Shown: piece after piece, positions 1-64,000 of the stretch | How the letters are laid out: every line of letters starts with the position of its first letter | Position numbering within the stretch: the stretch's first letter is position 1 | Assembly: GCF_964355755.1 (NCBI RefSeq) | Contig: NC_092676.1 | Coordinates: forward strand, 10,889,888-10,953,887 | Direction of reading: 5' to 3' | DNA: 64,000 nucleotides | Source of the DNA: Antedon mediterranea | Taxonomy: Eukaryota; Animalia; Echinodermata | The notes under the pieces: model-generated | The model's database searches: none | The model's input: the letters and a program-made list of their open reading frames with translations, nothing else | What the model was told of the DNA's origin: nothing | Position numbers and translations under genes: made by a program

Positions 1-558
1 AAATATAAATTTGAGTTAGTGTGTACCGACATTTAGTGTTTACCGACATTTAGTGTTTACCGACCAACCAACCAATATTGTTGAAAATGTTAAACAAGAC
101 CAAAATAATCAGCTTTCGCTTATTCCGAAACAAACAAACTAAATACCATAACAGACCAAAAAGAAGGAAAATGATTTAACAAAACAATTCGTTTTCAAGC
201 GAAATGGAATCTATCGATCAATAATGAGAAACCAAATGATTCCGGCCAAAGAATCAATTTACAGAAAATGTGAAAATTATAGGCCTAGTAGCAGAGACCA
301 TATTTTGGTGTAGGCCTACACGTACAGTAGGTATCTCGATGATAAAATAGAAAGGTAACCATACATTTTATATCAATATATTATATATTAAACAAGTTCA
401 GAGTCTCGGTGAAGATCCTATGTTTTTTGTTTTCTTGTGTTATAAGTTTCACCCACTTTTATTTCTTCGTCTGTTCAAATGTTTATTTACAATACATTGC
501 ACATAATAATAATAATGTGGAGCATTGTAACGCCATACAGTACATTATACTTCAACAG

Positions 559-1200
559 CATTTTTGGGCTACTGTCTGGAGCAACTTACAAGAAAAAGTT
601 GCTGTCATGTCAATGGTATTTTTGTGCATCCCAATGTGTAACAGTTACAATGCAAAATAAATTAGCCGTGTGGTTCTTTACATGATTAAATTGTGTATGG
701 CCCAATGGGCATTTTTGGGCTACTGTCTGGAGTAACTTACAAGATAAAGTTGCTGTCAAATGTTATTTTTGTGCATCCCAATGTGTAGCAGTTACAATGC
801 AAAATAAATTAGCCGTGTGGTTCTTTGCATGATTAAATTGTGTATGGCCCAATGGGCATTTTTGGGCTACAGTCTGGGGCAACTTACAGGATAAAGTTGC
901 TGTCAATGGTATTTTTGTGCATCCCAATGTGTAACACTAACAGTTACAATGCAAAATAAATTAGCCGTGTGGCTCTTTGCATGATTAAATTGTGTATGGC
1001 CCAACGGGCATTTTTGGGCTACTGTCTGGGGCAACTCACAGGATAACGTTGCTGTCAATAGTATTTTGTGCACCCCAATGTGTGACAGTTACAATGCAAA
1101 AGGAATTAGTTATGTGGCCCTTGACATGAATAACCCTATTTATGAGTGGTCACTTTGGGCTACTGTCTCGGCCAACTTGCAGGATAAAGTTGCTGTCATT
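559..1200. repeat. Tandem repeat, ~150-bp unit, ~4.3 copies
   Basis: CATTTTTGGGCTAC(T/A)GTCTGG...AAAGTTGCTGTCA recurs near 559, 710, 857 and 1008, with a degenerate copy near 1151. Confidence 0.9.
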
Positions 1201-2320
1201 GTTTCAACATTGTATACAAATATGGGGACGATGTCCAACAACGTGGACTTTCACATGAATAAATCCATTATTTACCCCTCCTATTTGGTGTCTCCAGGGA
1301 AAATTTACAGGATATGACCTTGCAGCAATATTGATTATTGAATCTTAGCTATATATCTACATAATCAGCCCATCAAACCTTTTGTGGCTTTTCACATAAA
1401 TAAACTTTCTGGGCATCCGGTCTAAGAGCGTCACTAAATATCTTTGGGGGCATGGCTATACTAAAGACTATGATATCGTATACTATATAGGGTAGTCTGC
1501 ACATTATTCTCTGATATGCCCTACAATAAAACCACATTGTTACAATGTCACATTAAATTATTAGTAAATAATTTAAATTAGGCTTTTAATACGGATACTG
1601 TATTACAAAAGGCAGATAACACATTTAATGTTATCTAATAAATACTATTGGCCATGAATGGCTAAATGATTGTATAGGCCTAATTTACTAATATGCTGAA
1701 AAAGCTGTATACTGTATGTACAATGGACTGTCTAAATTATTTTTCAAGGGAATATTGAATTAAATATTTATTCTAACTATCTAACATAGCCTTGCCTTAT
1801 GTAGAGATCAAATAATGTATACATTAATAATTAAATTTAATTAAATGAACCATTACATTTTTTGCTTTATTTAATACAAAAGTTAAAATGATGTTTGTAT
1901 ATCAGTTACGCTACTATAAATTATATTTTGCATCTGATTTGTGATTGTATTTGCATTTTTAACAGAATAATTTGTTTACCTTATATTATTATCGTTAGGG
2001 CCCTATCTAAGATGTTTACGTGGGACTACCTATTCATTACCACGCAAGCAGACCGCAGCAAAAAAATAGAATAAAATAGGCCTAACCTACTTTTTAATCT
2101 TATTTTTTTAGTCTCCTATCAAATTCATACGTATTTATAGGCAATTGACCAGATCTGAGTAAAATTACCTAAATTACCATGTGGTGTAAAATTACTGATT
2201 TCTTTCATAATATATTGGTATAATATTAATACAGTAGTTTAGTTGAATGCGACCTTTCATTTCAGGGCTTGCCCTGGACCCCGGCCTGAACCCTGGCCTG
2301 GACGCGTGTTTTTTTTTCCA

Positions 2321-2975
2321 CTCGCCCCAACCCATGTATCGTCATCCCGGTCCATGCCGTTTATAACGTAATTATAGCCCTATTATATCATGCGTTTATA
2401 TTGCATTTTTTATTTTAAAAAACGGTAAATTATAGTAACGTTTTAAAATGGCGTAAAATGACAGCTAGACGGCATGGACCGGGGCAAGTGGTATTTTTCT
2501 GAAACGATTGAACCATACTAGCCCCAACCCATGTATCGTCATCCCGGTCCATGCCGTTTATAATGTAATTATAGCCCTATAAATCATTCGGTTATATTGC
2601 ATTTTTTTTTTTAAAAAAACCTTAAATTGTAGTAACGTTTTAAAATGGCGTAAAATGACAGCTAGACGGCATGGACCGGGACAAGTGGTATTTTTCTGAA
2701 ATGACTAGACCCTACTCGCCTCAACTCACGTATCGTCATCCCGGTCCATGCCGTTTATAACGTAATTATAGCCCTATATATCATCCTGTTATATTGCATT
2801 TCTTATTTTAAAAAACGTTAAATTGTAGTAACGTTTTAAAATGGCGTAAAATTACAGTTAGACGGCATTGACCGGGACAAGTTGTATTTTTATGAAATGA
2901 CTGGACCCTACTCGCCCCAACCCATGTATCGTCATCCCGGTCCATGCCGTTTATAACGAAGTTATAGCCCTATAA
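2321..2975. repeat. Tandem repeat, ~197-bp unit, ~3.3 copies, each with an internal inverted repeat
   Basis: GCCCCAACCCATGTATCGTCATCCCGGTCCATGCCGT recurs near 2321, 2518, 2715 and 2911; each full unit also contains the reverse complement ACGGCATGGACCGGG. Confidence 0.9.
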
Positions 2976-3711
2976 ATCATAGCCCTAGTTAGTCTAAGCC
3001 GTAAGTATAAAATCATTTAATTAATATATTACACATATTGCGCCCCATACATGTGAATGTGAATGTCGAATAAGGATCCAACTTCACACAAAAAATTGAA
3101 TATCGAATAAGGAATAAGTAACCAACATCACGCCGCACAGTGGGCCAGAATTGGTTCAAAGTGTGCCAAAAGTCTATACGCATGAATAAATACTGATTAC
3201 GTTAATTTTTAAAGGATCTAAGGGGTTTTCAGACCCGTAGAATTTAATGGAAGTATTTTTAAATAGGTATGACGTAATACAAATGGTGTTTTCTGATAGG
3301 TTGAGACGAATGTCCTTGTAATTCTTAAGTCGATTAATATTACATTCACTATTGGAAGTGTAAGGGTTTCTATTACCCAGAGAAGCGTGGAATGAACATT
3401 TCCCTCTTCCTTGCTACACCCAATAAATCCAACTGGAACATTTTCTTAATATATTAGACGTCATAAAATACTAACTTTGATACGATGGCTTTAATTCTCA
3501 TTGCAATATCATGTGTGATTAATTTGCATCCATGATTGAAACGTACTTAAATTTTTTAAGGTCCACTTAAAGTTCAATGAAAACATCTTTTTAATGTACA
3601 GTATTATGTCATTACAAATACTGTTTTCTGATTGTGTGAATAATATTAATATTGAAAATAGGTTTTTATTGCATGTTACAAGTTAGGGTTTAAATGACTG
3701 AAATACATTAC

Positions 3712-6700
3712 TTATGTTGTCGACACGTTTTCCTTGCATGTTTTCGTCTATAGACTTTATTGTCTTTGTTCCTTGCTTCTTGAGCCTCTTCTCTCATCAT
3801 ACCTATCGGTAATACAGGACTCAAAATGATTGATGAACCATCAACTAGAAGAACATGTACACTCACTGGCATTTTATACCATGGATAGAGTTGTAAATAT
3901 AAAATATAACTCTGCTGTTTCTCGGCAGTAGTCCCAAAATTGGGGTATTGCTAAACTGCGCAAACACTGCGCAAACACTGCGCAAACAACAAAAAAAAGC
4001 TGCGCAAACCTCCTTCAAAACAATTATTATTGATTAGAACACAACTAGAACTATATAGGGAGACAATTTATGAGAAAAAAAATTTGAAATTCCTTTAAGT
4101 TTGCCTTTTTTTGGGTTAAAAACTTCAATTTTTGGGAAAATTACTGATTTCACAGCGCAAACAACAAAAAAAGCTGCGCAAACCTCCTTTAAATCAATTA
4201 ATATTGATTAAAACACAACTAGACCTATATAGGGAGACAATTTATGGGGAAAAAATTTAAAATTCCTTTAAGTTTGCCTTTTTTTGGGTGAAAAACTTCA
4301 ATTTTTGGGGAAATTACTGATTTCACAGCGCAAACCCCCCAAAAAAGCTGCGCAAACCTCCTTTAAATCAATTAATAGTGATTAGATAACAACTAGAACT
4401 ATATAAGGAGGCAATTTATGGGAAAACAAATTTGAAATTCCTTTAAGTTTGCCTTTTTTTGGGTGAAAAACTTCAATTTTTGGGGAAATTACTGATTTCA
4501 TAGCGCAAACCCCCCAAAAAAGCTGCGCAAACCTCCTTTAAATCAATTAATAGTGATTAGATAACAATTAGAACTATATAAGGAGGCAATTTATGGAAAA
4601 ACTAATTTGAAATTCCTTTAAGTTTGCCTTTTTTTGGGTGAAAAACTTCAATTTTTGGGAAAATTACTGATTTCACAGCGCAAACAACAAAAAAAGCTGC
4701 GCAAACCTCCTTTAAATCAATTAATATTGATTAGATAACAACTAGAACTATATAGGGAGACAATTTATGGGAAAAAGAATTTGAAATTCCTTTAAGTTTG
4801 CCTTTTTTTGGGTGAAAAACTTCAATTTTTGGGAAAATTACTGATTTCACAGCGCAAACAACGAAAAAAGATGCGCAAACCTCCTTCAAAACAATTAATA
4901 TTGATTAAAACACAACTAGACCTATATAGGGAGACAATTTATGAGGAAAAAAATTTGAAATTGCTGTAAGTTTCTTTTTTTTTTTGGGTTAAACACTTCA
5001 ATTTTTTTTGAAAAATTACAGATTTCACAGATTTAAAGGTTTGCGCATACCCCCCAAAAAGCTGCGCAAACCTCCTTCAAATCAATTAATATTGATTAGA
5101 TAACAACTAGAACTATATAGGGAGACAATTTATGAGGAAAAAAGATTGAAATTGCTGTAAGTTTGTCTTTTTTTTTTAAATTAAAAAATTTAAATTACAG
5201 ATTTCACAGATTTCAAGGTTTGCGTGGCATTGATTCCTTACTTTATTAAGAATTTCAGGGTCTGTCCTTACATATGATTGATTGTATTTAGAGTTCCTAT
5301 GTGGTGCAGTTACGTTTAACACTCCTCTGTACTCGTGAACAGCTACATATTTTCCATTTATTGTGTCATCAATGTAAGTAATTTTCCGTTCGTAATTGGT
5401 GGCACATTTCCTAGAATAATAGCAATGGACATTAATAGTTTTTAACCAAAAAAAAAGGCAAACTTAAAAGAATTTCAAATTTTTTCCCCATAAATTGTCT
5501 CCCTCAATTGTTCTAGTTGTGTTCTATCAATATTAATTGTTTTGAAGGAGGTTTGCACAGCTTTTTTTGTTCTTTGCGCTGTTAAATCAGTAATTGTCCC
5601 AAAAATTGAAGTTTTTCACCCAAAAAAAGGCAAACTTAAAGGAATTTCAAATTTGTTTTCCCATAAATTGTTTCCTTATATAGTTCTAGTTGTTATCTAA
5701 TCAATATTAATAGATTTAAAAGAGGTTTGCGCAGCTTTTTTGGGGGGTTTGCGCTGTGAAATCAGTAATTTCTCCAAAAATTGAAGTTTTTCACCCAAAA
5801 AAAAGCAAACTTAAAGGAATTTCAAATTTGTTTTCCCATAAATTGTCTCCCTATATACTGTAGTTCTAGTTGTTCAATATTAATTGATTTAAAGGAGGTT
5901 TGCGCAGCTTTTTTGGGGGGTTTGCGCTGTGAAATCAGTAATTTCCCCAAAAATTGAAGTTTTTCACCCAAAAAAAGGCAAACTTAAAGGAATTTCAAAT
6001 TTGTTTTCCCATAAATTGTCTCCCTATATAGTTCTAGTTTGTTATCTAATCAATATTAATTGATTTAAAGGAGGTTTGCGCAGCTTTTTTTGTTGTTTGC
6101 GCTGTGAAATCAGTAATTTTCCCAAAAATTGAAGTTTTTCACCCAAAAAAGAGCAAACTTAAAGGAATTTCAAATTTTTTTTCTCATAAATTGTCTCCCT
6201 ATATAGTTCTAGTTGTGTTCTATCAATATTAATTGTTTTGAAGGAGGTTTGCACAGCTTTCTTTGTTCTTTGCGCTGTTAAATCAGTAATTGTCCCAAAA
6301 ATTGAAGTTTTTCACCCAAAAAAAGGCAAACTTAAAGGAATTTCAAATTTTTTTTCTCATAAATTGTCTCCCTACAGGTATATAGTTCTAGTTGTGTTCT
6401 AATCAATAATAATTGTTTTGAAGGAGGTTTGCGCAGCTTTTTTTGGTGTTTGCGCAGTGTTTGCGCAGTGTTTGCGCAGTTTGCGCAGTTTAGCAATACC
6501 CCCAAAATTGTAAAGGGTCTAAACACGATTTGTATGATATTGCTACTAAAATCATATGGATCCTGTGTACTAGGTTTACATCCAACCCGCAAATTTCAGC
6601 GAAAGTCTCCTTTTCCTGGAAAGATATGCAAGCTGTGTTACCATCGTTTTCCTGAACCCTATTTAGGTTCATTTACTTTCAGTCATATTTCTTCTTTAAA

Positions 6701-6843
6701 TCGATCGGTTTTTTTTTCTCCATATCGGCAACAATAGCTTTTTCACTATCAGACAAAATACACAACTTTTTTATTCTGTACCCAATATGAATTAGCATTT
6801 CGAAGCACCTACTCCATTTGTGTAGTGGCAAGAGTCCTATAGC
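3712..6843 (-). pseudogene. Transib (RAG1-core-like) transposase, C-terminal half, disrupted and split by an insertion
   Basis: Minus strand reads IGLLPLHKWSRCFEMLIHIGYR (~6840-6775), then NDGNTA...FAEICGLDVNLVHRIHMILVAISYKSCLDPLQF, continuing across the 3943-6501 insertion as WDYCRETAELY / LQLYPWYKMPVSVHVLLVDGSSIILSPVLPIGMMREEAQEARNKDNKVYRRKHARKTCR. These match Transib motifs (GLSxLHxWIR, NDGNTARRFF, LYPWYxMPxxVH, SEEAQEARNK). Stops and frameshifts are present, including a 7-bp duplication near 3895-3908. Confidence 0.9.
3943..6501. mobile_element. Mutator-like (MULE) foldback element with inverted arrays of a ~174-bp unit
   Basis: Ends GGGTATTGCTAAACTGCGCAAAC / GTTTGCGCAGTTTAGCAATACCC; 9-bp TSD CCAAAATTG (3934-3942, 6502-6510); left array ~3980-5220 and right array ~5440-6430 face opposite ways. 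Confidence 0.85.
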
Positions 6844-7711
6844 TGTAGGCTTCTTCACTTAACATAACTTAACTTAACATACATCGCAGACTAGTTCAAT
6901 GTAGGTAATTAAACCAGCCGAATAAACAGCTTCAAAAGTTGTATTTTGATATGGAGTCCATGTTACGTGTACCTACACTTATGAATACTTATTCTCACAC
7001 TGGTAACATTCCCTTTTCCAATACAGACGCGTCATGGAAAGGTTTTCTCTTCGTCAAGTTTGCGCGATTGCGGTACATTAATGTGTCAATGAATGCATTT
7101 ATTTTAAAACGGCACGTATACGGACATTTAAATCGCTTCCTATATGCAATGTCGCAAATTGTCGCAGCCAAATTTGGTATTAACGTAAAGCTCAAGCTTT
7201 GCTCGAAATATTAATGTCAAAATTAGCGCATGAATCGACGCGAATCCAAACTATTTTAGTAGTTTTACTTAAAATATACGATTTTTTGGTATTTTTGGGC
7301 TATATTTGGTGCCTTTTAACCCCAAAATAAAGCAATAATGGAAATTTTAAATTTACTGCCTAATATGATTAATAACAGACAACAATTTCATGCAGTATCA
7401 AATCCGTTGCTTTTTTCTAGAAAAAATAACAGCGAATTTATCAAAACTGTTGTTTTTGCTCATTTTTTAAGTGAAATTATGTCATGGTTTATTCAAGTTT
7501 CCATGGTTACAAGACACTATTAAAATTTAAAAAATATAAAATTATTAGTGGATTTGTATAATTTAAGATGTCTTCTCCTAATTCAATATTAAAAAGTTTG
7601 GATTGTCACATTTACCATTTTGGACTTTTGGCACACTTTGAATTGATTCTGGCCCATGTGCGCCGGTGGGTGGAGCTCCACTTTCTATAGTCTATAGGCC
7701 TAGGCCGTATG

Positions 7712-10700
7712 TTCGCCGTGGTTAGGATTCCGGCACCGGAACTCAACTGCCCAGCGTTAAGGAATCCGACACGCTATTGCGCATGCCCAGATCGAGGTAA
7801 TCGGCGACTCTATACTTCAACAGCGATGGATCATTTCATAGCTACTAGCCTAGATGCCTATAATACGGGATTCACTAATCTAGGCTAGGGCTACCAGTTA
7901 GACGTGACCAGTGGGGCCTATTTATTTTGTAATTAAAAAGTGGTTGCTTCATTCATATATAAACTTCATATCATTATGAATTATATAATTACATGACTAG
8001 TTTATGATTTTTCATAACGCATTACAGGGCCGTAGCCAGGATCTGTCAAGGGGGGGTTCGGACACTAAGTATTTGGGTCACTGTCCCACTGTCACTGTGT
8101 TTCCCTTGTGGCCCGGGCAACAGCCTTAATTTCATACTAAATGTTGTTTCTGCCACTAAATTGAAATTGAGTTCCATTTCATCGTATACCATCCGGACAC
8201 GGAACTTGATAGGCTTAGTCATAAAGTAGTTACAGAGTTGCAGGGCCTTTTATCATTGTTGAATGTTTTGATATTAGCCTAATTGTTAAAACGACCTTCA
8301 CAACCAAAATATTTCTTTGTAATAAAATCTATTTTAAATGGAACGCTACAAAAATAATCCACTGCTTTATCAGAGCATGCATACCTAATAACCAGACAAG
8401 AACATGTCTTTATTACACTTTACTATCAATCTATTTTCATATCACGCAATCCATTTTTCAACAATACAGTAGTATAACAACATTTTGATTGAATAGTGAG
8501 GGATTAGTTACAGTTTGACTTTGGTAAACAATTGGTAATTTACTGAAAATCCAAAATGAACTTGTGTTATAATACAAAAAAAATTATTCAATCAAAGAAA
8601 CGCTCTACTACACATGAGAAATAGATGTCGGTCGATAAACTTCTGACGACGACTAAAACAACGACAATCAGCTAAATGTTAGTAATTTTATTTCATCTCT
8701 GGCTTGTTACATTTTTCATGACACATTACCGGACTTCCCCCTCCTCTCGCAATGAACGACAGTACAGATCCTCCCTATCTAGGCTCGTGTATGTAGCATA
8801 CTATTATTCACAAATTACGCACGCATAGCAGTGTTACTAGAACCATCACAGATTACCTCTAATGGATCAATCATTCACACATGATTTAAAAAATTCATCG
8901 ACAAACGAAATATAGCCTATATTCATTCCTTTTAAATATTAGGCATATTGCCAAGGCTAATAATCGATTTGTCCATAATTATTGCGTTTTGCCGGGGGTT
9001 TTCCATAATCTAAGGCCAATTTTTAGGCCAAATCATAATTGTGCGTATAGTGTTGTATTTCCGATGCGTGTAGTACCCTATTTATCTTCATTTCCGTACG
9101 TTCGTCGTAAATAGGCCGAGTTTCCGTAGTAATTTATAGACGTTCCAAAATTTGAACCGTGTTATACCGGTGACAGAGCAAAGTTTGCTTCTTTCTGCAA
9201 ATTTCCTACCCCATTATTTTCTTTGTTTTATTTGGAGTGTGGTTTAAAACAATACTTTTGTAAAGTTTATAGTGGATAAATGAAAATGAATTTTTGGAAA
9301 ATGTGGTTTTAACATCTGACTTTATTTAGCATTTTTAAATGAATTAAAATTCCAAATTATACAATTTAACCTTTTGCTCAATATATTTATAGCAACTGCT
9401 TCATATTTTTTGTACAACTTTTTAAAATTATTAATTGATAATTAATTTACATTAATTGAGTACAGTTATTAGAATGTATTACCGTACCAAAAGTACCTTA
9501 ATCGGAGACTTCCCCGCGACGTTTGCATTGAACGAAAAAAAATTTATCATAAATTTACGTGCGAGAGTACTATTTGCGGCCATCTAGGGGTGTCATTTAA
9601 CAATTTGCTTGCTCAAATACTCAGTGTCTACAGCCCTGGAGTCTTTGGGCAACCCTCTTAAAATAGTCCTGCGACCGCCCCTGATAGCTCTATCTATATT
9701 TATTTACAGCAATTTGTTGAGGAAACTAAATATATCAATGTAAATAGGTGGTATTGATACAGTTGAGTAGGCCTACGTATCGGCTGGTGGTCTAGAAAAA
9801 AATAATCGAATGCCATAGGCCTAATGTAAACTACAGTACATGATACCATAGATATTATAGTGTAATATATTAAATTCACTATAATCCTCTATGATGATGA
9901 TACACTATACTTCATAGCCACACATAAATATTGTAGGTAACCGCAGCGTTCCATTTTTTGATGTACGTCGGAAGGCTATATACTTTATGCATGCTGACTG
10001 CCAGTGATCGAAACAATTAATAGGTACGCGGTTGTCTAGCGGTGTTCTTTGTACGATTAGTTCGTGCCCAAGCTCGCGTCAATATCATGTTACATCCTGG
10101 GACCAAAAATTCGTATTATTTTTCAGGTGAAAATCGGCAACCAATGAGTTATTCACGAACGAGTTTACAAATTTTTCAATTTACAAACAACCTTTTGTAT
10201 TGTGGGGCACGTATTTGGAGGATTTTCAGAGATGAGGGTGTGGTGAGGTATTGTGGATGTCGGGGATAGGGGTTCGCAGTCGGTTAAGGGGGGGGGGGGG
10301 GTGTCGCTGTAAAGGGGGGTTCGCCCGAACCATAAAAACCCCCCTGGCTACGGGCCTGCATTATACTGTACGGTACATAACAACATGCAATCACAAGTTG
10401 ATTTGTTGACGGCAACAACCGCGTGGATGTGAAAAAACTGTTCGGGAAGTCAGGGTCGCAACGCTAAAAACAGCATTACGATTCTTAGATAGATACTGAT
10501 ACTTATTAATATCATTATGATTATTTTAACGCGTGGCGTAGTATTATTTTAATTATTAATTCATTCATGTATGGCATAGGCCAAGTTTCATCCATCGCTC
10601 TCTCGCTCGCGCAACGACTATCTAGGCTACAGTAAATCCCTATAACACTCCGACTCTCGGCGGTGGTGTGGTGTGTGTGGCACTATTAGCGCAAGCTATA

Positions 10701-10796
10701 ATTCACTTCCCAGAGCTCTGGGCATGCGCAATAGCGTGTCGGATTCCCTAACGGTGGGCAGTTGAGTTCCGGTGCCGGATTCCTAACCACGGCGTA
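7712..10796. mobile_element. Non-autonomous TIR element, ~80-bp TIRs, superfamily unassigned
   Basis: CGCCGTGGTTAGGATTCCGGCACCGGAACTCAACTGCCCA...GCGCATGCCCAGA at 7714-7790 is inverted at 10717-10794; flanking direct repeat GTATG(TT) at 7707 and 10797. Confidence 0.8.
8025..10358. mobile_element. hAT-like non-autonomous element with 5-bp TSD (hAT5-type), nested in 7712-10796
   Basis: TIRs CAGGGCCGTAGCCAGG / CCTGGCTACGGGCCTG; CATTA on both flanks (8020-8024, 10359-10363). Confidence 0.72.
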
Positions 10797-11229
10797 GTAT
10801 GTTTGCCGCAAAATATCAAATTTTCCCAAATATACTTACCGCTTATTCCTCCTCCGACCACTACAATGTCTTTGTGATGAGCCATCAGTAATCAAACTTA
10901 ATCGGTCAACTTATCGCCAATATAATAGGGTTGTTTATATTCCACAACTCTACAGATCACACATAGAGCGATGCAAAGCGAATGTATTTTTTAATAACTG
11001 TCAATAACTCAATACAACAACATGGAAATCAAAGCAACAACGAACAACGCCAGTCCATGAGGGCGCACTGGCGTATGACATGGCTAAAAAGTACCTTTGC
11101 TAAATAAATAAAAACCAAAGAACTTATAACTTCTGGCACTAGTTCCGTTTCGCACCTGTCATTTATTTTGACTCAACATTTGTGAAGTAACTTTTTCGTG
11201 AGTACCATTAAGTGTCACTTATAAACTTG

Positions 11230-13740
11230 TTTCGTCATGCATTGCAGAGAACGAATAAAATCGGTCCTTGATATATTAATTAGTGAACAACAGAAAGGAT
11301 TTATTAATGGGAGATATATAGGCGAAAATACAAGACTTATGTATGATATTATTCAAATTTGTAAAAAGAAGAAAATTCCTGGTCTGCTTTTACTGATAGA
11401 CTTTGAAAAAGCGTTCGACTGCATTTCTCACACATTTGTTAACTGCGTTCTTAAACATTTTAACTTCGGACAATCCATTAAAAAATGGGTGAACGTACTA
11501 TATAAAGATGCAAAATCCTCAGTTCTCCGAATCATTCTTAATCGAAAGAGGATGTAGACAAGGGGATAGGTTCAGTCCCTACCTGTTTCTTCTTTGCGCA
11601 GAAATTTTATCCTCAATGATATCTGAAAATAAACAAATTAAAGGAATATCAATTGCAAATCATGAGTATCGATTATCTCAGTATGCGGACGACACTGTAT
11701 TGTTTCTTGACGGTAAAGAAAAGTCAATGCACGAAGCATTTAAGACTCTCGACGTATTTTACAAAATGTCCGGGCTAAAAGTGAATGTGAACAAAACAAA
11801 TGCTGTCTGGGTTGGCTCGTTTAAAGACCGAGGTGACTCAATGATGCGAAAACTATAATATAAAATGGATCAAACATGGAGAACCTTTTGAATCATTGGG
11901 TATTCGCTTCAGTACAAATTTAAATAAAATGATAGATTTGAACTATGAAGACGTATATAAATCAATAAAAAATACAATGAGACATTGGTCAAAAAGAAAC
12001 TTAACTGTTTTGTTGGGAAGAATCACGGTAGTTAAGTCTTTATTACTGTCCAAACTTACCTATATCCTTTCGACATTACCCGATCCCCCTGAAAATGTAA
12101 CAAAATCACTTAAGTCAGAACTATATCGTTTCATATGGAAAGGGGTGAATAGAATATCCAGAGATCAACTTATACAAGAAAATAAATTTGGAGGCTTACG
12201 AATGGTCGATATAAACGCATATATTCAATCGGTAAAAATCACGTGGGTTAGACGGTAAGTAACGTCCAATGAGACGGGATGGGCTCTTTTAGTTCCACTC
12301 GTGTTGAATATTCATAAAACTTGGCTCATAGAAGGCGGATCATCGAAATTAATCAAACTAGCGAAGGTTAAGCCTTACAATGCATTTTGGCTGAATGTAA
12401 TAAAGGCGTGGTGCGTATTTGTGAAACACAACACTCCTATGAGCACCGAATCGATATGTAGACAAACAGTCTGGATGAATGACAATATTAAAGTCGGCGG
12501 AGAAAGTATCTACAGTATTATAAAAACTGGAGCAATCATGGGGTGAATTTTATAAATGATTTAGTTGATAGACATGGAATAACTCAATTAAAACAACTTA
12601 GTAAACATCATAATCATCAACTTTCTTCAATATGAAGGCCTAATACATGCGGTCAGACAACATACGTCTTTATATCAAATTTCTCCAAAAGGAAAAATAA
12701 ATAGCCCACTACTACCTTTTAACCTTAGCGTAGTAATAAAAAATAAAAAAGGATCAAAGCTAATTTATAATCAACTCTAGAAAAAAACAATCGAAAGCTA
12801 AAATTAAGTGGGAGAAGGCATTGGATACTTTATATGTTGATAAAGAGTGGGAAATTATTAATACCATGTTTTTCTCACTTACTATGTCCACACCACAAAT
12901 CTGGTTTCAATATAAAATTGTGCATAGAATTTTAGGTAATAACTCCTTTTTGTATAAAATTGGGAAATTGACTCACCTTTATGTGCTTTATGTAAAGCAG
13001 AAACAGAAACCTTAATACATATTTTTGCACAATGCTGTAAAATTAAAATATTTTGGAGAAAGATTAAACAATGGTTGAAATCATATTTTAATATAAATGT
13101 AATTATCAACCCAGAATTATGCCTTTTTGGAGTTAGAAAAAAAACATTTAAAGCCCTAAATACTATTTTACTAATTTGTAGACACTACATATATAGCTGT
13201 AAAATGAGAAAAATTAAGCCTAATATTGCTTGATTCGTGAATGAGATTAAGTTACACGTTAGGCCTAAACAAGAAGAATTTATTTTGAAAACTAAAGGGG
13301 AGCATCATACTTATTTAAACAAATGGAGTCCTTTCTTGGAAAAACATGAACTTATTGACTGGTAACTTTGCATTAAAAATAAAAAAGGACTTAGTACTGT
13401 TTTTTATATAATGTTTTTTTAATCTTGAATTATTTATAGAACTTTTATCATCTGTTTATTTAGTAAGTAATAACTATTTATTTGAATAAGAAAGTTTTAT
13501 GTTTAATTAAATAATTTTTTTGTGGAAATATGCTAAAAAAAAAAAAAATGACAACAAATTATTTATAGACTTTGTTTTTAAGAGAAAAGAAAAAGTAGAC
13601 TTATATTTATTACATTATGAAATTATTTATATTTTGTTCTTAAGAGAAATGCATATTGTGTATTACTATTAATAAGAAAGTGTTATTATTTTAAGCTATT
13701 TTTTAAATTAAAATATAAAAGTGTTCAATAAAAAAAAAAT
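11230..13740 (+). mobile_element. 5'-truncated L1-clade (Tx1-like) LINE, degenerate RT/ORF2 plus 3' UTR
   Basis: Frameshifted ORFs 11237-13015 carry QKGFINGRYIGENTR, LLLIDFEKAFD, GCRQGD.FSPYLF, SQYADDT, GRITVVKSLLLSKL and GGLRMVD; A-rich tail after AATAAA near 13727. Confidence 0.9.
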
Positions 13741-13829
13741 AAATCCTTTAAACTGATGAATTTACAGACGTGTTTCTCGCAAATCGTCTCGAGAATCGCA
13801 TACTCCCAGGAATATATATATATATATAA

Positions 13830-16530
13830 ACCTTATTTAGACACGAAACTGATGTGCAGTACAATTCGTTCAATCAATATTGATTGTTTTTACACAAGTT
13901 CGTGATACTGTATTACAAAAAAAAAAAAATCAACACCATATAAATGCGACAGAAACAAAAAAAATTGAAATTGAAAAGAAACAAAATTACAGCAGAATCT
14001 CCTTCATCTGACACCTCTATTTATGGTACACCATACCGGTACTTCCCGTGTAAACGGAAACCCTTATCGAAGTGTATAATTTATGGGAATTCTACTGTAA
14101 TACATAATAAATCTTTTTGATTTGTATGTACACCATCGTAGATACCCTTATGTTTTACAATGCATTTTTCAGATACTTTTTAAACAACTTAACTGAATTT
14201 GGAAGGGTATCAACATTGAGACTATTCCATATAATTGCTCCACGATAAGACAGACTTCGTTTTTTTAAATCAGTTTTTGGCTTCGGGATGAATAGATGTG
14301 TATCACTGTGCCTTAGATTATAATTTATATCATTGTATGTAAATACATTATTTAGGTAAGGTGGGGCATTATCTGTCAAAACCTTATATATAACCATACA
14401 ACATTCATATCTATCTTGATAAAATAAAGGTGACCAATTAATTTGTCTTAGTGCCTCACTACTAGGTTTGTCCCATGTTAGACCACATACGATTCAAGCT
14501 GTTCTGTTTTGGATAGTTTGAACTCTTTTCATTAGAGTTTGACTACTATTTCCCCAAATTATGTTACAATAGCTCAAGTAAGGTATTACAATAGAGTTTG
14601 CAATATGTTTTAATATGTTTTGTGGAAAATAATAGCTACATCGTCTGAGCATACCCAATTCATTTAGAGCTTTACCTTGAATGTATTCAATCTGATTTTT
14701 CCATGATAAATGTTCGTCTATTATGATACCGAGATGTTTGCAATATCGAACGCGTGGTACAACATCGTTATCTATATTAACTGATCTATTTTTTTCTTTG
14801 GTGGTTGCCAATCGGTTTGTCGATCCGATCAACATGAACTCGGATTTAGAGACATTTAGACTCAATTTATTATTTTTTAGCCAATCGTCGATTTGTATAA
14901 GTTCTTCATTTATACTTTGGTATATTTCATTTTCATTTTTTGAAGAATAATAAATTATACAGGGAAAAATTTCATTTTAAAATTTTGTTTAGCAATATTG
15001 CGAATCAAACTGATTTTTTAGTCGAGAATCATAGTTTTCTATCGTATTTTTTGCTACACAATTGTAGAAATGTGTAGCAAGAAGGTTGTTTTGTATAGCT
15101 TTTTGCTATGCTACACTGGCGAAATTATTCCCTGTTATAGTATCGTCAGCATACATACTTATTTTACATTTGTTTGCAACTTTCGATAGGTCATTTATAT
15201 ATAAGAGGAAAGCAAGTGGGCCCACGATTGACCCCTGAGGCACTCCACATTGGATGTGTGTATAGTCAGACAATGTATTATTTACATTTGTGAATTGCTT
15301 TCGCTCAGACAGATAGCTCTCGAACCATTTTAAAACATATTTACTTAAACCATAAAGTCTCAATTTGCTTAATACTGTAGTATGTTATGGTTTACCGTAT
15401 CAAAGGCCTTTTTAAAATCTAGTAAACAGATTCCGACCAGCTTACCCTCGTCTATTGCACTATACCAGTCTTCCGTCACTTTTGTAAGTGCAGTAGATGT
15501 TGAGTATAATGGTCGAAAACCTGATTGATTTATACATAACAGATTATTATTATTCAAAAAACCATAAAGTTGATTAAAAACGACTCGTTCAATTATTTTT
15601 GAAAGTATAGGTAGGACGGAAATGGGACGATAATTATTAGGGTTAGTTTTTTCACCATTCTTAAAAATTGGCGTGACCTTTGCTATTTTCCACGTATTTG
15701 GGAATTTACATGTTGTGAAAGAGTGATTTATGATTCTTGTAATTGTTGGGGATATAATCGGGGCAGACAGTTTTAGAATGCCCGGTGGTAAGTTATCATG
15801 ACCAGTGGCTTTGTTTTTTGAAAGATTACTTAAGTATTTATATACAAATTCACATGTGATGTGTTCGAATTCAAAATTATTTTCGGTGAAAGCATCGATT
15901 TCATCATAATTTATATCATTTATCGGCTCATGTATTTGTGATGCAAGATTTGAACCTATATTTGAGAAAAATGTATTAATTTCATTTGCGATGTCCTTAG
16001 CTTTATAGAGGACATCGCCATTATCATTGCAAATTGTTTGAATAGTTTGAGTTTTCTTTTTTGACGATATAATATATTTTATGGTATCCCATGTTTTTTT
16101 TACATCCTTTTTATTTTCTTTTACACTTTCTTTAATAAAATTAGCTTTACTTTTACGTATTAATTTATTGCACATATTTCTATACTTTCTGTACCTTTTC
16201 CAGAGTGATTCATTTTTAGAATGTTTACATTCTCTTTTGAGTTTATCTCTTTCTCTCATATTTTCAATTACATCATCAGAGAGCCAAGAAGCTGTTTTTT
16301 TACGTACCCTGTGTTTTTTCCAAGGAGCATGTTTATCTAAAATGTTGGTTAGTGTAGTTTCGAGAAGTTTGGCACTCTGACTTACGTCGCCACTGGCGGT
16401 AATACCATTCCAATTTACCATTAATAAATCGTTTAAAAAACTGTCTTCATTACATTTTTTAAAGTTTCGTGTCATTTTATAATTATGATCCTGTTTAATA
16501 ATTTTATTTGTTTTATTGGAATCTTTATAA
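13830..16530 (-). mobile_element. 5'-truncated CR1/L2-group LINE, degenerate ORF2
   Basis: ORFs 15369-16475, 15106-15363, 14494-14865 and 14155-14397 carry NYRPISVLP, QSGFRP, DFKKAFDTVNH, GVPQGSIVGP, MYADDT and SLSYRGAIIWNSL. Confidence 0.92.
14960..15134. mobile_element. 175-bp MITE (CAGGG termini, 5-bp TSD) inserted just after the LINE YADD motif
   Basis: CAGGGAAAAATTTC / GAAATTATTCCCTG with TSD TTATA (14955-14959, 15135-15139). Removing it restores the frame YADDTIIYYSSKNE...WLKNNKLSLNVSK. Confidence 0.8.
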
Positions 16531-16967
16531 AAGGTAGCCGATCACTCCGGCCGCGCTTCACTCCGGCCGCCGTATCAGTTTAGCGCGATGTTATGCACTC
16601 CGGCCGCTATTCAATTCGACTTCCTGTGCAAAGGGACCGTTGGTATGGAGCGCCCATATCTACGTTTTCTATACTGTTCTTGGTGAATTTAAATGGAACT
16701 ACAGGGTAGTTGAATATTTATTAGCAACAACTTTACTTTTTTCATTAACAATAACATTCAAAGAAGTTGGAACTGCTTTTTCTTTCAAACTAAACTTAAC
16801 TTAACTTTTTCCTTTCAAATAATCAAATACCCGTCTAATTAATGCTTGAATAATAATATTTAATTTCTTTCTATGTACATTTTATAGCTTTACATTTATT
16901 AACATTAAAAATTAGTTAAAAACCTTATTTTTATAACACTTTATCTTGCCATACCCATACTTACTAA

Positions 16968-17190
16968 TTATAGTTAATAACAATATGTATTAATTAATTA
17001 ATTTCAAATAATCAATTATTATTGATGTTTGTTATAGTTAATAACAATATTTACAATATTAATTTATTTATTTCAAATAATCAATTATTATTGATGTTTG
17101 TTATAGTTAATAACAATATTTACAATATTAATTTATTTATTTCAAATAATCAATTATCCGTATAATTAATGTTTGAATAACAATATTTAG
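16968..17190. repeat. AT-rich tandem repeat, ~65-69-bp unit, ~3 copies
   Basis: TTATAGTTAATAACAATAT...TTTCAAATAATCAATTAT repeated. Confidence 0.8.
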
Positions 17191-17344
17191 TTTCTTTCTA
17201 TATACATTTTATGTTTAATGCTAGTACCCCATAAAAAATGAGATCGAGATCCCGATCGGGATGCGGTGGAATCCCACCGGGATGGGGCCATCCCGGTGGG
17301 ATTTGACGATTCCACCGGGACGGGACCGGGACACATATACATGT

Positions 17345-17600
17345 CGATGTGTTGATGAGATATTGATATAAATCGGCTTTTAAAAATGAAATAACACTAA
17401 TATTTGTAGATGAATATGAAGTGGACACGTATACATTATGTTGATGTGTATATTGATATACATCGACTTTTAAAATTTAAATAACACTAAAATTTGTAGA
17501 TGAATATGACGTGGACACGTACATTATATTGATGAGAAATTGATATAAATCGACTTTTAAAAGTGAAATAACACTAATATTTGTAGATGATATGACATTT
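17345..17600. repeat. Tandem repeat, ~90-bp unit, ~3 copies
   Basis: TTGATATA.ATCG.CTTTTAAAA...AAATAACACTAA.ATTTGTAGATGA repeated three times. Confidence 0.8.
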
Positions 17601-18739
17601 ATGTTGATGTATATATATTTTTTTATTACAACTTGTAAATAACTTTTAAGATAAATGCCATTTTGTAACTGTAGCGGTGCTATACAGTATTTGGTTTAGA
17701 CTTGCCCCAAGTCTGTATTATCTTTTTTTTTTATTTATTTGTTTTTATTTCGACCGCGATTTTTGTCTGAAAATACAAATCAATTAGTATACGTATGAAA
17801 CGCCATATGTGCCAAAATATTTATCTTTTTACTAATATTAAGACAAAACTCCATCTGGAACCCAGATTATTTGGTTTGGCGCGTCAGTAGCATAAGAGGT
17901 ACGAATGAGATGCATCCTTCGTCGCTGCTACTCAATCTTATGCATCAAAAAAGCTTGTTTTTGGGTATGTTTTATCTTTAATTTGTTAATATTAGTTTAA
18001 GTAATTGTTTGAGATCATTAATTGCCAGACTACAGCATGTTTGATGCTAATTTAACGTAGTTTTCTTAGTTGGAAAGTTAGACATTCATCTAACACGATG
18101 TGTGTGTTCTCATGCTTCGAGCATGTTCGAGCATCTTAAGGTCAAGTGACGAAGATGGATCACTTTACGGTCACGTGTCAAAACAGTAGATTCCAAGATG
18201 GCTGCGCCCATCGGAGCTAATACATTTTTTATATTATTGCTTGTGATATTGATAATTGATTATAAACCTTCATTATTTCGATTTAATAACTATTGATTTA
18301 TTGAAAGAAAGTCATTAATTGATTGTTATATGTAGGTACCTAACATAAAAATTCAAACTTATTGAAACAGATCGAGTCATGCATCAAAAAATGAAGGAAA
18401 AAAATAGAAATTTAATAACACAAAAATAATTAAAATTCGTCAACATGGTAATTTTTTATAATTTTTTTAATGTTTTTTTTTTCATAAAAAATCAGTATAG
18501 GCATTTCAATGCATAAGAAAAAAAAGTGTGGCAATGAAGTGCAATATTCTTAAAAATTGTTTTAAAATTATTATTTTTCCAAACATGAATCTACCTCTTC
18601 TCAACTACAACCAAACCCATTTACGTTATAACAACTTTTTCCCTACCCTCTGACAACACCAACCATATGCTTTTAGAAGAATTTAATCTACCTGAGATAA
18701 AAAGGCTAATAAATAGTTAAATGTGAAGCTCCCGACAAC

Positions 18740-18885
18740 TCAAATGGCAAGGGGACCAATTTTGGGGCCTCTTTTTTTGTTATGTTTATCAACGATTTTT
18801 CCATTGTTCCTCATTATTCTAATGTTTTGTAATGTTTGTTCTTATGTTTGCTGAAGATATTAAATTATTTAAGTCTATACAAACC
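18740..18885 (+). pseudogene. Old CR1/L2-type RT fragment interrupted by the younger LINE (resumes ~23530-23590)
   Basis: GPILGPLF..FINDF and LMFAEDIKLFKSI precede the LINE; NMLLLQNDVDRLIHWCN follows its tail. Confidence 0.6.
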
Positions 18886-19063
18886 TTAAATTTTTTTTAC
18901 AACAGAGGGCGCTATGTAATGAAGACGTACAGTTACTGAGCTCCGTCAAAGCTAAAACTTATCGAACTCCCAAAAGTAAGTTAAAGGATGAAATAAACTG
19001 AACGTAAGTTTTAAACAGCTTCTACAATCAAATAAAAGTAAAATAAGAAGTCTATTGTAAAAA

Positions 19064-19879
19064 ATGAGTGCTACTAGAGCGAAATCTAAACAAATATCTG
19101 AAACTACTGAGGCAACGCCTATGCCACGTCAGCTTAAAGTTCCCGCGACTACTGACTTGAGGACTGACACGTCATCTTCTGAAATAAAGGCCCTGAGAAA
19201 AGATCTAAAAGAGATGTTTGTTGATATTAATAAAAGAATCGAAGATGGAATATCGTCGATCAAATCCAATCAACAAGTACTAATAGAAAGAATAACAAAA
19301 GTGGAAGAAACACAACGTATTATGGACCAGTCATTGGAATATTACACAACATCCACTACGGAAACCCAAGCGAGTGTAAGTAGATTAAATACACGTATTG
19401 ACAACATTGAAACAGAACTGAAGGAGAAAAATAAGCAAATTAGTAACCTAGAAGTGAATATTCATAGAATGGAAAGATATTCAAGAGGATTTAATTTACG
19501 ATTTGGAGGAATAAATGAAGATGAGAACGAAAATACACTAGATAAACTAAATAAACTTATAAGCGATAAACTACACCTGAAGGATATTAACATTGAAAAC
19601 GCCCATAGAACCGGTAAACAGACCAGAGGAGACCAAAAACCTAGGCAAATAATTGCTAAATTTATCTATAGGCCAGAACGAAACGAGGTTCTTAAGAAGG
19701 TGAAGTCACTGAAAAATAAAGATTTTTATGCAATGGAGGACCTTACAGCATCAGATGCCAAGAAGAAACGTGAGTACCGAGACATAATGTTGAAAGCATA
19801 CAATGAAGGAAGACATCCTGTATTTAGAAATGGATCATTATATATAGATGGGAGACTATACCGTGAACCTACAAAGTGA
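19064..19879 (+). CDS. LINE ORF1p (coiled coil + RRM-like + C-terminal domain; L1-type)
   Basis: Intact 271 aa; heptad-rich region followed by MERYSRGFNLRFGGINE, IENAHRTG, PRQIIAKF and EDLT motifs. Confidence 0.85.
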   Translation: MSATRAKSKQISETTEATPMPRQLKVPATTDLRTDTSSSEIKALRKDLKEMFVDINKRIEDGISSIKSNQQVLIERITKVEETQRIMDQSLEYYTTSTTETQASVSRLNTRIDNIETELKEKNKQISNLEVNIHRMERYSRGFNLRFGGINEDENENTLDKLNKLISDKLHLKDINIENAHRTGKQTRGDQKPRQIIAKFIYRPERNEVLKKVKSLKNKDFYAMEDLTASDAKKKREYRDIMLKAYNEGRHPVFRNGSLYIDGRLYREPTK

Positions 19880-20218
19880 CCAGACCACACTCTGTTAGTA
19901 AGCAACACACTTATTTAACATGAGATGGTATTTATGTAATTTGGACAAAATACTATCCATGTCTTGTTATTATACACAGCCCCACATTGCTGTGAACTGT
20001 TGCATACAGTGCATTCATATAAGTTGGGGTTGTTTATAAAATTGTATATAAATTTGTATTACTACATTCATTAATAAGGGGTCACGGTAAAATAAAAAAA
20101 AAATATGACGGGGAGCTAATGTACAGATATAGCAAATAAGGTTATATTTATTATCAAATATTTCTTTTGTCATTAGGCCCTATAATTAACTGATATTTAT
20201 TTATATTAACGAAATTAT

Positions 20219-23200
20219 ATGTTTTCAATTCTAAATATTGATAATTTTAATTATGAAGACGAAAATACAACCGCATTTAACTATAAGGAAAACTATTACT
20301 TTAGTATTGATACATTTAAATCCACGTTCAGTCAAACGTCAACTAATAGTTTTTCTATGTTTGCATTAAACTGTAGAAGTATTGTTAACAAATTTGAAGA
20401 ATTTAAAAATTATGTATCCTCTCTCGATTTTGAATTTAATGTAATAGGACTTACTGAAACTTGGCTTTCAAGCAAACATCACCTTGGTTTATATACACTT
20501 CCAAACTATACACCTATCTTTAAAAACAGAGAAACCCAGACAGGGGGATGTGTAGCATTGTACATACACTCAAATATATCATATCAAATAAGAAATGACT
20601 TGTCTGCTATGATAAACGAGGGAGAGTGCATTATAATTGAATTAAAAAATAATGATAAATCAATTATATGTGGAATAATCTACAGGCCCCCTAAAGCCCA
20701 TATTCCAACATTTAATAATCAACTTAGTGAATTAATGCACATGATAAACAATGAAAATAAAAAGGCATACCTTATGGGTGACTTTAACCTAGATCTACAA
20801 AAATATAACTGTGACAATAATGTTCAAACTCACGTAGACAACATGCTAACAGAATCTTTCATTCCACTAGTTAATAAACCCACCCGAATCACAAAAGATA
20901 CCGCAACAGTAATTGACAATATTTATACAAATTATCAGGAATTCCAAAATATTAACACAGGGATATTAGTTAACGACATATCTGACCACTTTGCAGTTTT
21001 CTGCATGGATGATTCAGAAAATTATTCATTACCACGATCAGAAAAATTTATAATAAAAAGAAGCTATACTGATCAACAAAAACGGCAATTTAGACTTGAA
21101 TTACAGGGCTATGATTGGCAATATGTAACTAGCATTGAAAATTCGAATGAATCATATAAATGTTTCTCAGATTCTTTAAAAACAATGATAGATAAGCATT
21201 TCCCACTAAAAAGAGTTAGGTTAAAAGTAGATACAATTAAATCCCCGTGGATAACATATGGAATTCAAAAATCTCTTTGTACCAAAAATAAATTATACAT
21301 CAAATATAAACAGAAACCAACAGATATAAATAAATCTAAATATAAGAAATATAAGAATAAGTTAACATCAATAATAAGAGAAAGGAAAACTACTTATTAC
21401 AAAATGAATTTGAAAAGCACAAGAGTAATATAAAGAAAACATGGGGTGTCATAAACTCATTATTAGGTAGGATGAAACATCAAGACATGCCTCAAAAAAT
21501 GAAAATCAACTCCCATCAACTTAATGACCCAACATCCATAGCGAATGCGTTTAACACATACTTTATAAATATAGGTGACCAAATGACAGGTGATGATAAC
21601 CGTAATAGTAACACCGAATATAAAATACAACATGACATTTTGAATTCAATGTTTTTTAGAGCTGTATCCGAGTCCGATATCATTAAATACATTAATGACT
21701 TAAATGTAAATAAGTCAAGTGGTTGTGATGACATAGGTACCATTTATATAAAAAATAACTCAGATATACTGGCTAAACCGTTATCTCATATAATCAATGT
21801 ATCCCTTCAATCGGGTGTATTTCCTTGTCAACTAAAAATTGCTAAAACAATTCCTGTGTATAAAAAAGGAGCAAGGGAGAACATAGAAAATTATAGACCA
21901 ATATCGATATTACCATGTATATCTAAGGTATTTGAAAGGGTCGTATATGACCAAACAATCGCTTTTTTTGTGTAAATATGATATGTTACATGAATCTCAA
22001 TATGGATTCAGGGCAGGTCATTCAACTAACCACGCCCTCCTACAAGTCCTTGATAAAATAACAACAGCCGTTGACAACAAGCAATTTATGATTGGCGTAT
22101 TTTTGGATTTATCCAAGGCGTTCGATTCGATAGATCATGAATTATTGCTCACAAAATTGCCCCATTATGGAATAAGAGGCGTGGTTCTTGATTGGTACCG
22201 AAGCTACCTTAGAGAAAGACAACAACTCGTACAAATTGGGAAGTGTCAGTCTGTAACCAAAATAATAAAACAAGGCGTTCCACAAGGGTCAATCCTTGGA
22301 CCCCTGCTGTTTTTGATTTTCATAAATGACATGTTTTCTGTAAGTAATGTCGTTGATTTAATAATGTTTGCAGATGATACGAATATGTTTTTACAACACA
22401 ATGATATCGTCACTGCCTTTACAATAATGACAAATGAACTAAATAAAATTGAGAAATGGTGTAAAACTAATAGATTAACTATTAATACAACCAAGACTAC
22501 GTATATGTTATTTAGTGGAAAGAATACCAACATTGACACATCCCAATTTGTACTTTCAATAAATAGAGTTTCAATAGACAGAGTACCATATACTAAATTT
22601 CTCGGTGTCGTCATTGATGAGAAACTGAACTTTAGACACCATACAAATGCAGTTTCTTGTAAAGCATCCTCAATAATTGGTGCCATGTGTCATATAAAAA
22701 AATTAGTATCTACTGAAGTGTTACTTACCATATACAAGACACTTATATTACCAGTGTTGACATATGGTATTATTGTATGGGGTGCGGGGAACAAAGACAA
22801 TTTGGATCGCCTTCTATTGCTTCAAAAAAAAGCTCTTAGGATCATTTGTAAGGTAGACTTTCATCATCCCTCTTCTCAGCTCTTTGTGAAAACGGGCACA
22901 TTTAATATATTTGATTTGTATAAAAACAGTGTTTTAAATTTTATGTTTAAATACCAAAAAGGACAACTTCCAAAATGTTTTAATTCTTTATTCAGTTTAT
23001 TTGATAATTATCATACATATAACACTCGAAATAAAGACAATTATTGTATAAAATTAAAATCAACTAATATGGGTCAGCAAAGTATAGCATATAGAGGACC
23101 TAAGCTATGGAATCAACTTATAAGAAATATAAGAGAGAGTGAAAATATATCAATATTTAAAAAACTATTACTAAATAAGTGCATTAATAGTTATAAAGAA

Positions 23201-23254
23201 ACAATATATCTATGCGAAAACAACATTTGTAAAATATGTCTAACTTTAACTTAA
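20219..23254 (+). pseudogene. LINE ORF2: APE endonuclease + reverse transcriptase, two single-base frameshifts
   Basis: NCRSI, GLTETWL, IYRPP, GDFN, IDNIY, SDHF; NYRPISILP, DLSKAFDSIDH, GVPQGSILGP, FADDT. Frameshifts near 21400 (A run) and 21963 (T run). Confidence 0.92.
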
Positions 23255-26200
23255 TTAATTACATTTTTGTATATATTCTGAGACTGATGTATATATATAT
23301 GTTATATTATAGTACGTTGTATTTTCCTTCATTTATTTACTACATGAAAACATTTTTTGTAATATATTTGTAAATTTATATTTTAAGTTAGGGTGCCACA
23401 GATTAAAAGCTTTGCTTGCTTGTGGTTATCCTGTTTTTCACACTTTATTGTACTTAATCTTTTATTTATATTTTTAAGAATGTTGTGTGAAAAATAAAAG
23501 AATCAATCAATCAATCAATCAAATCAATCAAATAATATGTTGTTGTTACAAAATGATGTTGACAGACTCATTCACTGGTGTAATACCACTCACTGTGTAA
23601 AGTCGAAGGTTCTGTTGATATTTTACTTGATTTGCTTGCATTTTTCCGTCAAAAGGTTTTGTATAATGTCCAAGTTTGTCTAATTTATTATCTATTATAT
23701 TATATTGTCTTTCAGCCCTGTTAATGGTGATGTGTGGTCACTGATAGTATGATTCAAGATTCAAGAAATTGTATTTGTCCATAAAAATGGAAATTCACTT
23801 TGCTTGGTAGATTAAAACAACAATAAAAAACAGACATAAAAAAAGTTGCAACAATTTAAAACGATGATGAAATAAAGCATTTTTACAAAATAGTTTTCTT
23901 TAAATTTATTTTCTATACATTGTCAATATACATTATTACAAAGTACCTCATTACATCAATATACCTAATCCCTGCATATCCCATCACAATTTACCAAATT
24001 TTAAAATATATTTGGTCTGTAAAGGTTTCTGAGATGGTGGATCCAGTTTGACAAACTTTGAGAAATTCTTGACTTTAAAAACATCAAATTTAGCTACTTT
24101 CTTTTTAGCAGAATTCTTTACCAAATTAAATACAGTAGATTTTGGATTTACAGAAATATTGTATAATAAAAAATATTTTAGATATCTTCTTATATGACTT
24201 TTTTTTACTTAGGTAAAATATATATATCTAATGTGTCCGTTTTGTATCGAATCGAACCTGCATCGCTTGGTATCTCAAGATACTGCGGTCTGATAAATTG
24301 CAGCAGAGTCAATCCCAGTGGTTCCTCCATACTATGGATCGTCACAACAACTGTACATTAAAATAATATATATTTAGCATATTTAACTATATATTTTTTT
24401 TTAAACAAATAAATTTATTTTTTTTAGTTAAAGAATGTGTTGTTATAAATAAGTGAAAGATAACGAAATACAAGGAATTCAACCAGATGAAAAAAACAAA
24501 AAATTAAGGGTCAAAGTTTAAATGGACAATAGACAATAAAAATCATAATCTACACCAGCTTGGGTAAAAACACGCACTCTGATTGGCCGCATTGTAAACT
24601 GACAACCTAGCGTACTAATATTCATACGGGTTATTGTTATTATTGAAAAATATTTATTTGCAATCTTTTAAAATCGCTGTATTCTAACAACTTTAGTACC
24701 AAAACATAATTGAAGATTATAAATCAAACATTGTTTTATTTTATTTCCTACTTTTTAAAACATATTTAGAGTGATTTAGAGTGAAATATATTATGTATAC
24801 AAAGGAGTCGACATAGACCGCCAAAGGCCTATTCTTTAACCAGGGAGATACATCCCTCCGTTAACACTACATCCTATGCTATGCTAGGTAAACATGTCGA
24901 AAAAATACAAAATTTCAACATCTAAAAATTCCATTGTAACATCTATCAATATACACAAAACTTATGTCAAAATAATCATAATAGCATGTAGTATATGGAC
25001 TGAAACATGAAAATAATGGACTAACTCACTTTTTATGAAAAAAAGACGTATTTTGATGAGGCATATTTTCGAATCGTTGTAACTCATAAAATAAACATCA
25101 GAAAAGAAAAGAAAAAAATTCCCAGCAGTAGAACAACTTCCTGTTGACATTTTGGTACCAATAATGTCATCATTAGCCAACCAGAAGTAATTTTAAAGAT
25201 TTTTTTAAAAAAGAACCTTCAGCGCGAACTGAATATCAGGTCACACTTTTTTGGTGACATCAAAAAAGGGCGTGTCACCATAAGTTGCAGGTACCTATTA
25301 TATGTTATTGATATTTGTTTTACAGTCAACTTGTAACTTAACGATTACTGAATTGAAGGCTTGTGGTTTATGAGTTTGCGCCATAATTCATGTAAGGTTT
25401 GAACATTATTGGATTAACTCATATGTAGTATTTAATTAAAACCATCTATTTGATCATTTGTTAGACATACTGTATAACATTGTTCATAGAACCACGTTCT
25501 GGTTAGTTATTCAAATTGTTCGTTTATTTGAGACTTGTTAAACGATATTAAGTGATTATTATTTGTATTTTTCTAGTCACCCGACTATTTTCAGAGTCAG
25601 AGAATAAAAGTACTGAATTTTACATAGTTTGCGTTGTTGTGTTGGTGCCCTCATTATTCGTAAACTACATCAAGCCCAGATATTCTACACAACTTAAAAC
25701 CACAAAACCTTTTGGACTTAACATTGTTCCTAATGTTAAGTCCAAAAGGTTTTGTGGTTTTAAGTTGTAATAAAAAAAATATATATGCATCAACATAAAT
25801 CACTCCCAGATCGGTAAAATTGACCCAACAGTTTTAAGTTTCAATATTAACCACCATTTAACCTGTTTTTTTTTTAGTTTCATTCCAAAATTGTTTATAT
25901 CTCTACCAAGCTACCTTCTTTGTTTTCTACTCTTATTCAGACTCCACCCTGTCACCTTTTGTTGTATTTCTTTTATTCCTGTCCACCCAGGCAGGTCTTA
26001 TACTATGACGTTATTGCAGATTAAAAAATCGTGCTACCCTTTACACTACAAAGAGCAAATAGCTGCGATTGTCGTGTTCATCGCGTGTCTGTTGAGGAGC
26101 TGAGTTCTCATGAACACAGCTAATTACTGAGCTCTGAGTGTTGCGATTTTTCGTGATGAATGCGCATGCGCATAAGTTAACGCTTTGGATACGCGCCAAC

Positions 26201-26857
26201 ATAATTCGACTAGTGAAAAATAGGCTTCAAGATTCAAGAAATGTTATTGGTCCACTTTAAAATGCAAATTAATTTTGCACAATTTAATAAAATAATAAAA
26301 TACATCACATTGTAAGGCAATTCTAAAATACTATTTAGAGGCCTATGTTAAAATAATGTTTAAAATACTATTAAAAATGCAGATTGCAAAAACGCCATAG
26401 GCCCTGTAAAATACTGTTAAAACGTTACAAAATTCAAAAACAAATTACAGCATGTTTCAGCTAGCAGACAGTTAAACGAATGAGCTATATATTGACGCTA
26501 TTTGATCTCATTTGGAAAAAATTAAGAACAGTTGAGATACTACAATAATATGTATAATTAATTACATTTTGCTTGTGTTTGGTTTTTTTTTTTCCGGGTT
26601 TCGCATTCGGTTTTTATTTTAATATTTATTCTATTTCATTTATTTAAATTACACCAAACAGCTGTATAGCGAATTAACAAATTGATGACAAATACCCAAC
26701 AATGACAAGTAGCATCATTCACATAATATTGAGGTGTGGTATTTTTGTGATTATGTCCCTTGTCGCCACCTTAAATTGCTTAAGCAAATCTTAATGGTTT
26801 GTCAAGTGGTAACGGCCATTGTTAGATACAGACATGTCTCGACAGCCTACTTCTCCA

Positions 26858-26919
26858 TATATATGGCCTACTCGATGAGCGTAATATCCAGTTTGAGATC
26901 AGTATCGCAGAGGACAAAG
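26858..26919 (+). promoter_or_regulatory. Putative core promoter and non-coding first exon of MSMB-like gene 1
   Basis: TATATAT at 26858; Inr-like CCAGTT with A at 26890 (32 nt downstream); donor AAG|GTAAGT at 26919/26920. The ATG exon has an acceptor at 28554. Confidence 0.55.
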
Positions 26920-27212
26920 GTAAGTTTGAATTTGTTATTGTGTATTTTGTGTCTTCGATGTTTAAACTAATATACTTCAGGCAAACATCGGGTGTCTCTA
27001 TTATGTGGAAAATAAAGTCTAATCCTGCTTTTAATGAACGTAATAAAATTAAATATAAAAATATAACCTGGAACTAAATGCTTTAATAATTGAACCAAAG
27101 GCAGAGAGTCCACAAAGAATAGTTTAAAAACTACAGACAGTTTTATTAGTAAACATGTTTCGGTTTCTATTCAAAATAGAATAAATTAATTGCAAAAACT
27201 TATCCCCTCTTT

Positions 27213-28006
27213 AAACAAGGCCAACAGCCATTAAGTCGCGTGCTACAATGCATAGTGATACCGGACCGACAGACAAACAGACCGACAGACAGACAGACCG
27301 ACAGACAGACGGACCGACCGACATAGTGAACTATAGTGACCGAAATTACTGTAATGTTTAAAAATGTTGAAATGTTTAAAAACATTTATATTTTTTTAAT
27401 TTACACGTGCGTAGCCTGTCACTTTTGACGTGCTCGTATAACGTAATTTCAAGTTGAAAAGTAAGTCAAGAAAACAGAAATCGGGCAAAAAGAGTGCGCA
27501 ACAACATTTAACGCGCAGTGCGCGCGCAAAAATCAGCGCACGCATGGCAATTTTGTAAACGCTTAAAATTGCCTGAAACGTAGGCCCCTACTCTTATTTC
27601 ATCGAAAATAAATTTTGAAAATTTTAAGCGCGCGTACGCATGCGTTACATGCGCTACGCACGTAATTGTATTCCCATATGATGATTTATGCCCTGAAATT
27701 TATGAGTACCAAATTTTATTTAATTGTGATTCATGGTTGTTAAGATATGATTACAAACGTGATTTCGTTAAATCGTGCGTAGACCGCGTAATTTTTTATT
27801 GCGCACCGTGAAAACATAACCACATCGATTCCTGGCCATAAGGAATATTCTGTGAAAAATTGACTTAGCTAGATTAAACTGATATCAAGATAAGGTCATA
27901 AAGCGATAAAACGCATAGTGATTCCGGACCGACAGACAGACAGACCGACAGACAGACCGACCGACCGACATAGTGAACTATAGAGTCGCTTCCACGCGAC
28001 TAAAAA
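27213..28006 (-). mobile_element. Helentron-associated non-autonomous element (HINE/DINE-1-like)
   Basis: Sub-terminal inverted AGTCGCGTG/CACGCGACT, hairpin AGTCGC-TTCCAC-GCGACT, (GACA/GACC)n microsatellites, short stem-loop at the other end, no TSD. The core is shared with 43510-43920. Confidence 0.7.
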
Positions 28007-28574
28007 TGTTTACCGATGGTAATATATAGTAATAAATATAATACTACTACTTTTCACAGACTACGGTAGTTTTGCTTTTTCCATTTTCTTGTGTCTGAAA
28101 CAATTTGGATAACTATATTAAAAATGTTTATTCCATTTCTATAATATTAAAACATTTATAAGTTGTATTAATCCTAATTACAGAACTTGAATTCCAATGG
28201 TTTCATTTTCTGCCGAACCACCTTCTTTAAAAATATGTATGAAATTGAACTGTAGGCCTATATACTCTGTATTAAGTTTTTGCTCATCATCATTAACCTT
28301 GTACAGGCCTTTTACTATTGTCTTATTTATCATTTGAATGTTTTTAAATCTGTATTTTTAGCATTTTTCTTTTTATTGGACGAATAAATTAAATAAATAA
28401 AAACAGATTTTATAAATAAAGGATAACATTTTCAGCTTCAACATATTTCCATTAATAACGATGTTCTATAAATAAATGTTATTTGTATAAATCTATGGTA
28501 TGTCTACTTTCTGGAACCCCCTATGATTATTTAAAACACTATTTCAATACGTAGGTTAAACGGAGAAGACAAAC

Positions 28575-30115
28575 ATGAAGCTGGCCGTGATTGTGTTCTT
28601 TGCATTGATTTACGCCATCGATGCCAGTTGCAGCTATCAAAGTAAGTGTTTCTTCAGGGGAACTAGATAACAACTACCTGTCAGTTGAAGGATTAACTTT
28701 TAAATATAACTGGTCACATGACTGCTTTTTATGGGAGCGATTACATTATAAGTTGTTTTAGTATTTTTATTTAGTTACATATGGCGTTTCTAAGAGGTTG
28801 AAGTCATTAAAATAAGAACATAATTATTGTTGTCATAATAAACAAATTCAGACCTACTACAATTCATTTAAAGCAAAATGTGTGGATAACCTTGGCAAAC
28901 GTTACAAACCGGGCAGACGATGGACTGAAAGGTATGAGAAGTATTGCAGAGAATGTTATTGTTCCAAATCTGGCGCGGGAGCATCATGCTGCAGCACGTA
29001 CGTATTGAGTTTAACTCATTGTTTTGGAACTAACAAATCTGTAACTCTCCAAATATACAATGTTATCCGGGTTATTAGTACATTTGTGATATTTGTCTAA
29101 AAGACAAAGTACAACTGTACGTAGGCCTACTTCTTACTCTAAACATTTCAGTGTGGAGTAGGGTTCCAAGTAAAATATTATTTAGGTTTGTTTTGTCCTT
29201 TTCTAAAGATATATCACTACAACAGCCTGGTAAAGGGAATATGAAGTTTCTGTAACTGTATTCACTAACATAAAAAAAAAACATAGGTCTAATGATACAT
29301 TTCAATATAATGGAGACGTTATTATTGAACTTTTCTGTCTTCTGTGGGTTCGTTCCATATTAATGTGTATACAAACAAATTGCCGTCACGTAATAAATTA
29401 CGTAATGTCACAAAAATTTCACATAACAATCAAAATAATTATCAGTTTGTTGTAAAAGTAAAGTTATAGATTATTACACAATTAGGATTAGGAATTCATA
29501 CAATATATTTAAGGTCATACATTCAGTAGTTTCAATTTACAGAAAAAACAGTCTCACAAATATTCATTATTTTCTATAATTTCATTAGTGAATTAATAAT
29601 TAATTCATGTTATCGGAATTATTTATAACAGACATGATGATCATCAACACGAATGGCGCCATCACTGACACCATAGTTTGATGAACTGGCTATATATTGA
29701 CGAATTCCACCTAGAGTTTATTAAATCAATTATCAAAACAGTCATTAAATTGAAATACATAAATGGAAATAATTGTTATAGGGCGTGTATTATGATAGTT
29801 AATTGTATTAAATTATGTATAACTACTAGTGTAAATTGGTAACCAACGGAAGATGGAAATGAATATCATTTTTCCGTTTTAAAAAACTGGAAAAATGTTT
29901 AATTAGTTTAATTACTTATAAGCCAATTTCTTTTCCTTGTAGTCATAACACGTTTATAATGATATATTGAAATTGTTCTTTTTAGAGGTTATATTTCTAG
30001 TTACCCAGAGCACTGTGTTGACATATTTGATAACCAGAATTGCGTTCATCACGTCGTCGAAAAGTCAGACCCATGCAAACCATGTTCTGGACCAATAGCT
30101 GCTGTTGGAAAATAA
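28575..30115 (+). CDS. Secreted beta-microseminoprotein (MSMB/MSMP)-like protein 1; coding exons 28575-28641, 28874-28997, 29986-30115
   Basis: Spliced product MKLAVIVFFALIYAIDA-SCSYQTKCVDNLGKRYKPGRRWTERYEKYCRECYCSKSGAGASCCSTGYISSYPEHCVDIFDNQNCVHHVVEKSDPCKPCSGPIAAVGK*. Signal peptide, PSP94 Cys pattern (C..C..W..CxxCxC..CC..C..C..VEKxDP..C), GT-AG introns in phases 1 and 2. The acceptor at 28873 is a weak AAG. Confidence 0.85.
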
Positions 30116-30909
30116 GTAGGCCTAATCTTGTAAATTTCAAGAAACTCCAGCTTCTTTTTTTAAACTGTTATTGTTATTAAAAATGTTTAATATTCAAAAT
30201 GTACTGTATGTGCTATTCAAGAGCTTAAATCAAGGAACTAAATGTCAATTTTCAAATTAATTATTTATCCTTTAATCTGAGGCAAGTAAAAACAGTTATA
30301 AAAATGTAATTGGAAAAATTGAAATAAAATTATAATGATTATTATTATTACTGTGGTTTCTCATCAATTAGCAATATTCAATGTACAAATATGACTCAAT
30401 CAGCCAATTTTCAAAACTAACACAACAAAGGTCGTTATTACCTTGTCTTGCGATCTATACATTACATTAGTATTTTGTTTCTTTGAATCATTTAAAAAAA
30501 AAAGTTTACTTAATAATAAACATAAAATGTTATAAATTACTTGAACCAGAAAATTCACAAATTTAGAAAATACCGTAAGTATTAGGATTGTAACATTATT
30601 ATATTGGATAGAGAATGTTTAGCCACATGTTATAATAAACTATATTAAAAGTTGACGTGAACTACTACAATTGACATTGGACATATCTGTACATATTTAA
30701 AAAAAAACGAAACCCAAATTATGATTTTTTTTCCAAGAAATCCGATAAACTAAAGTAGTTCTTAAGGAAATACGCGATGGGAAGTTCCGGCTTAACACTT
30801 CCGAGTTTGTGCAAATAAGGGAGCAATTTGTGTTTCAACCTCTTAAAATCAATAGCAATAGTTGTACGATGTTTGAAATTGAAATCCTCAAGGCACCAAA
30901 GTCTCATGT

Positions 30910-32185
30910 GGATTCAATTCACATTTATTTACTCATCGTTTATAAATACAGTTTCATAGCATAAATGATGGCAAGGATCCTGCATAGAGAAGTTTACACT
31001 TCTGTTTTCGCAGGACCCTTTTACATAAAAAACATAAAACAATAAACACAACATATTAGATACAAAATAAAAAAAAAAACATTTCCTATATACATTTTAG
31101 AGTTGTTCATCATCAAAAAGCGATACTGTTTTTCTAACATGATTTTGTATACATTTTGTCTTAAAAAAGAAGATATTCAGTTTATTACTTCCAGTACATG
31201 TGGATTCTTTCTATATATATTATAGCAAAAGTATGAATACATATAATATAAAACAGGCTATGTGTGTATACTCGCACACACCAACACAAATGCATAATAT
31301 ATGCATCTATATTCTATGAGTGAAGCATTTTAAGTTCTGTAATTCGATAAAATGTCTCTTTTTACATATTTTTTTAGTATTTTATAATTTTTGTTAACAA
31401 TATCTAAGTGATTTCTACAGAGCTCGTTCCATAGTTTCGGTCCGTGAATACTGATAAAATGTTGACCAGACGTTAACCTAGAGTATGGTTGTTTTACGCT
31501 ACAAATATTTCGAAGATTATGGGTAGTATTTTCGTTTCTTTTGAATATCATTTGGATTCGTCTGGGTAAAACATTGCTTTTAATCTGGGCCATGAAACCT
31601 AGGACGGTAACTCTGTTGATATCTTGTATGTTAAGTATATTTAATTGCTTAAACAGTAGCTCAGAATGTTGCCATGGCTTTTTAAATAAAATTATTCTAG
31701 CAGCCTTTTTCTGGAGTTTAAGAAGGGATTCTAGTGTACTATCATATGTACTGCCCCAAATAATGTTTCCATACTGAAGGTGCGGTAGAATTAATGTATT
31801 ATACAAATTTGTTAAAATATAATTAGGAAAAAAATGTCTAGTTTTTATCAATATTCCAATAGACCTAGCGGTTTTTTTTACTAATAAGCCTTATATGATT
31901 TTTCCAGCAAAGGTTCTCATTTATTACAACCCCAAGAAATGTTACATTTTTTTGTTGTTTTAAAGTAATGTTATTCATTTTCAATTCAATGTTGGTTGTA
32001 ATAATACGCCTTTGGGCAGTTTTAAAGAATACGTAATTTGTTTTGCTGGTGTTTAATAAAAGTTTATTAGCTTTGAACCACATATTAATTCTATCTAGTT
32101 CCACATTCATAGTGTTTGACAATGCGTTCAGGTTATTTCCACACTTGAATCCTGTTGTATCATCGGCAAAGCTAATTAATTCAAT
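30910..32185 (-). mobile_element. 3' fragment of a CR1/L2-group LINE
   Basis: FADDT near 32170, then WFKANKLLLNTSKT, FLGVVI, LYNTLILPHLQYGNIIWG and GPKLWN, followed by a 3' UTR. Confidence 0.88.
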
Positions 32186-32480
32186 TTGTGTACTTGAGTA
32201 CTAAACTAAAGTTGTGATAATTATGATATTGGCTCTAAAAGGATAAGCCAAAATTACACTATTAACGTTTAATTTAATCTACAACCAATGAGTAGATGAA
32301 TATGTTTGTTGTAGAGGAAAATGTATACTTTGCTCGTTTTGTGTGTGGTTCTGATATTGTACGTCACAATCCTAAAGAAGTTAAGTGAAAGCCAAGTTGC
32401 TGCAACACCATTGTTGTTGTTGTTGTCGTCGTCGTCATCGTCGTCGTCATCATGATTATCATCATGATTATTATGATATT

Positions 32481-33273
32481 TGTCGTGGTAGGCGAGACAA
32501 TGCCCGGATTAATTTGGAAGTTTGCTCCCCGGGTATCAAGCGTGCGAGGCTTGGCTCAAATGAATACAATATCAAGACCAACAGAAAGACAACAAGTTGT
32601 TGATTGCCGTTACCATACCATTTATTGTGCACGAATCAACGTTACTCAGAAAATAAAGAGAACGAAGGAAAACCCTGAAAATATACAAACAAGAGTTACA
32701 TAATTTCAATAACAATCAGTTTATAACTTCACTTTACCACTGTATTACCACTATAATTAAACACAACCTCACTGTGTACAAACTGGTTATCATTAAGAAC
32801 AATACAATCTAATAACAATATAAACGTCATTACAAACGATTAATACCTGAATCAACTTGAATGATGTATTTACTAACTAAGAACGAAAGATCGTACAGCA
32901 ATCAACCATTTCTCTATAAATTGAAGTAAAGATTTGAGAACATTATTTGCTTTATTTAAGTTGTATGCATGCAATTTCGTATAATCAATTAACAGGCAAT
33001 GATCCGTCTATCGTGTAATATAATTCGTTTTACTACTTACAATGGTAACTTCAACAACGGCTTAATAATATATATACAACACAGTAACGAAAATCACATC
33101 TTCCTCTGTTTGCAACAAAAGATTTTCTGACGCGCAGACAGAAAAACCAGGTAGTTAAACAAAACATCACCTATATGCAAATGCGCCAAACACAATGCTC
33201 GCGAAACAACTAGCAGCAAGACACTTATATGCAAATACGCAGAACGCATACGAACAACAACTGATCCATGACA
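32481..33273 (-). mobile_element. Probable solo LTR inserted in an (ATC/ATT)n microsatellite
   Basis: TGTCGTGG...CCATGACA termini (TG..CA with short imperfect IR); minus-strand AATAAA near 32621-32626; flanks ATATT/TTATT form an imperfect TSD. Confidence 0.6.
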
Positions 33274-33929
33274 TTATTATCATTATGATTATTATGAATA
33301 TTATTATTATTTGTTTGAGTAATTGACAGCCTACTTTCCATGAGCTACTCGGCCAAAGTAAATGTTCACATTATTTAAGTAACACGTTTTGTAGAATCAA
33401 GGTAAGATTTAACATGCTATTGTGTAGTAACACTGAATGAAACTACTTTAACGAAAAATTATGCTTAAATACATTTTATTGGTAGGTGTACAGTACTACA
33501 TTTTATTTATAAGCAAAATATTCTACTGTACAATTACTGTTGCCATTAGACCTAAATGTGTTACCATGAATTTTCTAAATAAAAATCATATAAACTATTT
33601 CAATTCTTAAGCAAACGATGGCAAAATGAAGCTTTACCTATCCGAGTGTGTACCTTGTTGCAAAGTAACTGAAATTCAGAAACTTATTGTAACTGAAGTT
33701 AAGCAGTAGACATAAGCAAACATATTATATTATTTTATAAAATAGATAGTTCTTAATATACTAATAAAATCAAGAAACATACAGAATCAAAGCATGGATA
33801 ACAATACAGCTAACGATGATGAAAACGAAATATCTAATCCAATGGATATACTATTTAATCCAATATATTGCTAACGACGGTAATTATAATTACCATGACG
33901 AAATAAGCTAAATGCTGTTGAGATCTTAT

Positions 33930-34220
33930 ATGAGTCCATATGACTTGAATGAATCTGTAGGCCTACAGAAATTAAAACATATTGGCTATTCTTTCCTTAA
34001 CTATAATATTCGAAGTATCAATAAACACATTGATGAACTAACTACATACCTAAACCTAATCAACTACTCCTTTACAATAATAGGTACTGTATATCGGAAA
34101 CAATACATCGTTCAGACCATATTTACAGAGCTGTGACTTCCTCGCATTAGCAGAATCGGATAAAGCAGGAGGTGTTGGTATCTTTGTTTCTTAAAATAGA
34201 TATAAAGCAGAGAAAAGATC
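33930..34220 (+). pseudogene. Degenerate LINE APE endonuclease fragment
   Basis: SFLNYNIRSINKHIDEL...FTIIG, and GGVGIFV downstream. Confidence 0.65.
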
Positions 34221-34626
34221 TATGTATTGAATCTTGTGAATTCTGTAGCTGTTAGTACACTCAACGTGGAAGACTGTCGACAGTCTACCAGAGACCTATC
34301 TGACTGTATTAAGTACTTTTAATACACGATATCGCTGTCATTAGGTTCCTATCTGGAGACAATTTGTAACGTTATACTTATAGGCTATATTCAATATAAA
34401 ATCCACTCGGCAACCAGAATAGTAGCAAGAAGGCCTAGTCAATTATTGTACAAATTACGTAATTAGTTTAGTAGCTCATCTACCTTTTTAGCAGGGCATA
34501 ATGAATATCGTAGCTAGGCTAGGCCTACTAGCGTGAAATCAACCAATTATTTGGGTGGTATGAGGGGGTGGGTAGGAAGTTAAGTACGAGTTGGCATGGG
34601 TACGAGTCGACCAGGGTACACCCACT

Positions 34627-36984
34627 GGAGTATGGTCGAAGCGGCCGCCAACCAAAGCGGCCGCCAGTTTAATATCGTCATTTGTATGGAACGCCATGTG
34701 CGCTTTAATCTTTGATTGTCGTTGTCAACGCCATGGCCTATGGCGAGTTGAGTTACAGCTGTGTGTATGGTCAAACCAATAAATATAAGCCAAATCATGT
34801 AACTGATAAAACTGATAACTGATAAAAATACTTTTATTGCAACTTTTGGGTTGAATTATACTATCAAATCTTTATATTTCTATAATAATTAAGTTTGCCT
34901 GCGGATAAATCAATGTATATTTTATTTGTATTTTAATATTAATAACTAACTAAAAATATATTTACATTATATATTATCGAATCATTAATAATTTACGTTT
35001 GCATCATAATCTACATACTATTGAACCTCTATGTCTCATTTATTACGTACTATTTATTTATTTGTTTATTTTATCTTCTTGACCCGACGTTTCTTGAGCA
35101 CTCTCCTATCGAATCTTTATACAGATTGCATTAATAATTTACGTACGGTATTGGCGAATATTTATATCTCATTTACATACTATCGAATCTTCATACAGTA
35201 TTGCAATAATAATTTACGTACGGTATTGCCGAATCTTTATATCTCATTTACATACTATCGAATCTTTTTACAGTATTGCAATATAATAATTTACGTACGG
35301 TATTGGCGAATATTTATATCTCATTTACATACTATCGAATCCTTATACAGTATTGCATTAATAATTTACGTACGGTATTGCTGAATCCTTGTATCTCATA
35401 GAATCTTTTTACAGTATTGCAATAATAATTTACGTACTATTAAGGTATTGCCGAATCTTTATATCTCATTTACATACTATCGAGTCTTTATACAGTATTG
35501 CATTAATAATTTACGTACGGTATTGCCGAATATTTATATCTCATTTACATACTATCGAATCTTTATACAGTACTGCATTAATAATTTACGTACGGTATTG
35601 CCGAATCTTTATATCTCATTTACATCAAATCTTTATACAGTACTGTATTGCAATAATAATTTACGTACGGTATTGCCGAATATTTATATCTCATTTACAT
35701 CAAATCTTTATACAGTATTGCATTAATAATTCATGTACGGTATTGCCGAATCTTTATATCTCATTTACATCGAATCTTTATACAGTATTGCAATAATAAT
35801 TTACGTACGGTATTGCCGAATATTTATATCTCATTTACATCGAATCTTTATACAGTATTGCAATAATAAGTACGTACGGTATTGCCGAATATTTATATCT
35901 CATTAATTTACATCGAATCTTTACAGTATTGCATTAATAATTTACGTACGGTATTGCCGAATCTTTATATCTCATTTACATCGAATCTTTATACAGTATT
36001 GCAATAATAAGTTACGTACGGTATATTGCCGAATATTTATATCTCATTAATTTACATCGAATCTTTACAGTATTGCATTAATAATTTACGTACGGTATTG
36101 CCGAATCTTTATATCTCATTTACATCGAATCTTTATACAGTATTGCAATAATAAGTTACGTACGGTATTGCCGAATTTTTATATCTCGTTTACACTGTAC
36201 TATCGAATCTTGGTTTTTATTATTAGTAATAGGGTGTGTTATACATTTAAGTGTTATTCCATTGTAATACATTGTTTGTGTTTTCAATGAAGCAACGTGA
36301 AGACGAAAACGCGACCTTCTACAGCACTATTCCTGGCCGGCCGCCAGTCGAGTTATTAGCAGAAATTCACGTAATTAATTACGTATACCGTACAGGCACT
36401 TGCGTCTTATTTTAGTATTTAAAACTAATTTTAAATTGATCAATATTTATATATCTGAAGGTATAAAACAATTTAGGATATTAAATAAATAAATTGATGT
36501 CATCATGTTATTGTAATTAAATTATGTTTGCGAACACGTACTACTTACAGTAGTTACTTTACTAATATATTAATATACAATAACAAATATATATATTTTG
36601 ATTTGATATATTTTATTGAAAAAATATATATATTATTCTTAATAATTGGCATATTATATATTATACAATAAAAACACCACAATGTTTTTTATTGACTTTA
36701 TTAAACATATATATCATTTAGAACAGTTAAAGTAAGTAATCATCGATTCGCCATTTCGTTTAAAAGAAGGTATCACATTCAATCTGTCAAAAAAGAGAAT
36801 ATATTACATAATATTAATAATGTAAGTTGTTATTTACGTCCGAGGAAAAGAAAACCTGACGATCGAAACAATGACAATCAAAAATGACAAAACAACGACA
36901 ATCAAAGCGCACACGGCGTTCCATACAAATTACCGTTATTGAACTAGCGGCCGCTTTGGTTGGCGGCCGCTTCGACCGTAATCC
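34627..36984. mobile_element. Non-autonomous TIR element with GG termini and 8-bp TSD (Merlin-like)
   Basis: GGAGTATGGTCGAAGCGGCCGCCAACCAAAGCGGCCGC... is inverted at ~36897-36984; TSD CACCCACT (34619-34626, 36985-36992). Confidence 0.8.
35110..36205. repeat. Minisatellite, ~63-68-bp unit, ~16 copies, inside the Merlin-like element
   Basis: TACAGTATTGCA(T/A)TAATAATTTACGTACGGTATTGCCGAAT(C/A)TTTATATCTCATTTACAT repeated. Confidence 0.92.
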
Positions 36985-39779
36985 CACCCACTAGCCCTAC
37001 TACTAGAGCACAGGCTATAGTCCTGCGAGAATGGGAAATCTGGCCTAGATAGGCATAGGCCTAGATTAGGTACGCCGCAAAAAAGCTATCCTATGAGCAT
37101 AAAAAGGCCTCGTAGTAGAGCCAAAGGTGTTAGCCCACTACTACGGATCACTAATTAATCTATCTAGGGCTAGCTAGCCTAGGCCTATATAGAGTTCATT
37201 TTAAATTAAGTAGGCCTGGTTGGTTGGTTGCTCTAGTTAGGCCTGGGCTTCAGTAATTTCGGTCGCATTTTCGGCCTACTTTTCAGGACATGTGAGAGGT
37301 GAGGTAGGTTAGCCCAGCTAGGCTAACCTAACCTGTAAATAAGTAGTATTCTAGCCCATCCATGATGCCTGATGGGTACGAGTTGGCAGCCATTGGTACG
37401 AGTTGACCCGTATTCTAGCTAGGGTGTCCTGGTCAACCCGTACCCAAACCATGGAGTAAAGCCCAAACCAACCCGTATATGTAATATAAATATACTTTTA
37501 ATAGCATTAAACATGGGTACAGGCGCGCCAGCCCATGATGAGTACGAGCCAGCCCATGATGTGCAGGAGTGGGCCAACATTTTGGGTATGAGTAAACCAA
37601 AATTTGGGTACGTTGTTGGCATGGGTACGTGTTGACCTGTATCCTTCTAGCTAATCTTACTAGGCCTAGAGTAGAGTAGAGTAGGTCTATGTTATACCCA
37701 GACCGGTTACAATAATGGTCTATTCATTCTGTTTATACTGTAGCTTTATTGATAGCTGGGTTGGGGCGGCTTTTTCTCATTCTAAAACAGATTTTCTTAT
37801 CATAATAAAATAATATATGAATTTAAATGTAATATTGTATACATAATATTAGTAATTGCCATTGCATTTATTATAATTATATACTATACGGTTACCCCTT
37901 AATTATACTATAGTATAATTTTCTTGTTATATTTTACAATATTTTCTTCATAGTTCAACAATTTTTTCTTTCACAGGAGAAATTATCATACTGAATCATC
38001 ACACACCAAGTCTCATAAATCTCTACTGTATTTCTCCAAGGTACTCCAGCTACATGGTATTGCCTTGAGGCTAAACTACATTAAACGATATACTGGCGCG
38101 CACTACCATCATTCCTGGCCCGTCAACCTGGACCACATTACAGTATGGTCCAACACATAAGTACAGTAGTCGTACTACTGATTCAAAATAGTGAATTACA
38201 CCCTGTGGTCAAGGCTTTATTTGCTTTTATGCTTATTTCCTCCAAATACAGAGTACGTAGGGCTTTCAATTTGCTTTTATACTTGTTAATTTAAAAATCG
38301 TTTATGCCTATTGTTGCATAAAGTATCAAATTTAGACTGTAAGTACTGGGATGATCACCCTAAATTTTCTTTTTCAATTAACAATTTTATATTTCACAGC
38401 TGAAAAATGCACTAAAGCATCATATAGAGATTTTTTATTCATAACTGTTAAATTGCATCCCAATACATGGTACCTATATAAAAATACAAAGGCGGCCAAC
38501 ACAGATAGTTTGATATATACAGTACTCTCTTATAAATAGATGTATCTCTCCAAATTACTCCAACTACCTAATTAGCATACTACTGTACACTTTGTAGACA
38601 AGAAATAAATTGTATCCACCTAGAGGACTTATGGTAGTACAGTCGATCGTCCTGTCACTGGCCCGGTAAACATAATCTACGCCTAGATTATTACAGTAAT
38701 TAAAGTACATTATTACAGAGATTTTTTTTTTTGGATAGACCTCCATGTAAATTCATTAAAGGCTATATGATTGCTTTATATTTTAATATGTGATAGTAGA
38801 TAATCATTGTGCATAATGAAGACTATGAATCTAATATTTACTTGCATTCTCATCTTTTTAAAATTGTATTTATAATGCTGGTAATGAGTTTACTATTGAA
38901 AAAGTCATGTTTCCACTTATCTCAAATTGTGGCACACCTCTAACCTTGGTAGAACTGACTGTGTTCTACATGAGTACATTTATTCTGGCATATAGTAGTG
39001 TTTCCACCATACTTCAACCTGGTAATTGAATAAATTTCATCGGGGTAAAATTTAAACTAATTATCACCTTTTAACATAAAGTATCCTCCTGAAACATGTT
39101 TGTACTGTACTTCATCTAATATCCATTACTTAATACTAATTTGGGTGATTTATGTCTAACTTCAGGAATGATCTAAGGCTAGAAGAACGAATTTCTGTAC
39201 ATATAATTTATATAAAAAATAAACCAATGTTTTCCTGATAACTTAACCCCTAGGTTGATAACTAACAAAGAAATTATTGAAATTGTGTTCTTACAATATA
39301 TGTGTACTGTATCTACATATGCATACTGCGTTGAAAAGAAGAATGTTTTATAGTTGTTATAGGTTATTTCCAAATATTAAAGGTCTGATATCTAACATAA
39401 ACTAAATGTTATCAAACTATGTTTTCGAAAATCTTTATGATATAATAATTATAATATAAATATGAACATAATATTAAATTATATTGACTATTTTTGATAA
39501 TCATCATGTCCTTATAAATTCATTTTTATTTATTTTGTGGTAATATAGTTCATATATTATGTATTAAATAAATTGTTAAGGCCCTATACTGTTTATATTT
39601 AAGGAAAGTTTATTATACACTATTATTTTATGCCTACCAATATTAGTATTAATTGTTTATGTAACTATTTTGTCTAATTGCATTGGATTTTTGTATAGGC
39701 CAATGGCATTAATGTTTTTCTCAAAGCAAATTAGCCTAATAATGCCATATTTAGACACATAATTCATTGATTTTTTTTT

Positions 39780-39915
39780 GCTGTCATGAGAGTTAATTTC
39801 ACTCTTAAATTTGGATCGGACTAATATATCACGAAGGTTGGGAGGTCTACGAAATGCAATAATGGGTGGTTCCGGAAAAACAGTCCTGAGACGTTCTGTG
39901 GACTGTAGAATGGGC
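39780..39915 (-). pseudogene. Penelope-like element fragment (linker before GIY-YIG)
   Basis: ILQSTERLRTVFPEPPIIAFRRPPNLRDILVRSK matches the typical PLE motif FPEPPxxAxRRPxNLxDxLV. Confidence 0.75.
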
Positions 39916-41977
39916 AACCAGCCAAGTTGTTTGGACAAGTAGTTCTCGAGGAAATGCTATTTTTGTTTACGTATAACAATAACTTACTAACTGAGTAATC
40001 CTGCTAACAGACAAACAGACTCGCGCGATCGATTACATATACCTCCTTGGCGGAGGTAAACAATAATAAAACGATTGTGATTGGTTATCAATAACGTTTC
40101 TCTCTTGGTATTTTACTTAAGCATATATCCAACAGCGAGGTGTCAATTACCTGATGAATTATTATTAGAATGAATAAAATAACATATTTATGAAAATAAT
40201 GGCAACAATGAAACTTTTTTGTTACTGTTAATTGTTCCGCTTGCTGTTTCTGTGTTAATTTTCTATCGTGTATCAAACAACAATTCTATTAGGCCTATAT
40301 GAATTATTGGACTTGCTATTAACAATTGAATACGTTCTTCAGTTTTAATCTCATTATGTACATCAGTGGAAATCGTGCGTAACTGTTCATATTACTAACA
40401 CGTTCCTCAGTTTGGTATGCCATTATATAAACAAACAAACTCTTCTGAAAATAAATAAAATGATAAACAAATAGTAGCATAATAATGTAATTAGAATAGA
40501 ATCTTTCAAATTACTAAAAACAATATATATTTAAACTGATCTAATAATCAAACAAATATTAAAGTCATTTATGGAAAAAAAAAATATATTGTAAATATGA
40601 TAGTAATAAGTCATTTAACCCTAAAAATACATACAGTATGAAAGAAATATGAGAGTATATAATTCGACTTAAACAAAACGAGTACATAATCATAAATCTT
40701 ACAATTTTAGAAACAGTAATGAATTTCGATTACCATTATGTCAAAATATTAAAATTATTTATTATAATTAATATTAATAATAAAGTGTTTTCTGAACTGG
40801 TAAAATATTGCAAGCACAGCCCGGCAAATAATGTGTATTTTGTTAACTAGATGGTACGCGAGCGAAGCAAGCGTACCATAGGTCGTACCCACAGATGGTT
40901 CTCGAATACACAGTAATTTATGTGTTAAAACAATGGCGATTTCAAATGTACGTACCACAGGAACGAATAAATAGACACGGTGATTCGTTTGTAGTCAACT
41001 AAATTTAGCACCCTGGGAATTACTTCCGAAAAAATCCCCAAATTTTTTAGTCAAATTTAAATAAACCAAATTCGTGTTTTGTATGTAACATTAGAATTAG
41101 GGGATGGGGAAGAGGATGGGTGCAAAGAGGAACAATTTTTAAATAAATAAATAACAATAACAATAATAATAACAACAACAACAATAAATACAGTTTAAAA
41201 ATTCAAAGTTCAAATTTGTTTACAACACCACACCATTAGACACCTGTGGCTGTCAAATTGCACCACTCCAACAGGTTTAAATCACAAAAAAAGTTCACAG
41301 AATTCTAATTAAAAACTAAAACGATACATTCTGTAACATAAATAGCCTACTCACGATTTCGAACTAATACTTATAATAATACTTATAGTTAATAATAGTA
41401 TACCTTGCCATATCCATTAATAGTTACAAATTTAAGGGAGACAAATACATTTTAATAACGCTTTTGAATCAGTGGCAGTACACTTAAAAACGGTTCAACT
41501 AATTATATTTCAACATTTGTTATAATGGAATAATGTCTACATTATTATCGTGTTAATGTGTGTAAAAACAGTAATTTTGTCGGGTTGCCTAATCTTATAA
41601 CGATGTGGTTCAAATATTTCTTTACATCGACATTTTTAGTTGTAATACTTTAGCCTTTAATATCATTTAAATAATATATAAATATGTTTGGTTTCTTATG
41701 TTCAATATAATTAATTTTATGTAAATAAAATGTTATATTATATGGCAATCTTTTATTGGTGTTTTGATACACTGTATCTTGAATAAATAAATAAATATCA
41801 CTGGTCACTCTGGTTTCATAACGTAGACCCAAATTAAATAAACAATATAAGATATTATCTTATACTTTGCAAAAGGTTTCGTGTAAAGGATGTAGGTTGA
41901 GAAATTACCAGCTGTGTTTCTATATTTTGTATGTATAAAAGATTAATATAATGGCAAGAATACAAGTCGATGGCAAC

Positions 41978-42043
41978 TATAAAGGTGAGCTCCTTACATA
42001 CATCTTCTCAGTTTGTATATGATTGCCTCTGAGAAAACATATT
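41978..42043 (+). promoter_or_regulatory. Putative TATA/Inr promoter and non-coding first exon of MSMB-like gene 2
   Basis: TATAAA at 41978-41983; Inr TCAGTT with A at 42010 (32 nt downstream); donor GTAAGT at 42044; acceptor TAG at 42737-42739 before the ATG exon. Confidence 0.6.
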
Positions 42044-42752
42044 GTAAGTATGTACGTGTTAATAATCATCTTTTTGATCCATGGCCATCTTTTTCTTTCT
42101 TCGTCTCGTTTTCATTATTTCGTTTTACACCAGTCAATTAATATCATCATTGTAACAATCATTGTCTCCTTCACCTCCTTCTATATCATACAATTGACTG
42201 TTTATTACTATACTGTAGCCGTCTTCAATATTTTGAAATCATCTTCAGCATCTAATTGTTATAGGCCTACTCAGTGGTTTGTTTCTATAAGTAAAGTATT
42301 ATCCATATTAACAGCATATTCCTGGCTTAAAAACCTATACCAATTTCTAAATTATCCAAATCATCATCATCAATTTTCATTTATTTAACCAATCTATCAT
42401 ATCTCTAGCTTCTGATTTTTGTAATTGAAATTGGTTTTCTGCATTTTCTATCTATTTGTGTTACCATTTTGTGTTACCTTTTTCTTAAATACAAAATGTG
42501 CTTTTTAGGGCTTCTCATCATCACTCTGTGATTTTCATTAATTAGTGTGTGTTGTTGCAATTAACACTCACTTATTAATGATCAAACGTTAATATCAAAA
42601 TTATTAATTTATTATCTTCTGTAATACAATCAGTCATGTTAAACCCTGTAGTGGTCATCTTTCTTTAGTCATAAACATGTTTGCAATTATGTGGTGAACG
42701 TTTCTACAAAAAGGTTGCATCATGATATGTTTTCGATAGATTTGATACCAAG

Positions 42753-45700
42753 ATGAAACGGTTGAATGTACTTCTTGTTGTAGCTGTGCTATATGTTGTT
42801 ATGTTCAAGGTTGATGCAGCGTGTATTCAACAACGTGAGTATGCCTAAAGGCCAATTTACACAGGCGAGCGGTACCTATCGAGACGGAGTTTCCGCTCAA
42901 TCGCCCGTCCGCGTTTTGTGTAAAGTCATAAAAAATAACATAGATTCTATGTTTTTTAATTCCGCTTACCCTCATAGATTACCGTTGTCACTTGTCTGTG
43001 TAAATTGACCTTAAAGCTTCTATTGAATGTTAATGGTTAACCTAATTTATCCATGAATATAAAACCTTATAAGAGCAGGACCGGTTGAGACGAAGTGGCT
43101 GACTGGCCTACTGCATGACTGCTTCACAATCAGCGATGAAAGAAACAGTAATACTTTTGTATAATTTAATTTAGAACTAAATATTAGAGATAAAATTTAG
43201 CTTGTCCCAGCTAGAATCCGGTATCTATCGAAACAAGGCCATATAAATGGCTGCAGTCGCGTGATCTAATTTGAGTTAGTGTTTACCGACCGACCAACCG
43301 ACCGACCAACCATCCGACCAACCGACCGACATAGTGAGCTGTTGAGTAGAGTAAAAATACTACAGTGGATGCTGCAATTTGCATTAAAGGAGAAGGTGTT
43401 AGATGAAAAAGGAACTCTTATAGATTATCAGGTGGCAAGAGGAGAAAACCAAGGGCTGGAAAGAGAAAGCCATACATGGAGATTCTTGATGATATTAGAA
43501 ATGTTGTAAAACAGAAATCGGGCAAAAAAAGTGCATATTAAGGTTTAACGAGCAGTGCGCGTGCGAAAATCTGTGCATTCAAGGCAATTTTTTAAACGCT
43601 TAAAATTTCCTGAAACATACTCTAATTTCATCGAAAATAAAATTTGAAAATTTTAAGCGCGCGTACGCATGCGTTATATGCACTGCGCACGTAATTGTAT
43701 TGCCATATGATGAAATATGACCTGAAATTTATGAGTACCAAATTTTATTTAATTGTGATTCATGCTTCTGAAGATATGATTACAAACGCGATTTCGTTAA
43801 ATCGTGCGTAGACCGCGTAATTTTTGATTGCGCACCGTGAAAACATGACCACATCGATTCATGGCCATAAGGAATATACTGTAAAAAATTGACTTAGCTA
43901 GATGAAACTGATATCAAGACAAGGCCATATAAAATTAGTGTTTACCGACCGACCGACCGACATAGTGAGCTGTAGAGTCGTAAAGAGTAAAAATAACATA
44001 GATTCACAATCAGCGATGAAAGAAACAGTAATAATTTTGTATAATTTAATTATAAAACTAAAAATTAGAGATAAAATATAAGGGTAAAAAATAAAAAAGG
44101 TTACGTGGCCTATAAATATATGTATCAATTTATAGAAACTTAGATGATTATAGATGACATAGCTATAATATATTAATAATATTACTAATAAATTACTAAA
44201 TTCAAAGATGCTGTGAAACTTTGTACACTTTGATGAATAAAGAAATAACGTGAAAACGCGTTTGACATGTGTCATTTGGAAAATTCCAGGGGGTTCACTT
44301 GTGTTTTCATTTTACAGTACAGTAATACAATTATCTTTATTGAAAAAGCATTATCTTCGGATCACAACAGACTAGACTTTACTTTCTTCAAAGTTTACGA
44401 AATTACATGTAGTAGTAATACAAAGTTAAATTATGCTGGTAGTATCACCATAATAGATGAACTGTCATGGTATTATTTTTGTATGTACATTATAGCAGGA
44501 TGTAAAGACAACGAAGGAAATCTGTATAAATCTGGTGAGCAATGGACAACTAGAAATGATGATCACTGCATAACGTGCACTTGTTACGGCGAAGTTGCTG
44601 TTTGCTGTTCAACGTAAGTTTAATCCTGGTTGATGATTGCTTGTTGGTTTCTTCATATTCCTTGTATTGCTATGCAATAAATAACTGTACAGTAAATCAA
44701 TACGGTATATTAGTATAAAGTAACATGTCTTACGAAAAGTGAAGACCTGTTTAACATCCTCCATACATAGATAAGTATGGACAGTATCATGTATAAAATA
44801 ACTTGTTTAATTTTCTTGTTAGTATTATTCATACCATTTATTATTTCTTTAGTTTACTCAAAGCATACATTAAGACGTAGTTATGGGATGAGTTACTACA
44901 AAATTTCGTTTCAAAATCAATCGAATCAAACTTTAAAATGTATTATTAACACCTAAATAGATTCCTGTCATTTGATTGGACGATTGTGGGTCACACGATA
45001 AAGAGTAAGTGAACTATAAATCGTTCCACATAGCGCGGTGAATCCAGAATTTAACCGGAAGAAGCCTGGACAGCGTAACAACAATGCTTTGCGCATGCTC
45101 CAGCGGCTTTGCGCATGCTCCGTTAAGAGCGCGTTGAATTACTATCAACCGGTTGCATTATTTGTTTTCCTATTTGGTTAAGGCAGAAACTATAGAGGAT
45201 GTGCATTTATCATGAATATTCAAGATGCATGCCTGAGCTCATGACGTCATACGTCAAAACACACTTCCTGCTGATGCATCGCGCACGTTCGCACTATCGC
45301 AGTGCAGATTGGAGTACTGTAGGCCTATTCTTTTTCTCTCGATGTTTTTGATAGACCTGCAATTTTTGTCGTTTTGTAAAAATAATGCATATGCAGTATA
45401 TAACTTTAAAACATTAAACCAAGTCATTTCTTGTTTTACATGTTCGTTATATTAAGGTTGATTATGGCTGGCCCAGTCGCGTGCGCAAATTTGAGTTAGT
45501 GTTTATCAACCGACCGCCCGACATAGTGAGCTATAGAGTCGCGTTTTGCACGCGACTAAAAAGAGAAAAACAATGCACTCGCGTCGAAAGTTCTCTCGGA
45601 GACGTTTCTAGGCCTATCTTAGTTTGGCTTAGTTTTGTAAGCCTAGCTGGTAAAGAGCGGTAGCGTACGAACATCGTACGCTAGCTATAGGCCTAGCCTG

Positions 45701-47374
45701 ACATTGTCGCCTTGCTGAATTGTTCCCTTTTCGGCAGAATCCGTTAATATGTAGGCCTAGCTATATGATATAATTAAATCTATAATCACAATTGATTCTA
45801 AGCTGTTGGCCTATTTACACTTAGAACTAATAAAAAAAAATAAAAAAATATATATAGGCCTATTTTCCGGGGAATTTTATGTAGGGGAATTTTACAGTAG
45901 GCGGAGGTTTGTACTCTCGAAGTACCCTCTAGTTTATTTTTGTTTTTGCATTAGCAGTTCCAAATGTTTTCCCATATAGGAATAATTCATGTTGTGAAAG
46001 TACAATGTGAGCCTAAGCATGAATGTATGTCATTTTAGTGTCAAATTATTAATCAATTTCATTTACACTCTTGCGTTTTGCAAATTTCATTTACACTCTT
46101 GCGTTTTGCAGCAGCTACACTAGTAGCGCGACTAGAGGTCATTTTCGATTACCGTGTGAAAACTATTTCCAAGGTTTTACATGGATATTCATGTATGGAT
46201 TCAGGACATCTATAGCTTCTACCTTAACCTAATAGGAACAAAAATAATTCCAACTGGAATAACAAACAACGCGCGAACTCTCATAACAACCGATCTCCGA
46301 TTGCAATTTTGCTATGTCGCGAGTGACACGATGAAATTACTCAATTATATAATGATAATGATGCAGACTAAAAACTACCAAAAACAAATTAAATATACGG
46401 TCGTTAATGCTATAGAAGTAAATACAGTACCTACTTTTTTGTTTAAATGTATTCTACTGTAGCTGATCCTACTATGCCCAGGCTAGCCTACGTTTCAATC
46501 TGAATCAAAATGTAGCCTAGACAAGGCTTACCTTCCTTTCATTCTATCTGAATTAAATCACAAGAATCTACTTAGATGTTATATCAAACAAATAATTTTA
46601 TTTTTCTGCTATGGTACAAATGCCATTCGGTGAAAGATGAAAGGTCATATTTCATCTTTCATCCCTTGAAATTATTTATTTTATACCATCACACTAAAAA
46701 ACGGTAACGTAAAATGACGTCACCGTTAAAGTGTGTCGTCACATCTATATATAAATTATGCTTAATTTTGACATAGGCGAGTACATTGGAAAAACCTCGG
46801 ATACAATCTCCGCCTTGGACACATACCTCATATATCTCAGATGTACCGTGAAACGTAGATTTGATAACATTAGTTCTCACTATTACGATATTGTTCCATA
46901 TTTAAATCTTAGGAAGATAAAGGGTTTTAAAACAAAATTTCTGATTTCATCGGTAGACTTTCAATCGTAGTCGGAAGTAATTTCCGGGTTCACGGTGAGA
47001 GTCATCACCTTTCAACTTTCTGGTTTCAACTAAGTTGGCCGTTGTTGGCGATAGCCATTTTACTTAATTGTTTATAACAATATATTTTGGCACATTTTTT
47101 TTTTATTCAGTGGAAAATAGTGACATTAAAATACAATTTCGGGGTATTTCATGAAATCCCCCGAATTTTGAAAGACTTATTATTTACTTCAATTAATAAT
47201 TATTATATAGCTGGCCGAATAAAGAATTATTTGTTTCATCACAGAATGAGATACACCAGTTACCCAGACCACTGTGCTGATATTTTTGACAAAGACAAGT
47301 GTGTGCATCATTTAGTAGAGAGATCAGATCCTTGCAAGAAATGTACCGGACCAGCAACAGGAGTTGGAAGATAA
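42753..47374 (+). CDS. Secreted beta-microseminoprotein (MSMB/MSMP)-like protein 2; coding exons 42753-42834, 44496-44613, 47245-47374
   Basis: Spliced product MKRLNVLLVVAVLYVVMFKVDA-ACIQQPGCKDNEGNLYKSGEQWTTRNDDHCITCTCYGEVAVCCSTMRYTSYPDHCADIFDKDKCVHHLVERSDPCKKCTGPATGVGR*. Same intron phases and Cys pattern as paralogue 1; NAGNAG acceptor at 44493-44498. Confidence 0.88.
42849..43011. mobile_element. PIF/Harbinger (Tourist-like) MITE, 163 bp
   Basis: AGGCCAATTTACACAG / CTGTGTAAATTGACCT with TAA TSD (42846-42848, 43012-43014). Confidence 0.8.
43231..43985 (-). mobile_element. Second HINE/DINE-like copy, in an intron of MSMB-like gene 2
   Basis: AAACAAGGCCATATAAATGGC (stem-loop) followed by AGTCGCGTG, (GACC)n, and a core matching 27474-27890. 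A short related copy lies at ~45470-45562 and a fragment at 1-70. Confidence 0.7.
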
Positions 47375-49340
47375 GAATTTCAATGCGATGGATCAGTAGG
47401 CCTGATATAGATTTCGTACTTATCAGTAGACCTAGTATGAAAAAATTCTATATTAGTTTAACTCACAAAAATAACGAATAAATGTTTTATGCATATGTAT
47501 TTACAAACACAATTTTGGTCTCACTTTTTTATATTCAAACTCAAATTTCGCGGCCCGACTCCACTTATGTTATGTTGATAACAATAGAAATTGAAAATGG
47601 ATCTTTTAACAATGTTTATTTATGAATTTTGAATCATAGTTAATTCTTTTAGTAACGATTAGTAGAGTAGATTTATGTGACTTATTTGAGGTAATTATTG
47701 TACGTATTGTATTGATAGTTCGTGTTGAAAATTGAATTGCCAAAGAATATAATAAACAAGTAGGCCTAAGTAAGAATCTGAACTCATCATTCAGATTTCA
47801 GTATCAACTACAGTATATTTAATCATTGTGTTGTTGGGAAGAGGAGTGGTCTAGATTACCAATGGTTTAATATTGACTATATCGGCGGATTAATATATCA
47901 AGGGGCAATACAACAAATACATTAACATGTGCCATAAACCACCAAGAAGTGAATGTTGTATAAAATTGTATAGGAAAAAAACAGCCTGAAACAACTATGA
48001 ATTCCATCTTTTATGACGATTCATCAGCCTAAATTTTACTTCTATGTAGAAAGGGTACTTTGTCAGAAATGTTATAAATCACATAAATGGTAATTCGTAC
48101 GACGAACCTCTGCCTGTACCTGTGCCCGACATATACAAGCCACAGTCGTCGATTTTTTTTCGTAAAAACCTGTATCGCCGACAAACGGAAGAAAATCGTT
48201 CATTAGATCATCATCAAATTCAACCGAAAAAAACCCCCACAGAGACCAAATATATCAAGAGTGGAGCAAGTACCACGACACAGTCCACCGACTGCAAAAG
48301 GACATATCATATCAGATCTCCCTATGTAATTTTATAATACTATTCCGATGCTTTATGGCGTATGTTTAATTTGATCTTTATTAATTTGCAGTACAATTTT
48401 TATTTGTTAACTACCGTACCTTCACACGCGCGGTCCGATCCGAATAAAAAAAAATAAAATGGCTATAGCCGGCCACGGCCAACTTAGTTGTTGAAACCAG
48501 GAAGTTGCAAGGTGAACATGAGTAGGCCTAGTAAAAATATCCTGGCCTAGCCCCCGTAGAGGGCATTTGAGGGGATGACATTAGTTAATCCTATTATAAT
48601 TATTATAATGGTAAACAATAGTAAGGATGTAAGACAATGGAGATGTTATATATTAATACACATATAATATAAAATTATTAAATAATAAATAAAATGTATT
48701 TGGTGATTTAGTCGCTGTAAGGAGAACAAATGGTTCCCAATGGGTAAGTATAAGATAATAGGTGTTATGTTTCGGATTATAATACAATGGTTGACATTGG
48801 GTGAGAAAGTAAGACAATATAGTTTTTGTGGGAACTGAATTAGTCATGGATACAAATAAAGATGCACCTGGTTGATTAAAACTAGTTAATAAAGTTGTTA
48901 TGGTGTTTTTGTTTAATCTATGCCGACATATACCTAAGGCATAAGTCAATTTGGTCCGGATATTTAGGATTTTAAAATAAAGGTTATTTAAATATGTAAA
49001 ATTAACTAATGAAGGTGTTCTTATTATTCTTTACCGACATGTACTTAACGGACAATGCAGTTGTTATTTAATTTGAAAAATACAATAGTTAACGATGGTA
49101 AGGAAGTTAGACAATGTATATTTGAATTAGTGGAGGTAATTTAAATGAGGGTAAGTATGCTTATTGTAGTACATATGCATTTGTTCCGAGAAATGTTAAC
49201 AAATAGGAACATCGGCAATATAAACAAAAGGTGTATTCTATAAGTTACAGTAGCGGTAATTTCAAATGATTTACAAAAAAGGTGTGTTAGTATAATTTAC
49301 AGTGACGGTTTTTTTTAAAGTTTCGCGGTCTAGCCCGGTG

Positions 49341-49678
49341 GCGATTTTTTTTTTTCGTACATAAGTTGGGGACCCCCTTATGAAACGTCACAAAATAAAC
49401 TATAATTTTAACACGTAATAAATTATATTAAAAACACCATAAACTAAAGGCTGATTATTTCGACAATCCACACAAAACGCCGCTATTCTTCTATGAAATC
49501 GCACGCCGCAACAACAGCGGAGATAGGCCTAGAATCGTACCGCACTTGTGTAATCACTTCTTGTTGCCATACGCTTGGGTGCACACGGAACAAGAAAATT
49601 TAACTGATGAATTATTCATGTTTATTTTGTGACGTTTCATAAGGGGGTCCCCAACTTATGTACGAAAAAAAAAATCGC
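49341..49678. mobile_element. Mutator-type MITE, 338 bp, ~60-bp TIRs
   Basis: GCGATTTTTTTTTTTCGTACATAAGTTGGGGACCCCCTTATGAAACGTCACAAAATAAAC is inverted at 49620-49678; 9-bp TSD AGCCCGGTG (49332-49340, 49679-49687). Confidence 0.88.
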
Positions 49679-49680
49679 AG

Positions 49681-51966
49681 CCCGGTGAGGGTGTTCGAGG
49701 AAGTGACGAAAATTTAGATTGTGATTACATTCAACTTCTTGATAAAAGCTCAGCTGATACTTTGTATAAACAATGTGAAGAAGAGATTGATTATTTTACA
49801 GATGATCTTGCAAAGGTGAAAGTGTTTGGTAGATGGTTTAATATACCTAGAAAACAGGTTAGTTTATCTTTATTTTTCTTCATGGTTTCATGACGTTAAT
49901 GTAGGCTACATACTATTACGTTTAAAAAGATGCATTTTTACATTTTAATTACCGGCCTACCGCACTGTTTTCGTTTTATGCAACAGAATAACAGTTAACC
50001 AGGCCTACCGCACTGTTTTCGTTTTATGCAACAGAATATTAACAGTTAACCAGAATCCAACTGATTATAATTGTATATACATAAGAGAAACATTTTTAAT
50101 AGTATGTTTCAACTCTGACAGGTTTCTTATGGTGATACGGGTTTAACATACAAATATTTAGGCAATATAGTGCCAGCCTTGCTATGGCCACCGTTCCTGA
50201 ACGATCTTCGAGATTATTTGAAAGAAGTCACAGGGTTCTACTTCAATTTTGTTTTGGTTAACAGGTACATATTTATTATATATCTATATATGTTTATATT
50301 TGTTATAATTACATTACAATTTGTTTTGTTTTTTTGGCCTATTTAATTTTAGTGCGTTGGGCTCTTATCAGTTGATCTCAATCTCAGGGGTGGCGCCAGG
50401 ATCTTCCCGACGCGGGTGCTACATTCCCCGACGAGGGGGCTATGCGAGCGAAGCGAGCATCACTAGGCTGGGGGACTGCGGGCCGCCAAGGGCCCCCCGG
50501 TGGGGGTCCAGGGGGAGAAGCCCCCGGAAGCAACGCGTTCTAGCGTCATTTGAGGTCTTTTTAATCAGATTTAGGGTAGCCATTTTTTCCATTTTTTATA
50601 ATGCATAAATAAAATACTGCGTGCAAAAAAACGATGCGCGATGACTGTTTCAATCCATATTTTTCAATTTAAAAAATAAAAGTTCAAAGAAAATTTAGAA
50701 AAATAGAGTTGGAGGTCCCGGAAATTGGACTTATTATACTTCAAAACATGAAACAAAATATATAAGTCCCTATCATGGTTGTGACTGAGCTAAGAAATGT
50801 TTGAAAAATAGAGATGTTAGGTCCCGGAAATAGTACTTCTTGTTCTTCGAAATATGACCAGCTTTATTGTTGGGGCTGAGCTAAGAAAATGTTTAAAACT
50901 AGAGCTGCATGTCTTCAAAAAAATTGCATTTTATACTGACAACCAAAACACTGCTTCAAAAAAGGGGCTGTACCAACGAAGTATCTGAACCAACCACATT
51001 TTACTTTAGGTCATTAGAAAGCTTGATTGATTAGCTTTTGCATGGTGAAACAGCCAATATCATTGGATAACTAGGTCAAACGTTATGAACGTTTTTGTAA
51101 AGATCTCAACAAATTGGCAAAACAAGCCTATTCTTTAACACAGGGCAATTTTCAAATCGTCTAACTTTAAAAATCAATGCCGACGACGTTTTAAGTTTTT
51201 TTTAAATTAAAAATAACATGACATCGTAGGTACTTAATTAGGCATTATAATGTCGAAACAGCCCAAAAATCGGACAGTCAATTAATAACAAAGTTACATT
51301 GAAAAAACCTAAAAAAATAGCTGTTTTTCGGTGATTTCGTGCCGTTTAGCGGAAATCGCCCGGATTTTTGGGTACATAAAACAAATTGTAATGAATAATG
51401 CAAAGCTTCCTTATGGTTACATTGTTTAACATTGATAATGATTTATTCTCCATTTTACTCTCAAGATTGTATAATTGAACAATATCAGTAATCAGTCTTT
51501 TCGTCAACTATTAGAATCTCTCACTTTTTTTAACCGCACAAAACTGTGTTTAATTATGTTGTACGGTTTATTGTTTTTATGCTAAAAAGTTAAGTGCAAA
51601 AAGGATATTTATTTTCTAGCTTAAATTACAGTACAATTTTTTTATTTTAATTTTTGTTTCTTTACTAGATATGCAGACGGTAATGATTCTATTGGAGAAC
51701 ATAAAGACGATGAGAAAGATATCAACAAATTTAGTTCAATCGCGTCCATTTCATTAGGTCAAACACGATTGTTTAGATTTCGCCATGGTGCTACACGTGG
51801 AAAGAGACACAAAAGAAGTATTGAACCAGTAAATGTTGATCTTAAACACGGTAGCTTACTATTGATGGATTATCCAACTAACGAGTATTGGTACCATTCA
51901 CTGCCTAAAAAACCATCCATCAAACTACGAAGAATAAATCTGACATTTAGAGATATTAAAAGATGA
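49681..51966 (+). CDS. ALKBH2: ALKBH2-like 2OG-Fe(II) DNA oxidative demethylase; exons ~49681-49857, 50122-50264, 51669-51966; start codon not found
   Basis: Spliced translation ENLDCDYIQLLDKSSADTLYKQCEEEIDYFTDDLAKVKVFGRWFNIPRKQ|VSYGDTGLTYKY...FNFVLVNR|YADGNDSIGEHKDDE...SISLGQTR...LKHGSLLLMDYPTNEYWYHSLP...RINLTFR. It is collinear with human ALKBH2; the HxD...H and RxxxxxR motifs are intact; introns are GT-AG. Confidence 0.88.
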
Positions 51967-52199
51967 GAAAAGGTCAGGATTACTTTAGAACGCAAATCTT
52001 ATTAGCAACAATTCATGAACAATTGTTCTAAATGTAATAGTTACATGTATCCATGTTTATCAAAATGTAATGGTTACCTAGCATACATTATTATTGGCGG
52101 CTGTCAAAAACTATTTTTAACAATTCGTTTCTTGTATCTTCCTTTTTTATTTATTGTAAATAATTTATTGTTGTGTTTGATTTAATTTTATGTTTTTAA

Positions 52200-52700
52200 C
52201 TTTTCGGACAAACAGAAAATCAAACAAAAACACTAATACTAATAATCATATTGATGTATCGATCTTCTCTCTAACCCAGATGTAGTTGTAAACGAAATAA
52301 ACCTAATTAATGACAGTCTTAAACAATGAAAATACTGTTAACAAAAAAAAAAGTAAAGGTAGCAATTGCTGCCTTCACCACGGCTACAGCTAGGTTGACG
52401 TATGAACTATTAGAACAAATTTCATTACTAATAAAACTAACCCTGACGAGTGGCAACCATCGTTTGGTGATTATTTGGGTTAACTAACAAACGAAATAGA
52501 TCCCAAAGACAGTAAATAATATATTTCTTGCTTCGTCTCGGGTGAGCCGAAAAATTACGTGATTATTATTAGATTCAGGTAAAACTGTTTGCAAAGTCAA
52601 AGGTTTGACTTTAAATTTCAAAAATTCAAAGGAAGTCAATTTTGAAATAATTAGTAACATGGTACAAGGAATGGGCCCGGAAAAAAATAACAACAACTAA
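52200..52700 (+). pseudogene. Protein-primed DNA polymerase B remnant (Polinton/Maverick/adintovirus type)
   Basis: FGQTENQTKT, DLLSNPDVVVNEINLIND, VAIAAFTTATARLTYELLEQ, WQPSFGDYLG*LTNE, FVSGEPKNY and GKTVCKVKGLTLNFKNSKEVNFE occur in the correct order; the YxDTDS motif is deleted; stops and frameshifts are present. Confidence 0.85.
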
Positions 52701-53582
52701 TTTAATTTAATTCTTCTTTTCTGTTGAATTATTATTATTATGTTTGTGAAGTGTATTGCAATAGATTTGTTTAATGAAATAAGTTAATTATGTTTTGACT
52801 TAATTTATGGCAGTGTAAATTTGTAAAAGTAGTTTTCCTATTTTAATTCATGGTAAATTTATTTCTTGACTTAATTCAATTTGTTTTCTGTTCTGTTGAA
52901 GTATTTTTATTATGTTTTGTAAAGTGTAGTGCAATAGAATGTGTATTGAAATAAATTTTGTTTTTAACAGCAACAATAAAAATGAAATTTGATCTTTGCG
53001 TGTTATTTAACTCCTGTATGATTTTTTTCTAATTTATTTATACAAAAAGAAAACAAGTTTTTGAATTTGTTAAATGTAATTGCAAAAACACATAATAAAT
53101 GATTGTGATTAAAAAATATTCTGTTTCCTTTTTTTTTTATTTTAAACAGTAGTATTTTTAACAGTAGTTATATTTTATATATAATAAGTGATATTACAAA
53201 AATAAACATACAAAATGTATAAAGCATAGACTTATTAAATTTAAATACAATTTCTTTATTTCAAAATGAATTTCATTTTCTACGTGTTTTCAATTTTAAA
53301 TCTTTTAAGAAAGACACAATACGTACTGCTAAAAAAACGCACAAAAAAGAAGACAAATTTGAGACGCACGGTATGTATAACGACACTTTCAATAAGAAGG
53401 CATATTATAAATGTATTTTTACCAAATTTATAAAGTAAATGGTTATTATTGAGAAATATACATTTTAGATAAATGATAACACATCTAAAATTAATTAGAG
53501 AGATCAATACAATATGGTGTTCATAATAATTTGTTTTGATGACTAGAGGAAACATCTGAAGACATTCAACGAAAAACAAGCG

Positions 53583-54140
53583 TTAACACCAGATACCAGT
53601 CACTAAGAATGCTACTACTCTGAAAAAAACATCTCCCTTCCTACACAGAAACAAATTCTGAACGAAAATAAAAGATAAAAAAATAAAAAAAATTAGTAAA
53701 CGAAACACGCGCATTATAAATAAAATGAATAATTTAAGAATATTTGTTAAACTACCCACGAACAAAAAACGAAACATACTAACCGATTCGTCGTCAGTAC
53801 GAAGTTCAAATAACGAAAACTTTTCCTTAAAAAATCCACAGGAGACACGTTTTACATTTTCTAACTGCAATTCAGTGTCAAATTGTGTCGCAACACATGT
53901 ACATACAACGAGTCCTGTCACAAGTATGCCGACATTTATTTTTCTATCGCTCATCATTTGTTCTAATACATAATACAGCGCTTCCGAAGAAATATCTTTA
54001 CACAATTCTAACACATTAAAATTGTTTTCCAACTCTTTACAAGCACAAATAGTACTCTGGAGGATGGGTGAATCCAAAACAACTAACCCCGTCAATTTAT
54101 ATTCAATGTATGCTAAAACCACTTCCTCTAAATCAACCAT
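53583..54140 (-). CDS. Intronless divergent Bcl-2-family-like protein (185 aa from the first ATG)
   Basis: BH4-like LEEVVLAYIEYKL (cf. Bcl-2 REIVMKYIHYKL), weak BH3-like LQSTICACKELENNF, BH1-like VLEQMMSDRKINVGILVTGLVV (cf. VEELFRDGVNWGRIVAFF), hydrophobic C-terminus; no clear BH2. Confidence 0.6.
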   Translation of the reverse strand: MVDLEEVVLAYIEYKLTGLVVLDSPILQSTICACKELENNFNVLELCKDISSEALYYVLEQMMSDRKINVGILVTGLVVCTCVATQFDTELQLENVKRVSCGFFKEKFSLFELRTDDESVSMFRFLFVGSLTNILKLFILFIMRVFRLLIFFIFLSFIFVQNLFLCRKGDVFFRVVAFLVTGIWC

Positions 54141-54779
54141 AACGCTCGACAAACAAATGATAATGGATGTAATGGTCAAGAAAGTTACAACTTAAAAGAA
54201 GTTGTAACATAGAAACTAATTTTGTCAGGAAATGTGTTTTTATCATTTATGTGATTTATTTGTGTTTAGAAAGTTACAACATTAACATTTAATTTGGTCA
54301 AAAAATGTGAATATACGGAGCCGATTGTAATTTTTAATCCTTAGTATAGTGAGAGATTTTATAAACAAAAAAAGAGCGAACGGAAATTAATGATTGCATA
54401 TTAGACATATAGAAATGGATTGAAATTAGAAATCCACATGATCAAAGAAAAGAAACCCATTGTTTCGACAGAAGCTAATGACATTTACAAAGGATGACAC
54501 AGAATAGAGTAAATACCGTATAACATAATTAAATTTTGTCGAGATAGTTGTCAAAAATAAATATATTATATTATACTGAATTTACTTTGTACATTTATTT
54601 AATTTAGGCCGTAATTAGGTTTGTTGTTCATTTATGATTGTGAAAAAAAAATACATACGAATAAAACAGCTATATATAAAAAAAAAAATAATAATGATTC
54701 AGTGTTTTAATTTTGTTTACCTGTCATTATGTTAATAAAACATATTCTAAATTTAATTTATATCATGTTAGATATATTT

Positions 54780-55490
54780 TCAAGGACATTTTTTACATAA
54801 AAATAAATTTGTAAAGAAATTTGTTACATAAGATAAATTTGTTAAGAAGCTTGTTTCATAAACATATTTGTGTAGATAAATTTGTTACATGAAAATAATT
54901 TTGTAAAGAAATTCGTTACATAAATTTATTTTTTACAAGAAGTTTGTAACAGAAAATTATTTTGCAAAGAATTAGTTGCATCAATTGATTTTATCAAACG
55001 TATGTAACATAAAAAATTATGTTGTTGATAAAAAATATTTTGTAATTCAGTCCATTTGCTCAGTAGTTTGTTTAAGTTGTTAAGTCTTGTTTGTGTAATA
55101 TTCTTGTAAATAAAAGAATTTATTTTTAACCGTAATTTTAATTGTAATTATTTTGTAAATATCATTTATGCATTTTTTTGGTGTAAATAATTGAATTTAT
55201 TTATACTTTTTGTATTGAAATAATTATACTAATTTTAAATATTATTATTTGTTTATAAATTTAATGGTGATTTTAGATTTCTTCTTCATTTAGTATGTCG
55301 ATTAATTTCAGATTCAGAAACATGTTACACAAGAAACAAAAATTGTCATGAAATTCGTTACATAAAAAATAATTTATCAAGAATCTTTTTTACATAAATT
55401 TAATTTTATCATTAAATTTGTTATAAAATGTATTTGTCATTAAATTTGTTACATAAAAAATAATTTTTTCATGATTCTTGTTACATGTTT
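54780..55490. repeat. Degenerate AT-rich repeats of AAATTTGTTACATAAA
   Basis: The motif (T/C)GTTACATAAA recurs many times at roughly 20-32-bp spacing in two clusters. Confidence 0.55.
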
Positions 55491-55609
55491 TCCTTTTGTT
55501 CAACTACTTATATGAAAATTCAAGTTAAGAACGCAATGACCCTTACCCTTACATTAAGTGTTTTCCTTAGGTAAGTGAATCCCTTAACTCATTTGTGAAT
55601 ACCCCTTAA

Positions 55610-58600
55610 GAGCCATTGTCTGTAAGAATCAAAGAAATATCAAAAAGAGTGGCAGACTCAAAAAAATGGATTTCTTTCAAATTTTGCACATGGCTATATA
55701 TGTCTTGAGAGAAATCAAATATGAAGTATTTTTTATTTCACACATATATTTCCATGGCAACGGCCAAATTTGTGTTTTTGACAAATTTTGTCCTTTTTTA
55801 AGGTTTTTTAAAATGGATATTGGTACTACTTTGATGAATGATATTTTTGTTTTGTTCATTTAATTATAAAAAATAATTAGTGTATGCATAATAACAATGT
55901 ATTGTGTACCTGTTTCATATTTTTTTTTTTTTTTTTATTTCATACTTTGGGAGATACCATTTATTTAGAAAAGGGTGTTTTTCACTTTTTTTAAATTGTT
56001 AAATGCAACTAAACTTTACTTCACCATAACGCCCAAAGAGGTGTATTTTTCAGCTGATTTATTACAAACAGGTAGTTCTATTGTTTAATAATTGATTTCT
56101 AAAATAAAATACTGGGGTAATTTAAAAATCTACAAGCAGTGTTGCCAGAAACATAGGCATTTTTATTTTTAAAAAATGGTATATTAGTAAAAACATTTTA
56201 TTTTCTTTGATTATCTGATTTGAAACTCATTGGTCAGAAAAATTCTTAATGTTTTATATAGTTCTAGTTGTGTTGTGAGAAAAAAATAATAATATTTTTA
56301 ATTATAGATTCTGTAATTTCCAGTTTTAATGTCATTTTATAGGTTATATCCTCTGGAAATTTGAATAAATTATCAGATCGTTGTGAATTTTAATCTTTGC
56401 AACAGATTACTCCTCTCTTATTTTGAAGCTCCTCTTTCATTTTTTTACTTCTTTTATTTGCTAACCTAAGCAGATCCCACATGCCCATCCACCACCACTT
56501 TCGACTACCACCCACACCCACCCACCATGTGATGGTTGGATTCAGTATTATTTATTAATTAATAATTATCTGATAATTATTTAATTTTCCTTAGTTATGC
56601 ATAGCAACAGTTACTATGGTAACTAAAATTGAGATATTCTTTAGATTTTTCATACTTACCTTATACAAATTTTAGTTTTACAAGGTCATATTCATAAGGA
56701 CTCTCTTCTGTGATTATTTTTATTCATGAAAACCCCATATTTTATTTACAGTAAGCGGCCACCTCAATTAACGGACGCACTTTGAAAAGCCTGTTTGTTC
56801 TTCCTATTAGTGCATTTGGTACCTACCGTAAGCGGCCACCTCCCGTAAGCAGCTTCGGGCACCTCTTTATACTAAAAATGAGATTTTTTGTATGATAAAT
56901 GACCTCCCGTAAGCGGCCACCCGAAAAATATGATACTTATTGCATGGACCTATGAATTAGAGGTCCATGTTTCTTTATATATTAGCTTTATTTCGAAGTG
57001 GTTTTAAAAACATTACTGTGAAGAGATGAGAAAACTACACAGATTTTGACCGACCATTTTTCATATGATAAAAGCTTTTAAAATGTGTCTGAAAATGCTA
57101 AAAAATACTAAACCACCTGATTAAAAATAATAATACAATTAGCTGGAAAATTGAGAGGCTCGTTTCGTTAAGAATATCGTGTATAGCCACAATACGTGAT
57201 TTTGGCCCTTTATCGGCAGAACCTCCCGTAAGTGGTCACCGCCCGTAAGCGGCCACTTTTCCAGGTCCTGAGGGTGGCCGCTTACGGGAGGTTCAACTGT
57301 ATTTAAGAAAACAATTATCCTTAGTTACGCATAGAAACAGGTTCTAAGATAACATAAATAATACATTTTGACATAATTTGACCCAACAAATGACCCTTTC
57401 ACAAGGTCAGACATTTTCTGGGATTCATTAGATAAGTAAATTTGGGAAAAAGTCGTGAAGCTATGTAATCAATTGTTTATAGTCATGAAACCCAATATTA
57501 AAAATATTATATATACTTAGTTACGTATAGAAACAGTTGCTACAATACACTATAGGTAAAATGTGTAAAATATAATTTTTTTTTTCATGAAAACTGCATA
57601 TTTTATTTAAAAAAAATTATCCTTAGTTACATAAACAGGTTTAAGATAACACTAAAGGTCAATTTTTTACGTTTATTCAGATTTGTCAAGACTTTCTTTC
57701 TGAGATTATTAGGATTCAGTATTTAAAGTAAATTTGACAAAAAGTAGAAATGTAAAACTATGTAGAAAAAATGTTTTGTATTTATGAAAAACCCCTTATT
57801 TTTTAAATATTTTCGCATAGAAACAGTTACTATGGTAAAATGTTGACCTCATTTGACCTAAGAATGAATGAATTTACAAGGTCAAGTTTTCATCACTTTA
57901 AGATTATTAGAATGTTTTTAAAAAAAAAATACTTTCCTTAGTTACACATAGAAATGGTTGCTAAGGTAACACTATAGGTAAAAAATAAAAATTGTTGAGA
58001 ATTATTATGAACTATCTTGTAAATGTTGATCAAACATTAATAGTTGTAGTAAAGTGGGGACCTGTCCTGTTTTGCATTCTGACCCCTTTTGACCTCAAAT
58101 GACCTACTTACAAGGTCAGATTTTTTGGGAGGTCCCTCTGTATCTCAAAATAGATGTAAAAATGTATAAAAACCATTGACGCAATTATTTCAAGTTTAAC
58201 ATTATTTTCCATCAACTAAATATTTCAATGCAAATACTGTTTTTCTGGCAATTAATTGAAATAAACCTGGCAACACATTCTCCTGTTTTATCTAAACTAT
58301 TCCTATGACTCTAGTAGCATTATGACAAGCCACATATACATTTTATTATTGGATTAGCCATATTTAAATTGTGTTTCATGTGTTTTGTTTGTTGATTTTT
58401 TGTGTGTATTTTTTTGTATTTTTCGTATTTTCCTGGCAACACAAAACCTATGTATGAAATTTGCCCCAGTATTTTTTTCGTGATTATTGTTGAAAAACCT
58501 ATTGACTATCAAATTATAAAACCTCATTGATATAAAAACACCACTTTGGAAGTTATAGGTACGTTTATGAGGTATACTTTTTAAAAAAAAATATTTTTTA

Positions 58601-58964
58601 AAAACACCCCTTTTTAAAATAATGGTATCAACCAAACTCCATTTTGTAAATTTTTTTTTTCTACATTAAATGGAACTCAATACATGTTGTTTATACTGCT
58701 ATAAAAAAAAACTGTATACTGTAAGTAATTTTGGTTAAAATAAGTATACAAGTTTGTACTTTTTCACTATAGAAAATCTGTGAAAAATGGCAAAAACATC
58801 AACATTTTGATAATTGACCGTTGTCATGGCAACGGAGGCTAAAAATTAAAGTGAATGTTGTAGATATGCTTTTTATTGAAATGTCTATTCATGGTAAAAA
58901 TTTGAGAGAAATCCATTTTTTTTACATCTGCCACCAAATCTTTGATTTTTACAGACAATGGCTC
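55610..58964. mobile_element. Kolobok-like non-autonomous element with long imperfect TIRs
   Basis: TTAA|GAGCCATTGTCTGTAA...TTACAGACAATGGCTC|TTAA (TSD 55606-55609, 58965-58968); RR..YY termini; inverted similarity continues for several hundred bp. Confidence 0.8.
56749..57299. mobile_element. Tc1/mariner (pogo/Tigger-like) MITE nested in the Kolobok-like element
   Basis: TA|CAGT...ACTG|TA with repeated CCTCCCGTAAGCGGCCAC sub-terminal motifs; the left TIR is partly deleted. Confidence 0.7.
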
Positions 58965-59315
58965 TTAAATTTCATTCACATTTATTAAAACAGTAACATT
59001 TGATTTTTAATAATAATATTAAATATTATATTCATATGGATTTTATAAACACACCTACTGTAGTGTTAATTGTCAAAAAACGACCAAACAATCCTAGGCC
59101 TAGCTAGGCTAAAACGCATAGGCCTAATACTAACAGGCCTACACCAGTAAGGCAAAAGGCACACCTTAATAATAAAGACGACCGGACACGTACGCCCGTA
59201 TTCTTAAACCGGACTTTAGTCGTAGTTCGAAGTTCGACTTGGAAAAGTCGTAGTTCGAGCTATTACTTCAAATTCGATTAAAAAACGAAGTAGTCGAAGT
59301 TTGCAGTTCGACTTA

Positions 59316-61631
59316 TAGTCCAGATCCCTATGTATTTTCGTGTGCAGATCATGGGGAAAGTGTAAACATTGTGTTTTATGAATATTTGAATCATGTTGGT
59401 TATAAAAACCCATGTTGTCAAATTTCTAAAATTTTTCTTTGACCTCTGACCTCAATTTGAATGTTTTGACCCATTGAAAACAAAATGATCATATCTTTGC
59501 AACGCTTACATTAAATGAAATAATTTTATTGTCAAATTATTTGGGAGATGCATATTAATATTCGTTCTAATGAAAAAGTTTGTCCAAAAATGGCTGGAAG
59601 TATGATTTTTGGCATATTTGACCTTTGACCTACATATCATATAACTCCATAACTAATAGTTGGACAAACTTCAAATAGGGCTCAAATTAATCTGAAGGTA
59701 TATGTTTCTATTCAGTCTAATAAGAACTTTTACAAGAAAATGACCCGAAATATTTTTATTGACCTTTGACCTGTACTGGTAGTACACATTTCTATAATCT
59801 CAAAAACTATTGGCCGTAAAATGGTTGTTTTTGTGAAATGGTTCGAAAAATTTACATTTATATGTTTTATAATAACAACATTTTATAGAAATGTAAAAGA
59901 ATTTTATTTATGATCACTAACTTTGTAATTTATTAACATCACTAGCATTTGTTATAATATTAAAATGTGTCATATTTGCTGATTTTAAGCACTTCACATG
60001 AATTTATCAGAAAATATGTGTATTTAATATAAAGTTGTTTTTTTTTTATATAAAGAAAATTTAATTATCTATCAAATAAGACTATTTTCAAATTATTATG
60101 GCTAAAACTTAATTAGATACAGGCAAAAAAGTGTATTTTTACTTATGTGAACAGCGCCCTCAATCTTCATTTTTTCTCAAAAAATACCACATTTTTATGT
60201 GGTTTCATAAACTTAGCTGGTTGTAACTTTTTAAAAGATTTGTTGTCAGTGACGTGTAACTTACATACACCTTCTACCATATATTAAGTAAGTTTCTGAG
60301 ATAAAATGAAAACAATATTTTTATAGCTTGATATTTTTCCTGAGGTTATTACACATGGTGCATGCTAAAAATATTTTGATTTTGTGCTAAAAATCCATCT
60401 TTTTGGTCCAGTACAAACAATCTTGTACAGCCATTCTTACACAAACAGCATATTTTATTGGAAAGATAATCACAATATCTATCCAATAAAATATGAATTT
60501 TGTGTATTAATATCTGCTAGATAGCTTTTATTAAACCAAAAAGATGGACTTTTAGCTCAAAATAAAAAAAAAAATTGTGTGTGTATCATGTAATAACCTC
60601 AACAAAAATATCAAGCTATCGAATATTTTTCTCAATTTTTTCAGAAACTGACCTAGTACGTTATAAAAGAGGTATGTACATTACAGGTTACTGTAAAAAG
60701 TCTTTAAAACAAAGTTATAACCTGTTTAGTTCAGGAAAACACATAAAAATGTGGTATTTTTTGGGAAAAAATGAAGATTGAGGGCGCTGTTCACACAAGT
60801 AAAAATACACTTTTTTGCCTGTATCTAAATAAGTTTTAACCATAATAATTTGAAAATAGTCTTATTTGATAGACAATTAAATTTTCTTTATATAAAAAAA
60901 AATAAACTTTATATTAAATACACATAATTCTGATAAATTCATGTGAAGTGCTTAAAATCAGCAAATATAACACATTTTAATATTGTAACAAATGCGAGTG
61001 ATGTTAATAAATTATAAAGTTAGTGATCATAAATAGAATTCTTTTACATTTCTATAAAATATTGTTATTATACAACATAATGTAAATTGTTCGAACCATT
61101 TCACAAAAACAACCATTTTACGGCCAATAGTTTTTGAGATTATAGAAATATGTACTACCAGTACAGGTCAAAGGTCAATAAAAATATTTCGGGTCATTTT
61201 CTTGTAAAAGTTCTTATTAGACTGAATAGAAACATATACCTTTAGATTAATTTGAGCCCTATTTAAAGTTTGTCCAACTATTAGTTACGGAGTTATATGA
61301 TATGTAGGTCAAAGGTCAAATATGCCAAAAATCATACTTCCAGCCATTTTTGGACAAACTTTTCCATTAAAACGAATATTAATATGCATCTCCCAAATAA
61401 TTTGACACTAAAATTATTTCATTTAATCTAAGCGTTGCAAAGATATGATCATTTTGTTTTCAATGGGTCAAAACATTCAAATTGAGGTCAGAGGTCAAAG
61501 ATGAATTTTAGAAATTTGACAACATGGGTTTTTATAACCAGCATGATTCAAATATTCATAAAACACAATGTTTACACTTTCCCCATGATCTGCACACGAA
61601 GGCACTTTTTTTGACATAGGGATCTGGACTA
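59316..61631. mobile_element. Academ-like foldback element, almost fully palindromic (2.3 kb)
   Basis: TAGTCCAGATCCCTATG / CATAGGGATCTGGACTA termini with TTA TSD (59313-59315, 61632-61634); arms mirror each other towards a centre near 60472. Confidence 0.82.
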
Positions 61632-62289
61632 TTATAGGCCTTACGGCGAAGCTGAAATGATGCCTGGAAAAGCAATCCCGTTCCTCATCAAGCATAATAC
61701 TTTTTTACCACATATACTGTTCTAAATAAATACTAATAGTACAAAAAGTAAAAGTTCCACAAAAAAATACCTGGCGTTTGGTGGAAAATTACCGTTAAAA
61801 TTGGTAAATATGCCAACGATTTCTTACGAAATAGCGAGGCTGAAACAACTGGTGGCGCACTATAACTAGACTGTACTATTATTATCACGGTTTATAAGAA
61901 ATATATAGGCAAGTTATTTATTATCAAAATAGATTTATTCTTTATTTTTTTAAATAAATTTGGTGAATACAAATTTATATTAACTCTAAAATTAAAATTT
62001 AGAGTTAATAATTATCCCCCGACATTAAAACATTTATAATTACAAATGGCTTCAACTGTTCGTATAATGGTTTCTCCCGACAGGTAGGCTATTACCGTAA
62101 TAGCAGTAGAAATACAGCAGCAATATTATGCGAAGTTTATACCGTAGGTTGTACAGAGTGACTGATATGATTTAACTGTGAAACATATAGAACACATATT
62201 CCTAGTAATAAACACCAATGCAATAGTAAATTTAAATTATTAAATAAAATACAAACATCAAATATTTGTTTTGTTTCAATGTAATTGTA

Positions 62290-62575
62290 TTTATTCTCAT
62301 GGTTAATATTTTTCTTTATATTCTCATGGTTACACAATTTCTTTTAATGGTTACACAATTTCTTTATATTCTCATAGTTACTATTTTTCTTTATATTCTC
62401 ATGGTTACAGTTTTTATTATTATATTCTCATGGTTAAATTATTTATTTATATTCTCATGGTTACAGTTTTTATTATTATATTCTCGTGGTTACATTATTT
62501 ATTTACATTCTCATGGTTACAGTTTTTATTATTATATTCTCATGGTTATATTATTTATTTATATTCTCATGGTTT
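62290..62575. repeat. Minisatellite of alternating ~25/29-bp TATATTCTCATGGTTA units
   Basis: ATTCTCATGGTT recurs about 10 times. Confidence 0.85.
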
Positions 62576-62734
62576 CCATTTTGTTTTCATTTTTTTTAAA
62601 TCTTTTTTTTTATTCACATGCTCACAGTTTCTGTTTGCATAACCATGGTTAGTGTTTCACATTGGTTATAGTGTAGGCCTATTACATTACAGTTACTTTT
62701 TATGATGATTTTGTTGCATTCAAAACCGTATAAA

Positions 62735-64000
62735 CTATATTTCATATTCATCTTCCTCATAGTCTAATTCACCATAGTCTAATTCATCATCTTCAATGCC
62801 ATAGTCTGGTGTGTCTTCTTTTTCTTCTTCTTCTTCTCTTGTCCTGTTTTCACACTCATCTCATTCACACTCGAACAGTTAATCCTAGAGCAAGTGACTT
62901 TGGAGTCTGCCTTCTTCCTTTCCAAGCAAGGTACAGGATGTCCTGGCATATCGATAAAATTTTCGTTCGAGTTTCTTCAGTAACATCTGAAAATGAGGTT
63001 TGTATAGTATCTTCTGCAGCACCAACACACTTTGCGATTAGATTAAACAACTCATATGGCACAATTTCAGATATGTCAACATCATTAATGTCCGCTGCTC
63101 TTGGAGGCCATTCACTCTGCATACCTTTGTTTGATTTGATGGCATTATTTACTATCGTACCTGCAAGTACATTTTATAGCATTGGGTGAATGAAACATAG
63201 TAATAATAAATTTATATAAAGCATATACTGTATTGTGTACAGCATTTATGATCGACACCACTTACTATCATAACAGTTTTGTTTTTTGAGTGCATACAGC
63301 TTTCACCTCTTTGATCCACAGCATTTCCTTAATTATGCAATAACATTTATTGTTGTTATTTAAAAATAAACCAATATATACAAGTTATTGTATTTTAACC
63401 GTACCTGCAAAATATAGAGTCCTTAGTTTGTCTCTATTGTCACCATCAGTGGAGATTTCGTGTGTTGTAGAAGTAGTTGGAATATCTATGTCATACTTTG
63501 ATGATTCATCTGTCTCCGTTGTACTTTTTCCTGATGACAAAAATGGATCAGCCACAAATCCTGGGGATACATTGCTAAAGTACACCAGAACTGATTCATT
63601 TCTAATTAAGAAAAAATAAATAAAATATTTAGTTTGACCAATCCACAAAAAGATTTTTTTTTTTAAATTATCCCTGGTGAAATAATCATTTAATATAAAC
63701 ACACTAAGCAACTAACCTTCTTGTGGGTGAATGAAAAATTAGGTTAGGATAATCCATCCTGAGCTTCTTCTTCAACACGTCTGATCTATAAATAACACAT
63801 TAATTGATTATAATTAATTGTAACACAGATAAAATGAAGAAATTATTACAGTAACTGGATCTCAAAAATATTACAAAATTATTTCATCGTTTTTAAGAAG
63901 GGATTGACAGCCTACCTTATAGTTGACAAGTAAACTTTTTCTGTTTTTTTCAATTGATTTCATGAAAAGCTTTTGGAGTTTTGCGAGTCTTAGTATCTCC
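62735..64000 (-). pseudogene. Intron-containing Academ-like transposase remnant, internally deleted, runs off the window
   Basis: Minus-strand exon-like blocks LKKKLRMDYPNLIFHSPTR|NESVLVYFS...LYFAG|TIVNNAIK...WPP...VPYELFNLIA...ILSICQDILYLAWKGRRQTPKSLALGLTVR are then joined to an acidic C-terminal tail. The QDIxY..GR..TPK..L motif is one I associate with Academ transposases. Confidence 0.6.

What the first reader, a model, noticed from the sequence alone, without database searches (positions are those of the whole stretch)
3136..7660. Transib whose end is a perfect RSS heptamer + 23-bp spacer + nonamer-like motif
Seen: the left end is CACAGTG, then 23 nt (GGCCAGAATTGGTTCAAAGTGTG), then CCAAAAGTC, which matches the nonamer ACAAAAACC at 6 of 9 positions. 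The other end has the same layout with one base missing in the heptamer region (CACATGG). The 5-bp GC-rich TSD is intact and the transposase keeps the catalytic-Glu motif EEAQEARNK. Known: Transib is the proposed ancestor of RAG1 and its TIRs resemble V(D)J RSSs. Inference: a family with roughly symmetric 23-RSS-like ends, relevant to RSS origin. No RAG2-like sequence is seen.
Basis: partly seen in the sequence, partly recalled or inferred. Interest (0 to 1): 0.72.

Follow-up and report, generated by a model that had tools for sequence, protein, structure and literature searches.

The report
Broken Transib transposon, ordinary RSS-like ends
This is a broken copy of a Transib jumping gene, with most of its enzyme gene deleted and another, likely Foldback-type, transposon inserted in it; its ends do resemble antibody-gene recombination signals, but that layout is the published norm for Transib elements, so the finding is ordinary.

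Summary
Window 3136-7660 is a Transib: 5-bp duplication CGCCG, 39-bp inverted ends, left end CACAGTG + 23 bp + CCAAAAGTC (6 of 9 nonamer matches). The catalytic-Glu remnant hits HzTransib at E=1.9e-13. Other copies carry the full heptamer at the right end, so the family is 23/23 symmetric.

57% of it is a nested Foldback/MULE-like insertion with a 9-bp duplication. About 420 codons, including both catalytic Asp, are deleted.

The layout is the published Transib default: a 38-bp consensus of heptamer, 23-bp spacer and A-rich nonamer, with most families RSS23-like at both ends (PMC1131882). Among 67 related loci, 41 candidate ends (21 types) had the perfect heptamer. Eight types reached 6 of 9 or better at 22-24 bp, and two whole elements repeat the layout at both ends. 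Relatives look like subgroup II Transib, the branch farther from RAG1. Two look-ups found no earlier scan report of this element.

The parts
3131..3135 (.). 5-bp target-site duplication CGCCG, left copy
3136..3174 (+). 39-bp terminal inverted repeat at the transposase's 3' side: heptamer 3136-3142, 23-bp spacer 3143-3165, nonamer-like CCAAAAGTC 3166-3174
   Evidence: other copies begin at the same base with other flanks
3701..3942 (-). C-terminal transposase remnant (about aa 573-652 of relative P0001), frameshifted twice; EEAQEARNK at 3765-3791
   Evidence: HzTransib 6pqn E=1.9e-13; 61-79% identity to the 14 best relatives
3934..3942 (.). 9-bp duplication CCAAAATTG made by the nested insertion, left copy
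3943..6501 (.). Nested 2559-bp Foldback/MULE-like element: ends GGGTATTGCTAAACTGCGCAAAC, 11-bp subrepeats, two 174-bp tandem arrays in opposite orientation (3976-5174, 6.8 copies; 5437-6459, 5.9 copies)
   Evidence: site without the insertion seen in contigs of all 4 runs laid (loose ends at 3942 in X1, X5, X6, X10)
5176..5463 (-). 95-aa stop-to-stop frame at the centre of the nested element; unidentified
   Evidence: no Pfam hit; none of 7 candidates at E<=0.001
6502..6510 (.). 9-bp duplication CCAAAATTG, right copy
6502..6859 (-). Middle transposase remnant (about aa 453-574 of P0001), with frameshifts and 2 stops in the main frame
   Evidence: tblastn E=5e-26, 47% identity to P0001
6860..6876 (-). 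Junction of the internal deletion of about 420 codons (about 1.27 kb, inferred from P0001 numbering)
   Evidence: contigs in all 4 runs leave the window's sequence at 6876 (records 3, 11, 19, 24)
6876..6961 (-). Likely first ~29 codons of the transposase (ATG at 6961), frameshifted
   Evidence: weak tblastn match to the N-termini of P0007 (E=0.002) and P0001 (E=0.036) in a 2-kb search space
7623..7660 (-). Terminal inverted repeat at the transposase's 5' side; heptamer one base short in this copy; nonamer-like motif 7623-7631
   Evidence: other copies end ...CACTGTG on +
7661..7665 (.). 5-bp target-site duplication CGCCG, right copy

Best explanation
This is a dead, internally deleted copy of a multi-copy Transib cut-and-paste transposon family with symmetric heptamer/23-bp/A-rich ends, into which a likely Foldback/MULE-type element inserted; the copy was likely moved by the family's own RAG1-related transposase. 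Shown: ends, 5-bp duplication, Transib remnants, deletion, nested element with 9-bp duplication, other copies with other flanks, with an intact right heptamer and without the insertion. Inferred from HzTransib and RAG biochemistry: a transposase dimer cuts at the CAC by nick-hairpin chemistry and inserts into a GC-rich 5-bp target. Inferred and untested: the GRP-bearing N-terminal region seen in full-length relatives reads the A-rich motif 23 bp inside. The RSS likeness is the shared inheritance of Transib ends in general, not a special property of this family.
For: HzTransib is the only PDB sequence hit by the remnant at E<=1. The profile of 10 relatives scores 579 bits on HzTransib, 41 on amphioxus RAG1L and 18-26 on RAG1 chains. 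A quick tree puts the remnant in a 12-row Transib clade, SH-aLRT 100. Contigs show other flanks at 3135 and 7656 and longer forms at 6876. PMC1131882: 38-bp consensus = CACAATG + 23 + AAAAAAATC, most families RSS23-like at both ends, 5-bp GC-rich targets. L006 and L042 are whole elements with CACAGTG + 23 + 6/9 at both ends; L042 has an exact duplication. 8 of 21 perfect-heptamer end types reach 6/9 or better at 22-24 bp.
Against: Only 4 of 21 end types reach 6/9 at exactly 23 bp, so this end is in the better-matching part of the range. No genome was held, so there is no full family consensus, copy number or autonomous copy. The tree has no RAG1, RAG1L or subgroup I rows and is the quick version. 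Subgroup II placement rests on relatives, because the diagnostic region is deleted here. The nested element has no identified transposase. Most of the 41 comparison ends lack a partner end or duplication, so some may be chance sites or belong to neighbouring elements.
Confidence: 0.92

Rival explanations
1. This family is unusually close to the RSS ancestor: its ends are special near-RSS23 relics and its enzyme lies near RAG1.
For: Perfect heptamer, exact 23-bp spacer, nonamer positions 5 and 6 matched. A GRP motif is present in 7 of 10 aligned relatives (P0023 has GRK, two rows lack the N-terminus). The nearest named protein is from a sea urchin, Lytechinus pictus.
Against: Same or better ends in distant Transibs: L010 and L011 7/9 at 23 bp, L050 8/9 at 22 bp, and the same nonamer-like motif at 23 bp in L045/L060/L065. 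Relatives have no CCGHC tail (0 of 10) and a CxxC-to-LH span of 33-38 aa, colinear with HzTransib. PMC9435367 says the GRP region occurs in both subgroups and that subgroup I, with asymmetric ends, is nearer RAG1L. PMC10462144 derives RSSs from asymmetric RAGL-A ends.
Confidence: 0.05
2. The nonamer likeness is incidental: only the heptamer-proximal bases matter and the A-tract at 33-36 is a generic minor-groove feature.
For: HzTransib ends have little or no nonamer similarity (PMC4840297). A random window position matches 6/9 with probability 0.022, and a 7/9 case occurs elsewhere in this window. 13 of 21 end types stay under 6/9 at 22-24 bp.
Against: Among the 21 end types, A at positions 33 and 35 is kept in 76% and 81% while mid-spacer positions are mostly 33-67%. 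The inverted repeat stops right after the motif. PMC1131882 reports the same second conserved block. This rival is compatible with the best explanation's classification and differs only on mechanism.
Confidence: 0.25
3. The 4.5-kb unit is a chance juxtaposition or an assembly artefact.
For: No single contig spans the whole element; the 174-bp arrays could be mis-sized in an assembly.
Against: Paired ends, exact 5-bp and 9-bp duplications, and transposase pieces that continue in order across the insertion. The deletion junction is bridged by contigs from two studies (records 2 and 18).
Confidence: 0.02

Closest known systems
Transib families with symmetric RSS23-like ends (Kapitonov & Jurka 2005, PMC1131882; subgroup II of Tao et al. 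2022, PMC9435367)
   Same: 38-39-bp ends, CAC-starting heptamer, 23-bp spacer, A-rich second block, 5-bp GC-rich duplication, single transposase gene, estimated intact size about 3.2 kb (1957 bp + about 1.27 kb)
   Different: The heptamer is CACAGTG rather than the 2005 consensus CACAATG, but CACAGTG is printed for TransibN1_AG's 3' end and JsiTransib_2954. This family could not be matched to a named Repbase/Dfam entry: no such library was available.
HzTransib (PDB 6pqn)
   Same: Best structural-database match; colinear with relative P0001 over aa 195-683, E=6.8e-104
   Different: HzTransib ends lack a clear nonamer, it lacks most of the nonamer-binding region, and it hardly transposes 23/23 RSS substrates (PMC4840297). 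Relatives here have a longer N-terminus with GRP.
Kodama/Hopper, the deletion derivative of Transib Nozomi (bioRxiv 10.64898/2026.08.26.747230)
   Same: Central deletion of similar size (1,380 bp there, about 1,270 bp here) leaving both 37-39-bp ends
   Different: Kodama is shown to amplify as a subfamily. Here the deleted junction was seen in 2 of 4 runs only, which may be one locus in two samples.
RAGL transposons (ProtoRAG, PflRAGL-A, TransibSU) and vertebrate RSS
   Same: Heptamer identical to the RSS consensus; distant protein homology (profile E=7.6e-10 to amphioxus RAG1L)
   Different: No RAG2-like gene, no CCGHC tail in relatives, no 12/23 asymmetry
Foldback/Mutator-like elements such as Tm1 (PMC3169594), for the nested insertion
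   Same: Long internally repetitive inverted arms, 9-bp duplication
   Different: Repeat unit 174 bp rather than about 14 bp; no transposase identified

Membership tests
Transib superfamily | Transib-type DDE transposase | tested here: met
   Remnant hits HzTransib E=1.9e-13; nearest full-length relative P0001 (71% over the fragment) hits it at 352 bits. In this copy only the Glu region survives.
Transib superfamily | 5-bp GC-rich target-site duplication | tested here: met
   CGCCG on both sides
Transib superfamily | About 38-bp ends starting CAC with an A-rich block after 23 bp | tested here: met
   against PMC1131882
Transib superfamily | Dispersed copies with the same ends and other flanks | tested here: met
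   Loose ends at 3134-3137 and 7656 in contigs of the runs laid; tables were cut, no copy number
Autonomous Transib | Intact ~700-aa reading frame with D, D and E | tested here: not met
   About aa 30-452 absent; frameshifts, stops, nested insertion
Transib subgroup II (Tao 2022) | No alpha11-alpha12 region in ZnB | tested here: inconclusive
   Deleted in this copy. In 10 of 10 relatives CxxC-to-LH spans 33-38 aa and P0001 is colinear with HzTransib there. That this span holds alpha11-alpha12 is recalled; the structure paper was not held.
Transib subgroup I / RAG1L | CTT1 (CX2CX3GHX4C) C-terminal tail | tested here: not met
   0 of 10 relatives; the tail is degraded in this copy
Transib subgroup I / RSS pair | Asymmetric (12/23-type) ends | tested here: not met
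   Both ends have the 23-bp layout once the single missing base is allowed for
RAGL transposon | RAG2-like gene between the ends | tested here: not met
   Longest frames 124 and 95 aa; an autonomous copy was not seen
Functional 23RSS | Passes an RSS information-content score or is cut by RAG1/2 | not testable with these tools
   No model parameters on hand; bench assay needed
Foldback/MULE (nested element) | 9-bp duplication and long internally repetitive inverted arms | tested here: met
   against PMC3169594
Foldback/MULE (nested element) | MULE transposase | tested here: inconclusive
   Central 95-aa frame had no hit

The most novel reading that the evidence does not exclude
The family's full-length transposase, from a clade with a GRP-bearing N-terminal region, reads the A-rich motif at 23 bp on both ends and transposes a natural 23/23 pair efficiently without RAG2. 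HzTransib cannot do this on RSS substrates, so the clade would let one test directly whether nonamer reading at 23 bp predates RAG2 and the 12/23 rule, best alongside the 12/22 asymmetric intact element L017.
Probability: 0.3. Interest if true: 0.45.

Novelty: new member of a known kind. Interest (0 to 1): 0.14.

Why it matters
As it stands, little: it adds one decayed copy to a superfamily whose RSS-like ends were described in 2005. Its modest value is as a pointer to a Transib clade with full-length proteins (P0001, P0006, P0007, P0009, P0011) that keep the GRP region and, for this family, 23/23 ends. Such an enzyme could test end recognition that the one well-studied Transib, HzTransib, cannot.

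Tried and rejected
Whole-genome copy collection: no genome held; contigs of 4 of the 11 listed runs were used instead. No RNA holder on record; X5 is only guessed to be RNA, so nothing is said on expression. Transib relatives in viral contigs and in prokaryotic genomes: none of 43 and none of 40 pattern hits confirmed. Pfam: no meaningful family for 5 window frames or for 3 relatives plus the nested frame. Rfam on 2000-9000: 0 matches. Ends of the closest loci L001, L019, L025: not found, contigs stop short. Nested frame: unidentified; my impression that it resembles a MULE fragment is recalled and untested. Careful tree did not finish; the quick tree kept 30 of 67 loci and 17 of 24 proteins (rows covering at least 140 aa of the region) and has no RAG1 row. 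Contig depth was not used as copy number. The host was not determined: the nearest named protein is from a sea urchin, but PMC9435367 reports heavy horizontal transfer of Transibs. Earlier scan note e1-7639685 (fungal MITEs) has no bearing.

Full report
Observation. The element runs 3136-7660 between two copies of CGCCG. The left end is CACAGTG, 23 nt, CCAAAAGTC; the right end read inward lacks one base of the heptamer and has the same second motif at 7623-7631. The ends align over 39 bp (35 identical, E=4.6e-8). A first-order Markov model expects 0.05 such heptamer+23+6/9 sites per 64 kb. The window holds two. The second, at 14310 on the minus strand, has a better nonamer (7/9), no partner end, and sits in a reading stretch that I take from recalled motifs to be the end of a LINE gene. 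So the feature at 3136 is real because of its partner end and duplication; the RSS-like pattern alone proves little.

Anatomy. The 4525-bp span is two elements. Bases 3943-6501 are a nested insertion with its own inverted ends, an exact 9-bp duplication and two opposed arrays of a 174-bp unit. That matches the Foldback/Mutator description in PMC3169594 (passages seen); its central 95-aa frame found no relative. Contigs in all 4 runs laid leave the window at 3942 and continue with the sequence found right of the insertion, so other Transib copies lack it. The remaining 1957 bp hold a minus-strand transposase wreck: a likely start at 6961 and about 29 codons, a jump to about aa 453 of relative P0001, then aa 453-652 with frameshifts and stops, split by the insertion. 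The missing ~420 codons include the GRP region and both catalytic Asp motifs seen in relatives. Contigs in all 4 runs diverge from the window at 6876 (records 3, 11, 19, 24); the 20 loose letters listed for X10 continue the N-terminal frame by my reading, so longer forms exist. Two contigs (X1, X5; one organism code, two studies) bridge the deleted junction, which may be one locus or a small subfamily. Kodama is the published parallel (bioRxiv 10.64898/2026.08.26.747230, passages seen).

Family ends. Loose ends at 7656 begin CTGTG in 7 contigs of X1 and 3 of X5, and CTGTA in the 2-contig consensus of X10; single X6 and X10 contigs also end in the full heptamer. No difference inside either 39-bp end appears among the rows shown, but 53 rows were hidden in each table, so conservation of the second motif is only partly tested. 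Two X10 contigs match the left end with 4 and 5 differences.

Protein placement. The 77-aa remnant hits only HzTransib in the PDB and 24 of 31 candidate proteins at E<=1e-8, the best 11 at 70-79% identity, including one from Lytechinus pictus. A profile of 10 relatives scores 579 bits on HzTransib, 41 on amphioxus RAG1L and 18-26 on RAG1. A quick tree of 48 rows puts the remnant in a 12-row clade with these relatives (SH-aLRT 100; no RAG rows). PMC9435367 (whole text read) splits Transib into subgroup I (asymmetric ends, alpha11-alpha12, CTT1; nearer RAG1L) and subgroup II. The 10 relatives lack a CCGHC tail and have a short CxxC-to-LH span, colinear with HzTransib, which points to subgroup II. 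The location of alpha11-alpha12 in that span is recalled.

Is the end unusual? No. PMC1131882 (passages and part 1 of 3 of Fig. S4 seen; Fig. 4 and the .doc tables not visible) gives the 38-bp consensus of 21 families as CACAATG, 23-bp spacer, AAAAAAATC, and says most families are RSS23-like at both ends. PMC8355894 (passages) repeats this. The exact heptamer CACAGTG is printed for TransibN1_AG and JsiTransib_2954 (2 supplement passages). As an independent check I fetched 67 Transib loci from metagenome contigs and called ends by CAC-NNN-G-[GT]-[GT] pointing at the gene within 1800 bp, without using the nonamer. This gave 117 candidates in 49 of 67 loci, 41 of them CACAGTG, against at most 3 of 74 in the wrong orientation. 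The 41 fall into 21 types; 4 reach 6/9 at exactly 23 bp, 8 at 22-24 bp, 13 do not. L006 and L042 are whole elements with this layout at both ends; L010 and L011 score 7/9, L050 8/9; L045, L060 and L065 carry the same CCAAAAGTC at 23 bp. Most of these ends are unpaired, so the counts are approximate. The window's end is a good but unremarkable example.

Mechanism. By analogy with HzTransib (PMC4840297, passages) the family transposase would cut at the CAC by nick-hairpin chemistry and insert with a 5-bp GC-rich duplication; this copy cannot make the enzyme, and the damaged right heptamer may hinder movement in trans (inferred). Whether the A-rich block is read by the GRP region as RAG1 reads the nonamer is untested. 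It is plausible, since A at positions 33 and 35 is kept in 76% and 81% of end types and GRP occurs in 7 of 10 relatives. HzTransib lacks most of that region and barely uses 23/23 RSS pairs, which is the one gap this clade could fill.

Relevance to RSS origin. PMC10462144 (passages) traces RSSs to asymmetric RAGL-A ends, and the rival 'Transib seed' idea also needs 12/23 asymmetry. PMC4411706 (passages) concerns RAG1+RAG2 elements. A symmetric, RAG2-less, subgroup II-like element informs none of these. I make no claim that this family is absent from print: the paper searches cannot match a family by sequence, and no repeat library was available.

Verdict: observation confirmed, interpretation partly supported, a new member of a known kind, interest 0.14.

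Noticed in passing
L017:13-4624: Transib with an open 686-codon frame (GRP motif, DDE motifs) and asymmetric ends: CACAGTG + 12 bp + CCAAAATTA at the 5' end, CACAGTG + 22 bp + CCAAAAATA at the 3' end. This 12/23-like type is known (PMC1131882 Fig. 4C legend) but is closer to the RSS question than the window's element. Flanking 5-mers differ (TGTTG/CATTG), perhaps a collapsed contig.
   Followed up: partly
window 3943-6501: Foldback/MULE-like insertion with 174-bp tandem arrays and a 9-bp duplication; mover unidentified.
   Followed up: partly
window 14272-14310 (-): RSS23 look-alike (perfect heptamer, 23 bp, 7/9 nonamer) in a reading stretch just downstream of the LINE-like frame 14494-14976; likely chance, used as a control.
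   Followed up: yes
window 7714-7790: Start of a very abundant repeat: many contigs begin at 7712-7716 with unrelated flanks in all 4 runs; a 96% copy lies at 10717-10794; no Rfam match.
   Followed up: partly
window 3030-3135 and 2320-2980: The left flank is itself repetitive in the runs laid, next to a 197-bp tandem array; the Transib likely inserted into another repeat.
   Followed up: no
window 11845-12258, 14494-16541, 19061-23254, 31330-31890: Several LINE-like frames (endonuclease and reverse-transcriptase motifs, recognised from memory); 19061-23254 looks near full length with frameshifts.
   Followed up: no
L011, L028, L039, L040, L042, L054, L057, L061-L063: Ends whose first 16 bases equal those of the window's left end, although their transposases are only about 34-51% identical to P0001 where matched.
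   Followed up: partly
L047: Two different Transib ends, 881 and 317 bp upstream of the match, suggesting nested Transibs.
   Followed up: no

Follow-up and report, generated by a model that had tools for sequence, protein, structure and literature searches.

The segment from 49.7 to 55.5 kb of the 64,000-nucleotide stretch of Antedon mediterranea DNA analysed here (the window) is best explained, with a probability of roughly 55%, as an internally deleted, left-truncated and non-autonomous Polinton/Maverick whose lineage took up the host ALKBH2 gene in genomic form, with its introns, and went on to transport it as cargo, a likely Bcl-2-like accessory gene occupying the opposite end (Table 1). 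The first-pass annotation had placed an AlkB gene, a protein-primed family-B polymerase (pPolB) gene and a convergent Bcl-2-like gene in one virus-like element. Overall, this proposal is partly supported. It had order, strands and spacing right, with 236 bp between the ALKBH2 stop codon at 51966 and the pPolB match, and high contig depth together with variant joints supports placing the three in one repeated Polinton-derived block.

Table 1. Features in and around the ALKBH2-pPolB block (positions in the window)
Feature	Position	Strand	Evidence and remarks
MITE	49340..49678	.	~60-bp terminal inverted repeats; separate insertion just left of truncated ALKBH2
First retained ALKBH2 exon	49708..49857	+	tblastn 96% to P0001 residues 71-124; GT donor
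ALKBH2 middle exon	50122..50264	+	tblastn 90-92% to P0001/P0018; AG and GT splice sites
1,082-bp insertion inside ALKBH2 intron 2	50312..51393	.	16-bp terminal inverted repeats
ALKBH2 last exon	51669..51966	+	Pfam PF13532 E 4e-21; 96% to P0001
pPolB C-terminal remnant	52203..52700	+	P0032 E 1e-14, P0033 E 3e-10, both PF03175
AT-rich spacer	52701..53582	.	22% GC; ~95-bp direct duplication
Intronless Bcl-2-like ORF, 185 aa	53583..54140	-	six predicted helices and hydrophobic C-terminal segment
Subterminal 31-32-bp tandem repeat arrays	54788-54992, 55317-55486	.	high depth in contigs
Candidate right terminus, (ACT)2 = ACTACT	55503..55508	+	follows tandem repeats

The ALKBH2 copy in the window

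The ALKBH2 of the window is spliced, with two GT-AG introns between its three exons, and the last exon contains the HxD...H iron ligands and the RINLTFR motif (RxxxxxR) of a 2OG-Fe(II) domain. Its closest relative is P0001 (268 aa), with an alignment that opens at residue 71. Similarity to P0001 begins at ~49702, just before the first retained exon; no exon upstream of 49708 was found in the 64-kb window, and the first ~70 codons are absent. A complete coding sequence is found in the relatives P0001 and P0018 and not in the window copy. The start at 49681 given by the first-pass annotation falls in the 8-bp target duplication of the neighbouring MITE and has to be abandoned.

Identity of the window copy reaches 95% with an Antedon paralogue, 74-80% with full-length genes of crinoids and 57% with mollusc and shrimp ALKBH2. 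It falls inside a crinoid clade with support of 100/98, in a tree built without ALKBH3 and with the label "ALKBH2" taken from database names. A retrocopy origin was ruled out by the introns and a viral-type AlkB by the nesting among crinoid ALKBH2. The gene was copied recently from the ALKBH2 of the host itself and keeps the host intron positions. The changes peculiar to the window copy fall in conserved sites about as often as expected (2 of 9, against 2.7; a test of low power). The suggestion that the cargo kept open frames while the polymerase decayed found no support, as the ALKBH2 is 5'-truncated, carries a transposon in an intron and has changes that do not spare conserved sites. The copy itself is a fossil.

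Polymerase remnant and missing core genes

The family-B polymerase is present as a fragment only. The remnant comprises ~165 codons that match P0033 only over residues ~474-641 and P0032 only over ~310-486, with 55-92% identity depending on the piece, and it runs through three frames with stops and an internal deletion and is cut at both ends. The stretch holding the YDTDS motif is missing, so that the remnant cannot be active, and it also lacks the final ~45 residues. It had been described as a decayed polymerase; it is a C-terminal piece and not a whole gene, and most of the polymerase was lost by deletion, not by erosion. Its closest relatives are crinoid pPolBs, and metagenome relatives of these occur together with integrase, A32 ATPase, capsid or protease genes. 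In divergent pPolB contigs the match ends at 52700, and the spacer that follows is likely the junction where core genes were lost. The first-pass annotation saw no integrase, capsid, ATPase or protease gene. We came to the same result, since none of 222 ORFs from related loci, which included integrases, matched the window at E<1e-3. Because an integrase and packaging ATPase, protease and major and minor capsid genes are missing, we classify the element as a deleted derivative and not as an autonomous Polinton/Maverick.

The Bcl-2-like reading frame

The convergent ORF is real, as none of 500 shuffles of the surrounding 900 bp gave 185 codons (maximum 99). Its assignment to a family, however, is weakly supported. 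Pfam PF00452 gave E 0.14 and 13.1 bits compared with a gathering score of 31.4, and we therefore call the ORF Bcl-2-like only. A C-terminal hydrophobic anchor is present (19-residue hydropathy windows of at least 2.0 starting at residues 133-149). Predicted models had pLDDT values of 39-53. When a low-confidence model was compared with the PDB by Foldseek, the top 12 and altogether 34 of 42 rows were Bcl-2-fold proteins, all at E 0.3-2.7, and BFVD and VIA structure searches with low-confidence models yielded no Bcl-2 fold, only unrelated helical proteins. No sequence relative was detected among 99 candidates, in 1.84 billion representative sequences, in NCBIfam, in viral or metagenome contigs or, at E<=10, in PDB sequences, and the ORF is absent from the exact-sequence collection. 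The 107 ORFs scanned of the 222 from related Polinton loci included no Bcl-2.

Ends of the element and other insertions

No Polinton terminal inverted repeat had been visible to the first-pass annotation. This holds for the left side, where neither a Polinton terminus nor a target-site partner was found in the window; a candidate right end, the ACTACT motif, had been overlooked. It would be the right half of the Polinton/Maverick end pair (AGT)2//(ACT)2, the other pair used for such ends being (AG)3//(CT)3. Chance alone would yield ~0.019 hexamers of this kind in the 57-bp gap behind the tandem repeats, a post hoc figure that covers the right side only. Another repeat begins at ~55543, where contigs of sequencing run X1 have loose ends. 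For 54501-55520, no inverted counterpart exists in the window, and the left end may have been deleted. The pairs of inverted repeats at 47005/48515 and 55594/58980 were considered as element ends and rejected as parts of other repeats, and the loci L002, L023, L044 and L062, with no inverted repeats beyond microsatellites, offer no comparison of termini. The MITE is flanked by its target duplication at 49332-49339 and 49679-49686 and has very high contig depth. The 1,082-bp insertion is missing from other copies, as shown by the joint 50311>51394 in runs X1, X5 and X9, the last of which we guess to be RNA. The window is dense in repeats, and there was no Rfam match across 47-58 kb.

Depth and junction forms in sequencing runs

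In run X5, five features of the block lie at a contig depth of ~4,000, which is not a copy number, compared with 155-202 for single-copy-like pieces: exon B (5,111), the joint 50311>51394 (4,223), the intron-2 contig (4,127), the joint 52161>52638 (3,760) and the terminal contig 54967-55312 (4,073). In run X1, which may be the window's own source, the window ALKBH2 family has a depth of ~200 and the arm from the polymerase tail to the end one of 1,000-3,300, so most X1 arms lack this family. Linkage was followed along chains of short contigs, and none of the contigs listed spans the distance from ALKBH2 to the Bcl-2-like ORF. In the contigs of the two runs, the ALKBH2 flank is connected with the polymerase-tail/Bcl-2 arm through more than one deletion, with three junction forms, namely that of the window, 52161>52638 (X5) and 52200>53222 (X1). 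In all the junctions seen, the greater part of pPolB is gone.

ALKBH2 expansion and PC4 fusions in Antedon

A further 18 ALKBH2 records are present in Antedon on 8 large contigs and form three supported groups in the tree. The N-terminus of the multicopy genes is either shortened, as in P0001, or swapped for tandem PC4 domains. The PC4 fusions belong to the largest group and are in frame across many records; the subfamily of the window has no PC4. Two separate multicopy groups differ by ~15-20% from one another and from the presumed host gene. Invariant columns are spared by the changes that separate the groups (0-2 of 29-35, with 9-11 expected, P<0.003), a sign of constraint that could date from a time as host paralogues. 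Tandem PC4 ORFs also occur in two of 80 related Polinton loci (L023 and L025). On one Antedon contig a PC4-type ALKBH2 and a pPolB have accessions 11 apart (1.3% by chance, post hoc), and these accession numbers hint at a second ALKBH2-pPolB locus. Scans of viral contigs with PC4-ALKBH2 and pPolB gave nothing useful, and the viral-contig match L001 proved to be an unrelated giant-virus-like endonuclease match. The literature searched contained nothing on crinoid ALKBH2.

Possible origins of the block

The block could be an ordinary host ALKBH2 orthologue with a Polinton fragment downstream by chance, which we regard as very improbable. The gene is indeed spliced with intact catalytic motifs, and the orthologue is not firmly fixed by the tree, where P0019 pairs with Anneissia P0031 at support of 63/44. 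However, the window copy lacks its 5' end, P0019 is full-length and more divergent (80% identical), and each run has a divergent ALKBH2 last exon with the depth of a single-copy sequence (49 in X1 and 165 in X5, where its match opens at the same acceptor as the last exon of the window). The window family is ~4x (X1) and ~25x (X5) deeper than single-copy-like pieces. On this evidence the window ALKBH2 is not the single-copy host gene, so that one of the two findings named in the first-pass annotation as counting against its proposal does not apply. Rather unlikely, though less so, is a Polinton right arm that came to lie beside a host ALKBH2 paralogue, the composite having been amplified by segmental duplication, a Helitron or Pack-type capture. 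Retained host introns, the repeat-dense surroundings and the missing left Polinton end fit such an origin, as does an X5 depth of 2,000-4,400 also at 48.8-49.3 kb, so that the repeated unit may extend farther to the left. Against it, the repeated block stops at a Maverick-type motif, pPolB and ALKBH2 point inward from one side and the accessory ORF from the other, as in the published Maverick layout and in L023/L025, and a sister ALKBH2 group carries the Polinton-type tandem PC4 module.

More plausible than either, but still unlikely in our view, is a passive passenger, an ALKBH2 gained by an already defective Polinton derivative that never served an autonomous virus and multiplied only in trans. 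Our searches found no intact parent element, most of pPolB is gone at each junction, the majority of X1 right arms are without the window ALKBH2 family, and the window gene is truncated and has no sign of constraint. Moreover, none of the 80 related Polinton loci, which are short (420 kb in total) with pPolBs of only 37-53% identity, holds AlkB. This account is at odds with the constraint in two separate multicopy ALKBH2 groups and with the in-frame PC4 fusion in many records, which suggests selection on the fusion protein.

Under the preferred reading of a Polinton lineage that carried ALKBH2 as cargo, a copy of the gene would first have entered the accessory region that precedes pPolB. Deletions would then have taken the core genes, all of those between pPolB and the right accessory region, along with the greater part of pPolB itself, and the shortened element would have been copied in trans by intact relatives. 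The window copy would finally have lost its left end, gained two small transposons and begun to drift. The ALKBH2 of the parent would undo N1-methyladenine and N3-methylcytosine lesions on element DNA, which would be exposed as single strands in protein-primed strand-displacement replication, and the Bcl-2-like protein would delay death of the host cell. The argument from single-strand repair is weaker for an ALKBH2 without PC4 because, according to PMC10060643, ALKBH2 prefers double-stranded DNA.

We also consider, tentatively and at somewhat short of even odds, that feather-star Polintons captured host ALKBH2 and that one lineage fused it to its own tandem PC4 single-strand-binding module. 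Such a fusion would provide virus-encoded, PCNA-independent alkylation repair that acts on strands displaced in protein-primed replication, or on 3-methylcytosine from host methyltransferases silencing the element, and the 18 scattered Antedon records would then be mostly Polinton cargo. If this is true, a virus-like transposon took a core host repair enzyme, kept it constrained and re-targeted it by domain fusion. The odd feather-star expansion would represent mobile cargo and not host adaptation, and it would provide a case in which to test whether Polintons benefit from their cargo, a question still under debate.

Comparison with known elements

Bcl-2 cargo and intron-bearing cargo are already known in Polintons. 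AlkB as Polinton cargo was not found in the literature searched, outside which lay subscription journals, Repbase and some supplements. That adintoviruses carry Bcl-2 has been published (PMC8502044); labels in Suppl. Fig. S2 of Starrett et al. 2021 put Bcl2 beside integrase and 'Oncoid' beside PolB, in an order taken from the page layout, and 'alkb' does not occur in the main text or the readable part of the supplement. Like adintoviruses and animal Polintons with Bcl2 or IAP (PMC8502044), the block combines a pPolB with a Bcl-2-like gene that lacks introns and lies at one end, but the window copy is without all core genes, and no sequence relative of its ORF could be detected. Nematode Mavericks likewise hold intron-containing host-type genes in the terminal accessory region, their cargo being WASP proteases and KRMA kinases that moved between species (bioRxiv 10.1101/2022.07.12.499685), whereas the cargo here is a conserved DNA-repair enzyme nesting among crinoid genes. 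Vertebrate Mavericks have the end motif (AGT)2//(ACT)2, of which the window shows a candidate right half, and share the inward-pointing modules with flanking accessory regions and the eroded state, described for 96% of loci (Barreat & Katzourakis 2021, PMC8097293).

The Antedon genes have the catalytic motifs of animal ALKBH2 (PMC10060643), but they are multicopy and dispersed with an altered N-terminus, and the window copy is truncated. AlkB oxygenases of giant viruses were acquired sporadically, in Mimi-, Marseille- and Phycodnaviridae (PMC10598087). The block resembles them in that a DNA virus lineage holds a PF13532 demethylase; unlike them, it carries a recent, spliced copy of a host ALKBH2 in a Polinton-type element, with a sister group that bears PC4 fusions.

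Parts of the relic

The window is AT-rich animal DNA, rich in LINE fragments and tandem repeats, and within it we observed directly the parts of a relic at about 49.7-55.5 kb, its breaks, its repetition and its gene families. The first-pass annotation had proposed that the ALKBH2-like gene, the decayed protein-primed family-B polymerase (pPolB) and the Bcl-2-like ORF lying there belong to one virus-like element. The nearest proteins to both the ALKBH2 copy and the polymerase piece belong to two crinoids, Antedon mediterranea and Anneissia japonica, so an Antedon feather star is the probable origin of the DNA.

The polymerase remnant resembles the C-terminal part of PF03175 proteins (identity 55-92% by piece). 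Its reading frame shifts and is interrupted by stops, the YDTDS stretch is missing, and the similarity breaks off about 45 residues short of the end of the pPolB protein P0032. In sequencing runs X1 and X5, more divergent polymerase contigs lose their match at 52700, which points to a likely second deletion junction. Some of 80 metagenome loci with related polymerases have integrase, A32 ATPase, capsid or adenoviral-type protease genes, and this company assigns the fragment to the Polinton type. None of 222 ORFs of these loci matched the window.

The core of the window's ALKBH2 is 95% identical to the Antedon protein P0018, 80% to P0019 and 74% to an Anneissia protein, and the iron and 2-oxoglutarate motifs are kept. 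For residues 1-70 of the closest relative the window offers no counterpart, and a MITE flanked by an 8-bp target duplication sits upstream of the truncated gene. The AT-rich stretch left of the MITE may be part of the relic's repeated unit or of another repeat. Contigs from three runs lack a 1,082-bp insertion that interrupts intron 2 in the window copy; the P0002 isoform resumes at the middle exon, and a divergent X5 contig at single-copy depth begins its match at the last acceptor. As aligned, the intron positions are those of the host gene, suggesting capture at the DNA level.

The Bcl-2-like ORF is far longer than expected by chance and encodes a hydrophobic tail. Its only Pfam match is Bcl-2 (E 0.14), and sequence searches found no relative. 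Single-sequence structure models were poor; in a Foldseek search of the PDB with a 130-residue model, Bcl-2-fold chains made up the top 12 and 34 of the 42 matches listed (E 0.3-2.7), among them A52, A49, FPV039 and 4k5a/b, which we take to have this fold. Searches of VIA and BFVD with the models gave no Bcl-2-fold rows. We regard a Bcl-2 fold as likely. Contigs of other copies diverge from the window near the 3' end of the ORF, and the precise C-terminus may therefore be peculiar to the window copy.

Coordinates of features in the window and in related Polinton loci (L-numbers)
Feature	Position	Strand	Remark
ALKBH2 exons	49708-49857, 50122-50264, 51669-51966	+	spliced; last acceptor read from sequence
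Polymerase remnant	52203-52700	+	
Bcl-2-like ORF	53583-54140	-	
ACTACT	55503-55508		
AT-rich stretch	48806-49339		X5 depth 2,000-4,400
Elements with terminal inverted repeats	55594-58980, 59337-61600		second: nested arms 539, 152, 219 bp, complementarity 93-96%
PSP94 / VWC-like exons	44490-44617, 47258-47375	+	Pfam E 0.003-0.02
Similar stretch	29999-30116		
Satellite, 173-174 bp	3976-6459		two arrays, opposite orientation, ~260 bp between
LINE fragments	11225-16541, 19061-23251, 31333-32200		ORF1-like, endonuclease, reverse transcriptase frames
CARD-PC4-PC4 gene	L023:14154-15227	-	just outside integrase
PC4-PC4 gene	L025:9907-10677	-	just outside integrase
TATA-binding-protein genes	L012:8353-8868, L049:4175-4720	+	directly after integrase-sized ORF; Pfam TBP E 4e-24, 4e-27
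Two tandem IAP genes (BIR plus RING)	L062:5460-7332	+	immediately after pPolB
GRF zinc-finger ORFs	L027:1816-2538, L041:493-1125	+	upstream of pPolB

Ends and repetition of the block

Beyond the Bcl-2-like ORF lie 31-32-bp tandem arrays and then ACTACT, a candidate right end whose type of motif is the commonest at Maverick ends (PMC8097293, partial text). The next repeat starts at about 55543, and the probability that the hexamer arose by chance between the arrays and this repeat is about 2% (post hoc). Neither a left end nor a target-site partner was found in the window.

Other copies were assessed through protein records and the short contigs of publicly available runs. Contigs of X1 (possibly the window's own source), X5, X9 and X10 were compared with 44-60 kb, and those of X5 and X1 with 51394-55650; among the contigs listed, none spans the whole block. 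Summed contig depth is not copy number, and single-copy-like pieces have depths of 47-51 in X1 and 155-202 in X5. Among the contigs listed for X5, five features, from exon B through to the terminal repeats, all lie near depth 4,000; one of them is a joint that runs from the ALKBH2 flank (52161) into the polymerase tail (52638). The window's ALKBH2 family stands at about 200 in X1, where the joint is a different one, 52200 to 53222, with a depth of 138, and the arm from polymerase tail to end has 1,000-3,300. In both runs one divergent ALKBH2 last exon sits at single-copy depth and another divergent one is deeper (867 in X1, 566 in X5). We read this as a family of putative non-autonomous elements with a common right arm, some with ALKBH2, and with nested deletions; the low ALKBH2 share in X1 counts against ALKBH2 as a fixed part of the arm.

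ALKBH2 families and the PC4 link

Antedon has 18 ALKBH2-like records, spread over 8 large contigs. In a tree built from 28 rows, with two partial records left out, the Antedon sequences fell into three groups. One joins the window copy to P0001/P0018 (support 100/99), a second (100/99) has 12 rows and includes tandem-PC4 fusions, and the third (100/97) consists of P0019 and P0002, which are isoforms of a single long gene. P0019 is likely the host gene, although it groups with Anneissia at weak support (63/44).

In three of the four records scanned from the largest group, a pair of PC4 domains precedes ALKBH2; the fourth shows a weak, partial PC4 match. A profile built from the PC4 domains of this group picked up tandem-PC4 ORFs in L025 and L023; Pfam confirmed both tandems and also detected one PC4 domain in L021. 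Proteins of Ostrea edulis belong to the L025 cluster. In the Atlas, a PC4 cluster is rich in Preplasmiviricota (score 0.86), a lead. P0004, of the PC4-type group, and the pPolB protein P0033 lie on equally long contigs with accessions 11 apart, a closeness with a chance of 1.3% if accession numbering follows position. AlkB occurred in none of the 80 related loci, and a scan of 107 of their 222 ORFs detected no Bcl-2; these loci are short and distant. Other genes there encode TATA-binding, IAP and GRF zinc-finger proteins.

Function and alternative readings

N1-methyladenine and N3-methylcytosine form mostly in single-stranded DNA, long single strands are displaced during protein-primed replication, and 3-methylcytosine is also a by-product of cytosine methyltransferases. 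ALKBH2 removes both lesions, prefers double-stranded DNA and binds PCNA (PMC10060643, partial text). The parent element might have used ALKBH2 to keep its own template readable, and a PC4 fusion would redirect the enzyme to single strands, with PCNA not needed. To the reading that Polintons carry such a PCNA-independent PC4-ALKBH2 aimed at single strands we give a probability of about 0.4.

Rival readings remain because no intact parent element was seen. That ALKBH2 is a passive hitch-hiker appears unlikely, at roughly one chance in four. Between groups, changes at columns invariant in 10 non-Antedon sequences number 2/33, 0/35 and 2/29 against 9-11 expected, so that these changes avoid such columns, whereas those of the window copy relative to P0018 do not (2/9, 2.7 expected), nine being inconclusively few. 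Mere juxtaposition, amplified by another route, is less probable still.

Precedents exist for Polinton relics, for Bcl-2 as an accessory gene and for cargo with introns: Maverick modules point inward with accessory regions flanking them (PMC8097293), and intron-containing cargo (bioRxiv 10.1101/2022.07.12.499685) and, in Mavericks/adintoviruses, Bcl2 homologues (PMC8502044) are possible, according to the accessible parts of these sources. Searches of the openly readable literature, outside subscription papers, Repbase and some supplements, turned up no Polinton with AlkB cargo, and neither did the accessible parts of PMC8502044 or bioRxiv 10.64898/2026.10.13.758929.

Surroundings of the relic

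The relic lies downstream of small cysteine-rich host-gene exons at single-copy depth; these PSP94 / VWC-like genes are apparently tandem paralogues. To its right follow two more large elements with terminal inverted repeats. Of the LINE fragments, the copy at 19-23 kb is nearly full length.
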